Assembly (NCBI GenBank): GCA_040905565.1
Contig: JBBDRF010000009.1
Span: 1 to 57,555 of the forward strand
DNA from: Phycisphaeraceae bacterium
Lineage (GTDB): Bacteria > Planctomycetota > Phycisphaerae > Phycisphaerales > Zrk34
DNA: 57,555 bases
Reading direction: 5' to 3'
The notes beneath the pieces were generated by a model. The model saw only the letters and a program-made list of their open reading frames with translations. It was not told the DNA's origin and made no database searches. The stretch's first letter is position 1. The number at the start of each line of letters is the position of its first letter. Positions 1-57,555 of this stretch are shown here, piece by piece. The position numbers were made by a program, and so were the translations under genes.

Positions 1-55
1 CCAGGTGGGTACCAATTCGGCGCCGAGGTGGGTCCCGTTTACATGCCGATCACCA
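1..55. mobile_element. Terminus of a probable IS21-family insertion sequence (rest lies left of the window)
   Basis: Two tandem 23-bp imperfect repeats (4-26 GGTGGGTACCAATTCGGCGCCGA; 27-49 GGTGGGTCCCGTTTACATGCCGA) followed by a terminal CA at 54-55. This matches the subterminal-repeat architecture of IS21 ends, and Vsr similarity starts immediately after it. Confidence 0.65.
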
Positions 56-346
56 CAAGATCTCCCGGGAACGCCTGACATCGTGCTGCCAAAGCATCAA
101 ACAGTCATTCTCGTCCACGGCTGTTTCTGGCACAGGCATCCCAGCTGCCGTTACGCCTACACGCCAAAGTCACGGGTTGAATTCTGGAAGAAGAAGTTCG
201 CCGCCAATATCGAACGTGACGCTAAGACCCGTCGTGCCTTGGAGCGGTCAGGATGGCAAGTGCTGGTCGTATGGGAATGTGAACTTCGAGACTTGGACCA
301 TCTCAAGAAACGTTTAGTCGATGAGATCGGTACTTCGACGACGTAG
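56..346 (+). pseudogene. vsr: Very-short-patch-repair endonuclease, 5'-truncated
   Basis: DLPGTPDIVLPK..VHGCFWHRH..C..PKSRVEFWKKKF..NIERD..GWQVLVVWECE are Vsr motifs. The usual N-terminal segment is absent and replaced by the IS-like end. Confidence 0.85.
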
Positions 347-363
347 CGGTTCTCAGGTTGCTT

Positions 364-2439
364 CTACCACGTCCTCTCGACGAACAGGCGATCGTCCGAG
401 GCCAAATCGATCATCTTAACGGCTTGCTTGGCCTGCTTGGCGGATGGCACCTTCTGCCATCCATTAGTCGCATACCCACTCAACGTGAGGGCAATCCCGG
501 CCATCGAGAAGTGAAGCTCCTTTTCGGTTGCCCATTTGTGAACCACTAGCCACTCTGCACCGTTCAGCTGCATTGCCTTTGCGATGTTCTCCCGATCGAC
601 ATGACTGAGTCCAACTCCTTGCTTTCCCTTCGCGCTTCCGACAGTAGGTAGGGGCTGACCTTCGGCCAGTTCCTGTTGCAGGGCATCCGGAATCTCCACC
701 TCCGCAACCTGAACACTCCGCCAGCACTCCTCCTTCTTGCACCACTCAGTAACGTTGCGTTCTCCAGCCGAATTCACAATGCAGTCGAGAACCAGCGGCA
801 TCCAATTGTACATTGTGTCAGCCATAGCTTCGGATGCTTGTTGCTCCGCCCAAATGGACGCGAGGTCAGCACGTCCCACGGTCCTGTACGAAAGAAGAGC
901 GACTGTGTATGCCACCGCATTGGCTTGGAACCCTGGGAACTTGTGCTGACGGGCGATCCTCTCCGCCCGCTTGTAGATGATCGCTTTCGCAATCAAGTCA
1001 CGAAAATAGGCCTCATCCGGCAGCCATTCGTCACCTCGCTCCTTCAGCATACTCATGAAGTGGACGAAATTCTTTTGGTTCCCTCGGCTGACTAAGTATG
1101 GCAGTTGATCCCACGCATTGACATATTTGGCCAATCCGGTCTTGTCGAACTTCTGCGCGGTCGGCACCATTGAATCGAACTCCCTCCGACGCGCAGGGGT
1201 CGTTCCCTTTCGAGCACGCGCCACCTGGTACTGACCTCGCGCCCGCTCGTAGAACCACCGCGACGATTCGCCCGGACACCAGATACGCTCGGACAACCTC
1301 TCGATCTGGACATGAAAGGGGTCGTTCGACGAGAAGTCTGCTTCGCTGACGCGGTTCTGCGTGTTGGCATATCTGGAGATATGGGGAACGATGTCATCGA
1401 TCCGATCCGTAGGGACTACAGTGACTTTTGCCTGAACAAATACATCTGACAGGTCGGCTTGGTCAATCTTCCGGGCACGATGAATGGACGCCATGGTCTG
1501 GCCACCGTTGACGACTTGGAACCCTTCCACCGCAGTGATCTGGAGTCCACCATCGGAGGTTCTTCCAATCGCTACAGACTCTGCAGTGGCCGATATGCCG
1601 TTGTTGTATGCCAAGAAACGATGAGGCTCTGCGCGGATCGTATCCCGGATCCCGCGATTGACTTTTCCACGCGCTTGAAGAAAGGATCGCACGTTGAGTT
1701 CCAACAGCTTCGCCCCGTACAGATCGTAGAGCTCAAACAAGAGGCCGCCGGGGATAATTGCCATATAGGCGTCGTAGTCAGCTGATGACTCGGGCATCTT
1801 CAGGCACTCGATCGGGCCGGTTGCCGTGCGGGACAAATCAATTGATATCGCTTCATACGACCTGCCGGAGGCCGCACACCTAAATAGCCGCTCCATGTCC
1901 CATACTTGGCTGGTGATGCGGATTCCTAGGTCAGGAAGCCCAGCGTCCTCGATCGCCGATGCCGCCAGTCCGTTCGTCAGGACGACAATATCGCAGTCAA
2001 CGGCAGATTCCGACGCCTCTTCCAGTCGCTGCATCATGGAGTACGATTCGAGTGCGGGCTCCATGGAGGTTCGAATCCCCGCACGGGCAGCCTCGAATAC
2101 ACGCAGAGCACGGCGCAGTGCGACTACGATATCCTTGCGGTGAACCGTCGAGAGGGCTTCGTTCCGATACAGCGTGGCCACAATTGTTATTTTCGAAGAA
2201 TCTTCTGCGACGCAGTATGCATTGGCCTTGCAGTGGCCTCGACCATGCTGGTGCTCGAAGAAGCACAAGTCAATATCGTCAATCGCGCCGTATTCAACAA
2301 GGTACCCACAGACATGCTCGGTGAACAACTGCTCCCGAAATGCGCCTAAGCCTGTGGTATCGTTCTCTTCAAGGCGAGAAGTGATATGGGTTTCGACGGA
2401 GGCAGCAAAGTCCACCAAATCTTGACGCACATCAGTCAT
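364..2439 (-). CDS. AIPR-family protein (MzaE-like)
   Basis: LLELNVRSFLQ..VNRGI..F..YNNGIS..QVVNGGQT..SRYANTQN are AIPR motifs. ATG at 2439 overlaps the upstream stop (ATGACTGA). Confidence 0.9.
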   Translation of the reverse strand: MTDVRQDLVDFAASVETHITSRLEENDTTGLGAFREQLFTEHVCGYLVEYGAIDDIDLCFFEHQHGRGHCKANAYCVAEDSSKITIVATLYRNEALSTVHRKDIVVALRRALRVFEAARAGIRTSMEPALESYSMMQRLEEASESAVDCDIVVLTNGLAASAIEDAGLPDLGIRITSQVWDMERLFRCAASGRSYEAISIDLSRTATGPIECLKMPESSADYDAYMAIIPGGLLFELYDLYGAKLLELNVRSFLQARGKVNRGIRDTIRAEPHRFLAYNNGISATAESVAIGRTSDGGLQITAVEGFQVVNGGQTMASIHRARKIDQADLSDVFVQAKVTVVPTDRIDDIVPHISRYANTQNRVSEADFSSNDPFHVQIERLSERIWCPGESSRWFYERARGQYQVARARKGTTPARRREFDSMVPTAQKFDKTGLAKYVNAWDQLPYLVSRGNQKNFVHFMSMLKERGDEWLPDEAYFRDLIAKAIIYKRAERIARQHKFPGFQANAVAYTVALLSYRTVGRADLASIWAEQQASEAMADTMYNWMPLVLDCIVNSAGERNVTEWCKKEECWRSVQVAEVEIPDALQQELAEGQPLPTVGSAKGKQGVGLSHVDRENIAKAMQLNGAEWLVVHKWATEKELHFSMAGIALTLSGYATNGWQKVPSAKQAKQAVKMIDLASDDRLFVERTW

Positions 2440-3433
2440 CGGAGCACCCCTCTTCAAACGGGTCAGACGCAACTGCGAAGTCTTGGCAGGCTCCCAAGGA
2501 CAGCACGTACTTCACGTCTCCCACTCCCGGCGGCAGGTCGCTTGGAAGCAGGCGCGGAAATCCATCAGCTATGAGATAGGTGGTCTCTGAAAGAACAGCG
2601 ATGCCCATACGGCGGTAATGATCGTCCTCAGAGTCGAGGTAGCCGGCATCGAAGAGCTTTCCCTCGAACTGCTGCCGAGCAGTCGAAGATGCCCCCAATT
2701 TCTGCCTTAACCTCAGGATCAGATCGGGCAGAGCGGTTCCAGCGCCTTGGTGTATCGACACTGAAATGTAACGCAAATAAAGGGCATCCAAGCCAGTGTC
2801 GACCAGCTGCAATACGTTGGCAATATGAACTCTACCTTCGGGGTTCGCCGAGCTTGTCTTGACCTCGACGGCTTTGCCTGAGAACTCAAAGTCGTGATTC
2901 GCTCCATCAGGGCCTCGCCACGCATGAACCGCGCTGTCGATTCCCAGCGTCGGGATCAGGTGTGACCGAAGAAACCAGATTTCGCCCCAGAGACCGATCT
3001 GCTCAAAACGCGAGAGGCGAGCATCCCGCCGACGGCTGAGAAAGAGCTGCCAACGCCGAAGTCTGGCTACAAAAATGTTGATCAAGCGTCCTTCACTCTC
3101 TGCGGTTCTGATCTCGTTGCGAACATCTTCCGCCAGCCTTTCGAAGACCTCATGGTATTGTTCCGACTCCGCCTGAAGAAGAACAAGGCGCATATCAGAA
3201 TCGTTCGGCAGTGGATCGATCGAGACCGTGAAGCCGGATGACTGTGGCAGGTCGACGTCGGCAGGTACCGAAGAAGCTTCCACGACCGCAGCCAAGGCTG
3301 GTTGACCGGATGGCACAGTCCAACCGGCGTATACGCGGTACTGCAATGGCTCGACTCTGATCCTGCGCAATCCGCTGGATTCATCGGAGGATGCAGCAAG
3401 CTGATTCCATGCGTCGGCGAGCATGTCACTCAT
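2432..3433 (-). CDS. PD-(D/E)XK / DUF4420-like protein (MzaD-like)
   Basis: GLWGE..W.GP....HDF......EVKT motif; position between Z1 and AIPR; coupled by ATGAGTGA overlap. Confidence 0.85.
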   Translation of the reverse strand: MSDMLADAWNQLAASSDESSGLRRIRVEPLQYRVYAGWTVPSGQPALAAVVEASSVPADVDLPQSSGFTVSIDPLPNDSDMRLVLLQAESEQYHEVFERLAEDVRNEIRTAESEGRLINIFVARLRRWQLFLSRRRDARLSRFEQIGLWGEIWFLRSHLIPTLGIDSAVHAWRGPDGANHDFEFSGKAVEVKTSSANPEGRVHIANVLQLVDTGLDALYLRYISVSIHQGAGTALPDLILRLRQKLGASSTARQQFEGKLFDAGYLDSEDDHYRRMGIAVLSETTYLIADGFPRLLPSDLPPGVGDVKYVLSLGACQDFAVASDPFEEGCSDD

Positions 3434-6251
3434 CCCAGAATCCCTCATCTTCCTGACGGCGATAGACTTCGTTCACCGTATATTGCACGCCCTGCGCCCC
3501 GGGATCGCCAGGAAAGCTAATAAAGAACCCGATCAGCGGGTGCTCCAAGGCAGGGCGCGCACCGCCAAGGTTCCCATCGACGGGATAGATGCAGATGAGT
3601 CCGTCGCTCGGCTCGCGTACATGGCGGATTGCCGGCCCTCTCGGAGCCGTGGGCCGCGAGATTCCGCGTTCCTCCCCTCCGCCTGCCTCCCACATGGCCA
3701 CCGACAGCTCCAAGGCTTCGTCGTACTGGTCCTCAGTCAGGTCAAGGTACTCATGCGAAGGATCGCCAACCCTCCTCACGCGGTAAGGGTCTTGGTTCGT
3801 CACCGGATCTGGACGCTTATACCATGTGCGCTGCACGCTCTTGGCCGTGATCACATCGCTGAGCTCATAGTCGCCGCCCAGCCCTTTATCGATGTATACC
3901 GTCCAGTTGATCAAACACTCACGAAGCGCCTGTTGGTCGATGTATTTTCGTAAGTACTCCGGCCGTGCCTTTGTAATTGCCGGGTGTCCGCGGTAGACCT
4001 TTAGAAAGGACGTGACCCGCGAGTGGCCGATGCTCTTCCAGAGCAGCGCGTCGTCGACCTTCGCGGCCTTGCCAGCCTCACGATCCGCTTCCATCCCGGC
4101 CACAAGGGCCTTCAAGGCACCGAAGTTTGCCTCAACCACGTCCGGATCGCGTCGAAAAAGGATCGTCTCTGAAATGCAGCCGTCAAAGGACGTCGTTCGT
4201 TTCTCCGTGTATCTCATCTTGTTCGGCGAGGTAACCATCATCTGGGGATGATTTTGAACTCTATGTCCGAACTGTCGCGGCGTGCATCCGCTGACCACCA
4301 TTTGCTGGAAGTCTTCACGGAGTTCCTCGGCGGCAAGAGATATATGACGGAACCACACCAGCAGGTCCGCTGTCGTGTACACACGGCACATGTCAACGTA
4401 GCCCGGACGATACCCAAACCACCGCCCCATCTGCATGAGCGTGTCATACATCTTCGAGTGTCGCAGAAAATAGCTCACAGTCAGACCCTCAAGCGTCAAA
4501 CCTCGCGATAGTTTGTCGCCGCCGATCGCGATCACATCGAACGGCTGATTGGCTCTGGCATGTCGCTCGTATTCGAGAATGTCGCCGCTGGACCCGTTGA
4601 TGGCCTTGACCGTAACGGAGTTTACCGTATCGGCCAATTTTGCCCTTACATCTTCCCAAGTTACTTCACGGCAGTCCTCTGCAACGATGGCTTTGCTGGT
4701 TGGAACAAAGTCAGAAAGCCACAAGTCCCTCAGCTCATCCAGAAGCGGAGCGCGATCCCCGTCTCCGTACAGGATGCGGTCTCGCAGGGAGAAGAACTCC
4801 TCTTCCACCTGCTCGTGGACTCGAGTCTGTACGTCAACGAACCGTGTCACATGAATAAGCATTGAGTTGTGCGATTGCATCTGCCCATGTGCCTTCCTAG
4901 CCGCTGTGGCCAGCAAGAATGACCGAAGGGCCCGTTTCAGTGAGGGGGGAAGTGTTCGCAGTCCGTCGTACATTGGCACATGCGTTTTGTCGTGCCTTGG
5001 AGGCATCCATCCCTCTCGCTCGCGAAGCGAGCTGGAAGCTGCGTGATCGCTGATCGTTCGAAAGATGGGTAGTCCTTCGGATCCGTTCACTCTGTTGCCG
5101 AACATCTGCGTTGGCCCAACATAGTTGTTCGGAACGGGAAGGGAGAAAATGAATGAGCGTGGAAAGAGGTCTTCGCCGTATTCGCCGGAAGCCGCCTTCT
5201 CGTGAATAAAGATGTTAGCGAAGGGAGTTGCCGTGTACCCGATGTATACGCTCTGTTCGAAAGAGCGAAGGATCAGGCGTATCCATCGGTTGATCGCCGT
5301 CGGATCGTGCTCGGGATCAGGCGTATTGTCGAAATCGTACTCCTGCTTGTTTGTATCGACCGAGGCATAATCCGACTCATCGTCGATCACCAGAAGGGGA
5401 ACAGCACGGATCAGCTTCTGGCCCTGCGCCCGGGCAACGTCACTTACCCAGTTATGCAAATTTTTAAGAACCGTGGTGTTTTTCTTGACGACGAACAGAA
5501 GTGGATTCCCGCCTGGATTAATTGCAAAATTCTTTGCGACGCTGGTCTTGAAGTCTCCGTTGTCGCCACGGGTCGTAATCGTGTCAGGGATCATGTGTGG
5601 GGGACTGATCAGGCCGACACCGGTGACCTCCCGTCGCTCCAAGTCCTCATCGATGGTGCTGTATCCGAGAAAACCCTCTTCCAGACGGATCTGCGTCTGC
5701 GTACGAAGGTTGTTGTGTGCTCCGGCGAGCACCACAATGACCTTGTATCCCGCGTCAATGGCCTTGCATATGAGTCCCGTGTAGTTCGCAGTCTTGCCGG
5801 ACTGGACATGCCCGACGACAAGACCCCGCTGATCCCATGCCCCGGGAGTGGCGGGCGGCATCATGCTGTCCAGTATCTCTGTCGTTGTCTGGTCCAGTCT
5901 TGAAACGACCGGCGCGGGCCAACCGTCGCCCAGAAGATACTGACGGTATCGAGCCCAGAAGCGCCACTGTAGGTTGCCGTCCGAAAGTGCGAGTCGCACC
6001 CACGGCGCATCAGGGAGATCGTTGGCGTCGTCAGACTGGAGGCACGATGCCAATCCGATCAGAGTAGCGAAGTTCAACTCCAGCTGGGCCAAGATGTAGT
6101 CGCGGTCGACGTCGTAGTCTTCGGTACTGAGCTCGCGATCCAATTCGGCTTCGATGCAACCCTCCGGCAGGATTCCATCCATCCTGTCCTTGCGCCTCAT
6201 GAGGCGCTGGGAGACAATCGAAATGACGTGGGCGGCATCTTCTGCATGCAT
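3426..6251 (-). CDS. Z1-domain helicase/endonuclease-like protein (MzaC-like)
   Basis: GLVVGHVQSGKT, VIDDESD, YTATPFAN, GG.KLSRGLTLEGLTVSYF, YDTLMQMGRWFGYR. Confidence 0.92.
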   Translation of the reverse strand: MHAEDAAHVISIVSQRLMRRKDRMDGILPEGCIEAELDRELSTEDYDVDRDYILAQLELNFATLIGLASCLQSDDANDLPDAPWVRLALSDGNLQWRFWARYRQYLLGDGWPAPVVSRLDQTTTEILDSMMPPATPGAWDQRGLVVGHVQSGKTANYTGLICKAIDAGYKVIVVLAGAHNNLRTQTQIRLEEGFLGYSTIDEDLERREVTGVGLISPPHMIPDTITTRGDNGDFKTSVAKNFAINPGGNPLLFVVKKNTTVLKNLHNWVSDVARAQGQKLIRAVPLLVIDDESDYASVDTNKQEYDFDNTPDPEHDPTAINRWIRLILRSFEQSVYIGYTATPFANIFIHEKAASGEYGEDLFPRSFIFSLPVPNNYVGPTQMFGNRVNGSEGLPIFRTISDHAASSSLREREGWMPPRHDKTHVPMYDGLRTLPPSLKRALRSFLLATAARKAHGQMQSHNSMLIHVTRFVDVQTRVHEQVEEEFFSLRDRILYGDGDRAPLLDELRDLWLSDFVPTSKAIVAEDCREVTWEDVRAKLADTVNSVTVKAINGSSGDILEYERHARANQPFDVIAIGGDKLSRGLTLEGLTVSYFLRHSKMYDTLMQMGRWFGYRPGYVDMCRVYTTADLLVWFRHISLAAEELREDFQQMVVSGCTPRQFGHRVQNHPQMMVTSPNKMRYTEKRTTSFDGCISETILFRRDPDVVEANFGALKALVAGMEADREAGKAAKVDDALLWKSIGHSRVTSFLKVYRGHPAITKARPEYLRKYIDQQALRECLINWTVYIDKGLGGDYELSDVITAKSVQRTWYKRPDPVTNQDPYRVRRVGDPSHEYLDLTEDQYDEALELSVAMWEAGGGEERGISRPTAPRGPAIRHVREPSDGLICIYPVDGNLGGARPALEHPLIGFFISFPGDPGAQGVQYTVNEVYRRQEDEGFWDE

Positions 6252-6256
6252 TTCAG

Positions 6257-7834
6257 TCAGTCCTCGATTTCGTTTAGGAGTTCCCCGTACTCACGAAACT
6301 CTTCCCGTTGTCGCAATTGGTCCAGAGCTTCCTGGGAGGTGCTTCCGCCTGCCCGACAGGCCTCGTAGGTGTGCTGCATGAGCCGCTTGACATCTGACTT
6401 CGTCCGGTCCTCGAATGGAAGTAGGTGAGTATCCGGCTTCTCAGCAGCATCAAGCCAGATTCGTTGAACAGGCACTGTCTCCTCAATCACCTGCAGCGCC
6501 GCTTCGGCCAACGACACTTTATCACCGGCCAAGCGCAGCATCTCAGACACAAGCGGGTGATTACGGTCAATGCGATACTTTGGCCGGCCCCCTGACGTGG
6601 TGGCGAGCCAAGGCCTGACCAAGTCAGGTCGCGCCGACCGAGGACCGTACTGTCCTCTATGGGCGAATACTTCACGCGCGAGCTGCCTGACGTCCTTGGC
6701 CAGAGAAAGCAGGCGACCACGAACGGCTGCCGGCGGTACAGCGACCGACTTCTTGACATCGATCTGCCATTCTTGGTCCATCGTGTTGGGGAGGTCGAGT
6801 TGGATGCGCGCTAGCTTGTAGTGTTCTTCTTTTGTCCACGGCTTGCCTTGGCCAAGCCCGAGCCAGTCACCCGCCACGAGCAGGCGCTCATTGCGATAGA
6901 CATAAAATCCCTGCTGGGCATTCCATCCTGCGGGGCCAGAGGCGTCACGGTGCAAATCATGTCCAAGCCTGTCCTTGTGAGGAAGCACAAAACCCTTGAC
7001 CGATATCATCCGATGTGCCCCCACCGCGATAGGTTCTGCTGGCGTAGCTTGGGTGGAGGGATGGTCTTGCAGAAAGGGGTTCCAAGGCTGTATCCGGTTC
7101 TCTTGATCCCTGCCGTTGATAAAAATGCGGATTCGGGACCGAGGGGATTGCAGGTATCGGTGGAAGACCATGCCGAGATACGCCCGTACCGCTTGGACAT
7201 GCCGATGGAAAGCCCTCTGGTCGGTCTCACTGCTGACGCTTGATTCACCTGTCACGCGATCCATTTGCTCCCACAGCACGACGGTGCCATCAGACGGTGC
7301 TGGAGACTGCAATCTGCCGTCTGAGTCCGCCGCTGCTTGCCGCAGCAACCGCCAACCATCCTGTTCGACATTGGATTGTGATGCAATATAGTCGAGATCC
7401 CATCTGCGGACAGAGGCTGAGCCACCATGAACCGAGCGGACGGTCATACGTCGGCACTGCGAGAAAGACGCAGTCTTCATTCCCAAACCGAAACGACCCA
7501 AGTCCCATGCTGATCGTTCGGCGAGCGGGCTCTTGCTTCCGAGCCGCATCGCCGCGACCAGTTCCGCCTCACTCATTCCCGAGCCGTCGTCGGCAACTGC
7601 TATCCAAGAGTCTTGGCCGCCCCAGTGAAAGGTCAGCCAGACATTGCTGGCTCCCGCAGAGATACTGTTATCGATCAGGTCCGCGATGGCCACTGGGAGA
7701 GAGTAGCCATATGCGCGCATGGACTCAATCATCGCCGAAGCCGATGGCGGCACGACGTCATAAGGCACGCTTTGGCAGCTCTCCGTCAAGACATTTATCC
7801 TTTCATTTGGGCACGTATTTGACCCGCGGGGCAT
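6257..7834 (-). CDS. GHKL/MORC-family ATPase (MzaB-like); start codon uncertain
   Basis: GYSL..AIADLIDNSI, DDG.GM, DLGRFGLGMKTASFSQ, QGFYVYRNERL, W.IDVKKS. The predicted promoter places the start at or downstream of 7834. Confidence 0.9.
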   Translation of the reverse strand: MPRGSNTCPNERINVLTESCQSVPYDVVPPSASAMIESMRAYGYSLPVAIADLIDNSISAGASNVWLTFHWGGQDSWIAVADDGSGMSEAELVAAMRLGSKSPLAERSAWDLGRFGLGMKTASFSQCRRMTVRSVHGGSASVRRWDLDYIASQSNVEQDGWRLLRQAAADSDGRLQSPAPSDGTVVLWEQMDRVTGESSVSSETDQRAFHRHVQAVRAYLGMVFHRYLQSPRSRIRIFINGRDQENRIQPWNPFLQDHPSTQATPAEPIAVGAHRMISVKGFVLPHKDRLGHDLHRDASGPAGWNAQQGFYVYRNERLLVAGDWLGLGQGKPWTKEEHYKLARIQLDLPNTMDQEWQIDVKKSVAVPPAAVRGRLLSLAKDVRQLAREVFAHRGQYGPRSARPDLVRPWLATTSGGRPKYRIDRNHPLVSEMLRLAGDKVSLAEAALQVIEETVPVQRIWLDAAEKPDTHLLPFEDRTKSDVKRLMQHTYEACRAGGSTSQEALDQLRQREEFREYGELLNEIED

Positions 7835-7847
7835 GTCCATGTAAGCT
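7819..7847 (+). promoter_or_regulatory. Sigma70-type promoter for the HTH/peptidase pair
   Basis: TTGACC(7819-7824)-N17-TAAGCT(7842-7847). Confidence 0.55.
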
Positions 7848-7871
7848 AAAACGTAAACAGGCTGCTGTCAA
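7843..7871 (-). promoter_or_regulatory. Sigma70-type promoter for the Mza-like operon
   Basis: Minus strand TTGACA(7871-7866)-N17-TAGCTT(7848-7843); its -10 overlaps the -10 of the plus-strand promoter. Confidence 0.6.
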
Positions 7872-7888
7872 CAAGCAGGTGTGATTTC

Positions 7889-8254
7889 ATGCCAGAATAC
7901 CGGCCAAAATTTGGTGAGCTTCTACGAGCGACTCGCGTCGCCAAAGGGTACACGCTGCGCAAGTTCGCGGCGTTGGTCGACATCAGCCCCACTTACCTGT
8001 CGCAGGTCGAGCAAGGCAAGGTGGAACGACCACCGACGGCGGAACGGGTTCGCGTGATGGCGGAGTTGCTCGGCGAAAGCCCCGACCAATGGATCGCCTT
8101 GGCGGGCCGGATGCCGAGCGATTTAGCAGAAATCATCAAAAATGAGCCTGAAGCGATGCCGGCCCTTCTGCGTGCGGCCAAGGGAATGACCGCTGACGAG
8201 CTCAGAAAGCTAACGGCGAAACTGCAACGGAAAGGCGACGGAGGGAAGAAGTGA
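7889..8254 (+). CDS. XRE-family HTH repressor (ImmR/CapH-like)
   Basis: FG..LR..R..KG.TLRKFA..V.ISPTYLSQVEQG HTH_3 pattern. Confidence 0.9.
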   Translation: MPEYRPKFGELLRATRVAKGYTLRKFAALVDISPTYLSQVEQGKVERPPTAERVRVMAELLGESPDQWIALAGRMPSDLAEIIKNEPEAMPALLRAAKGMTADELRKLTAKLQRKGDGGKK

Positions 8255-8955
8255 TGCGGCGTTGGCCTGCGATTCAACGACACAAGGTGCCCTTTCTCCA
8301 CCAGAAGTCGATCGAGGGGCACGCCCAGTTACTGCTCGATGAATGGGCAGAAGCACACCCGCCAATCACCGAGCCTCCGGTGCCGATCGAGGACATGCTG
8401 GAGCTTCATCTGGGGTTGGAATTCATGCTTGCCGACCTGCAGGGGGAATACGGGAGCCCTGATGTGCTGGGGGCTATCTGGTTTGGTGACCGGATGGTCA
8501 AGGTAGACCAGTCGCTTGAGCCCACGAACGCTCCGAAGATGCTCGGGCGGTACCGCTTCACAATCGCGCACGAGGTCGGTCATTGGCGGCTGCATCGCCA
8601 ACACCTGATGGAAGATCCGTCGGCGGAATTCTTGTTCCAAGAGAAATGCGAACCTGCTTTCGTGTGCCGGTCGAACGCCAACCCTCCCGAGGAGATTCAA
8701 GCAAACGCATTCGCCGCGTGCGTGCTCATGCCCCGCCGCCTCATGTTTGACGCGTGGGCGCAATGGCGAGGGTCGGAAGATCCTGTCGCGATTTCTGAGC
8801 TGTCGATGAACGACCACCAGATCAGCGAAGAGGCCGCTATGGACAAGTTCTGCAGGCCGCTGGCGGAGCAGTTCGAAGTCTCGGCGCAGGCCATGCGGTA
8901 TCGGCTTCAAAAGCTGGAACTGCTGGTCAAGAAGATAGAGCCACGACTGTTCTGA
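8251..8955 (+). CDS. ImmA/IrrE-family Zn metallopeptidase
   Basis: RFTIAHEVGHW.LH (HExxH) and E.QAN.FAA..LMP; overlaps the HTH gene stop. Confidence 0.92.
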   Translation: MMRRWPAIQRHKVPFLHQKSIEGHAQLLLDEWAEAHPPITEPPVPIEDMLELHLGLEFMLADLQGEYGSPDVLGAIWFGDRMVKVDQSLEPTNAPKMLGRYRFTIAHEVGHWRLHRQHLMEDPSAEFLFQEKCEPAFVCRSNANPPEEIQANAFAACVLMPRRLMFDAWAQWRGSEDPVAISELSMNDHQISEEAAMDKFCRPLAEQFEVSAQAMRYRLQKLELLVKKIEPRLF

Positions 8956-8979
8956 GGACGAGGATCGTCCTCTTTTTTT
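8954..8979 (+). terminator. Intrinsic terminator
   Basis: GAGGACG-aggat-CGTCCTC followed by T7, directly after the peptidase stop. Confidence 0.8.
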
Positions 8980-8986
8980 ATTCCCA

Positions 8987-9009
8987 CTGTTTACCGTTCA
9001 GCGAACGGT
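8987..9009. promoter_or_regulatory. Candidate operator upstream of the early operon
   Basis: Dyad ACCGTTC-agc-GAACGGT overlapping CTGTTTAC. The same 8-mer occurs inverted at 7853-7860 in the divergent promoter. Confidence 0.45.
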
Positions 9010-9030
9010 GCGTAAGAAAGGAGGCTCATC

Positions 9031-10302
9031 ATGGCCGCATTCGATCTCAGGAAGACACTGAAGCAAATCAGCCCAACACTTCGCAAGCAGTTGTTCTGTT
9101 CATCATGGCCGGACCTCGCAAAGCTCCCGTGGGATGAGATGACGAAGCCGACCCAGATCAGGCCCCTCTTCGACGCGTTACAGTCGCTTGAGTTGGGGCA
9201 GAAGCGGGACGTGCAGCGCCTGCTTAAGGCATTTCTCCGACTGAAAACGAACGGCGGACTGAAGGTCCTGATCGAGGAGATCGAGAGTCACGCCCCGGAC
9301 CAGATCGAGGTATGGGGTGAGCAGAAAAGCCGCATGGACAAGGTGGTGTGGACCTACCTGAATGTGTCCCAGGCGTTCGAGGAAGCGATGGTGTTTGCTC
9401 GCGCCGATGAGCTGTCTGTGACGCGCTACTGTCGAAAGTGGCCTGGTGTTCAGTGCTCTGAGTTCGAGTTCACGGAGGCAAGGCGTGCGGCGCTGCAGCA
9501 GGCGCTGATTGCCCACTACAAAGTCGAACTGCGTGGCGAGATCTGCGAAATCCACCACTACAGCCGTCTCAACGGGGCTGAGTATTTCTTCGCCTACCTG
9601 CCCGACTGGCCGGAAAACTTCATGGTCTTCAACCAATCCGGGGAACTAGCGCCGCTGGACGTGCCTACCGCGTTCACGCTCCTGTTCGTATACACACCGG
9701 CAACTGGTGTCCTGGAAACGATCGCCAGTGGCAGCCAGGGGGCGCAGATGAAACTTCGTCGCCTTTTCTACGATGCGGCATGTGGCATGAAGGTTGAGGA
9801 CGTTGATCCTGAACGCCCCACTTTCGAGCTTAACCACGTTCTTGATGATACATTTTCGCTTTCGCTGGATACATCCACACTGCCAGTGGAACGTGCCTTC
9901 GTTACGCGCCTGATGGTTTATCCAACCATCGAGGGCTTTCCGCTTGAAGGTATTCAATTGCGTTTCCGCTATGGCATGTCGTGGTCGGACGCACGGGAGC
10001 AACTGGACCGCGTGCTTTCAAGCCAAGGGCTCACACGCGACCAGGTGACCGTCGAAGAGCTCTTGATTCGCGTGCAATGCCGGGGAGATGGCGAGCGACG
10101 GGGGCGTGCCATCCCGATCCGTGTGACACCGCGTGCCTGTGACCTCAAGAGCCTCGACGATGATCAACTGCGCGTTATTGGCGAAAACTGTCTTAAAAAC
10201 TTGGGAATTGATCGTGACCGAGCCACAACAGTTCTTCTGGGCAGCAATGGAAACGGCGAAGCCAGTGCTCAGGCCAGAGGGATGGCGACGTCTAACGCCT
10301 GA
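9031..10302 (+). CDS. Hypothetical early protein
   Basis: 423-aa ORF with strong RBS (AAGGAGG); no motif recognised. Confidence 0.75.
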   Translation: MAAFDLRKTLKQISPTLRKQLFCSSWPDLAKLPWDEMTKPTQIRPLFDALQSLELGQKRDVQRLLKAFLRLKTNGGLKVLIEEIESHAPDQIEVWGEQKSRMDKVVWTYLNVSQAFEEAMVFARADELSVTRYCRKWPGVQCSEFEFTEARRAALQQALIAHYKVELRGEICEIHHYSRLNGAEYFFAYLPDWPENFMVFNQSGELAPLDVPTAFTLLFVYTPATGVLETIASGSQGAQMKLRRLFYDAACGMKVEDVDPERPTFELNHVLDDTFSLSLDTSTLPVERAFVTRLMVYPTIEGFPLEGIQLRFRYGMSWSDAREQLDRVLSSQGLTRDQVTVEELLIRVQCRGDGERRGRAIPIRVTPRACDLKSLDDDQLRVIGENCLKNLGIDRDRATTVLLGSNGNGEASAQARGMATSNA

Positions 10303-11173
10303 TCTCAAGGATGCGCTGCTCAAGCTAAAGTTTGTCGCACCCGACGGTGGGGCCGAACGCATTCGCTGTCCGGTCTGCCCCCGCGCCCACTACGAAAGCG
10401 TCATCACCCGACACACCCGCGCCGGCGTCCGCCACTTCATCCGCTGCCCAGTTGAGATGCGTGTCGAAGTGGATCTAAAGGCATGGCAGACCTGGCGAAT
10501 CAATGCCGCCGAAATCGCCACGACCGTCCGCGGGACCATGAATCTCTCCGGCACCCTGCGCAACCTCGAACCTGACAGGCTGTGGTCACTGGGGCGTACA
10601 CGCTGGCAGGGGCGATCACGAGAGGTGATGTTGGCCTGCGGTGTCGGCGCCATCAACGTCGATCCGGTGGTTCAGCGTATCGGGGCCGGCCACGCAATTG
10701 TCTTCGTACCCCACCGTATTCCCGAGTCACACGTGTGGCTAGGGCGAGTACCAGCGATCGTTCCGCTGTCACAGGTCACGACGATCGAGTCACACGGCTT
10801 GGCGTTAGACCGGCTGGGGATAGCAGCCATGGTTGATGAAGCGGATCGGGAGGCGCATATCGTCGGCGGACTGACGCTGACTGAGCGTGAGTTGAACTCG
10901 GTCATCCGCCGCCACGTCAAGGCCGCGAACAAGGACGAATTGACGGACGAGGCGCTCCTCGCCGTGTATCGCGTCTGCAAATCACTCAGGGCGACTGAGG
11001 ATGCCCTACGCAAGGAAGGCCATCAGATTGACCACTCCACCATCGCGCGAAGGGTCAAGAAGGCGGAGGAAGCTGAACAGTTGCGCGAGTCGCGTGACAG
11101 TAATTCCGTCAGTCGTCGTGTCGCGTCGCAACCACGCGACAGAGGCAAAAAAATGGATCAATTTTTCAAATAG
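10214..11173 (+). CDS. Hypothetical protein with putative Zn ribbon and C-terminal HTH
   Basis: CPVCPRAH...CP near the N-terminus and SLR......L......IDHSTIARR at the C-terminus; GTG start inferred. Confidence 0.65.
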   Translation: MTEPQQFFWAAMETAKPVLRPEGWRRLTPDLKDALLKLKFVAPDGGAERIRCPVCPRAHYESVITRHTRAGVRHFIRCPVEMRVEVDLKAWQTWRINAAEIATTVRGTMNLSGTLRNLEPDRLWSLGRTRWQGRSREVMLACGVGAINVDPVVQRIGAGHAIVFVPHRIPESHVWLGRVPAIVPLSQVTTIESHGLALDRLGIAAMVDEADREAHIVGGLTLTERELNSVIRRHVKAANKDELTDEALLAVYRVCKSLRATEDALRKEGHQIDHSTIARRVKKAEEAEQLRESRDSNSVSRRVASQPRDRGKKMDQFFK

Positions 11174-11390
11174 CGTGATATCAGCTATTTAGCCTCCCTT
11201 TTGGCGGCTGTTGCGGCCGCCACAATCTGCGACAACGCGACACCACGGGTTTCGGGCGAGGCCGGATCGGCTCATAACCGACCAGTCTCGACCGCACCTG
11301 TGAATCCACGCGACGTGGTGTCGCGGCACAGTCAACGATGTGCGTTCGGGCGACTGGCTCGGGAGCAGTATGACCGGCCTCGAGGGAATT

Positions 11391-11972
11391 ATGACCTCGA
11401 GCCACGAAATCGTTTCGAACGCGTACGCCCAATCCGTCATCCGCATCAAAGCTCACCAGTTGTGTCGGCGGGCCGACTTCAGCCGCTCGGATATGGAGGA
11501 TCTCCGCCAGGAGATGTGGCTGTATCTCGTGAAGGTGGCGCGTCTGTTCAATCCCGACCGCGCTTGCCTGGAGACCTTCATCGCCCGTGCGATCGACTCG
11601 TGCGTGGCGATCATTCTTCGTGATCGGCAGCGTGAGAAGCGCCGCGCGGGCCTTGATGCCACTTCGCTTGAGGGCACGCTCGCAGGCGGAGCCGAGGAGC
11701 GGGGGCCACTTTCGCGCCACCTTGTCCCAACGGACCAGAGCCGCCGCACGGGCAACGTGCCAGTGGATCCGGTTGAGCGCCTCGAAACAGTCGAAGCCGT
11801 GTCCGTGGCGATGGCGAAGCTGCCGCCGAAGGTGCGGTCGATTGCCAAGCGGCTCATGCACGCGAGTCCGACTGCCGTTGCGAAGGAGATGGGCATCTCG
11901 CGCCGGCAGGTCCGCAACGCCATCGATGAAATGGAGGGCGTATTCCGCGATGCCGGGCTCGGCAGGGACTGA
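11391..11972 (+). CDS. Phage-encoded ECF-like sigma-70 factor
   Basis: Region-2-like D.EDL.QE..L....FNPDR....TF and region-4-like LP.........S...VA..MGISR. Confidence 0.8.
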   Translation: MTSSHEIVSNAYAQSVIRIKAHQLCRRADFSRSDMEDLRQEMWLYLVKVARLFNPDRACLETFIARAIDSCVAIILRDRQREKRRAGLDATSLEGTLAGGAEERGPLSRHLVPTDQSRRTGNVPVDPVERLETVEAVSVAMAKLPPKVRSIAKRLMHASPTAVAKEMGISRRQVRNAIDEMEGVFRDAGLGRD

Positions 11973-11975
11973 GTC

Positions 11976-12005
11976 CGGACACCTGGCTCGCCACCGGCAT
12001 ACGTA
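11976..12005 (+). promoter_or_regulatory. Putative phage-sigma promoter, copy 1 (replication operon)
   Basis: CGGACACC-N11-CGGCATACGTA; same spacing as the copy at 28812. Confidence 0.65.
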
Positions 12006-12047
12006 ACCAGACAGCGGCATACCGCCGCGGCTTTGGAGGCACCTGGT

Positions 12048-12335
12048 ATGACCACTTCTGTGTACCGCTTTGAGTTCGATCGTGCGATCCCGCTGACTGA
12101 GGCGGAGGCGTCGCTGCAGTTGGCGACTTTCGCGGCTGAGGGATTGTTCAGCCAGGCGCGGATTCGCATGGAACTGTCCTACCACGTCGACGAGCCGCGG
12201 CGGGCGATCATCGCTGATGGGACGACCGCGGTCGGTAACACCGTGATCAAGATGTTCACGGCGCTGCTGATCCGCGAGTTCGGTGAACTGAGCTTCCAGG
12301 TGCGGCGCGTGACGCCGGTTGCTTCCGCGTCTTAG
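12048..12335 (+). CDS. Hypothetical phage protein
   Basis: GGAGG RBS; first ORF after the promoter motif. Confidence 0.7.
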   Translation: MTTSVYRFEFDRAIPLTEAEASLQLATFAAEGLFSQARIRMELSYHVDEPRRAIIADGTTAVGNTVIKMFTALLIREFGELSFQVRRVTPVASAS

Positions 12336-12397
12336 GACGCGCGATGAACAGCCGGCGTCGCGCGTTTTTTCTATGCCCATGAATGGCCCCACGACCA

Positions 12398-13428
12398 TGA
12401 GCCGCAACGTTCTTACTTATTCCGCGCTGAACACGTTCCGCAACTGCCCGCGGAAGTACAAGCTGCGCTACCTCGATCACCTGCGTCGGCCTGAGTCGCC
12501 GGAGGCGCTGGCGTTCGGGAGCGTCATCCACGGCGCGCTGGAACGCTGGTACGCGCCCGATGCTCAGGATGCCGTCACGCGGCGGTTCGAGGTGCTCGAG
12601 TACATCGACGCTCAGTTCCCGCACCGCCACGGCGACATTGAGCAGAAACACCGCTGGCACGTGGCCCGGGCGATGTTCGAGGCCTACGCCGTCCGCTACG
12701 CCACCGAGCCGTTCGAGGTTGTTGAGGTCGAGAAGGAGTTCACAGCCGAGATCCGGAACCCGGATACCGGCCGAGCTAGCCAGACGTTCGTGATCGCCGG
12801 CAAGGCTGACGGCATCGTGCGTCTCGATGGCGAGTTGTACCTGTTTGAGCACAAAACAGCCTCGAGCCTCAGCGGCGACTACCTCGACAAGCTGTGGACC
12901 GACACGCAGATCGCGCTCTACTGCCATTACCTGCGTGAGCTGGGGTACCCGATCGTCGGTGTGGTCTACAACGTGCTGCTCAAGTCACGCCTGAAGCAGC
13001 GTGCCGGCGAGAGTGAGCAGGAGTTCCAGGCCCGCCGTGCGGCGCTGGCGGCGAAGAACAAGTCCGGCCGCTCCACCGCCAAACGTCAGGAGCCCGAATC
13101 CGACGAAGCCTTCCGTGCCCGCCTGGCGGAATGGTACGCCCGGCCGGAGGCGTTCCACCGCGAGCGCATCTACCTCTCGGAAGATCGCATGGCGCTGCTG
13201 ACCGAGGAGGTCTGGGAGATCACCCAGCAGTACCTGCACGCGAAACGCCGCGGCAAGTGGCTGCTGAACACATCACAGTGCTTCAGCTTCCAGCGGCCGT
13301 GCGACTACCTGCCCTACTGCCAGTCCGGCTTCAACGCCAACGTGCGTGACAACCTCTTCAAGGTGGTGCGGCCCCACGAGGAACTCGTCGAGCTGAGCAC
13401 CGGCGCGAGCCCGGACAGCGATTTTTGA
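12398..13428 (+). CDS. PD-(D/E)XK exonuclease, Cas4/AddB-like with putative Fe-S ligands
   Basis: S.L..F..CPR, G...H..LE, G.ADG....EHKT, Q...Y, and C-terminal C......CDY...C. Confidence 0.85.
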
Positions 13429-13452
13429 ATCCGACGAAGGAGCGCTCTTTCC

Positions 13453-14187
13453 ATGACTGTGACATTGCCCACGACGCCCACCACACCCACGGCGGACCTG
13501 TCGACGAAGACGACGCTGATCTACGGCCCGCCCAAGATCGGCAAGTCAACGTTCGCCAGTCGGTTCCCAAGCGCGCTGTTCTTCGAATGCGAGCCGGGCC
13601 TCAACGAGCTGTCGGTCTATAAGGTGCCCACCTACACGTGGACCGACTTGCTCGCTGCCTGCAAGCTCGTCGCCGCCGGCGATCACAATTTCAAGACCAT
13701 CGTCATCGACACCGCGGACAACGCGTTCAAGCTCTGCTCCGAGCACGTCTGCGCCAAGCACGACGTGGAGTACGAGGGCGACCTCGGCCACGGCAAGGGG
13801 TGGGCGTTTGTAAAAAACGAATGGCACCGCGTGCTCACCCGCCTGGCCAGCCTGCCCTACGGCCTGGTGTTGATCAGCCACGCCGTCGACAAGCGGATCG
13901 AGACGCGCACCGGCGAGTACACCAAGACGCAGCCGAGCCTGCCCGACCGGGCGCGTCAGATCGTGCTCGGCCTGGTCGACATGATCCTGTGCTGCGACAC
14001 CGTGTCGTGGAAGGACGAGAAGGGCCAGCTGATCGTCGAGCGCATCATCCGCACCAAGCCCCATCCCACCTACGAAGCCGGCGACCGCACCGGGCGGCTG
14101 CCGGACACCCTCCCGCTGAACTTCGACAAGTTCGCCGGCTGCTTCGGTGAGCCCGGCGACCACACGAGCACCTCGAGTCAGGAGTGA
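13453..14187 (+). CDS. Sak4-like AAA ATPase (phage annealase)
   Basis: LIYGPPKIGKST Walker A, TIVIDT Walker B, LISH; lies between exonuclease and SSB-like genes. Confidence 0.82.
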   Translation: MTVTLPTTPTTPTADLSTKTTLIYGPPKIGKSTFASRFPSALFFECEPGLNELSVYKVPTYTWTDLLAACKLVAAGDHNFKTIVIDTADNAFKLCSEHVCAKHDVEYEGDLGHGKGWAFVKNEWHRVLTRLASLPYGLVLISHAVDKRIETRTGEYTKTQPSLPDRARQIVLGLVDMILCCDTVSWKDEKGQLIVERIIRTKPHPTYEAGDRTGRLPDTLPLNFDKFAGCFGEPGDHTSTSSQE

Positions 14188-14192
14188 ACATC

Positions 14193-14711
14193 ATGTCCAC
14201 GACTTCCAGCAACACACCCGATGGATTCGACCCGCGCCAGAACGGCACCGCTTTCGATGCCGGCGGGGATGCCGTCCCCGATGCGGCACCGGTGACCGAC
14301 CTCAGCGCGTTCGATGATGACTACGAGCAGACGGACGCGGCGGAGTTTCAGGATGTGCCGGACGGCAAGTACCAGGTGCGCGTGCACTCGGTAAAGCTCG
14401 CCGAGAGCCAGAAGGGCGACCCTATGCTCAAGTGGGATCTGGTGGTGATCTCGGGCCAGCACTCAGGACGGCATATCTTCAAGAACGCGGTAATCACGCA
14501 GGCGTCGCTGCCGTTCGTGAAGGGCGACCTGCAGACGCTGGGCCTGAAGCTGCCGAAGTTCAGCGAACTGCCGAAACATCTCGACACGCTGCTCGATCAG
14601 TCGCTGGAGGTAACCAAGCGCACCAAGGGCGAGTTCTCGAACGTGTACTTCAACCGCCGCCTCGAGGTGCTCGAATCCGATGCGCTGAGCGACGAGCCCA
14701 TTCCCTTCTAA
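14193..14711 (+). CDS. DUF669-like ssDNA-binding protein
   Basis: VPDG.Y.V.V......S.KG.PML.W pattern and acidic tail ending DEPIPF. Confidence 0.78.
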   Translation: MSTTSSNTPDGFDPRQNGTAFDAGGDAVPDAAPVTDLSAFDDDYEQTDAAEFQDVPDGKYQVRVHSVKLAESQKGDPMLKWDLVVISGQHSGRHIFKNAVITQASLPFVKGDLQTLGLKLPKFSELPKHLDTLLDQSLEVTKRTKGEFSNVYFNRRLEVLESDALSDEPIPF

Positions 14712-14727
14712 GCAGAACAGTCGTGGG

Positions 14728-14783
14728 ACCGGGGCGGGTTCAGGGGGCGTTCTTTCACGCCCTTCGGTCCCGTCCCGGTTTTT
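14728..14783 (+). terminator. Long nested stem-loop with T-tract (terminator or processing site)
   Basis: Outer ACCGGGGCGGG/CCCGTCCCGGT and inner GGGCGT/ACGCCC arms, followed by Ts. Confidence 0.45.
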
Positions 14784-14843
14784 CCGCCCCCCCGTTCTCG
14801 CATCACATGCTTGCGGACCTGCCTCGACTTCTGGAACGACACT

Positions 14844-15305
14844 ATGGATTTCGAGATCGTCATCGACACGCGTGAGCAGCAGCCGTACACATTCAGCTGC
14901 TCGACGCAGCGCCGCAAGCTCGAAGCGGGCGATTATTCCGTCGCCGGCGGCGAGCACTGCATCGCTGTGGAGCGGAAGAGCCTGTCCGACTTCGTGCACA
15001 CCGTCATTCATGACGCCGATCGCTTCCGAGCAGAACTGGAGAAGCTCTCGCGGCTGACCCTGGCGTGCATTGTGGTCGAGGCCGACCTTGATGCCGTGCT
15101 GCGGGGGCTGCGTCAGGCGGACTTGCGGCTGGTGACGCCGAACGCCGTGCTGGGTGCGGCCCTGCACATCGCGGTGCGCTATCAGGTGCCCGTCTACTGG
15201 TGCGGCAGCCGCCAGGCCGCGTGCGCGTTCACCGATGGCTTTCTGCGCATGGCCGTGCGTGAGGGCGTGGTGCCGCTCTCCGGCAAGGAGCCAATCCATG
15301 CCTGA
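14844..15305 (+). CDS. ERCC4/XPF-domain nuclease
   Basis: IVIDTREQ..GDY..VERKS..D motif. Confidence 0.88.
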   Translation: MDFEIVIDTREQQPYTFSCSTQRRKLEAGDYSVAGGEHCIAVERKSLSDFVHTVIHDADRFRAELEKLSRLTLACIVVEADLDAVLRGLRQADLRLVTPNAVLGAALHIAVRYQVPVYWCGSRQAACAFTDGFLRMAVREGVVPLSGKEPIHA

Positions 15306-17418
15306 AACCATTCACGGCACTGTTTTGAAGACCTACTACAGCGACGCGAGCTTCTCCGCCGGCATGATGCAGGCTGACGATGGTCGGCGTGTGCGCTTCC
15401 GCGGCCGGTTCTACGCAGCGGAGGGTGATCGACTGGCTGCTGTCGGTAAGTGGACCGTTGACCCAAAGTACGGCCACCAGTTCGACGTGCGGGAACTGGA
15501 TTACGACCTGCCTCAGACCCGCGAGGGGCTCAAGCTCTACCTCATCAAGCACCCGGCGTTCACGGGCATCGGCGAGAAAACCGCTGAGCGCATCGCCGGC
15601 GCTGTCGGCGACGGTCAGTCGCTGGACGCCATCGTCCGTCATCGTCCGGAACAGCTGGTCGCGGCCGGCGTGCCAGAGCGCGTCGTGCAGACGCTCAAGC
15701 AAGCGTGGGTGGAACACGCCGATGAGAACGCGGTGCGCACATACCTGGCCGGATTCGGCCTGACGCACCATCAGATGAGCACGCTGCTGGAGAAGTTCGG
15801 CAGCAGCATCGTGTCGATGCTCAAGCACGATCCCTACCTGCTGATCAAGCACCTGAACGGCTACGGATTCAAGAAGGTCGATCAGATCGCACTGAAGACC
15901 GGCGTGGCGAAAGACCACCCGGGGCGGATCGAAGCGGCACTGGCGCATTGCCTTGCCGAGCAGGTCGGCAGCGGCCATACGTGGACCAGCGGCGGCGACC
16001 TGGTCGAGCTGGCCAACGACGTGCTGGTGATGGACGCACTGGACAGCCGCGACCGCATCCGCCAGGCGGGCGATCGCATGCTGGAGCGTGGTAATCTCGT
16101 GGCCGACGGGCATGCCGTGGCGACACCCGGGCTATATGAAGCCGAGAACCACGTCCGTCGCACGCTGACCGAACATGCATGGCAGTCGCCCGCTTCGCAG
16201 GTTCCCCAGCCCGATAGCTCGGGCCTTAACGCGGATCAGGCCGAAGCGTTTCAGACGGCGCTGACCAGCCGCATCTCCGTGATCTCCGGTGGCGCGGGTA
16301 CCGGCAAGACATACGTCGTCGCTCGCCTGGCTCGCGCCTTCGAAGGAGCCGGTCTCGCCGTCCGGCTGTGTGCGCCCACTGGCAAGGCGGCCAAGCGGAT
16401 TGAGCAGCTTCTGGCCCAGCACGAGATCAGTCTCAGCGCCGCCACCATTCACCGCATGCTCGGCTACAACGGCCATGCCTTCGACGACGACTGCATCGCG
16501 GCCGACGTCGTGATCGTCGACGAGGTGTCCATGGTCGACGTGCGCCTCATGGCCGTGCTGCTGGAGCGGATCGACTTCGAATCGACGCAGCTCGTGCTGG
16601 TTGGTGATCACAACCAGTTGCCACCGGTCGGGCCGGGCAACGTCTTGCGTGATGTCATTGAGCATAACCTCACCCCGACCACGGTGCTCAGCAAGGTGGT
16701 TCGGCAGGCCGGTGTTCTCAAGGCCAGCAGTGTGCAGGTGCTTGAGAGCAAGGTTCCCGCCACCGGCACCGATGAGATCTCCCGCTGGGTCGTAATCGAT
16801 CAGTTCCGCGACGCACCCACAATTCAGAACTACCTCCGCGACCTCATTATCGAGCAGATCCCCAGCCGCTACGGCTTCGATCCGGTGCGGGATGTTCAGA
16901 TCATCACGCCCGAGCACCGCGGCCCGCTGGGTACGCGGGCGCTGAACCAGATGATGCAGGCCGTACTGCAGCGGCGGCAGGCTGACACCGAAGGCCGCCT
17001 TACCATCGGCGACAAGGTCATCCAGACGCGCAACGACTACGACCTGAACGTGATGAACGGCACGATCGGTTTCGTCAGCGGGATCACGAAGAAGCACCTC
17101 GTGGTCGAGTTTGAGGGGCGCGGAGCAGTGGAGGTGGACTGGGGCAAAGCCAAGTCCGTTGATCTCGCCTACGCCCTCACCGCGCACAAGGCTCAGGGGA
17201 GCGAGTTCCCCTGCACTGTGGTGCTCTGCCACAAATCGCATTTCTTTGCCGACCGCAACTGGCTCTACACCGCCGTGACGCGGGCATCGCACACCTGCAT
17301 CCTCGTCGGCGATCAGTATGGTCTGCGCCGGGCGGCGGGCGCGGTGCGTAATCTCAACCGGCGCACGCTGCTGAGCCTGTGGGCATCGCGTGAGCGGCAG
17401 GAGGAGGTCGCGGCGTGA
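15298..17418 (+). CDS. RecD2-like SF1B helicase
   Basis: GIG.KTA HhH, GGAGTGKT, APTGKAA, VDEVSM, GD.NQLPPVGPG, AYA.T.HKAQGSE, YTAVTRA. Confidence 0.92.
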   Translation: MPETIHGTVLKTYYSDASFSAGMMQADDGRRVRFRGRFYAAEGDRLAAVGKWTVDPKYGHQFDVRELDYDLPQTREGLKLYLIKHPAFTGIGEKTAERIAGAVGDGQSLDAIVRHRPEQLVAAGVPERVVQTLKQAWVEHADENAVRTYLAGFGLTHHQMSTLLEKFGSSIVSMLKHDPYLLIKHLNGYGFKKVDQIALKTGVAKDHPGRIEAALAHCLAEQVGSGHTWTSGGDLVELANDVLVMDALDSRDRIRQAGDRMLERGNLVADGHAVATPGLYEAENHVRRTLTEHAWQSPASQVPQPDSSGLNADQAEAFQTALTSRISVISGGAGTGKTYVVARLARAFEGAGLAVRLCAPTGKAAKRIEQLLAQHEISLSAATIHRMLGYNGHAFDDDCIAADVVIVDEVSMVDVRLMAVLLERIDFESTQLVLVGDHNQLPPVGPGNVLRDVIEHNLTPTTVLSKVVRQAGVLKASSVQVLESKVPATGTDEISRWVVIDQFRDAPTIQNYLRDLIIEQIPSRYGFDPVRDVQIITPEHRGPLGTRALNQMMQAVLQRRQADTEGRLTIGDKVIQTRNDYDLNVMNGTIGFVSGITKKHLVVEFEGRGAVEVDWGKAKSVDLAYALTAHKAQGSEFPCTVVLCHKSHFFADRNWLYTAVTRASHTCILVGDQYGLRRAAGAVRNLNRRTLLSLWASRERQEEVAA

Positions 17419-19727
17419 CGGCGATCACCTCGACCACGGATCACACCAATTTGGATCGGTTCCAGTTGCTCGATTGGCTGCTGCCCAACTGTGAGCCCGA
17501 TCGCGTGGCCCTCCTGTACCCCAAGGGCAAGGGCGGCCAGTTCTCACCTGGCTGGGTGATGGACCGCGCCGATGCCGAGCGTGCGATCGCCGCCTACCGG
17601 GCCGGAACGCTTGAGAACGAATCGTTCACGTCCGTAACCAAACGCGGCGCCCGGTATCGCATCGCCGGGGCCAAACGCCTCGGTCTGGTACCGCATCGCA
17701 ACGGGCGGGTGCTGGTGTTTTGCGTGGATCTCGATGATCACGGCGGCGATGGAGGCACTGTCCCGCTGGCCGACGCCATCGCCCGCTTCTTCGGAGCTCA
17801 CCCCCTCACCTTCACCTCAAAGAGCGGCCGCGGGCTGCACGGCTTCTTCCGCCTGGCCGAGCCCATGGACGCCAAGGCGTTTGTGCACTGGGCGCGGGCG
17901 TGGGGCTTCAACCGCCAGGACGAACCTGAGCTGTTCCCCAAGACGGTGAAGAATACCCAGGCGTGGCTGCCGAACGAGCCCAACGACGCCGGCGGCGACA
18001 AGCACGTCAGCGGCTCCTACGAATCGTGCCTGGTCCGAAAGCTCCCCGAACCGCCGTCGGCGAAGCTCAGCAGCGCCACGCTGAACTTCCTGCGCGGCTT
18101 CGTGCGTCAGCCCGGTCGCAACATCGCGTTGAACAAGGCTGCCTACGAACTCGGCCAGAAGCGTGTGCCGCGCAGCGAGGCCATGCGACTATGCCTGCAC
18201 GGTGCCCGGCTGTGCGGCCTTCAGCATGACGAGCCCGATCAGACGCAGACCACCTTCGAGAGCGGCTATGACGCGGGGGCGCAGGCCGCTCCGCCTGAGG
18301 AGTCGTCGGCTTTACATGAGCCCGAACCGACCATCGCCTTCCGCCGGCTGGATGGCATCGGCAACGGCGAGCGTTTCATCGACCACCACGGCAAGCGGGT
18401 CCGCTACAGCGATGAACTGGACCGCTGGCTCGTGTGGACCGGCAAACGCTGGTCGATGGAGAGCCAGGTGACCGTCGAGGCCATGGGCAAACGCACGGCC
18501 CGGCTGATCCTGCGGGAGATGGAACGGGCGATGGAGCAGGCGGAACAGAGCGGTCAGCCTTCTGAAGAGATCGAGGCCCTCGAGAAAAGCTACCGCAGGC
18601 ACTACCTCTCCACTGCGCGGGTCAGCGGCGTGCGGGACATGCTCAAGATGGCCCAGTCCGAACCCGGCGTGAAGGTCGCCATCCGCCAGATCGATGCCCA
18701 GCCGATGCTGCTGAACGTCGCCAACGGCACGATCGATCTGGCCAAGGGCACACTGCAGCCGCACCGGCGCACGGACGGGCTGACGAAGATGGCACCGGTG
18801 GCGTTCGAACCGCGGGCGCCGTGTCCGCGGTGGGACGCGTTCCTGCGCCGCATCTTCGAGCGTGATCATGAACTGATCGCTTACATCCAAAAGGCGGTTG
18901 GCTACTCGCTGACCGGCGACGTCGGCGAGCAGTGCCTGTTCTTCCTCTACGGCACCGGACAGAACGGCAAGTCGGTGTTCATCCAGACGCTGCTGCACAT
19001 GCTGGGCGAGTTCGGCCAGAAGGCTCCCACCGAGATGCTCATGAAGCAGGATCGCACCTCCGGCGGTGGCGCGACGCCCGACATGGCCCGCCTGCGCGGT
19101 GTGCGTATGGCGGTGACGGCGGAGCTGGAGGAGAACCAGCGGATGGGCGAAGCCCGCGTGAAGGACCTCACCGGCGCCGATCGCATCGTGGCGCGGCCGC
19201 TGTATCGCGACCCGATCGAGTTCGACCCCACGCACAAGCTCTGGATCTACGGCAACCACAAGCCCACGATCCGCGGCACCGACGATGGGATCTGGCGACG
19301 CATTCGGCTGATCCCTTTCACCGTCACGATCCCCGCCCACGAGAAGGACCCGCAGCTCACATCAAAGCTGCTGCTCGAACGCAGCGGCATTCTGCGATGG
19401 GCCGTCGAAGGCTGTCTCGCATGGCAACGTGATGGCTTGGGCCTGCCCGCGGCCGTGGCGAGCGCGACCGACGCCTACCGCAACGAAAGTGATCGCCTGG
19501 CTGCCTTCCTTGATGAGTGCTGCATCGTGGAGCAGTACGCCCGCGCAGGGAAGACCGAACTCTACGCCGGCTACGAACAGTGGTGCAGGGAGTCGGGCGA
19601 GTACGCGCTCAGCAAGAAGAAGCTTGGCCAGCAGCTCATCGAGCGCGGGTTCAAGGAGGGGCGCAACAAGAGGGAGCGCTACTGGATCGGGCTCGGATTG
19701 GCGGATGGAGGGGTCGGTTATGCCTGA
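17415..19727 (+). CDS. P4-family primase-SF3 helicase (D5-like) with C-terminal winged helix
   Basis: N-terminal DLD.H and SKSG.G.H primase-like motifs; G.G.NGKS Walker A; K.LTG.D...AR; N..P......GIWRR. Confidence 0.92.
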   Translation: MTAITSTTDHTNLDRFQLLDWLLPNCEPDRVALLYPKGKGGQFSPGWVMDRADAERAIAAYRAGTLENESFTSVTKRGARYRIAGAKRLGLVPHRNGRVLVFCVDLDDHGGDGGTVPLADAIARFFGAHPLTFTSKSGRGLHGFFRLAEPMDAKAFVHWARAWGFNRQDEPELFPKTVKNTQAWLPNEPNDAGGDKHVSGSYESCLVRKLPEPPSAKLSSATLNFLRGFVRQPGRNIALNKAAYELGQKRVPRSEAMRLCLHGARLCGLQHDEPDQTQTTFESGYDAGAQAAPPEESSALHEPEPTIAFRRLDGIGNGERFIDHHGKRVRYSDELDRWLVWTGKRWSMESQVTVEAMGKRTARLILREMERAMEQAEQSGQPSEEIEALEKSYRRHYLSTARVSGVRDMLKMAQSEPGVKVAIRQIDAQPMLLNVANGTIDLAKGTLQPHRRTDGLTKMAPVAFEPRAPCPRWDAFLRRIFERDHELIAYIQKAVGYSLTGDVGEQCLFFLYGTGQNGKSVFIQTLLHMLGEFGQKAPTEMLMKQDRTSGGGATPDMARLRGVRMAVTAELEENQRMGEARVKDLTGADRIVARPLYRDPIEFDPTHKLWIYGNHKPTIRGTDDGIWRRIRLIPFTVTIPAHEKDPQLTSKLLLERSGILRWAVEGCLAWQRDGLGLPAAVASATDAYRNESDRLAAFLDECCIVEQYARAGKTELYAGYEQWCRESGEYALSKKKLGQQLIERGFKEGRNKRERYWIGLGLADGGVGYA

Positions 19728-19729
19728 AC

Positions 19730-20020
19730 GGTGACACATCTAGCAGGAAGGTGACAAAAGGTGACACAACAAAAAAGCGGTGTGTCACCCCTCAAGAACC
19801 TACAAGTCAAGGATTTACGACAACGGTGACAAAGGTGACACATTTTTACTCTATCTGGCCATGCGCACGCGTGTGTGCGCACACACGCGTGCGGGGGAGG
19901 AAAGTTACGGAAAACCGTGTCACCCATGTCACCTGCAGGCGCAATGATCATGCAAGGCACTGACATCAATAAGGTTATGCCGGTGACACAACCATTGGCG
20001 ACTGTGTCACCACCATCACC
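19730..20020. repeat. Putative replication origin: GGTGACA iterons around a perfect 30-bp palindrome
   Basis: GGTGACA forward at 19730, 19750, 19760, 19825, 19834, 19982 and reverse near 19783, 19918, 19927, 20004. Palindrome at 19864-19893. AT-richer than flanks and directly after the primase. Confidence 0.8.
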
Positions 20021-20038
20021 GAAAAATGGAGGTAAGTA

Positions 20039-20656
20039 ATGAACTGCATGCTACTTGGAAATGATGATGCGTGGGTGACAGAATCCACGCGAGCAGGTCT
20101 TCACGCAGACGACGACCTGGCCGCCTTCCTCGATGCGTGCTGCATCGTTCAGGAGCACGCGCGTGTCGGGAAGACCGAGCTGTACGCCAACTACGAACGG
20201 TGGTGCCGGGAGTCAGGTCGGCCTGCGGCGAGCAAAAAGAAACTTGGTCAGCAGCTCATGGAGCGCGGATTCCAGGACGGGCGCACCGAGCGGCAGCGTT
20301 ACTGGATCGGTCTGAAGTTGGCGGGATCCGACGAAAACGATGGCCAGCTGGAAGCCGCCAGGAAGCTTCTCGCGTGCCTGCGGCGAAACGACGCCTTGGC
20401 GGAGATTCGATTGGAGATGTCGCTCAGGCTGAATAACCGCGGCACGCGGAAACGCCTGCTATCCATCGCCGCCAGCCGGTCGTTCATGAAGGCCTGGGAG
20501 AGCAGCGTGCAAGCGGCGATTGCACCGATCATCCGGGCCGCCTGGCAGGCATGGCAACGGCAGCGAGGGACAGAGCGTGAACGCTTGCGACGGCTTCGAC
20601 AGATCGTTCACACCGTCGATCAGCTTCGCGACTACTTCCCGGCGGAGATGGTGTGA
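20039..20656 (+). CDS. Protein carrying a duplicate of the primase C-terminal winged-helix domain
   Basis: GGAGG RBS; 52 of 69 residues identical (hand count) to the primase C-terminus. Confidence 0.8.
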   Translation: MNCMLLGNDDAWVTESTRAGLHADDDLAAFLDACCIVQEHARVGKTELYANYERWCRESGRPAASKKKLGQQLMERGFQDGRTERQRYWIGLKLAGSDENDGQLEAARKLLACLRRNDALAEIRLEMSLRLNNRGTRKRLLSIAASRSFMKAWESSVQAAIAPIIRAAWQAWQRQRGTERERLRRLRQIVHTVDQLRDYFPAEMV

Positions 20657-21084
20657 TGACAGACGCCAGCCATCGCCACCAGCAGGTTGAACCTTACGCG
20701 CGGTGCCAGGCAGATGAGCCGGACAGGCCTGTCTACAAGCCCACCGATGACTTCCTCGAATTCAAGCGTTCGGTGCGGCTGGCCGCGATCGACGTGATGA
20801 TCCTGGCGTTCGCGACGCGGCATCATGCTCAGTGGCTCAACCGGATCGGCGTCTGCCCACCCGACATTGCCGAGCTGATTGCCAAGGACCTCGACGCCGT
20901 TCGATCAATCCTGCCCGCTTCGCCAGAGTCGCCCGACGTTGGCCCGAGTGCCCAAGCGGCCGCAGCCGGGGAGCGTCGTAAGACCTCGCCACGCAACGCG
21001 ACACGGCGGAACGTGGGCCAACGTCGGCAAGCCGACATGCCTCTGTTCAGTGCCAATCTTCAGGAGCAGCACGACGGCCGCTGA
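20653..21084 (+). CDS. Hypothetical protein
   Basis: GTGA-coupled ORF with GGAG RBS. Confidence 0.55.
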   Translation: MMTDASHRHQQVEPYARCQADEPDRPVYKPTDDFLEFKRSVRLAAIDVMILAFATRHHAQWLNRIGVCPPDIAELIAKDLDAVRSILPASPESPDVGPSAQAAAAGERRKTSPRNATRRNVGQRRQADMPLFSANLQEQHDGR

Positions 21085-21149
21085 GCGTTTTCATGAATAG
21101 AGACCTCGAATGCCGGCCCGTCCGCCGCGCCGCTAACACAAGGCCATTT

Positions 21150-21210
21150 AGGTACTTGGCGGGCCCCCTAGCAGCGGAACCCGCGACGGGAACAACCGCC
21201 GCGCAGGTTT
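21150..21210 (+). other. Possible cos-type packaging site
   Basis: AGGTACT resembles lambda cosQ (GGGTCCT) and is followed by a GC-rich segment, in the gap before the ParB-methylase/terminase block. Confidence 0.3.
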
Positions 21211-21336
21211 GATTCGTTCGCAGATGAAAAACGAATCCAACCTGTTGCTGTGCTTCACGTTGCAGCGCCGGCCCGGGCACGGAATCGCGAGACAAACCGC
21301 GACGGACCATTCACCCTCAACATGGAGAAACTTCCA

Positions 21337-22692
21337 ATGAAGATCGAAATGCTCAACATCGACAGTATCCAGCCGTATGAACAGAACCCGCGTGACAACA
21401 GCGCGGCCGTGGACCCGGTCGCCGACTCTATTCGCGAGTTCGGTTTCAAGGTTCCGGTGATCGTCGATGGCGAAGGCATCCTCATCGCCGGCCACACGCG
21501 GGTTCTGGCGGCGAAGAAGCTGGGCATGAAAAAGGTGCCGGCCATCCGCGCCGACGACCTGAGCGCTGAGCAGGTGCGGGCATTCCGCCTGGCCGACAAC
21601 AAGCTGCACGAGCTGTCGAGTTGGGACATGCAACTTCTGCCGATCGAGCTGACCGCTCTGCGCGACGATGGTTTTGACCTGGGGCTCATTGGCTTTGACG
21701 AGCAGGAACTGGCGAATCTGCTCAGTGGCGATGTGAAAGATGGGCTGACCGATCCCGACGAGGTGCCCGAACCGCCGGATGATCCGATTTCACAGCCGGG
21801 CGATCTGTGGATCCTCGGCAATCACCGCCTGCTCTGCGGCGACAGCGGCAGCGTGGCCGATCTGGATCGGCTGCTCGACGGGCAGAAGGTTCATCTGGTC
21901 AATACCGACCCGCCGTATGGAGTGAAGGTGGAGCCACGCTCGAACAACGCCATCGCGGCGGGCAACAGCTCGTTCAAGGGCACGGGGAAAAATCAGACGC
22001 ATCATCAGCAACTGGATCTTTCCCGCCACCCGGAGAAGGCCAAGGGCACGCACAAGCAGATGCGTCCCAAGGACCGCCCGCTGGTCAACGACTTCGTCAG
22101 CGACGAGGAGTTCGAGCGTCTGCTCGACGCATGGTTCGGCAACATCGCCCGTGTGCTGGAGCCGGGACGGGCGGCGTACATCTGGGGCGGGTACGCCAAC
22201 TGCGCCAACTACCCGCCGGTGCTCAAAAAGCACAAGCTGTATTTCAGCCAAGCGATCATCTGGCACAAGATGCATCCCGTGTTGACAAGAAAAGATTTTA
22301 TGGGGGATCACGAATGGTGCTTCTACTGCTGGCGTGAAGGCAGCGCTCACCAGTTCTACGGGCCGAACAACGCCACGGACGTCTGGCAGGTCAAGAAGAT
22401 CAACCCGCAGTCGATGGAGCACTTGACGGCCAAGCCCGCGGAACTGGCGGTGCGTGCCATGCAGTATTCCACCGTGGCCGGTGAAAACGTACTCGACCTC
22501 TTTGGCGGATCGGGCTCGACGCTCATCGGCGCCGAGCAGACGGGGCGCAAAGCCTACCTCATAGAAATCGACCCAGCGTATACGGATCTGATCGTCGATC
22601 GCTATCAACGCTTCACCGGCCAGCTGGCGGTGCTGGAGCGCACGGGCGAATCGCCGATCCCCATGAAGCCGCGTGAGGAGTCCATGCGATGA
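21337..22692 (+). CDS. ParB-N domain fused to an N6-A/N4-C DNA methyltransferase
   Basis: PY..NPR..SI.EFGF..P..AGH.R..ADN ParB motifs; TDPPY catalytic motif; LDLFGGSGST SAM-binding motif. Confidence 0.92.
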   Translation: MKIEMLNIDSIQPYEQNPRDNSAAVDPVADSIREFGFKVPVIVDGEGILIAGHTRVLAAKKLGMKKVPAIRADDLSAEQVRAFRLADNKLHELSSWDMQLLPIELTALRDDGFDLGLIGFDEQELANLLSGDVKDGLTDPDEVPEPPDDPISQPGDLWILGNHRLLCGDSGSVADLDRLLDGQKVHLVNTDPPYGVKVEPRSNNAIAAGNSSFKGTGKNQTHHQQLDLSRHPEKAKGTHKQMRPKDRPLVNDFVSDEEFERLLDAWFGNIARVLEPGRAAYIWGGYANCANYPPVLKKHKLYFSQAIIWHKMHPVLTRKDFMGDHEWCFYCWREGSAHQFYGPNNATDVWQVKKINPQSMEHLTAKPAELAVRAMQYSTVAGENVLDLFGGSGSTLIGAEQTGRKAYLIEIDPAYTDLIVDRYQRFTGQLAVLERTGESPIPMKPREESMR

Positions 22693-23150
22693 GGCAAGTG
22701 AGCGATCCGCGGGGATCGGTGACCGAGTATGGCTATCGACGATTTCGGACCCACGGTCGGCAGCAGCGGTTCGAGCACGTGCTGGTGTGGGAGGCGCATC
22801 ACGGCCCGGTGCCGCCGGACATGGAGATCCACCATCGCAACGGAGACAAGCTGGATAACCGTATCGAGAACCTGAAGCTGGTCACCCGCCTGGAACACAA
22901 GCGCATTCACAGTGGCTGTGTGCGTGTGAACGGCGGGTGGTTGAAGCGCTGCCGACGCTGCCGGTGGTATCGCCCGATCGTTGATGAGTTCTACGTCTAC
23001 CCGGGCCGCAACGGCGTGATGGGCATCTGCCGGCGATGCGCCTCGGTCATGGCGGTGGTGAACAAGAAGCGTCGTCGCCAGCGGGCAGCCGGACACTCGC
23101 CGCAGAAAACCCCGGGCGATGCCGGGGCTTCGGAGGGATTAACGGCATGA
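22689..23150 (+). CDS. HNH endonuclease with C-terminal Zn finger
   Basis: EH..VWE..HG.VP....IHH.NG.K.DN..ENL......H; two CxxC motifs. Confidence 0.85.
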   Translation: MRQVSDPRGSVTEYGYRRFRTHGRQQRFEHVLVWEAHHGPVPPDMEIHHRNGDKLDNRIENLKLVTRLEHKRIHSGCVRVNGGWLKRCRRCRWYRPIVDEFYVYPGRNGVMGICRRCASVMAVVNKKRRRQRAAGHSPQKTPGDAGASEGLTA

Positions 23151-23152
23151 GG

Positions 23153-23536
23153 TCACCTATCACGAAAATCAGGCGCCTGACCGCCGATCAGGGCGTGGAA
23201 CTCAGTCATGGCGTGCTCGAAGAACGCGGTTTTGTAGCCGTCATCGACGTAGCGGCGCCGACCTTCGGTGCTGAGCATGCCGCGCTCGTCAAGCAGGTCG
23301 ATCGCCACGGTGGCCTGGGTGTAGGGAATGTCGAGCAACTCGGCGATCCCGAAGACGGTGAAGCTTTCGTCGGCGTGATCATCAAGGTGGGCGACGATCC
23401 GCTCGAAGGCCTGCTGCGTGCAGCGGTGAAGGTAGTGGCGACCGTCGGCGAGCGTGACGGCGCGTTCGAGCGCGCCGCCACGGGTGCCGCGGAATTCGAT
23501 CCTGCGATTCTCGGTGGTGCGGCGGCGAAGGTTCAT
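23153..23536 (-). CDS. Hypothetical protein with winged-helix-like C-terminus
   Basis: Last of four co-oriented reverse genes; FT...IAE.L.IP.TQ pattern. Confidence 0.6.
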   Translation of the reverse strand: MNLRRRTTENRRIEFRGTRGGALERAVTLADGRHYLHRCTQQAFERIVAHLDDHADESFTVFGIAELLDIPYTQATVAIDLLDERGMLSTEGRRRYVDDGYKTAFFEHAMTEFHALIGGQAPDFRDR

Positions 23537-23539
23537 CGC

Positions 23540-24088
23540 TTACGCTCCCTTCGCCAGTTCGAAGTGGCCGCGATCGACCTTGCGGAAGCGGGCGGCGTCG
23601 CCTTTCTTGTTCATCTCTCTGAGGATCGCGGAGTAAAGCGTCGCCGATGGTGTCGGCGCGTCGGTGCTCCACAGCTTCTTTTCGAAGATGGCCTTGATCA
23701 TCGCCTTGGTGTTCATCGGCTCGTCGGCTTCGGCGAGCACCATCGCAGCGGCGTCGAGGCAGGAGAGGCGTTTGGGTTTCGCGTCCTGCTTCGCATCATC
23801 CGCGGACTCGGTCATGGCCCGTTCGCTGGCGGTCATGCCGTCGGGCGAGGCGGCGCGTTCGTCACGCAGGCGGGCGTTTTCCTGATCGGCGGCTGCCTTC
23901 GCCTTGAGGTTCTCCTTCGCGGGCAGCAGGCGCTTGGCGTCCTTGATGCGGGTCTGCTTGCCGCTTTTGAGGTTGATGGCGACCCAGCCGCCGCTGTCGT
24001 AATCCTGAGCGTCGATGCGCACGTCGGTGGTGTTCTTACCGACCTTGAGGCGATAGACGCCGCCGATTTCGATGTCGCTTTTCTTCAT
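23540..24088 (-). CDS. HARE-type winged-helix protein
   Basis: LS.LDAA..VL....EPM....MI........W....TP.ATLY..I.RE; AGGAG RBS. Confidence 0.78.
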   Translation of the reverse strand: MKKSDIEIGGVYRLKVGKNTTDVRIDAQDYDSGGWVAINLKSGKQTRIKDAKRLLPAKENLKAKAAADQENARLRDERAASPDGMTASERAMTESADDAKQDAKPKRLSCLDAAAMVLAEADEPMNTKAMIKAIFEKKLWSTDAPTPSATLYSAILREMNKKGDAARFRKVDRGHFELAKGA

Positions 24089-24139
24089 GATGATGCTCCT
24101 TTGCATGGGTTAAATGATGGTGGAACGACGCCGGGCGCT

Positions 24140-24361
24140 TCAGATGCCCAGTTCGTTGCAGATGGTTTCGTATTCGTGCTGGTCGAGCGCCTGGATGAGC
24201 TGCGATGCGAACCACGCGCACTCGCGTTCGGCACGTTGTCCCGTTTCACCGCCCGCGTAGACGGGCTGGAGCTTGGCGGCGATAAGCGCGACGGCTTCGG
24301 GGGAGAGGTTCGCTGTGATCGCGTCGATGAGGGCGTCGGTATTGGGATCAGGTTTGGCCAT
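24140..24361 (-). CDS. Hypothetical protein
   Basis: AGGAG RBS; part of the reverse cassette. Confidence 0.6.
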   Translation of the reverse strand: MAKPDPNTDALIDAITANLSPEAVALIAAKLQPVYAGGETGQRAERECAWFASQLIQALDQHEYETICNELGI

Positions 24362-24394
24362 GGCAGGCTCCTGCGCAGGTGGTGGGCGTGTTCG

Positions 24395-24652
24395 TCAATC
24401 GACGAACTGCTTGAGGACGAGGAAGTACGCGTGGATGGCTGTCTCGTCGCCTTTGTGGCCGCCGAGGTGGAACTGCAGGCATTCGGCCATCGACCAGAGG
24501 TCGTCGCGGCTGTCGGCCTGCACGTGGTGGTCGCGGCCGTTGGGCTGTTCGGGCGTGAGGATCTGCACGTGGATCTGGTCGCTGTCGCGCTTGCGGCTGA
24601 GGATCGCGTAGTGGCCCGGCCGGCCTTCGATATCAATTCGCGTGATGCGCAT
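24395..24652 (-). CDS. Hypothetical protein
   Basis: GGAG RBS before MRITRIDIEG; first gene of the reverse cassette. Confidence 0.6.
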   Translation of the reverse strand: MRITRIDIEGRPGHYAILSRKRDSDQIHVQILTPEQPNGRDHHVQADSRDDLWSMAECLQFHLGGHKGDETAIHAYFLVLKQFVD

Positions 24653-24758
24653 GGTTCTGGCTCCGTCGCATGGGTTCGTCGCGTTCAGGACACATGTAGC
24701 CATGGACTCTCGCATAAGGCAAGCCATTTGCTAGCAATGAGTTGAGGTTTATTTAGCA

Positions 24759-24983
24759 GTGGGCAATGACAGGCAAAATTCGGTCCAGAACGGCGGCGCG
24801 GCACCGCTGAACCCCATGGCGATGCAGGTCAGCGACGCAGCCCGCCTGCTGGGCGTACCGGAGATGACCGTGCGGCAGCATGTGCAGGCCGGCGCTCCTA
24901 CAGCGGCGGACGGCACGATGAATCTGGTGCACTACGCGGCGTGGTTGAACGTCGAGCTCAAGCGGAGGATGGATGGCGATTGA
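24759..24983 (+). CDS. Small HTH protein, terminase-small-subunit (Nu1)-like
   Basis: DAARLLGV...TV......GAP pattern; overlaps the terminase start. Confidence 0.65.
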   Translation: MGNDRQNSVQNGGAAPLNPMAMQVSDAARLLGVPEMTVRQHVQAGAPTAADGTMNLVHYAAWLNVELKRRMDGD

Positions 24984-27306
24984 CCCGGCCCAACTCAGCC
25001 CGACGCAGCTGGTGCGGCTGCTGAACTCGACGCCGCTGGGACCGGTGATCAACGCTGCGGCGCTGCATCGGCAGCGGAACGAGGCAGGGCTGCGCATCGC
25101 ATCGGATGGTGACGGCAAACGCATTCACCTGGTGAAGTACGTCAAGTGGCTGGTGCGTGAACTGGAGAAGCCCCCGCCGGCTCCCTCTGATTACACCGAT
25201 CGCCTGCGACGCGATCTGCAGCGCAAGCTGGAGGCCTCCCGCCAGGGGCGCGACATCGGTCCCGTTCCCGACGTGGTCGATATGCAGCGGCGGCAACGAT
25301 GCGAGGGTTCGTTCCGCGACTTCTGCGAGATTTACTTCCCCGCGGCCTTCAGTCTGCCGTGGTCGCAGGACCACCTGCGCATCATCGAGAAGATCGAGCG
25401 GGCGGTGCTCGAGGGTGGGTTGTTTGCGTTCGCCATGCCGCGCGGCAGCGGGAAGACCACGCTCTGCCAGGCGGCGGGCATGTGGGCGATCCTGTGCGGC
25501 TACCGCGAATACATCTGTCTGATCGGCTCGGCGGAGGACCAGGCGAAGACGATGCTGGAGAGCATCAAGCGGGAGATGCTCGGGAATCCGCTGCTGCTGG
25601 AGGATTTTCCCGAGACGATCTTCCCGATCCGCAAGCTGGAGAACAACGCGCGTAAGCAGGCGGGCCAGCTCTGCGATGGCGAGCCGACGTACATCACGTG
25701 GGCGGCGGATAAGCTGGTGATGCCGACGATGGGCGCCCAGCAGCTTCCGATGGCGCTGCAGCGACGTGAACTGGCAAGCAGCCCGTCGTCCGGGTCGATC
25801 ATCACCGTCGCCGGCCTCGATTCCAACATCCGCGGGCAGCATCACACCAAGATGGACGGGACCGTCGTGCGGCCGTCGCTGGTAATCCTTGACGATCCGC
25901 AGACACGCCAGAGTGCGGCCTCGACCACGCAGACGCGGCATCGGCTCTCGATTCTCAATGGCGATGTGCTGGGCATGGCCGGGCCGAACGTGAAGATGGC
26001 GGGGTTTATGACGTGCACCAAGATCCACCACGACGACCTGGCCGACCAAATCCTCGACCGTCAGAAGAATCCTGAATGGCAGGGTGAGTGCACGAAGCTT
26101 GTGTACTCATTCCCCACCGACGAAAAACGCTGGGATCGTTACGCCCAATTGCGTGCCGAGGGTTTGCGTGAAGGCGATGGCGGCAAGCGGGCCACCGAAC
26201 TCTACCGACGCGATCGGGAGCAGATGGATGACGGCGCCGTTGTCGCCTGGCCGGAGCGGTACAACGCGGATGAACTCAGCGCGCTCCAGCACGCGATGAA
26301 TCTGAAGCTGCGGGATGAGGATGCCTTCTTCGCTGAATATCAGAACGAACCCGCCACGGCTCAGCTCGATGAGGATGTGCTGACGCCCGATGAGGTGGCG
26401 GAGCGTGTCAGCGGCCGGCCTCGCATCGAGGTGCCCAAGCCCGCGACGAGCGTCACGGCATTCATCGACGTTCAGGAGAAGATGCTCTTTTACACCGTGT
26501 GTGCGTGGGAGAGCGATTTCACCGGCCACGTAATCGATTACGGCACGCTGCCGGATCAGAAGCGGCGGTACTTCACGCTTCGCGACACGACAAAGACGCT
26601 CGCGGCGACCTACAGCGGTGGCGGCATCGAAGGTGCGATCCAAGCAGGCCTCGAGGAACTCGTCGGGCGGCTGCTCGATCGGCAGTGGGAGGTGATGGGC
26701 GACGGCGGGGTGATGCGCATCGAGCGGTTGCTGATCGACGCTGGCTACCTGCCCGGAATCGTCGCGAACGTCTGTCACAAGCTCGGTGCCGTGGCGATGC
26801 CGAGCAAGGGCGTGGGGATCCGGGCGGGCAACAAGCCGATGAGCGCCTACCGCCGCAAGCCCGGCGAACGGCATGGCCATCACTGGTATGTCCCCAACGT
26901 CAGCCGCACGGCAGAACTTCGGCACGTCATGATCGATACGAACTACTGGAAGTCGTTCGTTCATGCGCGGTTTGCGACGGCTCCCGGTGACCGCGGCGCT
27001 CTCACGCTTTTCGGCCGGTCACCCGCGGAGCACCGCCTGTTCGCCGATCACATCGCCGCCAGCGAGACGTGGACGCGCACGGAAGGCCATGGGCGGCTGG
27101 TGCAGGAATGGTCGATCCGCCCGAGCAAACCCGACAACCACTGGCTCGACTGCCTGGTTGGCGCGGCCGTGGCCGCGTCGATGTGCGGCGTGCGGTTTGG
27201 GGTAGAGCCTGCCGAGGCGGAAACACAGCGGCCCATCCGGCTTTCGGCGTTGAAGCAGCAAAGAAATTTCCGGGCAAAACAATCCGAAGGTAGTATTCGA
27301 CCATGA
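24973..27306 (+). CDS. Terminase large subunit (GpA-like nuclease C-terminus)
   Basis: AMPRGSGKTT Walker A, ILDDPQT Walker B, AFIDVQ, LIDAG, DNHWLDC. Confidence 0.9.
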   Translation: MAIDPAQLSPTQLVRLLNSTPLGPVINAAALHRQRNEAGLRIASDGDGKRIHLVKYVKWLVRELEKPPPAPSDYTDRLRRDLQRKLEASRQGRDIGPVPDVVDMQRRQRCEGSFRDFCEIYFPAAFSLPWSQDHLRIIEKIERAVLEGGLFAFAMPRGSGKTTLCQAAGMWAILCGYREYICLIGSAEDQAKTMLESIKREMLGNPLLLEDFPETIFPIRKLENNARKQAGQLCDGEPTYITWAADKLVMPTMGAQQLPMALQRRELASSPSSGSIITVAGLDSNIRGQHHTKMDGTVVRPSLVILDDPQTRQSAASTTQTRHRLSILNGDVLGMAGPNVKMAGFMTCTKIHHDDLADQILDRQKNPEWQGECTKLVYSFPTDEKRWDRYAQLRAEGLREGDGGKRATELYRRDREQMDDGAVVAWPERYNADELSALQHAMNLKLRDEDAFFAEYQNEPATAQLDEDVLTPDEVAERVSGRPRIEVPKPATSVTAFIDVQEKMLFYTVCAWESDFTGHVIDYGTLPDQKRRYFTLRDTTKTLAATYSGGGIEGAIQAGLEELVGRLLDRQWEVMGDGGVMRIERLLIDAGYLPGIVANVCHKLGAVAMPSKGVGIRAGNKPMSAYRRKPGERHGHHWYVPNVSRTAELRHVMIDTNYWKSFVHARFATAPGDRGALTLFGRSPAEHRLFADHIAASETWTRTEGHGRLVQEWSIRPSKPDNHWLDCLVGAAVAASMCGVRFGVEPAEAETQRPIRLSALKQQRNFRAKQSEGSIRP

Positions 27307-28178
27307 TGTTTAAGCCGAAGAACCTGCGTCGCACGCTACTCAACCTCCAATTCGACATGGCGACGGCCCGTGGGATCGAAGGGCTGCTGATGCTGTGGGA
27401 TGTGATGTTCTTATCGCATCCCATCGTCGACAATGAGATCGGTAGCGACCCGCCCATCGCACGCGACGAATGGGAACGGCTCTACGCCGACCAATCCGCA
27501 TTTGATCAGGCAATGCCTGTCCCGCCGGAGCGAATAGAAAAGATCAACGCCCAAGTAAGGATGGCGGACAGCTTCTCCCCGCTGGCCAAAGCCGCAGAGT
27601 TCGCTCCGGACAGCGACCTTCAACAGACTCCGTTCGCGCTATTTTTTCGCCGGGTGCTGGGCCCCTACATCGCTTGGCATGTGACGGAGCCGTGGGCCGA
27701 CTTTCGCGCCGCCTGCGCCGGGGACGATAAGGCGTTGTGTCGTTTGATAGAGATCGACCCGTCCGTTCAGCGCATGAGTTCCATCCAGCAGGCGTGGGCT
27801 TCACAGCTGAAGGCGGACCGCAATCTTCGCGAACGCGTGCGCGATGCAGCGAAGCGGAAGCTCCGTGACAAAGTGGCCGGCGTGGAGTCCCGTGAGATCT
27901 TTGAGGACGCCACCCGCAAGCGCATCAAGCTGAGACTCGCCGCCGAACTGCAGCGTTGGATCGAGCGTCGGTTCCTCGAACATCCTGAGATCGCACCAAA
28001 AAGGATTCGGCGACAGAAGAGGAAACCCAACGAAAGTCAATTACGTCAAATCTTCAATGCTTATGCCGAAGACACGCGAGGTACCCCCAAAGACGCGGAT
28101 CTGCCGGAAAGTGACGGGACCTTCCGAAAGGACATCGCCAACTATCGCAATCGGCTTGAGAAGGCCCTCCACCACTGA
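27303..28178 (+). CDS. Hypothetical protein (moron between terminase and head genes)
   Basis: 291-aa ORF, ATGA-coupled to terminase; no motif recognised. Confidence 0.65.
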   Translation: MMFKPKNLRRTLLNLQFDMATARGIEGLLMLWDVMFLSHPIVDNEIGSDPPIARDEWERLYADQSAFDQAMPVPPERIEKINAQVRMADSFSPLAKAAEFAPDSDLQQTPFALFFRRVLGPYIAWHVTEPWADFRAACAGDDKALCRLIEIDPSVQRMSSIQQAWASQLKADRNLRERVRDAAKRKLRDKVAGVESREIFEDATRKRIKLRLAAELQRWIERRFLEHPEIAPKRIRRQKRKPNESQLRQIFNAYAEDTRGTPKDADLPESDGTFRKDIANYRNRLEKALHH

Positions 28179-28303
28179 TAGCGGCCCGAACAGAAATTTG
28201 TTCCGACTGGGCTCTCTGCACGTTGCCATAATTCGACGGTGTCGATCGGATGTCCGATCGACGATCCCTCCAAGTTGGGCTCACGCCCAGAAAGGACACT
28301 GTC

Positions 28304-28450
28304 ATGGCGAAGAAATACCCATCCAGCAAGGACGCGGCTCGCATCCAGAGCACTCAGAAAAAGGCCGGACAACCCACCGGCAAAAAGAGCTTTCCTGCCC
28401 GCGTTCAAGGGGCGGCGGACAAGGGCTCCAAGGGAGGTGGGAAACGGTGA
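28304..28450 (+). CDS. 48-aa basic hydrophilic peptide, SMP/LEA-like
   Basis: AAGGA RBS; DAARIQS......KSF.AR.Q.AADK pattern. Confidence 0.6.
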   Translation: MAKKYPSSKDAARIQSTQKKAGQPTGKKSFPARVQGAADKGSKGGGKR

Positions 28451-28538
28451 TCAGCGGCTGACTCGAACCGATCGCCAACTGGCACTGTTTGTTACCCATT
28501 GCTTTGCGCACTTAACGTTTTGTTAAGGGAGATTCCAA

Positions 28539-28694
28539 ATGCCTACGCAGGACAACGACAACCATTCCGATCAACTGAACCCGACCAGCGATGCATACTG
28601 GCAGTCACGTGGATGGGAAGATCGCCCGGAAGATTGGGAAGATCGCATCAAAACAGGCGACACGTTGCTGCCAGATGCGACGAAGGATGAATAA
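28539..28694 (+). CDS. 51-aa acidic peptide not in the ORF track
   Basis: AAGGGAG RBS; MPTQDNDNHSDQLNPTSDAYWQSRGWEDRPEDWEDRIKTGDTLLPDATKDE. Confidence 0.65.
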   Translation: MPTQDNDNHSDQLNPTSDAYWQSRGWEDRPEDWEDRIKTGDTLLPDATKDE

Positions 28695-28750
28695 TCGCCG
28701 ATAGGCTTTAGCCGTTCACGGCTGGCCTGACACCAACAACTTTGTTTCTC

Positions 28751-28783
28751 AAGGCCATGCGGGCAATGCTCGCATGGCCTTTT
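28751..28783 (+). terminator. Intrinsic terminator before the head-operon promoter
   Basis: AAGGCCATGCGGGC-aat-GCTCGCATGGCCTT hairpin running into Ts. Confidence 0.7.
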
Positions 28784-28811
28784 GTATTGCGTGGCAGCTT
28801 GGCTCTACAGG

Positions 28812-28841
28812 CGGACACCCCCGCCTCCTGCGGCATACATA
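28812..28841 (+). promoter_or_regulatory. Putative phage-sigma promoter, copy 2 (tRNA/head operon)
   Basis: CGGACACC-N11-CGGCATACATA, 14 nt upstream of the tRNA. Confidence 0.65.
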
Positions 28842-28855
28842 CCCGGTAGCCACCA

Positions 28856-28928
28856 AGCGGGATGGAGCAGTGGTCAGCTCGCCGGGTTCATGCCCCGGAG
28901 GTCGCAGGTTCAAATCCTGCTCCCGCGA
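28856..28928 (+). tRNA. tRNA-Met(CAT), initiator type, no encoded CCA
   Basis: Acceptor AGCGGGA/TCCCGCG with 1:72 mismatch; D stem GAGC/GCTC (A11:U24); anticodon stem CCGGG/CCCGG with loop TTCATGC; T arm GCAGG-TTCAAAT-CCTGC. Confidence 0.88.
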
Positions 28929-28930
28929 TT

Positions 28931-29125
28931 ATGACCGACAACCTGGACAACACGATCCGCGAGAACGCCGAGGGGCCGGCCGAAGCTTCTGTGGATGGCC
29001 AGACCGTCCGCCAGCACAGCCTGCGTGACCAGATCAACGTCGATCGTTATCTGGCATCGAAGCGGGCGGCGCGAGCTGGGCTCGGGGTCCGGCTGACGAA
29101 GGTGATTCCGCCTGGGGCGGTGTGA
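28931..29125 (+). CDS. gpW-like head-tail joining protein
   Basis: Small ORF before the portal with SVDGQTV...SL pattern. Confidence 0.7.
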   Translation: MTDNLDNTIRENAEGPAEASVDGQTVRQHSLRDQINVDRYLASKRAARAGLGVRLTKVIPPGAV

Positions 29126-29140
29126 GGTGCACAGAACCGA

Positions 29141-30664
29141 ATGATCAACTGGATCAGGAACATTCTGGCACAGCGCCGCTCCGGTAGGCCCGCGGAGAAC
29201 GTCAACCGCCCTGCGTTTCGCTTTGGCGGTTCGCCGCTGCGGCCACTGCACGCCCGCTACGACGCGGCGCAGACGACGGATGAGAATCGTCGGCACTGGG
29301 CGGCGGCCGATCAGCTCTCCGCCAACGCCGCCGCGAATCCGCAGGTGCGTCGCATTCTTCGCAGCCGGGCTCGCTATGAGGTGGCGAACAACAGCTACGC
29401 CCGTGGCATTGTCCTGACGCTCGCGAACTATGTGGTGGGCACGGGGCCGCGGCTGCAGATGCTTACCGGCGAACCCGCCGTCGATCGCCTCGTTGAACGT
29501 GAGTTCGGCCGCTGGGCGAAGGCCGTGGGGCTGGCGCACAAACTGCGGACGATGCGGATCGGTGAGGCGGAGTCTGGCGAAGTGTTCGCTGTCATGGCAA
29601 CCAACCCGCAGGTCGACGCCCCCGTGCAGCTAGATCTGAAGCTGGTCGAAGCTGACCAGGTGACCACTCCGTTCGGGCTTCACAGCGACGAGCAGGTCAC
29701 CGACGGCATCATCTACGATGAGTTCGGCAACCCCACCAGTTATTTCGTGCTCAAGCACCATCCCGGCGATCGCGACGCCTGGCGGGCCGGGCGCATGGCT
29801 TACGACCAGCTTCCGGCGGAGTCCGTGCTCCATCTTTACCGTGTCGATCGCCCCGGTCAGGGGCGCGGCATCCCGGAGATCACGCCCGCACTGCCGCTGT
29901 TTGCGATGCTGCGTGATTACGGGCTGGCGGTATTGCAGGCGGCTCAACAGGCGGCTTTGCCCGGTGGGGTGATCTATACAGACGCGCCCGCTGACACGGA
30001 GGCGGCGAAGGTCGAGCCGATGGACAGCGTCGAGATGGACCGGGGCATGTGGCTGACGATGCCGTACGGCTGGAAGGTCGGGCAGGTCCGGGCCGAGCAG
30101 CCGACGACGATGCACGATCAGTTCACGCGGACGATCCTTCAGGAGATCGCACGCTGCCTGAACATGCCGTTCAACATCGCTGCGGGCAACAGCGCCGGCT
30201 ACAACTTCGCCTCGGGCCGCCTCGATCACCAGTCTTTCTACAAGGCGATTCGCATCGATCAAGCCTTCATCGGCGACACCGTCCTCGACCGCGTGCTTCG
30301 GGCGTGGCTGGACGAAGCGGTGCTGGTGGAGGGTTACCTCCCGCAGGCGTTGAGGCAGATCGACACGCAGCTGCCGCACCAGTGGTTCTGGGACGGGCTT
30401 GAGCATGTGGATCCCGCCAAGGAAGCCAACGCCACGGCGACAAAGCTCGCGAGTCACACCACCAACCTCGCCATCGAGTACGCCCGGCAGGGCCTGGACT
30501 GGGAGGCGGAGCTTCGGCAGAAGGCCAAGGAGAAGCAGCTGATGCAGCGCCTGGGCCTCGATGACACGGAAGGGGAGGCGGCAGTGGGGGGGCAGCAGGG
30601 GGACGATGAGGAAACAGTGCAGGAAACGGTGGGGGGGGCGGAGGAGATCCGGGCCAATGACTGA
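29141..30664 (+). CDS. Portal protein, lambda family
   Basis: LR.RAR....NN..A.G, R.GQ.RG.P, N.ASGR, VDP.KE. Confidence 0.92.
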   Translation: MINWIRNILAQRRSGRPAENVNRPAFRFGGSPLRPLHARYDAAQTTDENRRHWAAADQLSANAAANPQVRRILRSRARYEVANNSYARGIVLTLANYVVGTGPRLQMLTGEPAVDRLVEREFGRWAKAVGLAHKLRTMRIGEAESGEVFAVMATNPQVDAPVQLDLKLVEADQVTTPFGLHSDEQVTDGIIYDEFGNPTSYFVLKHHPGDRDAWRAGRMAYDQLPAESVLHLYRVDRPGQGRGIPEITPALPLFAMLRDYGLAVLQAAQQAALPGGVIYTDAPADTEAAKVEPMDSVEMDRGMWLTMPYGWKVGQVRAEQPTTMHDQFTRTILQEIARCLNMPFNIAAGNSAGYNFASGRLDHQSFYKAIRIDQAFIGDTVLDRVLRAWLDEAVLVEGYLPQALRQIDTQLPHQWFWDGLEHVDPAKEANATATKLASHTTNLAIEYARQGLDWEAELRQKAKEKQLMQRLGLDDTEGEAAVGGQQGDDEETVQETVGGAEEIRAND

Positions 30665-32741
30665 GCAGAACAAAGGGCATCTTGAACTGATCTGCGCCGC
30701 AGGCGGTATCACCATCGAAGCGGCGACGCCGATCACGGACGGCAGCGATGGGGAAGCCCTGCCGCGTTTCAGTATGGTCGCGTACTCGGGTGAGCCGATG
30801 CGTGTCCAAGGCTGGCGCCACCCCGTGGTCGTGGATCTCGAAGGCCTCCGCATCGAGAGCCAGCGCAAGCCGATCCGCTTCGCTCACAGCGCTTACCAGG
30901 GCGTGGGCCATTCAGAGCGGATCGCCGTGGAGGGCAATCAGCTCATCGCAGAGGGGGTGGTCTCTCGCGACACGCCGGCTGCCCGCGAGGTCGTCTCCAG
31001 CGGCAAGCGGGGCTTTCCGTGGCAGGCGTCGATCGGAGCGGGGGTGGAACAGGCTGAGTTCGTGAAGGCGGGGGCGAATGTCACGGTCAACGGGCGGACG
31101 TTTGAGGGGCCGCTGTTCGTGGCACGCCACACGGTGCTGGGGGAGATCAGCTTCGTGGACTCAGGTGCGGACCAGAACACTTCAGCGCGGATTGCCGCGC
31201 AGGTACAGGAACAGCAGACGATGAATGATGAGAAGACGCAGACGGAGCAGAACGCCACCACGGGCACGACCACCGCCCCTGCAACTGAGGTGACGGGCGA
31301 CGCAACGCCGCCGGCAAGTGAGAAGAACACGAACACCTCCACTGCCACGCCGGCGGCAGTCAATGCATCCAGCGCCACCACCACTTCACCCGGCGCAGCC
31401 AGCGACGAAGCCGTGCAGCGGATGCGGCAGGAGGTGGCCGCCGAGAGCCATCGCATCGCGGAGGTACGCCGGATCTGCGCCGGCCGGCACCCCGACATCG
31501 AGACCCAGGCGATCGGTGAAGGCTGGGACGCGACACGCTGCGAACTGGAAGTGCTGCGCGCGAGCCGCCCCAAGGTGACGGGCGCTCCGGCGATCCACAG
31601 CGTCGAGAACAACGTGGACGGCCAGGTGCTCGAAGCGGCGTGCATGCTGACGGCGAAGTTCAGCAAGCCCGAGGATCTGTACGAGGACAAGACGCTGGAG
31701 GCAGCCAGCAAGCGGTTCCGCGGCGGGATCGGCCTTCAGGAACTGCTGCTCGAAGCCGCATGGGCGAACGGCTACACGGGCCGCAACTTCCGCGCTTCGC
31801 GGGATGTCTTCCGCTACGCCTTCGGGCATCCGAGCATTCAGGCGTCCAGCTTCAGCACCATCGACATCGTCGGCGTCCTCTCCAACGTCGCCAACAAGTT
31901 CCTGCTCGAAGGCTTCTTCAGCGTCGAACGCGTCTGGCGGAACATCTGCTCCGTGCGGAACGTCAACGACTTCAAGACGGTCACGTCGTACCGGCTGATC
32001 GGCAAGGATCAGTACGAGAAGGTTGCGCCGGGCGGCGAGCTCAAGCACGGCACGCTTGGTGAGGAGAGCTATGCGAACAAGGCTGACACGTACGGCCTCC
32101 TGCTCGCTGTCGACCGGCGTGATGTGATCAACGACGACCTCGGAGCCATCACCACGGCTCCACGCAAACTCGGCCGCGGCTCGGGCCTGAAGATCAACGA
32201 CGTGTTCTGGACGACCTTCCTGGACAACGCGGACTTCTTCAAGGCCGCGAACAAGAACTACCTCGATGGCGCGGACACGAAGCTGAGCATCGACGGGCTG
32301 ACGAAGGCCGAGGTCGCCTTCATGGACCAGGTCGATTCCGACGGCAAGCCGATCGGCATCATGCCGGCGATGGCGCTCGTCCCAACCAGCCTCAGTGCCA
32401 TCGGCACCACACTCGGCCGGTCGCTGGAGGTCCGCGATCCGGGCAGTTCGGCGAAGTACCCCGTCGCCAACCCCCACGCCGGCAAGTTCCGCGTCGAGGT
32501 CAGCCGCTACCTGGCCAACACGCAGTACGCCGGTGCCAGCGATAAGGCGTGGTACCTGCTGGCGGAGCCGGGCGATCTGTCGGTGATCGAGGTCGCGTTC
32601 CTCAACGGCCAGGAGAGCCCGACCATTGAAACCGCCGACGCGGACTTCAACGTGCTGGGCATCCAGATGCGCGGCTACCACGACTTCGGCGTCGCGTTGC
32701 AGGAACCGCGTGGCGGCGTCAAGAGCAAGGGCGAGGCCTAA
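30657..32741 (+). CDS. Prohead protease-major capsid fusion
   Basis: N-terminal H....VG, QASIG and EISFV..GAD protease motifs; Thr/Ala-rich scaffold linker; capsid-like C-terminus (V.DFK, GE.K.G, D.G). Confidence 0.88.
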   Translation: MTEQNKGHLELICAAGGITIEAATPITDGSDGEALPRFSMVAYSGEPMRVQGWRHPVVVDLEGLRIESQRKPIRFAHSAYQGVGHSERIAVEGNQLIAEGVVSRDTPAAREVVSSGKRGFPWQASIGAGVEQAEFVKAGANVTVNGRTFEGPLFVARHTVLGEISFVDSGADQNTSARIAAQVQEQQTMNDEKTQTEQNATTGTTTAPATEVTGDATPPASEKNTNTSTATPAAVNASSATTTSPGAASDEAVQRMRQEVAAESHRIAEVRRICAGRHPDIETQAIGEGWDATRCELEVLRASRPKVTGAPAIHSVENNVDGQVLEAACMLTAKFSKPEDLYEDKTLEAASKRFRGGIGLQELLLEAAWANGYTGRNFRASRDVFRYAFGHPSIQASSFSTIDIVGVLSNVANKFLLEGFFSVERVWRNICSVRNVNDFKTVTSYRLIGKDQYEKVAPGGELKHGTLGEESYANKADTYGLLLAVDRRDVINDDLGAITTAPRKLGRGSGLKINDVFWTTFLDNADFFKAANKNYLDGADTKLSIDGLTKAEVAFMDQVDSDGKPIGIMPAMALVPTSLSAIGTTLGRSLEVRDPGSSAKYPVANPHAGKFRVEVSRYLANTQYAGASDKAWYLLAEPGDLSVIEVAFLNGQESPTIETADADFNVLGIQMRGYHDFGVALQEPRGGVKSKGEA

Positions 32742-32820
32742 CCCCCCCCCACACACACACACACCCGTCCCCACGTTTGACCCTCACCTTTAACTCCCAC
32801 CACCCCAGGAGAATCAGCAG

Positions 32821-33156
32821 ATGGTTGTGGCGACATTCATTCACGACGGTGACGCGATCGATTATCGGGCAGACTCGGAACTTCCCCCCGGCAGCGTCGT
32901 CGTGCTCAATGATCTGGTGGGTATCACCAAGCGGCCGCTGGTCGCTGGCGAACTCGGCAGCCTCCACGTCGTCGGCGTGTTCGAAGTTCCCAAGGCGACC
33001 GGTGCCGACACGGCGATCGGTGCGGGCGAGAACGTGTACTGGGATAGCGGCAACTCCCAGGCCACGACCTCCGCCTCTGGCAACACCCTAATGGGCAAGG
33101 CCGTGGCCGCGGCGGGCAACGATGACGCCAATGTGCACGTGCGACTGAGTGCCTGA
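32821..33156 (+). CDS. DUF2190-like capsid decoration protein
   Basis: G..IDY, G.L...GVF..PK, G..VYWD pattern; follows the capsid gene. Confidence 0.8.
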   Translation: MVVATFIHDGDAIDYRADSELPPGSVVVLNDLVGITKRPLVAGELGSLHVVGVFEVPKATGADTAIGAGENVYWDSGNSQATTSASGNTLMGKAVAAAGNDDANVHVRLSA

Positions 33157-33545
33157 TGGGCGACCTGCTCCAGCGCGGCACCGACTGGCTCGCTCAGCAG
33201 CGGCATGAACACCTGACGCGGCCGGTGACCTACCGACGCGGCGACGCTTCGGTCGAGGTGCAGGCCACAATCGGACGCACGGTGTTCCGGGTGGACGACA
33301 CGTACGGCAATGTGATTCGGCATGTCAGTCGCGATTATCTCATTCGTGCTGCGGACTTGGTGGTCAACGACGAAGCAACGGTGCCGCAACGCGGCGACCG
33401 CATTGAGGAAGTCATCGGCGACCAGCTGGTGACGCACGAGGTAATGAGCCCGGACAAGGCGACCGGGGACTGGCGGTACAGCGATCCGCAGCGATTGACG
33501 CTTCGGATTCACACCAAGCAGATCCGCGAGGAGCCTTTGCCGTGA
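33156..33545 (+). CDS. Head-tail joining protein
   Basis: Position, V.Y.RG and P..GD.I patterns; TGATG-coupled. Confidence 0.65.
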   Translation: MGDLLQRGTDWLAQQRHEHLTRPVTYRRGDASVEVQATIGRTVFRVDDTYGNVIRHVSRDYLIRAADLVVNDEATVPQRGDRIEEVIGDQLVTHEVMSPDKATGDWRYSDPQRLTLRIHTKQIREEPLP

Positions 33546-33802
33546 ACATGAGGCAGGTACTCAAGGCCAGGCCGAAGAGCCCGATGAACTGGGTGATGAT
33601 CGGCGTACTGATTACGTGGACGGTCTTCTCGCTCACGACGGTCTGGGCGGTGGCGTCGGACTGGTCGACGCAGGCTGACAAGGTCACCGGCATGCAGGGC
33701 ACGATCGCCGATCACGAGCAGCGGCTGCGGATCGTCGAACAGCAGATCACCGAGATTGCGACCGACGTGCGATGGGTACGCGAGCATCTGGAGGAGCAGT
33801 GA
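33542..33802 (+). CDS. Small membrane protein with coiled coil (holin or spanin candidate)
   Basis: One hydrophobic helix followed by a heptad pattern. Confidence 0.55.
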   Translation: MNMRQVLKARPKSPMNWVMIGVLITWTVFSLTTVWAVASDWSTQADKVTGMQGTIADHEQRLRIVEQQITEIATDVRWVREHLEEQ

Positions 33803-34230
33803 TGGCAGCGATTGTAACGCTCGCAGACGCGGTGGTGACGCAGCTGAACGCCGCGACGTTCGACCCGACTGTCACGGCGGAACGGCACTACCGCCCTCGC
33901 GTCGAACTTGGCGACGTCGAGGACGTGCGTGTGACCGTCGTGCCCAAAGCAATCCGCACCACGGCGGCGACACGCGGTGCCGCTTCGCACGAGGGACAGA
34001 TCGATATCGCTATTCAGCAGCGGCTCAGTGATGAGACGGCCGCCGCGATCGATCCACTCATGGACCTGGTCCAGCAGATCGCTGATCAACTGCTGCACCG
34101 TCGGCTTGATGCGATGCCGCAGGCGCTGTGTGTGAGGCTGACCAACGAGCCGATCTACGCCGTCGACCATCTGGATGAACTGCGCACGTTCACCAGCGTG
34201 CTGACCGTGACGTATCGGCTGCGGCGATGA
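33802..34230 (+). CDS. Tail terminator/completion-like protein
   Basis: Size and position between neck and tail tube genes; GGAG RBS. Confidence 0.6.
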   Translation: MAAIVTLADAVVTQLNAATFDPTVTAERHYRPRVELGDVEDVRVTVVPKAIRTTAATRGAASHEGQIDIAIQQRLSDETAAAIDPLMDLVQQIADQLLHRRLDAMPQALCVRLTNEPIYAVDHLDELRTFTSVLTVTYRLRR

Positions 34231-34241
34231 AAGGATGGCAG

Positions 34242-34721
34242 ATGAATCAGAAAGCCGACGCGTGGACGGGCATTGAGCAGCCGCTGGTGATGGTGTCGAG
34301 CATCAGCAACTGGCAGACCGTCGCGGAGGATCTTTCGCAGGCGGATAACGCAGGCGATCCCGTCGTGCGGCCCGACACGCTGTCCGAGCAAAGGCGGCTG
34401 GAGATTGCGGGCCGGGGCACGCTGGTGCTGCTTCGCGTGCGCTATCAGGCAGCCTCGCCGCCGAGCACGCCGCCGACAGTGGCGATCTTCGGCGTCGATC
34501 AGAACGGTCACCACTCGCCGCTGTTCACAGCCGACGGTGATCATGCGATCGCGGTGCCCGTGAGTGCCAGCCGAGACGTGCAGGATGGTGATGGTTACGC
34601 CTACACCGCACCGATCGCTGCGGATGCCGACGGTGCTGCGTACGTGATCGCCGCGGTGGAAATTGCACTCGCGGCCGGCTCGGGTGCGGATGATTCGGCC
34701 CTTCAGCTCAAGGTGATTTGA
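34242..34721 (+). CDS. Hypothetical virion protein
   Basis: Beta-rich ORF in the structural operon; AAGGA RBS. Confidence 0.55.
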   Translation: MNQKADAWTGIEQPLVMVSSISNWQTVAEDLSQADNAGDPVVRPDTLSEQRRLEIAGRGTLVLLRVRYQAASPPSTPPTVAIFGVDQNGHHSPLFTADGDHAIAVPVSASRDVQDGDGYAYTAPIAADADGAAYVIAAVEIALAAGSGADDSALQLKVI

Positions 34722-35551
34722 TGTTGATGCCTGTGCGACGTCATCGACTCAGTCTGGGTAGCCGCCGCCCTTACCACCTGCTCGGCCGGCGCGGCAGTGT
34801 TGGTAGCGCCGGCAACGGTGGGGGGGGTGGGGGGGATGATGGGGGCAATGGTGGGGGGGACGGCGAGCCCTCCTACGCCGCAACGGTGATGGACTTGGGC
34901 CCGGCTGCGTACTGGCGGCTTGATGACACGGGGGGGGCGGGTTCTTCCGTCGCGCTGGACCAGACCGGTGACTATGACGCGAGCTATGTGAACCTCGCCA
35001 GCGAGAACTATGGCCAGGCCGGCCCGCTGATCGGGCAGGCGTCCGCAGCGGTCGAGTTGGACGGCGTCGATGACCACATTGACACGGGCGTTGCGTCGGT
35101 GGGCACGGGCCTGTTCGCAGGCTCCGGCGAGGCGTTCAGCGTGACCGGCTTCGCGAAACTCACGCCCGGCGACGGTGGCACAGTGATCGCAAAGGCGGAA
35201 GGGTCGCTCGCGCTGCGGGTGTTCCAGCTCTTCGTGCAGGACGGTGGGCCGGTCGTGGTGTTGCGTGGCAGTGACACGGCCTTCGCGGTCAACGCAGCCG
35301 ACGGCGCGTGGCACCACTACATGATCACGTGGGATGGATCGACCGCCACGTTCACCTTCGATGGTCAGCAACAAGGTGCGGTGAGCGTCGGCACGGCTGA
35401 GGACACGCCGGGTCAGCGGATTCTGCTCGGCGCTCGCTCCAACGGCACCGCGTTCTTCCTCCGCGGGCTGCTCTCGGAGTGGGCGATCTTCGATCGCATG
35501 CTCTCAGCGAACGAACGCGACCTGCTCTGGCAACGCAGCGGCCGGGCGTGA
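34718..35551 (+). CDS. LamG/concanavalin-A-like domain protein
   Basis: P.AYWRLD, DG.DD, DG.WHH..TWDG....DG, G...E.AIFDR.LS. Confidence 0.82.
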   Translation: MMLMPVRRHRLSLGSRRPYHLLGRRGSVGSAGNGGGGGGDDGGNGGGDGEPSYAATVMDLGPAAYWRLDDTGGAGSSVALDQTGDYDASYVNLASENYGQAGPLIGQASAAVELDGVDDHIDTGVASVGTGLFAGSGEAFSVTGFAKLTPGDGGTVIAKAEGSLALRVFQLFVQDGGPVVVLRGSDTAFAVNAADGAWHHYMITWDGSTATFTFDGQQQGAVSVGTAEDTPGQRILLGARSNGTAFFLRGLLSEWAIFDRMLSANERDLLWQRSGRA

Positions 35552-35584
35552 GGCATCAAGCGAAACAACTTCAGGAGATAAACC

Positions 35585-36040
35585 ATGAGCTTCAAACTCG
35601 GCATGGAAGGCCGGCTCTACTTCAGCAGCACGCTGCTGGATGAGAGCACCCAGCCCGGCACGCTGACTTGGGATGAGCAGGCGAACGTTCGCGACGTAAC
35701 GATCAACCTTGAGACCGGCGAAGCCGACGTCACCACACGCGCCAACAACGGCTGGCGTGCCACGCGGGCCACGCTGAAGGACGGCTCGATCGAGTTCGAG
35801 ATGGTGTGGGACAGCGACGATCCCGGCTTCACGGCTGTCAAAGATGCCTGGCTGAGTAGCGGCGAGATCGCCATCGCAGCGATGGACGGCGACATCGGGG
35901 AGGCGGGCAATCAGGGCCTGGCGAGCAACTTCACCGTCACCAACTTCTCACGCTCCGAGCCGCTGGAAGAAGCGATTACCGTGAGCGTGACGCTCAAACC
36001 ATCAAGCTTCACCCAGTGGTACACCGTCGGCACCCCCTGA
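35585..36040 (+). CDS. Tail tube (major tail) protein
   Basis: AGGAG RBS; DVTT....W......K..S..F pattern; precedes the chaperone gene. Confidence 0.8.
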   Translation: MSFKLGMEGRLYFSSTLLDESTQPGTLTWDEQANVRDVTINLETGEADVTTRANNGWRATRATLKDGSIEFEMVWDSDDPGFTAVKDAWLSSGEIAIAAMDGDIGEAGNQGLASNFTVTNFSRSEPLEEAITVSVTLKPSSFTQWYTVGTP

Positions 36041-36074
36041 TCGGCCCGCATTCAACTTTGATAGGTAACGCACG

Positions 36075-36563
36075 ATGACGACTTTCACTGATAACGCAGG
36101 GCGAACGTGGACACTGAGCATCACCGTCGATGCGATCAAACGCGTCCAGTCGCTGCTGGGCGTGAACCTCGCCAACGTCACCGCTCCCCCACAAGAAGGT
36201 GGTGAGGGGGAGCCTTTACTGACCCGTTTGGAAACCGACCTCGTCCTCCTGTGTGACGTGATCTACGCGATCGTGAAACCGCAGGCTGATCAGCAGGGAA
36301 TCAGCGACGAGCAGTTCGGGCAGGCTCTTGGTGGTGATGCGATCCTTGCGGCCCACGATGCGTTCTGGAGCGCGCTGGCGGATTTTTTCCGGAGCCTGCG
36401 CCGCAGCGATCAGGTGCGGGCGATCGAGAAACAGACCGCGCTGGTGCACGCCGCCGTGGAGGCAGCCGACAAGCGGATCGACGCGCTGGATGTCGCGGGG
36501 ATCGTGGATCGAGCGATGAACGTGCCCCTAGGTGGGGGGGGTGGCGGATCTGCTTCGAGTTAG
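36075..36563 (+). CDS. Tail assembly chaperone (gpG-like)
   Basis: Follows the tail tube; a G8 run at 36534-36541 near its end opens into the -1 frame. Confidence 0.72.
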   Translation: MTTFTDNAGRTWTLSITVDAIKRVQSLLGVNLANVTAPPQEGGEGEPLLTRLETDLVLLCDVIYAIVKPQADQQGISDEQFGQALGGDAILAAHDAFWSALADFFRSLRRSDQVRAIEKQTALVHAAVEAADKRIDALDVAGIVDRAMNVPLGGGGGGSASS

Positions 36564-36838
36564 CCGGCGTCCTCGGCATCGACCCCGGGCCGCTGACGCT
36601 CCGCGAACTGGTGTGGATGGCAGAGGCTCGTGCGAAGCACGACTGGTCGCAGACGTCGAGCCTGTTGGCACTGATCGCCAACGCTCATCGGGATCCGAAG
36701 AAGGCTCGGGGGGGGAAGCCGTTCAAGCCGTCCGACTTTGATCCGACCACCGGTCGGCACCGGGCATCTGACGACGAAGCAAAACCCGTCGTCGGCGTCG
36801 AAATACTCAAGCAGGTCTTTCTCAAAGGAGAGCAATGA
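36542..36838 (+). CDS. gpT-like extension, probably reached by -1 frameshift
   Basis: The -1 frame reads WRICFELAGVLGIDPGPLTLRELVWMAEAR...; no RBS of its own seen. Confidence 0.65.
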   Translation, partial: WRICFELAGVLGIDPGPLTLRELVWMAEARAKHDWSQTSSLLALIANAHRDPKKARGGKPFKPSDFDPTTGRHRASDDEAKPVVGVEILKQVFLKGEQ

Positions 36839-37347
36839 TCGCGGAAATGACCATGCGATGGCTGCCGTGGCTTGTTGGCGGCGTATGTCTGCTGCTGGTG
36901 GCGGCCTGCAGCACCGGCGGCCTGATCGATTATCACGATGCGCAAGGCGAACGCTGGCGGCTGGCGAATCCCCCAAAAGCGTCAGCCCCGGCGACACTCA
37001 GCCGGGGCAGCGACGGATCGGTGACGGCGACGGTGAGCCCGCCACACAAGAAGGACATGGCGATCGGTCAGCTCTGGCTGATCCCGATCATCGGCACGGG
37101 GCTGATCGTGATCGGCGTGGCGACACTGACGCTCCGCTCGTGGCTACCGACCGTGCCGATGGGCGCGTCGCTGGCAGCCATGGCGACGGGCACGCTGCTG
37201 ATCGCGATGCCCAAGATCGTACAGGAAGCGTGGTGGATTCTCGCGCTGATGCTCATCGGCGTGGCGATGATGTACGCCATCTCGTGGCTGGACAACCGCG
37301 ACAAACTCAAACCCAACCCCCCCAAACCCAAGGAGGCAATCGCGTGA
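36835..37347 (+). CDS. Lipoprotein with C-terminal transmembrane helices
   Basis: LLVAAC lipobox, ~50-aa soluble linker, up to three hydrophobic helices. Confidence 0.65.
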   Translation: MIAEMTMRWLPWLVGGVCLLLVAACSTGGLIDYHDAQGERWRLANPPKASAPATLSRGSDGSVTATVSPPHKKDMAIGQLWLIPIIGTGLIVIGVATLTLRSWLPTVPMGASLAAMATGTLLIAMPKIVQEAWWILALMLIGVAMMYAISWLDNRDKLKPNPPKPKEAIA

Positions 37348-37517
37348 CTGAATTCTTTCTGGATGTGTGGACGTTCGCTTTTTCACAGATTGGCCTGGTG
37401 GCAATCGGCCTGCTGCTGGGCGCGTGGCTCGGGCGACGTGGTCATTCGATCGTCGTGCTGGATGAGAATGACCTGGAAGACCTGCTCGACGGCGGCGAGG
37501 TCGTAGCTGAGGAATGA
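37344..37517 (+). CDS. 57-aa single-pass membrane protein
   Basis: AAGGAGG RBS, GTGA-coupled; one TM helix and an acidic tail. Confidence 0.6.
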   Translation: MTEFFLDVWTFAFSQIGLVAIGLLLGAWLGRRGHSIVVLDENDLEDLLDGGEVVAEE

Positions 37518-37951
37518 TCCAGATCACGCCGAGGATGTTCTTCAGCGCCAAACCAGTGCGCAAGGCAGCGGACCGGGCGACGCGGGCGGTGCTTTCCAAA
37601 GCCGGCGCATTCGTGCGCCGCACCGCCCGCTCGTCCATCCGCCGACGCAAGCGCACCGCTAGACCCGGCGAACCGCCTTCGTCACACAAGGGCCATCTGC
37701 GCCGGCTGATCTTCTTCGGCTACGAGCGGCAGCGACGAATCGTTGTGGTCGGCCCCGCACCGCTGGGCAGGCGCAGTCCGTACGGTCCGACCACAGTGCC
37801 GGAGGTCCTCGAAGAAGGCGGCACCGTCGCGGCGCGTGAAGATGGGGAGCGTGTAAGGCGTCGTTACAGAGGCCACCCGTTCATGGGGCCGGCGATGGAG
37901 AAGGAACTGCCGAAGTTCCCGACGCTGTGGAAAGATTCGATTCGGAGGTAG
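37514..37951 (+). CDS. Basic neck/tail-completion protein (HK97 gp10-like)
   Basis: Arg-rich; S/PG.PP, LE.GG and PFMGPA patterns. Confidence 0.65.
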   Translation: MIQITPRMFFSAKPVRKAADRATRAVLSKAGAFVRRTARSSIRRRKRTARPGEPPSSHKGHLRRLIFFGYERQRRIVVVGPAPLGRRSPYGPTTVPEVLEEGGTVAAREDGERVRRRYRGHPFMGPAMEKELPKFPTLWKDSIRR

Positions 37952-37953
37952 CC

Positions 37954-39888
37954 ATGGCGAAGAGCCGATCCATCCGAGCTGGCCGGGCGTACGTCGAACT
38001 CGGCGTCGAGGACCGCCTCACGCGCGGCCTGCGTGCCGCTGAGCAGCGCCTCAAACAGTTCGGCGCATCGGTGCGGCAGATCGGTACACGTATCGCAGGC
38101 ATCGGCGCAGCGGTCGCCACACCACTACTGGCCGCCACGCGCAGCTTCGCCAACGTCGGTGACGACATGCAGAAGATGGCAGCCCGCACCGGCGTCGGCG
38201 TGGAGGCGCTTTCGGAGCTCGGCTTCGCCGCTGAGCAGTCCGGCGCGAGCGTTGAGGCGATGGGTAACGTGCTATTCCGCATGCGACGGCGGATCGCCAA
38301 CGCCGCGACCGGGGCCGGGCCAGCGGTGCGAGCCGTGGACTCGCTCGGGTTGTCGGCCGAGCAGCTGACGCAGCTGCCGGTCGAGCAGCAGTTCAAGGTG
38401 ATCGCCGACAGCCTCGCCTATATCGCCAATCCGTCCGAGGCTGCCCAGTATGCGTTCGAGGTGCTCGGCGATGAGGCGAAGGCGATGCTGCCCCTGCTTG
38501 CCGAGGGAGCCGACGGCATCGAAGCGCTCCAGCAGCAGGCGCGTGACCTTGGACTCACCGTCACAAGCGACGCCGCCGCGAGCGCCGCCAAGCTCAGCGA
38601 TCAGTGGCACGTCATGACCCGCGTCATGAAGGCAGCGACGTTCGCGATCGGCGAAGCCCTCGCTCCGGCCATCGGCGATGTGGTCGAGCGTGTCTCCAAG
38701 GCGCTCGTGATTGGCAGCAACTGGATCCGTCAGAATCAGCAGTTGATCGTGGTCGTGCTGAAGACCGCCGCCGCTGTGGTGGGCATCGGCACCGCGATCA
38801 TCGGCCTCGGCCTGAGCATCACGCTGATCGGCACCGCGCTCGGTGGCCTGGCAAGCATCGTCAGCGGCGTCGCGGCTGCCTTCGGACTGCTCGCAGCGGC
38901 GGTCACGGCACTCGTCTCGCCCATCGGCCTCGCATCCGCAGCCGTCGTCGGCCTCGGTGGCTACCTTGTCCATGCCTCCGAATCCGGCGGCAACGCCCTG
39001 CGCTGGTTAGCCGATCGCTTTGTGTATCTGCGTGACACGGCACTGCGTTCTTATCATGCGATCGCCGACGCGCTCGCGGCGGGTGACATCTCTCTCGCCG
39101 CCCGCGTGCTCTGGCTCACGCTCCGCATGGAATGGCAACGCGGCATCGCGTTCCTCAACCGCCGCTGGATCAACTTCCGCTTCGCCTTCCTGCAGACGTT
39201 CAACGACGCCATGGCGGGGGCGCGTGCCGTGTGGGCGGAGACGGTCGCGTTCTTCGAGCGCACCTGGACACGTTTCGAAGCTGGCCGGCAGCGGGCGATC
39301 GAGCACCTCGGTAACACCCTCGCGCGCGGCTGGGCACGCCTGCAGTCGCAGTTCGATGAGACCTTCGATCTCAATTTCGCACTTGAACACCTCGATCAGC
39401 AGCATGACCAGCAGCTGCGCGAGATCGCTCGTAACGAGCAGCGTCAGCAGGCGGCCATCGAAGACCGGCGTGAACAGCGGATGCAGGGAATCGTCGATGA
39501 TCACGCCGCCGCACTGGCTGGCCTGCGGCAGCAGCACGATGAGGAGTTGTCGCAGACCGGCAGCGCGCTTGAGAAGGCGCGGCGTGAATGGGAACAAGCG
39601 GTGACCGAGGCTCGTTCAGCGAGAGAAGCGGTCGGCGATGACGGTCCCGAGCGCCTGAACCCCGCCACTGATCTGTTCGACGCGTTTGACGACATCGTCA
39701 ACCGCCTGCACGACGTTGCCCGCGACACCGTCCAGGTGCGTGGCACGTTCAACGTCGCTGCGGTGCAGTCGCTGCAGGCCAGCAGCACGGACGAACGCAT
39801 CGCCGACGCAGCCGAGCAGACCGCCCGCAACACCAAGCGCATCGAGCGGAACATGAACAACAACAACGGCGGCCTCGCCTTCACCTAG
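37954..39888 (+). CDS. Tail tape-measure protein (644 aa)
   Basis: Ala-rich helical ORF, hydrophobic mid-region, W/F periodicity; GGAGG RBS. Confidence 0.88.
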   Translation: MAKSRSIRAGRAYVELGVEDRLTRGLRAAEQRLKQFGASVRQIGTRIAGIGAAVATPLLAATRSFANVGDDMQKMAARTGVGVEALSELGFAAEQSGASVEAMGNVLFRMRRRIANAATGAGPAVRAVDSLGLSAEQLTQLPVEQQFKVIADSLAYIANPSEAAQYAFEVLGDEAKAMLPLLAEGADGIEALQQQARDLGLTVTSDAAASAAKLSDQWHVMTRVMKAATFAIGEALAPAIGDVVERVSKALVIGSNWIRQNQQLIVVVLKTAAAVVGIGTAIIGLGLSITLIGTALGGLASIVSGVAAAFGLLAAAVTALVSPIGLASAAVVGLGGYLVHASESGGNALRWLADRFVYLRDTALRSYHAIADALAAGDISLAARVLWLTLRMEWQRGIAFLNRRWINFRFAFLQTFNDAMAGARAVWAETVAFFERTWTRFEAGRQRAIEHLGNTLARGWARLQSQFDETFDLNFALEHLDQQHDQQLREIARNEQRQQAAIEDRREQRMQGIVDDHAAALAGLRQQHDEELSQTGSALEKARREWEQAVTEARSAREAVGDDGPERLNPATDLFDAFDDIVNRLHDVARDTVQVRGTFNVAAVQSLQASSTDERIADAAEQTARNTKRIERNMNNNNGGLAFT

Positions 39889-39907
39889 CCCCCCCCCCAC
39901 ACGAACC

Positions 39908-40714
39908 ATGCCCATCACCGTAGAAGAAAAATTCGGCCGCATCCTCAGCGACAGTTCCGCGGAACTGGGCTACATCGTGCGCGGCACGGATTCCGATGCC
40001 GACGCGCGTGCGGCCGTCGCCGGTGAAGCGCCGTCGTCGCACGCCGGTCTGCAGCTTGAAGACATCGAGGTCGAGGAGGTCGGCGTCATGCTCTGGCTCG
40101 GCCTCGCCCGCTACGCCGCTCCGCAGATCGGCGGGCCGGATCCGGGTGAGGGTGACGGCGCTTTCACCTTCGACACCGGCGGCGGCACGCAGCACATCAC
40201 CCAGTCGCTGGAGACCGTCAACACCTACGCTGCTCCGGCACTTCCGGGAGCGGCTCCGGACTTCCAGGGCGCGATCGGGGCGACTGCTGAGAGCGTCGAA
40301 GGCGTCGACATCACCGTACCGGTCTACCACTTCTCCGAGACGCACTTCCTCAGCGACAGTGCCGTGACCAATGCTTACAAGGGCACGCTGTTCTACCTGA
40401 CCGGCCGCGTGAACAGTGCTGCCTTCCGCGGACTCGACGCAGGTGAATGCCTGTTCCTCGGCGCGGCCGGCTCACAGCGGGCGGCGGGTGAAGATTGGGA
40501 GATCAACTTCCGCTTCGCCGGGTCGCCCAACGTCACCGATCTCAGCGTGGGGAATATCACCGGCATCGACAAAAAAGGCTGGGAGTACCTTTGGATCCGC
40601 TATGAAGACGCGGAGGATGCTGCCGCCCACATGCTCGTCAAACGCCCCGTCGCAGCCTACGTCGAGAAGGTCTACCGCGACGGCAACTTCGCTGATCTCA
40701 ACATCGGAACGTGA
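39908..40714 (+). CDS. Putative distal tail protein
   Basis: First gene after tape measure; beta-rich. Confidence 0.6.
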   Translation: MPITVEEKFGRILSDSSAELGYIVRGTDSDADARAAVAGEAPSSHAGLQLEDIEVEEVGVMLWLGLARYAAPQIGGPDPGEGDGAFTFDTGGGTQHITQSLETVNTYAAPALPGAAPDFQGAIGATAESVEGVDITVPVYHFSETHFLSDSAVTNAYKGTLFYLTGRVNSAAFRGLDAGECLFLGAAGSQRAAGEDWEINFRFAGSPNVTDLSVGNITGIDKKGWEYLWIRYEDAEDAAAHMLVKRPVAAYVEKVYRDGNFADLNIGT

Positions 40715-40717
40715 GCC

Positions 40718-41602
40718 ATGGGTGACGACCTTCGAAAAGTCCAGCCTGGCCAGCCGCTACGGATCCCCGCGTCGACGTTCAACACGTTCATCGATGCAGC
40801 CCGTGAGCATCGTGCTCGGCAGCACACCGTGAGCGTGGCGGCGGGCCGTTCGGTGGGGGGGCACACGCCCAGCGTCGTGCCGGTTCGCAACGATACCGGC
40901 GTCGACTTCACTAACCGCTTCCGCATCGTGGGCCTTGATGAGCCGATCTATGATCGCAGTGAAAACCCAGCTGGCTTCGACAACCACATTGCGTTCAAGG
41001 CCGTCACGCCTTCGCTGCCGGAGCACACCGGTCGATTCGGCATCCTGCTTGAGCCCGTGCGTGAAGGCGGCATCGCGAAGGCGATCGTCCACGGCGTCTG
41101 CCAGGTGCGCATCTCGGTACCCGCCGGCGGTGAATCGCATCGTCTGGCTGAGGTGGACGATGGCGATACGAACACGCTATCTGCCGGCCCCGGCGGGTCG
41201 GCCAGCATCCTCTGGAAGGAAGCGGGCATCGGCACCAAGTGGGCGATCGTTCGCCTCGATGGCATGGCTGCGACGCCGACTGTCTTCGCCCGCATCACCG
41301 GCTCTGCCGAGAAGCGGCACGCGTGGATCGAGCAGCAGTGGAACGCTGGCGGTGAAGTGGAAGACAACCTCGACGGCCTGAGCGGCTCGTCCTCATCATC
41401 GCAAAGCCACACCTCCGCCTACGAACGCAACGGACTCGTCGTGCGAACCGACACGCTCGTGCTGCTACAGCGTGAGATCCGCACCGATGGGTCGTGGCGG
41501 TGGATCTTCGACTACCCGATTCCCCACGACACCGGGCAGTACAAGGTGTTCCAGCTCGATGCCGACAACAAGCCGCACTGGGATTGGGTGAGGGCACACT
41601 GA
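40718..41602 (+). CDS. Putative tail tip protein
   Basis: Operon position only. Confidence 0.55.
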   Translation: MGDDLRKVQPGQPLRIPASTFNTFIDAAREHRARQHTVSVAAGRSVGGHTPSVVPVRNDTGVDFTNRFRIVGLDEPIYDRSENPAGFDNHIAFKAVTPSLPEHTGRFGILLEPVREGGIAKAIVHGVCQVRISVPAGGESHRLAEVDDGDTNTLSAGPGGSASILWKEAGIGTKWAIVRLDGMAATPTVFARITGSAEKRHAWIEQQWNAGGEVEDNLDGLSGSSSSSQSHTSAYERNGLVVRTDTLVLLQREIRTDGSWRWIFDYPIPHDTGQYKVFQLDADNKPHWDWVRAH

Positions 41603-42714
41603 TGACGTGGATCGACATGCCCGCGACGAATCACACGGACTGGTCGAGCGCCGACTTCCTCAACCAGTTCGTAGACGCCATCAACTGGCGGATCCGCGTG
41701 GCCAGCGGATTCGAGCTATCCAGCGTGAGCGTCGGGGCCGACGTGCAGCGGCGGAACCTCATCCGCTCATGGCAGTCACGCATCGAGCAGCTGGCGACTT
41801 CCTTCACCGATCCGTCGAAGCCCGACTTCTCGCAGCTGGACATCGATCCTGCCACATGGTTCTGGACGCTCCCAGACTGGCGAAACGCCGCTGGCCTTCA
41901 TCCCGATGGCTTCACGCGCAAGTACCCCGATGCTGCCGGCAACATCATCAACGCCTACGGTCTGCTCGAAGTCGGCGACTACATCGGCCCGTGGCTCTTC
42001 AACGAACTCAAGCAGGCGCTCGAGCCGCTCACACACCGCAGCTACTTCTGGTCGCCCGGCTTCTCGCCGCATGGCCAACTTGATCTTTATGACGGCGAAT
42101 ACAGCGTCGACGATGATTACCGCCAACTCGGCTTCGCACGCGGCTGGGGCTCGAGCATGCCGTGGTCATCGGTGATCGCCGCCGCCGAATGCGACTTCTC
42201 AGGCGGCAGCAACTGTGCCCCCGGCGACGATCTCGAACTCGTCGGCCCCGGTGCAGGCGGCTTCCACAAAGACGTGGAAAACGGCCGTATCATGCAGCAG
42301 CTCACCACGTTCGGCCAGACCCGCAAGTACGCCTGGATCCAGCGCACCCGCCGCCGCATCGGCCTGCAGGGCGTGCACCAAAATGCCGTCGCACAGATCC
42401 CAGCCCACGCCAACGTCTACCTCGCCGCCGGCGACACCGGCGTTACGGGCGATCTCACCTTCAACGCCCACGGCGAACCCGTCCTCGAAAACCAGTGGAC
42501 CAACTACTGGCAAGGCAACATGACCGTGCAGGACGGCCAACTCGTCACCGGTCTCATGGGTAGCCTCGACATGCTCAACGCTGTGCCCGAATCCCACTGG
42601 CCAACTAGCCATGGCGAAAGCACCAAGCACGGCTGGAACATCCACGCCTTCGAACACCCCGACCTCAGCTTCAACCCACGAGCGTTGTGCGCAGTGGTGG
42701 CGTGGGAATTTTGA
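41602..42714 (+). CDS. Putative tail tip / receptor-binding protein
   Basis: TGATG-coupled last gene of the structural operon; aromatic-rich. Confidence 0.55.
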   Translation: MTWIDMPATNHTDWSSADFLNQFVDAINWRIRVASGFELSSVSVGADVQRRNLIRSWQSRIEQLATSFTDPSKPDFSQLDIDPATWFWTLPDWRNAAGLHPDGFTRKYPDAAGNIINAYGLLEVGDYIGPWLFNELKQALEPLTHRSYFWSPGFSPHGQLDLYDGEYSVDDDYRQLGFARGWGSSMPWSSVIAAAECDFSGGSNCAPGDDLELVGPGAGGFHKDVENGRIMQQLTTFGQTRKYAWIQRTRRRIGLQGVHQNAVAQIPAHANVYLAAGDTGVTGDLTFNAHGEPVLENQWTNYWQGNMTVQDGQLVTGLMGSLDMLNAVPESHWPTSHGESTKHGWNIHAFEHPDLSFNPRALCAVVAWEF

Positions 42715-42766
42715 TGTTAGTGACGCTATTCCGACGCAATTCAGGTGGCTTTTGGCGAGGGTGTGC
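42590..42766 (+). repeat. Direct repeat copy A (3' end of last tail gene plus downstream DNA)
   Basis: Aligns by eye with 55186-55359. Confidence 0.9.
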
Positions 42767-42799
42767 GATAGTTCTCCCAACTGTGTACGGAACCCTCTA

Positions 42800-44179
42800 A
42801 CATGGCTTGACCCCGCCCACGGTGCATCGGGTAACATGATGGGAATGCCCAAGCCGCTTGATCCGACTGAAAGCTTCACCGCTGTCGACGATGCGTGGAA
42901 CCGCCTCGTCGAACTCACCGACGACAATGCCAGCAGCAGCGGAGGCGATCAGCTTGTCGCGGAGTATGAGTGGGACGGCATGGGCCGCCGCATCATGGCG
43001 ACGAGCTATGATGATGGCCTGCTCGAGGAGACCCGGCACTTCTACTATTCCGCTGCTCACCAGATCCTCGAAGAACGCGTCGACGGCACGGCTGACAGCG
43101 ACATGGATCTGCAGTACGTCTGGGGTGCTCAGTACGTCGACGAACTGATCTGCCGCGACCGCCCCGGCGACCCCAGCAGCAGCTCAAGCTCCGCCGAAGA
43201 CGAACGCATCTACGTCACCCACGACCCCAGCTACCGCATCACCGCACTCGTCGATGGCGACAAAAACGTCCTCGAACGCTACCGCTACTCACCCTACGGC
43301 CAACGCACGGTCCTCAACCCCGACTGGACCACCCACACCGACCCCGAAGAAGGCAGCTACAACTTCCGCATCGGACACCAGGGACTGCGGCATGATGAAA
43401 CCGGGCTCGTCTATAATCGGGCTAGGATGCTGCATGTGGGGCTGGGAAGGTTCACGCAGAGGGATCCCATTGGTTATCTGGACGGAACGAACGTTTACGC
43501 AGCATATCACGTAATGTATGGCGACCTTGATCCGTCAGGACTTTTTTGTAGTCACCCAAGCTGGAAATGTATTCACAGTCACCTCGAACATGGCAACTAT
43601 GCGTACGCGCGTGCCCTCATCGAGAAACTCAATAGTAAGAATCGCCAGGATATTCAAAAGCTGATTCGATCCCTGGTACTCGCGTCGAATGTTCTCGATG
43701 ATATTTTTGAGAGCCTGTCGCTTGACGTTCCGATCAAACCGATTTCTGAGGACGGGGAGTGTTGTAAAGGAGGACGGAAGCATGAATGGCGAATGAGGGG
43801 TACTCAGGCACAGGCAGGCCTAAAGGCGAGTGTTACGATTAGTAACCCATATTGGGACACGGAGAACGAAGAATTGCCCTGCTGTCCAACGTCGGGCGAT
43901 TATTACGAAGTTCTCATGGGGCCTCAGGTCGAAGCAAGGGCCGGGGCTGGTGGCGACTTTTCAGCGCAGGGTGGTGTTCAATTCGGGCCGGAGGGGATTG
44001 ATTTGATTGGTCGCCTTGGATTGGAACTGTTGACGGCCTATCTCGATGCGGAAAAGCGTGGCGGTCCCAAGGCTGGCGCAATTGAACTGGGGCAGAAATG
44101 GGGCAAAGGCGTCGGATTCGACGTGGGGGTATTTCGATCCTTCACGATATTCGTAGAGGAGAGTGGCGGAGCATGTTAA
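42800..44179 (+). CDS. Orphan Rhs module 1 (core C-terminus plus Cys-rich tip); translation start unclear
   Basis: YD-like repeats, ERYRYSPYG, HQGL.HD.TGL.YNRAR, GRF.QRDP, DPSGL cleavage motif. Confidence 0.85.
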   Translation, partial: TWLDPAHGASGNMMGMPKPLDPTESFTAVDDAWNRLVELTDDNASSSGGDQLVAEYEWDGMGRRIMATSYDDGLLEETRHFYYSAAHQILEERVDGTADSDMDLQYVWGAQYVDELICRDRPGDPSSSSSSAEDERIYVTHDPSYRITALVDGDKNVLERYRYSPYGQRTVLNPDWTTHTDPEEGSYNFRIGHQGLRHDETGLVYNRARMLHVGLGRFTQRDPIGYLDGTNVYAAYHVMYGDLDPSGLFCSHPSWKCIHSHLEHGNYAYARALIEKLNSKNRQDIQKLIRSLVLASNVLDDIFESLSLDVPIKPISEDGECCKGGRKHEWRMRGTQAQAGLKASVTISNPYWDTENEELPCCPTSGDYYEVLMGPQVEARAGAGGDFSAQGGVQFGPEGIDLIGRLGLELLTAYLDAEKRGGPKAGAIELGQKWGKGVGFDVGVFRSFTIFVEESGGAC

Positions 44180-45285
44180 AGCCGACAACATCCAAGGCAC
44201 GCCTAGTGCTGGTGACATTATGGGCTGCGTTGTGTTTCCCGGGCGCCGGGGCTGAGGCCGACGCACCACCTACCGAGGATGTAGCCATCTATTTCTCGGA
44301 ATGTGAAGTGCTCGATGTCGTGTCGACCAGTGGTAGAATTTGGACGCTTGATGGACGAGTGCTCCCATCGCGAATGATCGTTCGCGATAGTCGGCAGTGG
44401 CGACGTGAAGACTTCGCGATCGAGTTCGTTCTTATTGAGCCGGGGCAGGTGAATACAAGTGGGCTTACACTCAACGTAGAACGTCCTTTCTATGTCGCCA
44501 TACGCACCCTCACGTGGCAAGAACTTGGGCAATTGCAGAAGGAATCGGGGCTCCTGCGCCCGCGAGAGGAGATGCTGGATGAATATTTGCACGCGTTTCG
44601 AGACGAATTCCACGCCAGCTTCGAACATCAGGTACGTGAATATCTGGCTGATCCGGAGATGCCTGGTCTTCTGATGGGCCAACGTGAGGCACTTTCTGCG
44701 GTTCAGCTACTAAGTAGCCGTGTAAGCATGACTATACGATTGCCGACTCTAGCAGAATGGCTGCTAGCTGCACGTGGTGGTGCTAAGACAACCTTCTGGT
44801 GGGGAAACGACTGGGATCCGGAGTTCGCTGCTACTGGACGAGAGCCAGCATCCGACGAATCTAGAACTCGATTCTCACGGCCCGAGGACCGGCTGCCGCG
44901 TCTTCACCCTGCAGGATCGGGACGGCCTAACCCCTACGGCTTGTTTCATGCTTTCGGTAATGTGAGGGAAGTGACTTTTCCTTCGCTGGAGGAGCGCCGA
45001 CGCCTCAATGCAGCCTTCGGTCTCGTTTCGCCACGAGCAAATCGGTTCGTAGACGTTGATGGCGAACAATTTGTGCGCATGTCGATATACCCCTATACAT
45101 TGCTGCCTGTTGGCGGCGGAGTGGAACGGTTCCCGCCCTACAATGCCAGAACATCCTCGTTGCTGCCAATAATAATGGCTCAAGAAAGAGTGCAAGATCG
45201 TTTTTTCGACGAGGGACCTTTAAGCATGACAGGCTTGCGGCCTGTGATCGAAATTCCGGATGGACTGATCGACTCGCATGAGTGA
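44173..45285 (+). CDS. Exported FGE-sulfatase (SUMF1)-domain protein, putative immunity 1
   Basis: Signal peptide; RLPT.AEW..AARGG, F.WG, PNPYGL....GNV.E; overlaps the Rhs1 stop. Confidence 0.8.
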   Translation: MLKPTTSKARLVLVTLWAALCFPGAGAEADAPPTEDVAIYFSECEVLDVVSTSGRIWTLDGRVLPSRMIVRDSRQWRREDFAIEFVLIEPGQVNTSGLTLNVERPFYVAIRTLTWQELGQLQKESGLLRPREEMLDEYLHAFRDEFHASFEHQVREYLADPEMPGLLMGQREALSAVQLLSSRVSMTIRLPTLAEWLLAARGGAKTTFWWGNDWDPEFAATGREPASDESRTRFSRPEDRLPRLHPAGSGRPNPYGLFHAFGNVREVTFPSLEERRRLNAAFGLVSPRANRFVDVDGEQFVRMSIYPYTLLPVGGGVERFPPYNARTSSLLPIIMAQERVQDRFFDEGPLSMTGLRPVIEIPDGLIDSHE

Positions 45286-45291
45286 GCACAA

Positions 45292-45395
45292 CTGAAGCGG
45301 GCCATTGGGCCGCGGCTCAAAAGGCCGAGCGCCGGCCGACGCGGCACTTAAGCCGCCTTCCGCTCGTAATGGTTCACCAGACCTGAAGCGGGCCA
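45292..45395 (-). mobile_element. Remnant 3' end of an rve-type IS related to 53701-55012
   Basis: Encodes GLVNHYERKAA* versus GLLNHYKRKAA*, and shares CTGAAGCGGGCCATT with 53714. Confidence 0.7.
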
Positions 45396-45443
45396 CCGCC
45401 GTTTTCGAACGTATCCCGCGTTGGAACTGCTGGCTGTCAGCAA

Positions 45444-45526
45444 GTAGGGTGGGTAGAGCGAAGCGAAACCCACCACGGAGCTGAGCGGGACGATGAGCAA
45501 GCAACTCGTCGTCCCGCTTTCTTGTT
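45444..45526 (+). repeat. GTAG-type REP-like palindrome plus hairpin, copy 1
   Basis: GTAGGGTGGGTAGAGCG..GCGAAACCCACC, then GCGGGACGATGAG/CTCGTCGTCCCGC and Ts. Confidence 0.75.
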
Positions 45527-46901
45527 GGACCACAACGGCGACGCGACGTGGGACCTTGATCAAACCCGCACCCACACGCCCGCCAATGAAATCGACACAA
45601 TCTCCGGCACATGGCTTGACCCCGCCCACGGTGCATCGGGTAACATGATGGGAATGCCCAAGCCGCTTGATCCGACTGAAAGCTTCACCGCTGTCGACGA
45701 TGCGTGGAACCGCCTCGTCGAACTCTCCGAGGCAGGCGAAGCAAGCGGTAGCGGTAGCGCCGAGGGTGGTGTGATCGCCGAGTACGCCTTCGACGCCACC
45801 GGCCGCCGCATCGTCGCCAAAACCTACACCGACGAAGTCCTCGACCAGACGCGACACTTCTACTATTCACAGGCTCACCAGATCCTCGAAGAACGCGTCG
45901 ACGGCACAAGCGATAGCCACCTGGACGTCCAATACGTCTGGGGCAACCGCTACATCGACGACCTAATCGCCCGCCACGACGGCACCAATTGGCTCTTCGC
46001 CCTGCAAGACGCCAACTTCCGCGTCGTCGCCATTGTCAGCGAAGCCGGCAGCGTCGGCGAACGCTACGACTACAACCTCTACGGAAAGCGAATCGTCCTC
46101 AACGACGACTATACCACTCATGCCAACCCCGAAGCAGGCGGCTACGCCTTCGCCATCGGTCACCAGGGCCTCCACCACGACGTCGAATCAGGCCTGGTCT
46201 ACAACCGGGCGAGGATGCTGCACCCCGTGCTGGGAAGATTCATCCAACGCGATCCGCTGGACTATGTGGATGGCATGAGCGTATATGCGGCGTATCATGT
46301 CATGGGAGGCCAATTAGACCCATGGGGATTATGGTCCATCATGCGGTGGCTTTATACAGGAAATGGGAATGCCTCTGATGAACTTTACGAAGTGGCATGC
46401 GAGGACGCTCGAGATTGGCTCTTCACTCGTTCGCCGGTGAGAGGTGGATACGTAGGGGCCGGTCTCAGCGGCAAACGACAAGGACGCGGAGCGCCGGGCG
46501 GCTATGTGGGTGCGACCGGCGGGTGGAGTATAGATCGTGGGCTTGGCGCGACCGTTGGTGGAGGAATTGGGAGGCAAGGTCGAATGCGTGATCCTCGTAC
46601 CGGCCAATTTGCTAGTGGTTGGGGTGGAATAGGAGGCGGTATCGGATATTCGGAAGGCGGCGGCTGGGAAGCATCCGGAGGGCTTTATGGAGGAAGCACT
46701 CAAAATGGCCGCACACGTAAAGGGGGCGGCCATGGTGGCCTGTCTGGAAATGGCACTATTAACGTAGGCTTGAACTATAGGTTTGTGAATGTCGGGCTCA
46801 CAGTTAATCCTTCACGCATTTTGAACCTGTTTGGGGCGGAGGAGTATTTTGGATGGGGGGAAGACAGTTGCCCATCAGAGGAAGATGATCCATGCGACTA
46901 G
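45525..46901 (+). CDS. Orphan Rhs module 2 with Gly-rich tip; translation start unclear
   Basis: Rhs core motifs and DPWGL, followed by a Gly-rich C-terminal domain. Confidence 0.85.
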   Translation: MDHNGDATWDLDQTRTHTPANEIDTISGTWLDPAHGASGNMMGMPKPLDPTESFTAVDDAWNRLVELSEAGEASGSGSAEGGVIAEYAFDATGRRIVAKTYTDEVLDQTRHFYYSQAHQILEERVDGTSDSHLDVQYVWGNRYIDDLIARHDGTNWLFALQDANFRVVAIVSEAGSVGERYDYNLYGKRIVLNDDYTTHANPEAGGYAFAIGHQGLHHDVESGLVYNRARMLHPVLGRFIQRDPLDYVDGMSVYAAYHVMGGQLDPWGLWSIMRWLYTGNGNASDELYEVACEDARDWLFTRSPVRGGYVGAGLSGKRQGRGAPGGYVGATGGWSIDRGLGATVGGGIGRQGRMRDPRTGQFASGWGGIGGGIGYSEGGGWEASGGLYGGSTQNGRTRKGGGHGGLSGNGTINVGLNYRFVNVGLTVNPSRILNLFGAEEYFGWGEDSCPSEEDDPCD

Positions 46902-47236
46902 TAGCAATAGTCATGAGGATCGCTCCCCAGGCGTTTGACAAAATGTCGCCCGCCCTGCTGCGGCGGGCGACATTTCCTGTGGCCGCATTAGTGATATCCG
47001 TCGCAATGATGATTGCGCCTGCAGTTGTTGACTCCATGTCTTGGGGTGGACATTATGGCGAAACCACTTTCGGACAACAGATACCTGATTGGGTCCCCAA
47101 AGTATTGTACTTCTTTGCAGCATCTTCGATTATGGCCCTGTCGTTGTATTGCATCATCCAGCTGTTCGTTCGCCTTGAAAAAGTGAGGCAACGAAGAGAT
47201 CGAACGAGCCTCCATCACAACGATACTAGGAACTGA
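46892..47236 (+). CDS. Two-TM membrane protein, putative immunity 2
   Basis: Overlaps the Rhs2 end; two hydrophobic segments. Confidence 0.6.
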   Translation: MRLVAIVMRIAPQAFDKMSPALLRRATFPVAALVISVAMMIAPAVVDSMSWGGHYGETTFGQQIPDWVPKVLYFFAASSIMALSLYCIIQLFVRLEKVRQRRDRTSLHHNDTRN

Positions 47237-47261
47237 TCAATGAGTATGCTCAAAGCAGCGA

Positions 47262-47344
47262 GTAGGGTGGGTAGAGCGTGAGCGAAACCCACCACGGGAT
47301 CAGGCGGGACGATGAGCAAATGACTCACGTCCCGCTTTCCTGTT
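47262..47344 (+). repeat. GTAG-type REP-like palindrome plus hairpin, copy 2
   Basis: Near copy of 45444-45526. Confidence 0.75.
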
Positions 47345-47408
47345 AGGTAGGATTCCTGTTCTTCACGCGCGCGACATCGGGCCTCACGCGTCGTGACGCC
47401 CTCGCAGA

Positions 47409-48845
47409 TTGGACGACAACGGCGACGCGACGTGGGAGCTCGATCGAACCCGCACCCACACGCCCGCCAACGAGATCGACACAATCTCGGGCACATGGCT
47501 TGACCCCGCACACGATGCTTCTGGTAACATGGTGGGCATGCCCAAGCCGCTTGATCCGACCCAAGGCTACACCGCTGTCTACGATGCGTGGAATCGTCTC
47601 GTCGAACTCACCGACGACAACGGCAGCAGCAGCGGAGGCGGGCAGCTTGTCGCGGAATATGAGTGGGACGGCATTGGCCGCCGCATCGTGGCGACGAACT
47701 ATGATGATGGCCTCCTCGAGGAAACCCGGCACTTCTACTATTCGCAGGCTCACCAGATCCTCGAAGAACGCGTCGACGGCACGGCTGATAGCGACATGGA
47801 TCTGCAGTACGTCTGGGGTGCTCAGTACGTCGACGAACTGATCTGCCGCGACCGCCCCGGCGACGCCAGCAGCAGCTCAAGCTCCGCCGACGCCGAACGC
47901 ATCTACGTCACCTACGACCCCAGCTACCGCATCACCGCCCTCGTCGACGGCAACAAAAACGTCCTCGAACGCTACCGCTACTCCCCCTACGGCGAGCGTA
48001 CGGTCCTCAACCCCGACTGGACCGTCCACACCGACCCCATCAACGGCAGCTACAACTTCCGCATCGGCCACCAGGGCCTCCGCCACGATGAGACGGGACT
48101 CGTCTACAACCGCGCAAGAATGCTGCACGTCGGAATGGGGAGGTTCGCGCAAAGGGATCCGATGGACCATAATTCACCGAGCGGTGGTTACCACGATGGT
48201 ATGAGTCAGTACGAGTATCAGGGGGCATCTCCGATCCAACGTCTCGATCCAAGGGGGCTTGATCTCGGTGATACGGTTGACACCTTATTCGAACTTGCAG
48301 CTGAAGTCTACGAAGAGTACGAGGATGTCGCGCCTCGGGTAAGATTCGTGGAGGACGTCGTCGGAGTCTTGCGCGACCCTCACGATTTGGTGAAACAGGA
48401 GGCGCTCGCGACCAAATACCTCGCCGACTTGATGAAAAAGGCACTGACGACAGTTGCCCCCAAGGTCGCCGGTCGGCTACTGTACGGATTCGACATCGGT
48501 GTATCGATTGGCGAAACCTTTCGTAAGCCACTGCAGTCTAGCCTTGACCAGATTACGGACAACAAACGGTGCGCACAGGCAGCAGCAAAAGCAACTCACG
48601 ACAATATCCCTGCGAATCAAGGCTACTGGTCAGTCAAGACAACCAAAACAAGTGCCGAAATGCCAGCATTCTCTACAAATGAGGGCAGCGGTGCTGGTTG
48701 CGCCCGTACTTACTACATTCGGAAGGACCAACGGTCTGCGATTGGCGGGATTTTCTGGGGTCCCGATTACACTTGGAAAAAATGTTGCTGTTCGAATCAT
48801 GTGGCACAGGCAGAATATACGGGGTCCGCAGATGCAAGTTTGTAA
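47409..48845 (+). CDS. Orphan Rhs module 3; translation start unclear
   Basis: Rhs core motifs and DPRGL; distinct tip with Cys cluster (KCCCS). Confidence 0.85.
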   Translation: MDDNGDATWELDRTRTHTPANEIDTISGTWLDPAHDASGNMVGMPKPLDPTQGYTAVYDAWNRLVELTDDNGSSSGGGQLVAEYEWDGIGRRIVATNYDDGLLEETRHFYYSQAHQILEERVDGTADSDMDLQYVWGAQYVDELICRDRPGDASSSSSSADAERIYVTYDPSYRITALVDGNKNVLERYRYSPYGERTVLNPDWTVHTDPINGSYNFRIGHQGLRHDETGLVYNRARMLHVGMGRFAQRDPMDHNSPSGGYHDGMSQYEYQGASPIQRLDPRGLDLGDTVDTLFELAAEVYEEYEDVAPRVRFVEDVVGVLRDPHDLVKQEALATKYLADLMKKALTTVAPKVAGRLLYGFDIGVSIGETFRKPLQSSLDQITDNKRCAQAAAKATHDNIPANQGYWSVKTTKTSAEMPAFSTNEGSGAGCARTYYIRKDQRSAIGGIFWGPDYTWKKCCCSNHVAQAEYTGSADASL

Positions 48846-49287
48846 GGTTCAGTTGAGGCAAGCGTTGGCAATGGCAACATTCATTGTCGCAGTGATCCTA
48901 TACACGCCAGGTTGCGCAGATACTGAGCAGTCCGAAGGCGATTTTGTAAAAGCCGGTGACGTCATCGGGGTGTATGAAGAGATCATGAATCGTACGGCTA
49001 TCCATCCCGACGTGCCCGAGTCGGTAGATGACTCTAATCGCGTTCCGGTTCACTTTTACCATACTTATAAGGAAATGTCTGAGCGTTTTGCGCAAGTCCA
49101 TGACTCCGAAGGATTGGCGGGCGATGAGAAGCGTCGGATCTCGCGTCTGGTCACCCTCTCTGGCGAGATAGCAGAACAGTGGGGCGCGATTGCAGGCGCG
49201 TCAAACGATGAGATGGTCGTACGTGAGCGTGAGCGACTTCGCCAGCTGCTCGAAGAACTCGTTGCAACACTCCAGGAGATCAAGTGA
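48832..49287 (+). CDS. Probable lipoprotein, putative immunity 3
   Basis: Overlaps the Rhs3 end; hydrophobic leader ending TPGC (non-canonical lipobox). Confidence 0.6.
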   Translation: MQVCKVQLRQALAMATFIVAVILYTPGCADTEQSEGDFVKAGDVIGVYEEIMNRTAIHPDVPESVDDSNRVPVHFYHTYKEMSERFAQVHDSEGLAGDEKRRISRLVTLSGEIAEQWGAIAGASNDEMVVRERERLRQLLEELVATLQEIK

Positions 49288-49292
49288 TTCAT

Positions 49293-49757
49293 ATGAATAG
49301 GGCGAGCGTATTAATCGCGGTCATAGTGCTCTCCGCTTCCGCGATAGGGTGCGACGGACATGAGGTTCACGACCAACGCCTGAACGATGAACGCCAGAAG
49401 GTTGGCCTTCGACTCATGCCGAGCAATTTCTATAAAATTGTCGACAACGGGCGGTCGACGCACTGGGGAGACGGTGTGGGGTGGCTTAATCGCCCGCCGC
49501 CCCGGTACCACGGCAAAGTCTTCCTTTTTGACGAATCGCATGCACGCCTGCTTGAGGAAACGGATGTATACGACTCAGGCAAACGATTCGGTCCTGGGTC
49601 GCGCAGTCAGGAAGTTCTGCATATTACCTTTTCTTGGAAACTCCACCGTGAGGGACAGCAAGTATGGCGATATACGCACGCTTCTCAAAGCGGAACACAT
49701 GACATCTCCGAAGCTGACGCCCACTCACTTCTCACTGAGTGGGGATTGACACGCTGA
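49293..49757 (+). CDS. Lipoprotein, putative orphan immunity
   Basis: MNRASVLIAVIVLSASAIGC signal and lipobox. Confidence 0.65.
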   Translation: MNRASVLIAVIVLSASAIGCDGHEVHDQRLNDERQKVGLRLMPSNFYKIVDNGRSTHWGDGVGWLNRPPPRYHGKVFLFDESHARLLEETDVYDSGKRFGPGSRSQEVLHITFSWKLHREGQQVWRYTHASQSGTHDISEADAHSLLTEWGLTR

Positions 49758-49864
49758 CCTGAGCGAGCCGCAGTGGGACTTGATGTAAGCACGCTACTTC
49801 AGGACGATGGAACGAGCCGGGCACCGCACGGCGACCATGCTTCCCCCACCCCCCGGAGTGCTGC

Positions 49865-49910
49865 CGCACCCACGGGCAACGAAATCGACACAATCTCCGG
49901 CACGTGGCTT
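49865..49910 (+). pseudogene. Short Rhs junction remnant
   Basis: Encodes NEIDTISGTWL, as at the start of Rhs modules 2-4. Confidence 0.75.
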
Positions 49911-50007
49911 GGCGCATGGGCTGGCGCGCAAGCGTGCCTTACGCTGTGGGCACGAGGAAACGCAGTGTACAGACTGAAGTGAATTACGACACCAGGAGCC
50001 CTTGATA

Positions 50008-51051
50008 ATGTCACGAACACCAGTATTACTACTAGTTGCGATAATCGCGAGTATCTACACTGTGCCACACGCGCTTGCCGAACAACCCGGGCATCACGAC
50101 GACCCACCGGGGGGCGTGGAGTATCGGCCGCCCACGCATGCAGTGCCTTTACACGACATTTTCACGCCTGGCGAAACTTATAGTCTCGGAGATATCGGCG
50201 ATCTTTTGGGAGGCAAGCTGGATGTCCCTGAAACTATGGAGATGTTTTATATGTTCTTTTGTCGTGAGCATCAGGTGGACATTCCGCCCACGCTCTTGGA
50301 TGAAGACATGCGCGTGTGGAATATTTTAGCAATAGCCGCCTCGAGTTCTGACATGTTAGTTACAAAATTATCAGGCCTTTGGGAAAAACCTGACACGGAG
50401 ACGGTTCTACGCCGGCACAACCTTGAGGGGATTGGCCTGATGGAAGTCATATACATCAAGCCAGCTGATGACGCCGAGATTGTCAAACTGGAACTGCGCC
50501 CTTATTTTGTTCGTCACGACGTTGACATAAACTTCCCGCGTGCTCTAACCCTTGAGAGCCTGCAGGTAAACGGCGATAGCGTAGAGGTGGCAGGTGATGT
50601 GGAGCCTTGGCGCCTTCAGCTCCCGAACCAGGTGCTCGGGGAAGGAGTCACGCTCAGCGGGGTTGTGCGAGCATCACGCGTGACGCGTCGACTGATGAGG
50701 ATCACCCTGCACGACCTATCAAAAGAATTGAACACGCACGGCGACGATGGCGCTACGATTCACCTGCAGGTGGTTGAGCCACGTCGTGCTCTGCTGCAGA
50801 TTACCGCGACAGATCAGGATCTTCCTGAGTATTCAGTTAAAGGGGCAATGGCGTTCGGCCCAGATGGTGAGTCGATGGGGGGGGTGGGAATGCGGGCACG
50901 GGCGACGCCGCGAAAACTAGAGGTTGAGGTCGGGCCTTGGCGAGACGAAGCTGATCGTCAGGCGAGTTCGATCGCGGTTCTTGTAGCCGAAACTGAGGAG
51001 CGGCGGATACCATTCGAATTCGAAATTCGGGCTCAAGAGTTCTCAGAGTAG
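50008..51051 (+). CDS. Exported protein, putative orphan immunity
   Basis: AGGAG RBS; signal peptide ending ALA-E. Confidence 0.65.
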   Translation: MSRTPVLLLVAIIASIYTVPHALAEQPGHHDDPPGGVEYRPPTHAVPLHDIFTPGETYSLGDIGDLLGGKLDVPETMEMFYMFFCREHQVDIPPTLLDEDMRVWNILAIAASSSDMLVTKLSGLWEKPDTETVLRRHNLEGIGLMEVIYIKPADDAEIVKLELRPYFVRHDVDINFPRALTLESLQVNGDSVEVAGDVEPWRLQLPNQVLGEGVTLSGVVRASRVTRRLMRITLHDLSKELNTHGDDGATIHLQVVEPRRALLQITATDQDLPEYSVKGAMAFGPDGESMGGVGMRARATPRKLEVEVGPWRDEADRQASSIAVLVAETEERRIPFEFEIRAQEFSE

Positions 51052-51099
51052 GATTGGGTAACCGAAGGAGCAATGTCACTCCCAGTCCCGTAGCTCCGA

Positions 51100-52556
51100 A
51101 CTTCGATCAAACCCGCACGCACACGCCCGCCAACGAAATCGACACAATCTCCGGCACATGGCTTGACCCCGCCCACGATGCATCGGGTAACATGGGGGGC
51201 ATGCCCAAGCCGCTTGATCCGACTGAAAGCTACACCGCTGTCTACGATGCGTGGAACCGGCTTGTCGAACTTGCCGAGGCTGACGAGAGCAGCAGCGGTG
51301 AGGGGGCCGTGGTCGCGGAATATGAATGGGACGGTATGGGCCGCCGCATCGTGGCGACGAGCTATGACGATGGTCTGCTCGACGAAACCCGGCACTTCTA
51401 CTATTCGCAGGCTCACCAGATCCTCGAAGAACGCGTCGACGGCACGGCTGATAGCGACATGGATCTGCAGTACGTCTGGGGTGCTCAGTACGTCGACGAA
51501 CTGATCTGCCGCGACCGCCCCGGCGACGCCAGCAGCAGCTCAAGCTCCGCCGACGCCGAACGCATCTACGTCACCTACGACCCCAGCTACCGCATCACCG
51601 CTCTCGTGGATGGAGACAAAAACGTCCTCGAACGCTACCGCTACTCCCCCTACGGCCAACGCACCGTGTTGAACGCCGACTGGACCGTCCACACCGACCC
51701 CGAAGAAGGCAGCTACAACTTCCGCATCGGACACCAGGGCCTGCGGCACGACGAAACCGGACTCGTCTACAACCGCGCAAGAATGCTGCACGTCGGGCTG
51801 GGGAGGTTCACGCAGAGGGATTTGCTCGATCAGGACCAGTCTGGTGGTGGATATCACGACGGGATGAGTCTGTATGGGGCGCATCATCTCATCGCTAGCC
51901 AAAAGCTCGATCCATCAGGCCTGGATGTGGCCGGCGACACCAATTCCGGGGGCAGCAAATGCAGATGCGGCCAAGAGGCCGGCCCCCAGCTCGGACGGCT
52001 TGAGGTCAAAATGAAACAAGCGTTCGACAAACTCGGGGGTTACGCTCGGTGGAGACTTTGCACAGTGTTATTTAATCCCATTTTTGCCCTTCAAGCCTCC
52101 GTTGCGTGGGAAATTACACAAATGTGGGATCAGGAATCCGACGGGGAAGGTGGCACTGTCAAAAGCGAACCGTTTAAGAATTCGGCGGGTGATTGCGCGA
52201 CCTCAAAAACGTGCCGGCATACCGTTCAAGTGCTAGGAACATGTCACCATAACTGGGACGTCAACTACGTCCTCTACGGCTGGGCAGGAAGATGGTGTAA
52301 CCGTAGCTTAAGTCAGATTGAAACTAACATAAGGGCATACCGCCTGCTACGAGGCGATGCTAGCCCGACGCAACGCCTCGAATGGGCGCGGGCTGGATAC
52401 CGTGGCACCATTCGAGTAGATACCCCAGATGATCTTGAGACCTGCAAAGACTGCCCCGTTGTTTATAGCGGAAGTTTAACCGGGTATTTGCGGGTGTGGA
52501 ACTTGAGCGACGATATCGAGGACCCCGAAAGTTTCGAAATCATGGAGTCCGTATGA
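51100..52556 (+). CDS. Orphan Rhs module 4 with Cys-rich tip; translation start unclear
   Basis: Rhs core motifs and DPSGL; tip contains VNYVLYGWAGR. Confidence 0.85.
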
Positions 52557-53086
52557 TGACCGAGCTAAGCCGATCTCTGTTACTTCGATCGATTCTGTTC
52601 TTTGTCGTTCTGGTGGCGTTGGCTGTGGGCAGTTTGATTCATGCGTCGTATCGGCCGGCGTCACTTTTTACGCTCCCTCTCGCTTCCAAGATACCGGCAC
52701 TGAGAAGGGTGGTCGCTCCGAGCTTTATAGACGCATCGAAGGCAACGGTCTGGATAGATGGTCGCGCGAACATGGTAGCCGTTGTCGAAGGCGAGATTGG
52801 ATTATCAGACACGGCGCGTGCCGCGCGTGCTGATTACCATTCCATCGAGTTTGAAGACGGGAGACGGATCGATCGTGCGGAGGACGTGCTGCTCTTCGTG
52901 TTCGCCGATCATCAGGAGGTGGCGCTTGAGTTGAAGGCTGGCGAGGCAGAATGGCTGCGGTCCGAGCTCCGAGAGTCGTGGGATGCGGAGGACGCCTGGG
53001 CTGATATCCCTTCGTTTATCAAGGCGAAACGTGCTGTGGCCAGCAGCAGTAGCGGGCATGGTAATACGGCGCCGGGTGGCCCGTAG
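52553..53086 (+). CDS. Membrane-anchored protein, putative immunity 4
   Basis: ATGA-coupled to Rhs4; N-terminal TM helix. Confidence 0.65.
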   Translation: MMTELSRSLLLRSILFFVVLVALAVGSLIHASYRPASLFTLPLASKIPALRRVVAPSFIDASKATVWIDGRANMVAVVEGEIGLSDTARAARADYHSIEFEDGRRIDRAEDVLLFVFADHQEVALELKAGEAEWLRSELRESWDAEDAWADIPSFIKAKRAVASSSSGHGNTAPGGP

Positions 53087-53134
53087 CACTGCTGCGAGCA
53101 GTAAAAAGCTCAATCTGTTGTCTTGGCGTTTGCG

Positions 53135-53310
53135 ACCGACGACAATGGCGACGCGATCTGGAACCTCGATCACACACGCGCCCCCACACGCCGGCCAACG
53201 AGATCGACAGAATCTTCGGCAGATGGGCTTCGCCCGCCCACGATGCATCGGGTAACATGGTGGGTATGCCCAAGCCGCTTGATCCGACCGAAGGCTACAC
53301 CGCTGTCTAC
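53135..53310 (+). pseudogene. Frameshifted, truncated Rhs junction remnant
   Basis: DDNGDAIW.LD.TR and GNMVGMPKPLDPTEGYTAVY lie in different frames; similarity ends abruptly. Confidence 0.8.
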
Positions 53311-53700
53311 CTATGTTCGTGTCAACTGGCGTGCGGGTTTGTTTCGGTGATCTGGGATGACGGTGACCCTGCTGGTGGAGCAAATGGGCGTGAGCCCTAC
53401 AATTCCGCCGGCAGGATCGCCGCTCCGTCGCGCAGGCGGCATAGGCCTCGCTCGCTCAGCGGGTTGGGCTTCGGCGAACGCGCTGGGCGTGGTGTATCTG
53501 CTCGATTCGTTGGGCGAGGCCGCTTCTCTGGAGCATGCGGCGTTCACCGGGCGGCAGCTGAATCGGTGCCGTGGCGGCGGGCATTCGCTCCTTCTGGTAG
53601 ACCTCGTTGAGCGACGGCCGATGCCGTGTCGGGGCGCTGGTGTCGCGTCGCTGTGCCTTGACGCCCTTGGGCACGCCGCCGCGTCGGCGTCTGCCGGTGA

Positions 53701-55012
53701 CGGTGATGCGAAGCTGAAGCGGGCCATTCGGCGATGACTCAAATGTCGAGCCGACCCGATACAGCTATCACGCCGCCTTCCGCTTGTAGTGGTTGAGTAG
53801 CCCGCCGAGCAATGGCGTACGCTGCACCCGCCCGATTGATCCCACCACCTCTTCCGCGGGCGGCTTCTCCCTCTCGTTCAGCGGCACGTTGCCCAGCGAC
53901 TGATGCGGCCGCATCGTGTTGTGGTATCGCACGTACGTCTGCACGATGTGATCGAGATAAGGCAAGCTGAAGCACCAGAACGCGTTCAGGCACTCACGCT
54001 TGAGACTGCCAATCCAGGACTCCGCGAACGAGTTCGCCATCGGCGACTGGAACGGCGTCCTTACAACTTCGCCCGCAACCTGGCGGAAATGCTCGTCGAA
54101 CGCATCGGTGTACTTCGCGTCGCGATCGCGAATCAGAAACCGCATCTCAAGACCTTCGTCCTCCACCCACAGCGTGGCGTTCCGCGCCTGCTGCTGCAGC
54201 CATTCCCCGGTCGGGTGGTACGTGCTCGGCGACACGAACACCTTGCGGCTGCCAAGGTGGATGAACATCAGGCAGTACGCCATGTGCTTGCCCGTCGGCG
54301 TCCAAACCGCTTTGCAGAAGAAGTCCGTCGCCACCATGCAGTTAAGGTGCGCCTTCAGGAAGGTCCGCCATGGCGTGTCCACGCCCTTGGGCGCATGCCG
54401 ATCCGGGTCCGGCAGCAGACCCTTCTCCTCAAGCACGCGACGCACCGTACCGCGGCTCGGCGTGAGTGCCAGCTTACGCAGTTCACCCACAATCCGGCGC
54501 ACGCCCCAGCCCGAATTCTCCCGAGCCAACCGAAGGATCAGCGCTCGCAACGAATCTGTCACCTTCCGCGGCCTGCCCACGCTTTTGGCCTCGCGCCCGG
54601 CCTTCTGCTCGCGAACCCATCGACGATAGGTCTTGACGCTGACGATCCCGATGAGATCATCTATCTGATGATTCATCTGCCCGCCCAACCGAAGCACTCG
54701 CGCACGATCCTCTGGAGACAGGATCACGCGATCGCCTGGCAGCTTCGCGCGCAGCAGTTCGATTTGGAGTTTCAGCAAACGCATCTGCGCGTCGCGACGC
54801 GCCGACCACGCCTCCGTGAGCATCGCCAACAGGGCCATCAGCCAGTGGGGGAGCATCGTTTCGGCCTCCAGGTCAGGTGCCGTAAGTCCAGCATTAACCG
54901 CTGCCCGACATTTTGGCCCACCCCGGCGCCGTTGTAAATAAACGCCACCCCCTCTAACGACCCCATAAAGCCCCATAAGCGAGACTTTTCGCCTCGCAGT
55001 AGCGAAGCACAC
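53701..55012 (-). mobile_element. IS with rve integrase-core transposase; ends approximate
   Basis: Contains the transposase below; the 53714 end is homologous to the 45292 remnant. Confidence 0.65.
53768..54858 (-). CDS. DDE (rve integrase-core) transposase
   Basis: GRP, ARENSGWG.RRI.GEL, ATDFF, LIRDRD.KY, P..N.FAE.W.GS.K.ECL, Y..MRPHQSL; GGAGG RBS. Confidence 0.9.
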
Positions 55013-55185
55013 AAGAAATTTGTCGCGCGCGCACTTTCGCCGAAAAAGTTCGAAGAGTGTTTCGCCCGCTCTACCGAAGGCGGCAGCCGAGGCAGCTATG
55101 ACGCAGCCGGCGCAGGCAAGCGGCTACACATCTCCCTGGAAACGCAACTGAAAGGACCGTTCATGGACCCCGTCACCCATCCCCC

Positions 55186-55359
55186 AATCCCACTGGCCCA
55201 CCTCCCACGGCGAAAGCACCAAACACGGCTGGAACATCCACGCCTTCCAACATCCCGACCTCAGCTTCAACCCACGAGCGCTGTGCGCGGTGGTGGCGTG
55301 GGAGTTTGCTGGCTGACGGCATTCCGGCGTAAATCAGGCGGCTGTTGGCGAGGGTGTGC
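55186..55359 (+). repeat. Direct repeat copy B (orphan copy of the tail-gene 3' end)
   Basis: Encodes SHWPTSHGESTKHGWNIHAFQHPDLSFNPRALCAVVAWEF with mostly synonymous differences from copy A. Confidence 0.9.
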
Positions 55360-55521
55360 AAAACCGCTCTCGAAGCATGTATGGCCCGCTCTAATGTATT
55401 GACATGCCGCTTATCAGGCTGCATGATAGTAGCCCTTGGTCTCAAATGGGACCGTTGCTACGAAAACCATCATCCCGCAGATGTTCGCCTTGTGCGGACC
55501 AATCCTGACAGGAACAGAAGC

Positions 55522-57240
55522 ATGCTGCCCCCATCTCCTTTCGACCGTCTCGTCGAACCCTCCGACCATCAAGACGTATCCCCCGTGCCGCAGGCGAGAG
55601 ATTACCTCATCGGCCAAGGCTTCACTCGCGTTGTCGCATCCGCCGTAGCTGACTTCGCACTGATGGAGGGAGTGCTGCCGCTTGGCCCCGACGATGGCGG
55701 CACGATACTCGCCGCGGATGACCTGACCCCATTGATGCATCCAAATTTGGTGGATTCTCCTGAAGAGGATTCGCTCGAGCCCGGCCAACGTGTCCGACAA
55801 TTCGCCGCGAATCTTCTCCGGCAGCGCGGCTGTGAGCGGTGGCGGAAGGCATTTCGCTGCATGCGATTTTCATGCATCGAGGATTTTTACTCCGGACAGC
55901 AAGTCGCCTTTTCGCTACTGTCAGAAAGAGAAGACCTTGTCTGGGCACTTCAAAACGTCATGGATTTGCGCGAACAGCCTGACATGCCGAACAGGCTGAC
56001 GATTCCATCAGGTTTCACACTCCAAATCGATAACGTCCGAGGCGTGCAAGAGGCGCTGTTCTGGGCACTCCTGTTTGATCAGAAGTTTCCCTCTGTGGCA
56101 TTTGAGCAGTTTACTGCCCTGCCTGACGAACGAGTGTACGAAACCGTTCGTACTATGTACGCTGCTTTCACGTACCGCACGACTCTAGCTGAACTTCGTA
56201 TTTTGAACCCCCTCTCGATGCCTGCGTTCAGTGCTAAGGATCGAGCTGCGTATAACGAAGCTGTCGATCGGACCGCCTCTGAGCGTTCCCTCATGATGAC
56301 CGCGGCCACGTACGCCTTTGAGCCTTACCTCAATCATGTCACAGCCAGATTCGATGCCACTAGCAACAATGACATGGCGCTCGGCCTCGCCTGGGTAATG
56401 CTGTTCCGCATCGTTAATAGGCGCGAGTTACCGTCGGCACTGGACGAGAGTGACCACCGGCGTATGCTTGCCGGGTCGCGTGCCCACATGGCCAAATTAC
56501 GGAGCATCATTCGCCGCACAGCGGAAGAGGATGCTGACGCCGTTTATGACGTCGTTGAGGATGCCTTCGATACAGAACGAGGGACGTTCCTCGCGCCCGT
56601 GACGCTGTTATTCGAGAGCGGCGATCTGTGGGAAGCGACCAAGGCTCTGCTTCAACTCATCCGCGTATCGCCGAAACCCGTTGTAGGCGACGATCTTCGG
56701 TTCACCGATGGTCGGTTTCTCTCCACAAGAGACCCGTGGCATCTGATTGGACTCGAACTGTTCAGAGGATTGCAAAACAGCTTTCGACGCGAGCAGGAAG
56801 GTGATCCGGACCTAAGCAAGTTCCGCGAGGCGCTCTGCCGGTATTGTCTTGATCGTCTGCGGAGCAAAGACCGCAGTTTACGAAGCAAATCAGCCAGCAG
56901 CAAGGGTCTGGTCGAACCGAACCCCCTTTGGCGATACGGTTACCTGCGGGCGTCACAGGAATTGCACATCAATCCCGAGAATCGGGGACATCATGTGCTT
57001 CACTGGTTGATGCAGAACGATCCTGAGCAACGGATTCGTGAATCGGCCGAGATCGCCTACAAGCGATTATCGAACCACGCGAAACTTCCCAGCGGCATGT
57101 CACCGCGCCGCGCGGTCTTTGCTGCGCTGTGGTGGATTCGCCAAGTCCATCGTCTGAGTCTGGGCTTGGAGATCGACGCGCGTGCGGCCCAACAGACGCG
57201 AGATACGGAGGTGCGAATGACGCAAAGCCCTACGGGGTGA
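55522..57240 (+). CDS. Large helical hypothetical protein; start uncertain
   Basis: Long ORF (open from 55345); HEAT-like segment (NDPEQRIRESA) near the C-terminus. Confidence 0.7.
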   Translation: MLPPSPFDRLVEPSDHQDVSPVPQARDYLIGQGFTRVVASAVADFALMEGVLPLGPDDGGTILAADDLTPLMHPNLVDSPEEDSLEPGQRVRQFAANLLRQRGCERWRKAFRCMRFSCIEDFYSGQQVAFSLLSEREDLVWALQNVMDLREQPDMPNRLTIPSGFTLQIDNVRGVQEALFWALLFDQKFPSVAFEQFTALPDERVYETVRTMYAAFTYRTTLAELRILNPLSMPAFSAKDRAAYNEAVDRTASERSLMMTAATYAFEPYLNHVTARFDATSNNDMALGLAWVMLFRIVNRRELPSALDESDHRRMLAGSRAHMAKLRSIIRRTAEEDADAVYDVVEDAFDTERGTFLAPVTLLFESGDLWEATKALLQLIRVSPKPVVGDDLRFTDGRFLSTRDPWHLIGLELFRGLQNSFRREQEGDPDLSKFREALCRYCLDRLRSKDRSLRSKSASSKGLVEPNPLWRYGYLRASQELHINPENRGHHVLHWLMQNDPEQRIRESAEIAYKRLSNHAKLPSGMSPRRAVFAALWWIRQVHRLSLGLEIDARAAQQTRDTEVRMTQSPTG

Positions 57241-57352
57241 CAATTGAGTATCTGCTGTCGGGATTGGATGTCCATTGCATCCCTCGCCATTGTGCTCCCG
57301 CCAGGTTTGTGCATTCGAAATTCTTCGAAACCCAAGAACCCTGGAGATCGTT

Positions 57353-57535
57353 ATGTCTATCGTTCCCGATACGATCAATTTTCACATCAATAGCGCTTGT
57401 AACGCCCACTGCAAGTATTGCTATCGCCCGCAGACCGAGGAGCTTTCGTCTGAGGATCAGCGTCGCGTCATCGACGCAATCGTGGATTGGGATGCGGGCA
57501 TGGCCTGCCTGAAAACTATGTGCCAGCCGTTGTGA
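57353..57535 (+). pseudogene. Truncated viperin-like radical SAM gene
   Basis: GGAG RBS; TINFHINSACNAHCKYCY (N.H followed by CxxxCxxC); stops after 60 aa. Confidence 0.65.
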
Positions 57536-57555
57536 GAGTCGGTTGGTTGATGGCT

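Follow-up and report, generated by a model that had tools for sequence, protein, structure and literature searches.

A CCA-less, initiator-type tRNA gene in a prophage of a Phycisphaeraceae bacterium ends 2 nt before the ATG of the first head gene. Comparisons with related loci and with the processing enzymes of the host make tRNA punctuation the probable explanation, in which excision of the tRNA would release a leaderless head mRNA; the tRNA itself has kept its initiator determinants. The tRNA would then be both cargo and a processing signal. Throughout, "the window" denotes the whole 57,555-nt stretch of DNA that was analyzed.

Organization of the prophage and its tRNA-head unit

Pfam and PHROG matches to a terminase large subunit, a portal, a protease-capsid fusion, and tail genes showed that the window contains a lambda-like prophage. 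Its named homologs and the related loci indicate a host in the Planctomycetota, probably in the Phycisphaerae. The genes of the tRNA-head unit and its surroundings lie on the forward strand. A gpA-type terminase large subunit gene (24973..27306; phrog_38, PF20454) lies upstream of the unit. Between it and the tRNA is a lower-GC insert (27303..28694) of three ORFs encoding 291 aa (27303-28178), 48 aa (28304-28450), and 51 aa (28539-28694). No Pfam, PHROG, or NCBIfam family was found for these ORFs, and the Atlas neighbors of the 291-aa protein lack names. The insert is followed by a terminator-like hairpin with a U-tract (28751..28781), a promoter-like motif common to relatives (28826..28845) whose 3' end lies about 10 nt upstream of the tRNA, the tRNA itself (28856..28928), a 2-nt TT trailer (28929..28930; tRNA positions 74 and 75), and the head gene (28931..29125). 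A lambda-family portal gene (29141..30664; PF05136, phrog_21) and a protease-major capsid fusion gene with a provisional start codon (30561..32741; phrog_4523, PF25209) come next. PADLOC identified the defense-system genes MzaB, MzaC, MzaD, and MzaE on the reverse strand (364-7840), where the prophage has its left end. At the right end (45522-52556), three ORFs (45522, 47409, and 51054) share near-identical starting repeats and resemble Rhs-type C-terminal cassettes.

ARAGORN and Rfam (RF00005, 64.2 bits, E = 1e-11) detected tRNA-Met(CAT) as the sole tRNA of the window. Together with the sequence, they confirmed the order given by the first-pass annotation, namely, a tRNA without CCA, TT, and then the ATG of a conserved 64-aa gene. 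The isolated tRNA sequence folds into a cloverleaf (-32.8 kcal/mol), with the CAU anticodon in a 7-nt loop. For the uncut precursor, ViennaRNA returned a non-cloverleaf fold in which the D-loop pairs with the start region, a result of little weight because tertiary contacts and modifications are ignored. The initiator hallmarks named by the first-pass annotation are present, that is, a 1:72 mismatch (A1:G72), A11:U24, and three G:C pairs in the anticodon stem (G29-G31:C39-C41). A purine 11:pyrimidine 24 pair is a feature of bacterial initiator tRNA-fMet. Along with G2:C71, C3:G70, A73, the CAU anticodon, and G30:C40, the mismatch and the three G:C pairs of the window tRNA resemble the pattern of bacterial initiator tRNA-fMet (PMC5389676). 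The anticodon loop is atypical, with U32/G37/C38 in the prophage tRNA versus C32/A37/A38 in the host's own initiator (contig C15); the latter loop is usual for initiators but no strict determinant. By its determinants, the prophage tRNA is of the initiator type, for which charging, formylation, and P-site use are the predicted functions.

The ORF that begins at ATG 28931 encodes 64 aa and ends at 29125. No Shine-Dalgarno (SD)-like word was found 4 to 18 nt upstream of this ATG, in agreement with the earlier remark that the layout leaves no room for one. The gene was annotated as gpW-like, and its position accords with that name: it is a small gene between the terminase large subunit and a lambda-family portal, the place of lambda gene W, as expected of gpW. 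In 139 of the 154 clusters examined, the portal gene comes next after the head gene. The protein had no Pfam, PHROG, NCBIfam, or PDB sequence match. Its structural model (pLDDT 65) has a helix-hairpin-helix order, which is the topology of gpW as well, and a fold search gave a best Z of 3.0 and no gpW row. Weak Atlas leads pointed to DUF6148 (0.81) and gpW clusters (0.77), both under 0.9. The name gpW, for which the sequence and fold searches brought no confirmation, thus rests mainly on gene order plus the predicted helix-hairpin-helix. In one database protein (P0007), an N-terminal extension translated from the tRNA frame is a gene-calling artifact caused by this layout.

The first-pass annotation also placed a promoter before the tRNA, a claim that did not hold as worded: no sigma-70 consensus promoter adjoins the tRNA. 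The single sigma-70-like site (28668-28695; 9/12 consensus positions, with 0.8 such sites expected by chance) lies upstream of the hairpin at 28751-28781, and there is no room for a promoter between the tRNA and the head gene. A motif profile built from relatives, with the window excluded, scored 8.2 bits at 28826-28845 (rank 21 of 115,072 positions), and the estimated chance of an equally good site in the 160 nt searched was about 3 in 100. These values lend modest support to this motif as a candidate promoter. An ECF-like sigma factor gene (TIGR02937) lies at 11340-11972, and the best profile match of the window (9.8 bits) is found directly behind it at 11990-12009. Because this site resembles the one at 28826, a phage sigma factor may read both.

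Many relatives carry a conserved structured leader RNA in the 95 to 150 nt that precede the tRNA (L133, L136, L141, L020, L140, and others). Besides a long enclosing stem, it has a small hairpin whose loop is conserved and a covarying terminator-like hairpin of 12 bp that carries a U-tract. This leader was present in 46/78 tRNA-bearing versus 3/71 tRNA-less loci, and no Rfam family was found for it in the 11 loci searched. It may act as a terminator or antiterminator in the late leader. The window retains only a similar hairpin, the one at 28751-28781. A small gene encoding a two-CxxC zinc finger lies between the terminase and head genes in 58 of 125 loci (L022, L053, L057, L052, L061, and L129 among them). 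A palindrome follows it; this motif occurs in 84 relatives and, in the majority of loci where both motifs are present, is placed 72 to 73 nt upstream of the leader start. The zinc-finger gene and palindrome are likely a late activator and its site, and Ogr of P2 is a comparable late activator. The palindrome was not found in the window at the distance seen in relatives (best nearby score, 1.8 bits), and the zinc-finger gene was not found in the window's host genome.

Spacer classes and tRNA constraint among relatives

Related Planctomycetota prophage loci from genomes and metagenomes were gathered by protein homology and by a DNA pattern in which a variable gap separates the T-arm of a tRNA from a conserved stretch of the head gene. 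This yielded at least 438 loci, at least 255 of them with the head gene and at least 149 with a T-arm within 90 nt. The 149 T-arm loci, including the window, formed 81 clusters at 90% identity, and spacers were counted from base 73 to the start codon. Among the matches listed, the spacer was 2 nt in 23 clusters, 3 nt in 3, and 4 nt in 2; it was 10 to 24 nt in 52 clusters and 61 nt in one. Spacers of 0 to 1 or 5 to 9 nt were not found among these 81 clusters. Because any spacer length between -2 and 28 nt was within reach of the scan pattern (offset 96 in 67/76 rows), the missing lengths are not a sampling effect. An SD-like word was found upstream of 0/28 genes with short spacers (2 to 4 nt) versus 49/53 with long spacers (≥10 nt). 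Judged from these counts, the bimodal layout is not chance.

The 2-nt spacing recurs on several branches, which bears out the conservation that the first-pass annotation proposed to look for. In a portal tree of 47 rows (17 short versus 30 long), spacer state changed 8 times, and at least 5 of the changes were forced by well-supported branches. Grouping the short state as one clade was rejected (AU test, P = 5.2e-5, with three long-branch, long-spacer rows omitted). A portal tree of 119 rows, kept from 154 by omitting rows without 280 aa of portal, gave 10 changes, 7 of them forced by well-supported branches. Recombination between modules could produce the same scatter of the short state. A selection of loci made by protein only contained 103/112 loci without a tRNA and 9 with one, and only 2 of these had the short spacer. 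Since an SD and a longer spacer are retained in two-thirds of the relatives with the tRNA, and the tRNA is missing before most homologous genes, the coupling of tRNA and gene is optional, not the rule. In INPHARED, 83 phage records matched the tRNA part only, and 0/83 spanned the tRNA-gene junction.

The two spacer classes also differ at the junction. U75 is present in 28/28 short versus 37/53 long clusters (P = 0.0007, an overstatement, as kin were treated as independent), and CCA is encoded in 0/28 short versus 8/53 long clusters. All 28 short-spacer representatives start with ATG versus 56/70 tRNA-less genes (P = 0.009, likewise overstated by counting kin as independent; three tRNA-less rows without a clear start were left out). 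The comparison of ATG starts with the long class (50/53) gave P = 0.55, and one member of a short-spacer cluster (L223) has a GTG start. The gene start was AT-richer in the short class when rows were compared (P < 1e-4), a difference not upheld by independent pairs (P of about 0.5, 5 pairs). Upon inspection, we ruled out that the 2-nt state arose through a TG-microhomology deletion, which would leave a 0-nt spacer; none was seen.

The tRNA could be parsed in 79 of the 81 clusters, two incomplete rows being dropped. G2:C71 was kept in 78/79 and C3:G70 in 79/79; position 1:72 lacked a Watson-Crick pair in 74/79, A73 was present in 74/79, and base 11 was a purine in 62/79. Among the 70 intact CAU arms, all had G30, which formed G30:C40 in 69 and a G:U pair in one. 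The outer anticodon-stem pairs varied, with 29:41 kept in 39/70 and 31:39 in 47/70. The three G:C pairs that the first-pass annotation listed as an initiator hallmark therefore describe the window well and the family poorly, all three being present in only 17/70 intact arms. Because the remaining pattern (G30:C40, the 1:72 mismatch, G2:C71, C3:G70, and A73) matters for initiator function in Escherichia coli (PMC5389676), most of the relatives' copies are probably working initiators.

By eye, CAU has been lost in 7/79 clusters, four with short spacers (L020, L221, L268, and L384) and three with long spacers (L043, L193, and L357). Two further tRNAs missed by the parser retain CAT within irregular arms. 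The acceptor arm and the T arm were each intact in 78/79, including where the anticodon is lost. The tRNA is thus under two kinds of constraint, one on the initiator determinants and one on the acceptor and T arms, which are the parts read by tRNase Z. Archaeal tRNase Z enzymes take precursors without an anticodon arm (PMC7479834). The earlier suggestion that the tRNA supplies initiator during virion synthesis fits the mostly kept determinants, with the qualification that such supply is not always needed, given the lost anticodons.

The best-surviving alternative, which we regard as unlikely, is that the tRNA is cargo and nothing else. It would be an extra initiator, possibly resistant to the host's anticodon nucleases; the uncut transcript would be translated independently of an SD, and the short spacer would reflect compaction to the minimal trailer of the host. 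The selection on initiator determinants is as this alternative expects. It leaves unexplained, however, the gaps at 0 to 1 and 5 to 9 nt and the spacers of exactly 2 nt in 23/28 short clusters on several branches, as well as the 4/28 short-class tRNAs that have lost CAU with the spacing nonetheless kept. Additionally, the 30S subunit requires unstructured RNA upstream of the AUG, which argues against translation of the uncut transcript. The anticodon loop can be read in its favor: A37-A38 is kept in only 12/70 intact arms, loop changes occur in phage tRNAs and have been linked with anticodon nucleases (PMC10264068), and the host has one PIN-domain match. The loss of A37-A38 may accordingly reflect escape from such nucleases. 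According to the same source, phages for the most part do not carry a tRNA-fMet gene where this tRNA is a VapC target, which speaks against cargo as the whole explanation. A missing SD in itself says little, because 24/73 tRNA-less clusters also lack an SD-like word and Planctomycetes have few SD genes (PMC5397173); both figures keep the cargo-only alternative in play. The cargo and processing roles are compatible, and both can hold.

Host tRNA processing and the predicted cut

The trailer behind the prophage tRNA is ordinary for this host, because TT is its usual tRNA trailer, present in 33 of 42 host tRNA genes scored. U75 was found in 41/42 and an encoded CCA in 1/42, and none of the 42 has an ATG directly behind the trailer (this count omits four genes that lie at a contig end or have no T-loop match). 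The host genome encodes RNase P RNA, RNase E/G, and one nucleotidyltransferase of the CCA/poly(A) family; no match to RNase J was found in this genome, which is 98% complete. No host protein scored above the cutoff of the NCBIfam RNase Z models. However, a 306-aa protein (G000:C40:1258-2178) matched RNase ZS1 (7xgt; E = 1e-46) and, less closely, the Thermotoga maritima tRNase Z (1ww1; E = 4e-15), so that the plant enzyme is its nearer relation. Variants of the EGxSxxG-like, KL, xExT, and HxH motifs could be recognized by eye in the protein and where it aligns with RNase ZS1, and these are the motifs of TM-type tRNase Z (PMC3161902). By similarity, the protein is therefore a tRNase Z of the TM/plant type, with predicted activity.

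Enzymes of this type were found in 35/201 genomes of the phylum (at a threshold of E = 1e-25) and in 24/25 genome records holding these prophage loci, although two of the 25 records are one genome, one has its locus absent from the spacer table, and one bin looks mislabeled. All 11 distinct host genomes with short spacers carry the enzyme, and the single record without a match holds a CCA-encoding tRNA. This link between enzyme and phage is confounded by kinship, as 13/13 same-class genomes among the matches listed carry the enzyme.

For most tRNase Z enzymes the cut falls behind base 73, and for a spinach fraction behind C74 (PMC3161902). The wild-type T. maritima enzyme, assayed with one such substrate, cuts a CCA-less precursor after base 75 (74GU|G76; PMC1540738, Table 1). 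Extrapolating from this one enzyme and one substrate, we predict a cut in the window between 28930 and 28931, or else after 28928. A cut after base 75 would fall directly before the AUG and would explain the peak at 2 nt. It would also explain the absence of 0- to 1-nt spacers, because their start codon would be destroyed. A strict cut after base 75 would leave a leader of 1 to 2 nt in the five short-class clusters with 3- to 4-nt spacers. After a cut behind base 73, the window's head mRNA would carry a 2-nt leader. The first-pass annotation expected an almost leaderless mRNA; with the cut after base 75 it may be fully leaderless.

The same enzymology could be read the opposite way, with processing as a silencer. 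A cut after position 76, which is the A of the AUG, would destroy the start codon, or the 5' monophosphate would trigger decay by RNase E, and the first head gene would be damped. We judge this improbable. A76 is present in 24/28 short clusters, the T. maritima enzyme cuts a CCA-bearing precursor behind the CCA (PMC1540738), and RNase E/G is available in the host. However, the non-CCA trailer is cut after 75 by that same enzyme, and silencing by the cut would leave the gene without a good translation route, since the uncut precursor has no SD, yet the reading frame and first Met are conserved.

Still less probable is that the tRNA stands before the gene by chance, either as the remnant of an integration site or as a host tRNA copy in decay. 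The lower-GC insert directly upstream, the damaged anticodon arms of some relatives, and the patchy presence of the tRNA on the tree (24 gains or losses) might suggest such an origin. Against it, the whole tRNA is conserved with compensatory stem changes across 79 clusters and occupies the same place with or without inserts. Moreover, its identity to the initiator gene of the host, which lies on another contig, is only 79%, and no long duplicate of the tRNA stretch was found elsewhere in the genome. A gene start at the in-frame ATG inside the tRNA (28862), from which the frame is open in the window (87 aa), or at a point further downstream is scarcely credible, as 27 homologs align from the Met at 28931, this frame is interrupted within the tRNA of the short-class relatives L020 and L047, no SD precedes 28862, and no alternative in-frame start was found within the first 20 codons of the head gene.

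Proposed mechanism and biological implications

Under the preferred reading, tRNA punctuation, the late transcript would start just upstream of the tRNA, at the motif at 28826, and would run into the head genes. Host RNase P would cut the 5' side of the tRNA and the TM/plant-type tRNase Z its 3' side; both enzymes are present in the host, and their action on this transcript is predicted. With the 2-nt spacer, the second cut, most likely after base 75, would yield a 5'-phosphate mRNA starting at the AUG or no more than 2 nt from it. This mRNA would be translated by leaderless (70S) initiation, which is promoted by a 5' phosphate and by fMet-tRNA and lowered by distance to the 5' end (reviewed in PMC9031893). 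In the uncut precursor, the AUG abuts the acceptor helix without an SD and would therefore be nearly silent, so that tRNA maturation would license synthesis of the first head protein. The freed tRNA would be trimmed and receive CCA, adding initiator tRNA where the anticodon is intact. Related phages with a 10- to 24-nt spacer and an SD would reach the same end, with repeated changes of state among lineages. The first-pass idea that processing releases the head mRNA is therefore upheld in part: the recurrent 2-nt spacing, the absence of 5- to 9-nt spacers, and the host enzymes speak for it, and the optional coupling limits its reach.

Several known systems share parts of this layout. In the E. 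coli units metY-nusA-infB and thrU-tyrU-glyT-thrT-tufB, tRNA and mRNA are cotranscribed, and a tRNA, even an initiator, heads a protein operon as in the prophage. In both, the genes behind the tRNA are served by a leader and SD of their own, so these units resemble the long-spacer class, not the layout of the window. In Stx phages, the late-operon tRNAs ileZ-argN-argO likewise stand at the front of the late transcript, but they are elongators. tRNA punctuation itself is a textbook feature of mitochondria. In animal mitochondria, RNase P and ELAC2/RNase Z release leaderless mRNAs (bioRxiv 10.64898/2026.07.30.741833), and processing can be required for translation (CYB), as proposed for the prophage. 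The two share a tRNA fold directly before the start codon, an excision that would make the mRNA 5' end, and initiation without an SD. They differ in that the present case, known from sequence, is a bacterial prophage with one junction, a short TM-type host tRNase Z, and an SD-led state in relatives. Temperate phages with a CAU tRNA-Met/fMet gene include the phiLM21-like prophages of Sinorhizobium (PMC12429752), for which the available text does not describe an abutting start codon. In haloarchaea, tRNA-like elements in an engineered construct served as RNase P and tRNase Z cut signals (PMC4946936). There, too, the precise end of an adjacent RNA is defined by a tRNA fold; the neighbor is a noncoding RNA, unlike the start codon of the prophage. 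A literature search, which covered few subscription journals, found no leaderless mRNA, in phages or in bacteria, that is generated by tRNase Z, and the available portions of PMC4681348, PMC3848588, and PMC4633059 describe none. What is new is that the layout occurs in a phage, that one gene has two interchangeable states, that the anticodon is dispensable, and that the register fits a TM-type enzyme.

More tentatively, the initiator tRNA could serve the head transcript of Phycisphaerae-type prophages as a cleavable 5' cap. The host TM-type tRNase Z would cut after base 75, the AUG would repeatedly have been set at base 76, one cut would yield a leaderless mRNA together with fMet-tRNA, and head completion would be tied to host tRNA maturation. 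If this is true, virion synthesis may continue under a defense that eliminates the initiator tRNA of the host or abolishes SD-led initiation. The spacer register would then predict a +2 cut when these bacteria mature CCA-less tRNAs, a precise cut-site prediction for an unstudied bacterial tRNase Z. Regulation of a single leaderless mRNA has been named as an open question (review PMC9031893), and two natural states on one gene, SD led and cut led, with several switches between them, provide a built-in comparison for it. Phage tRNAs may thus have a role beyond decoding.
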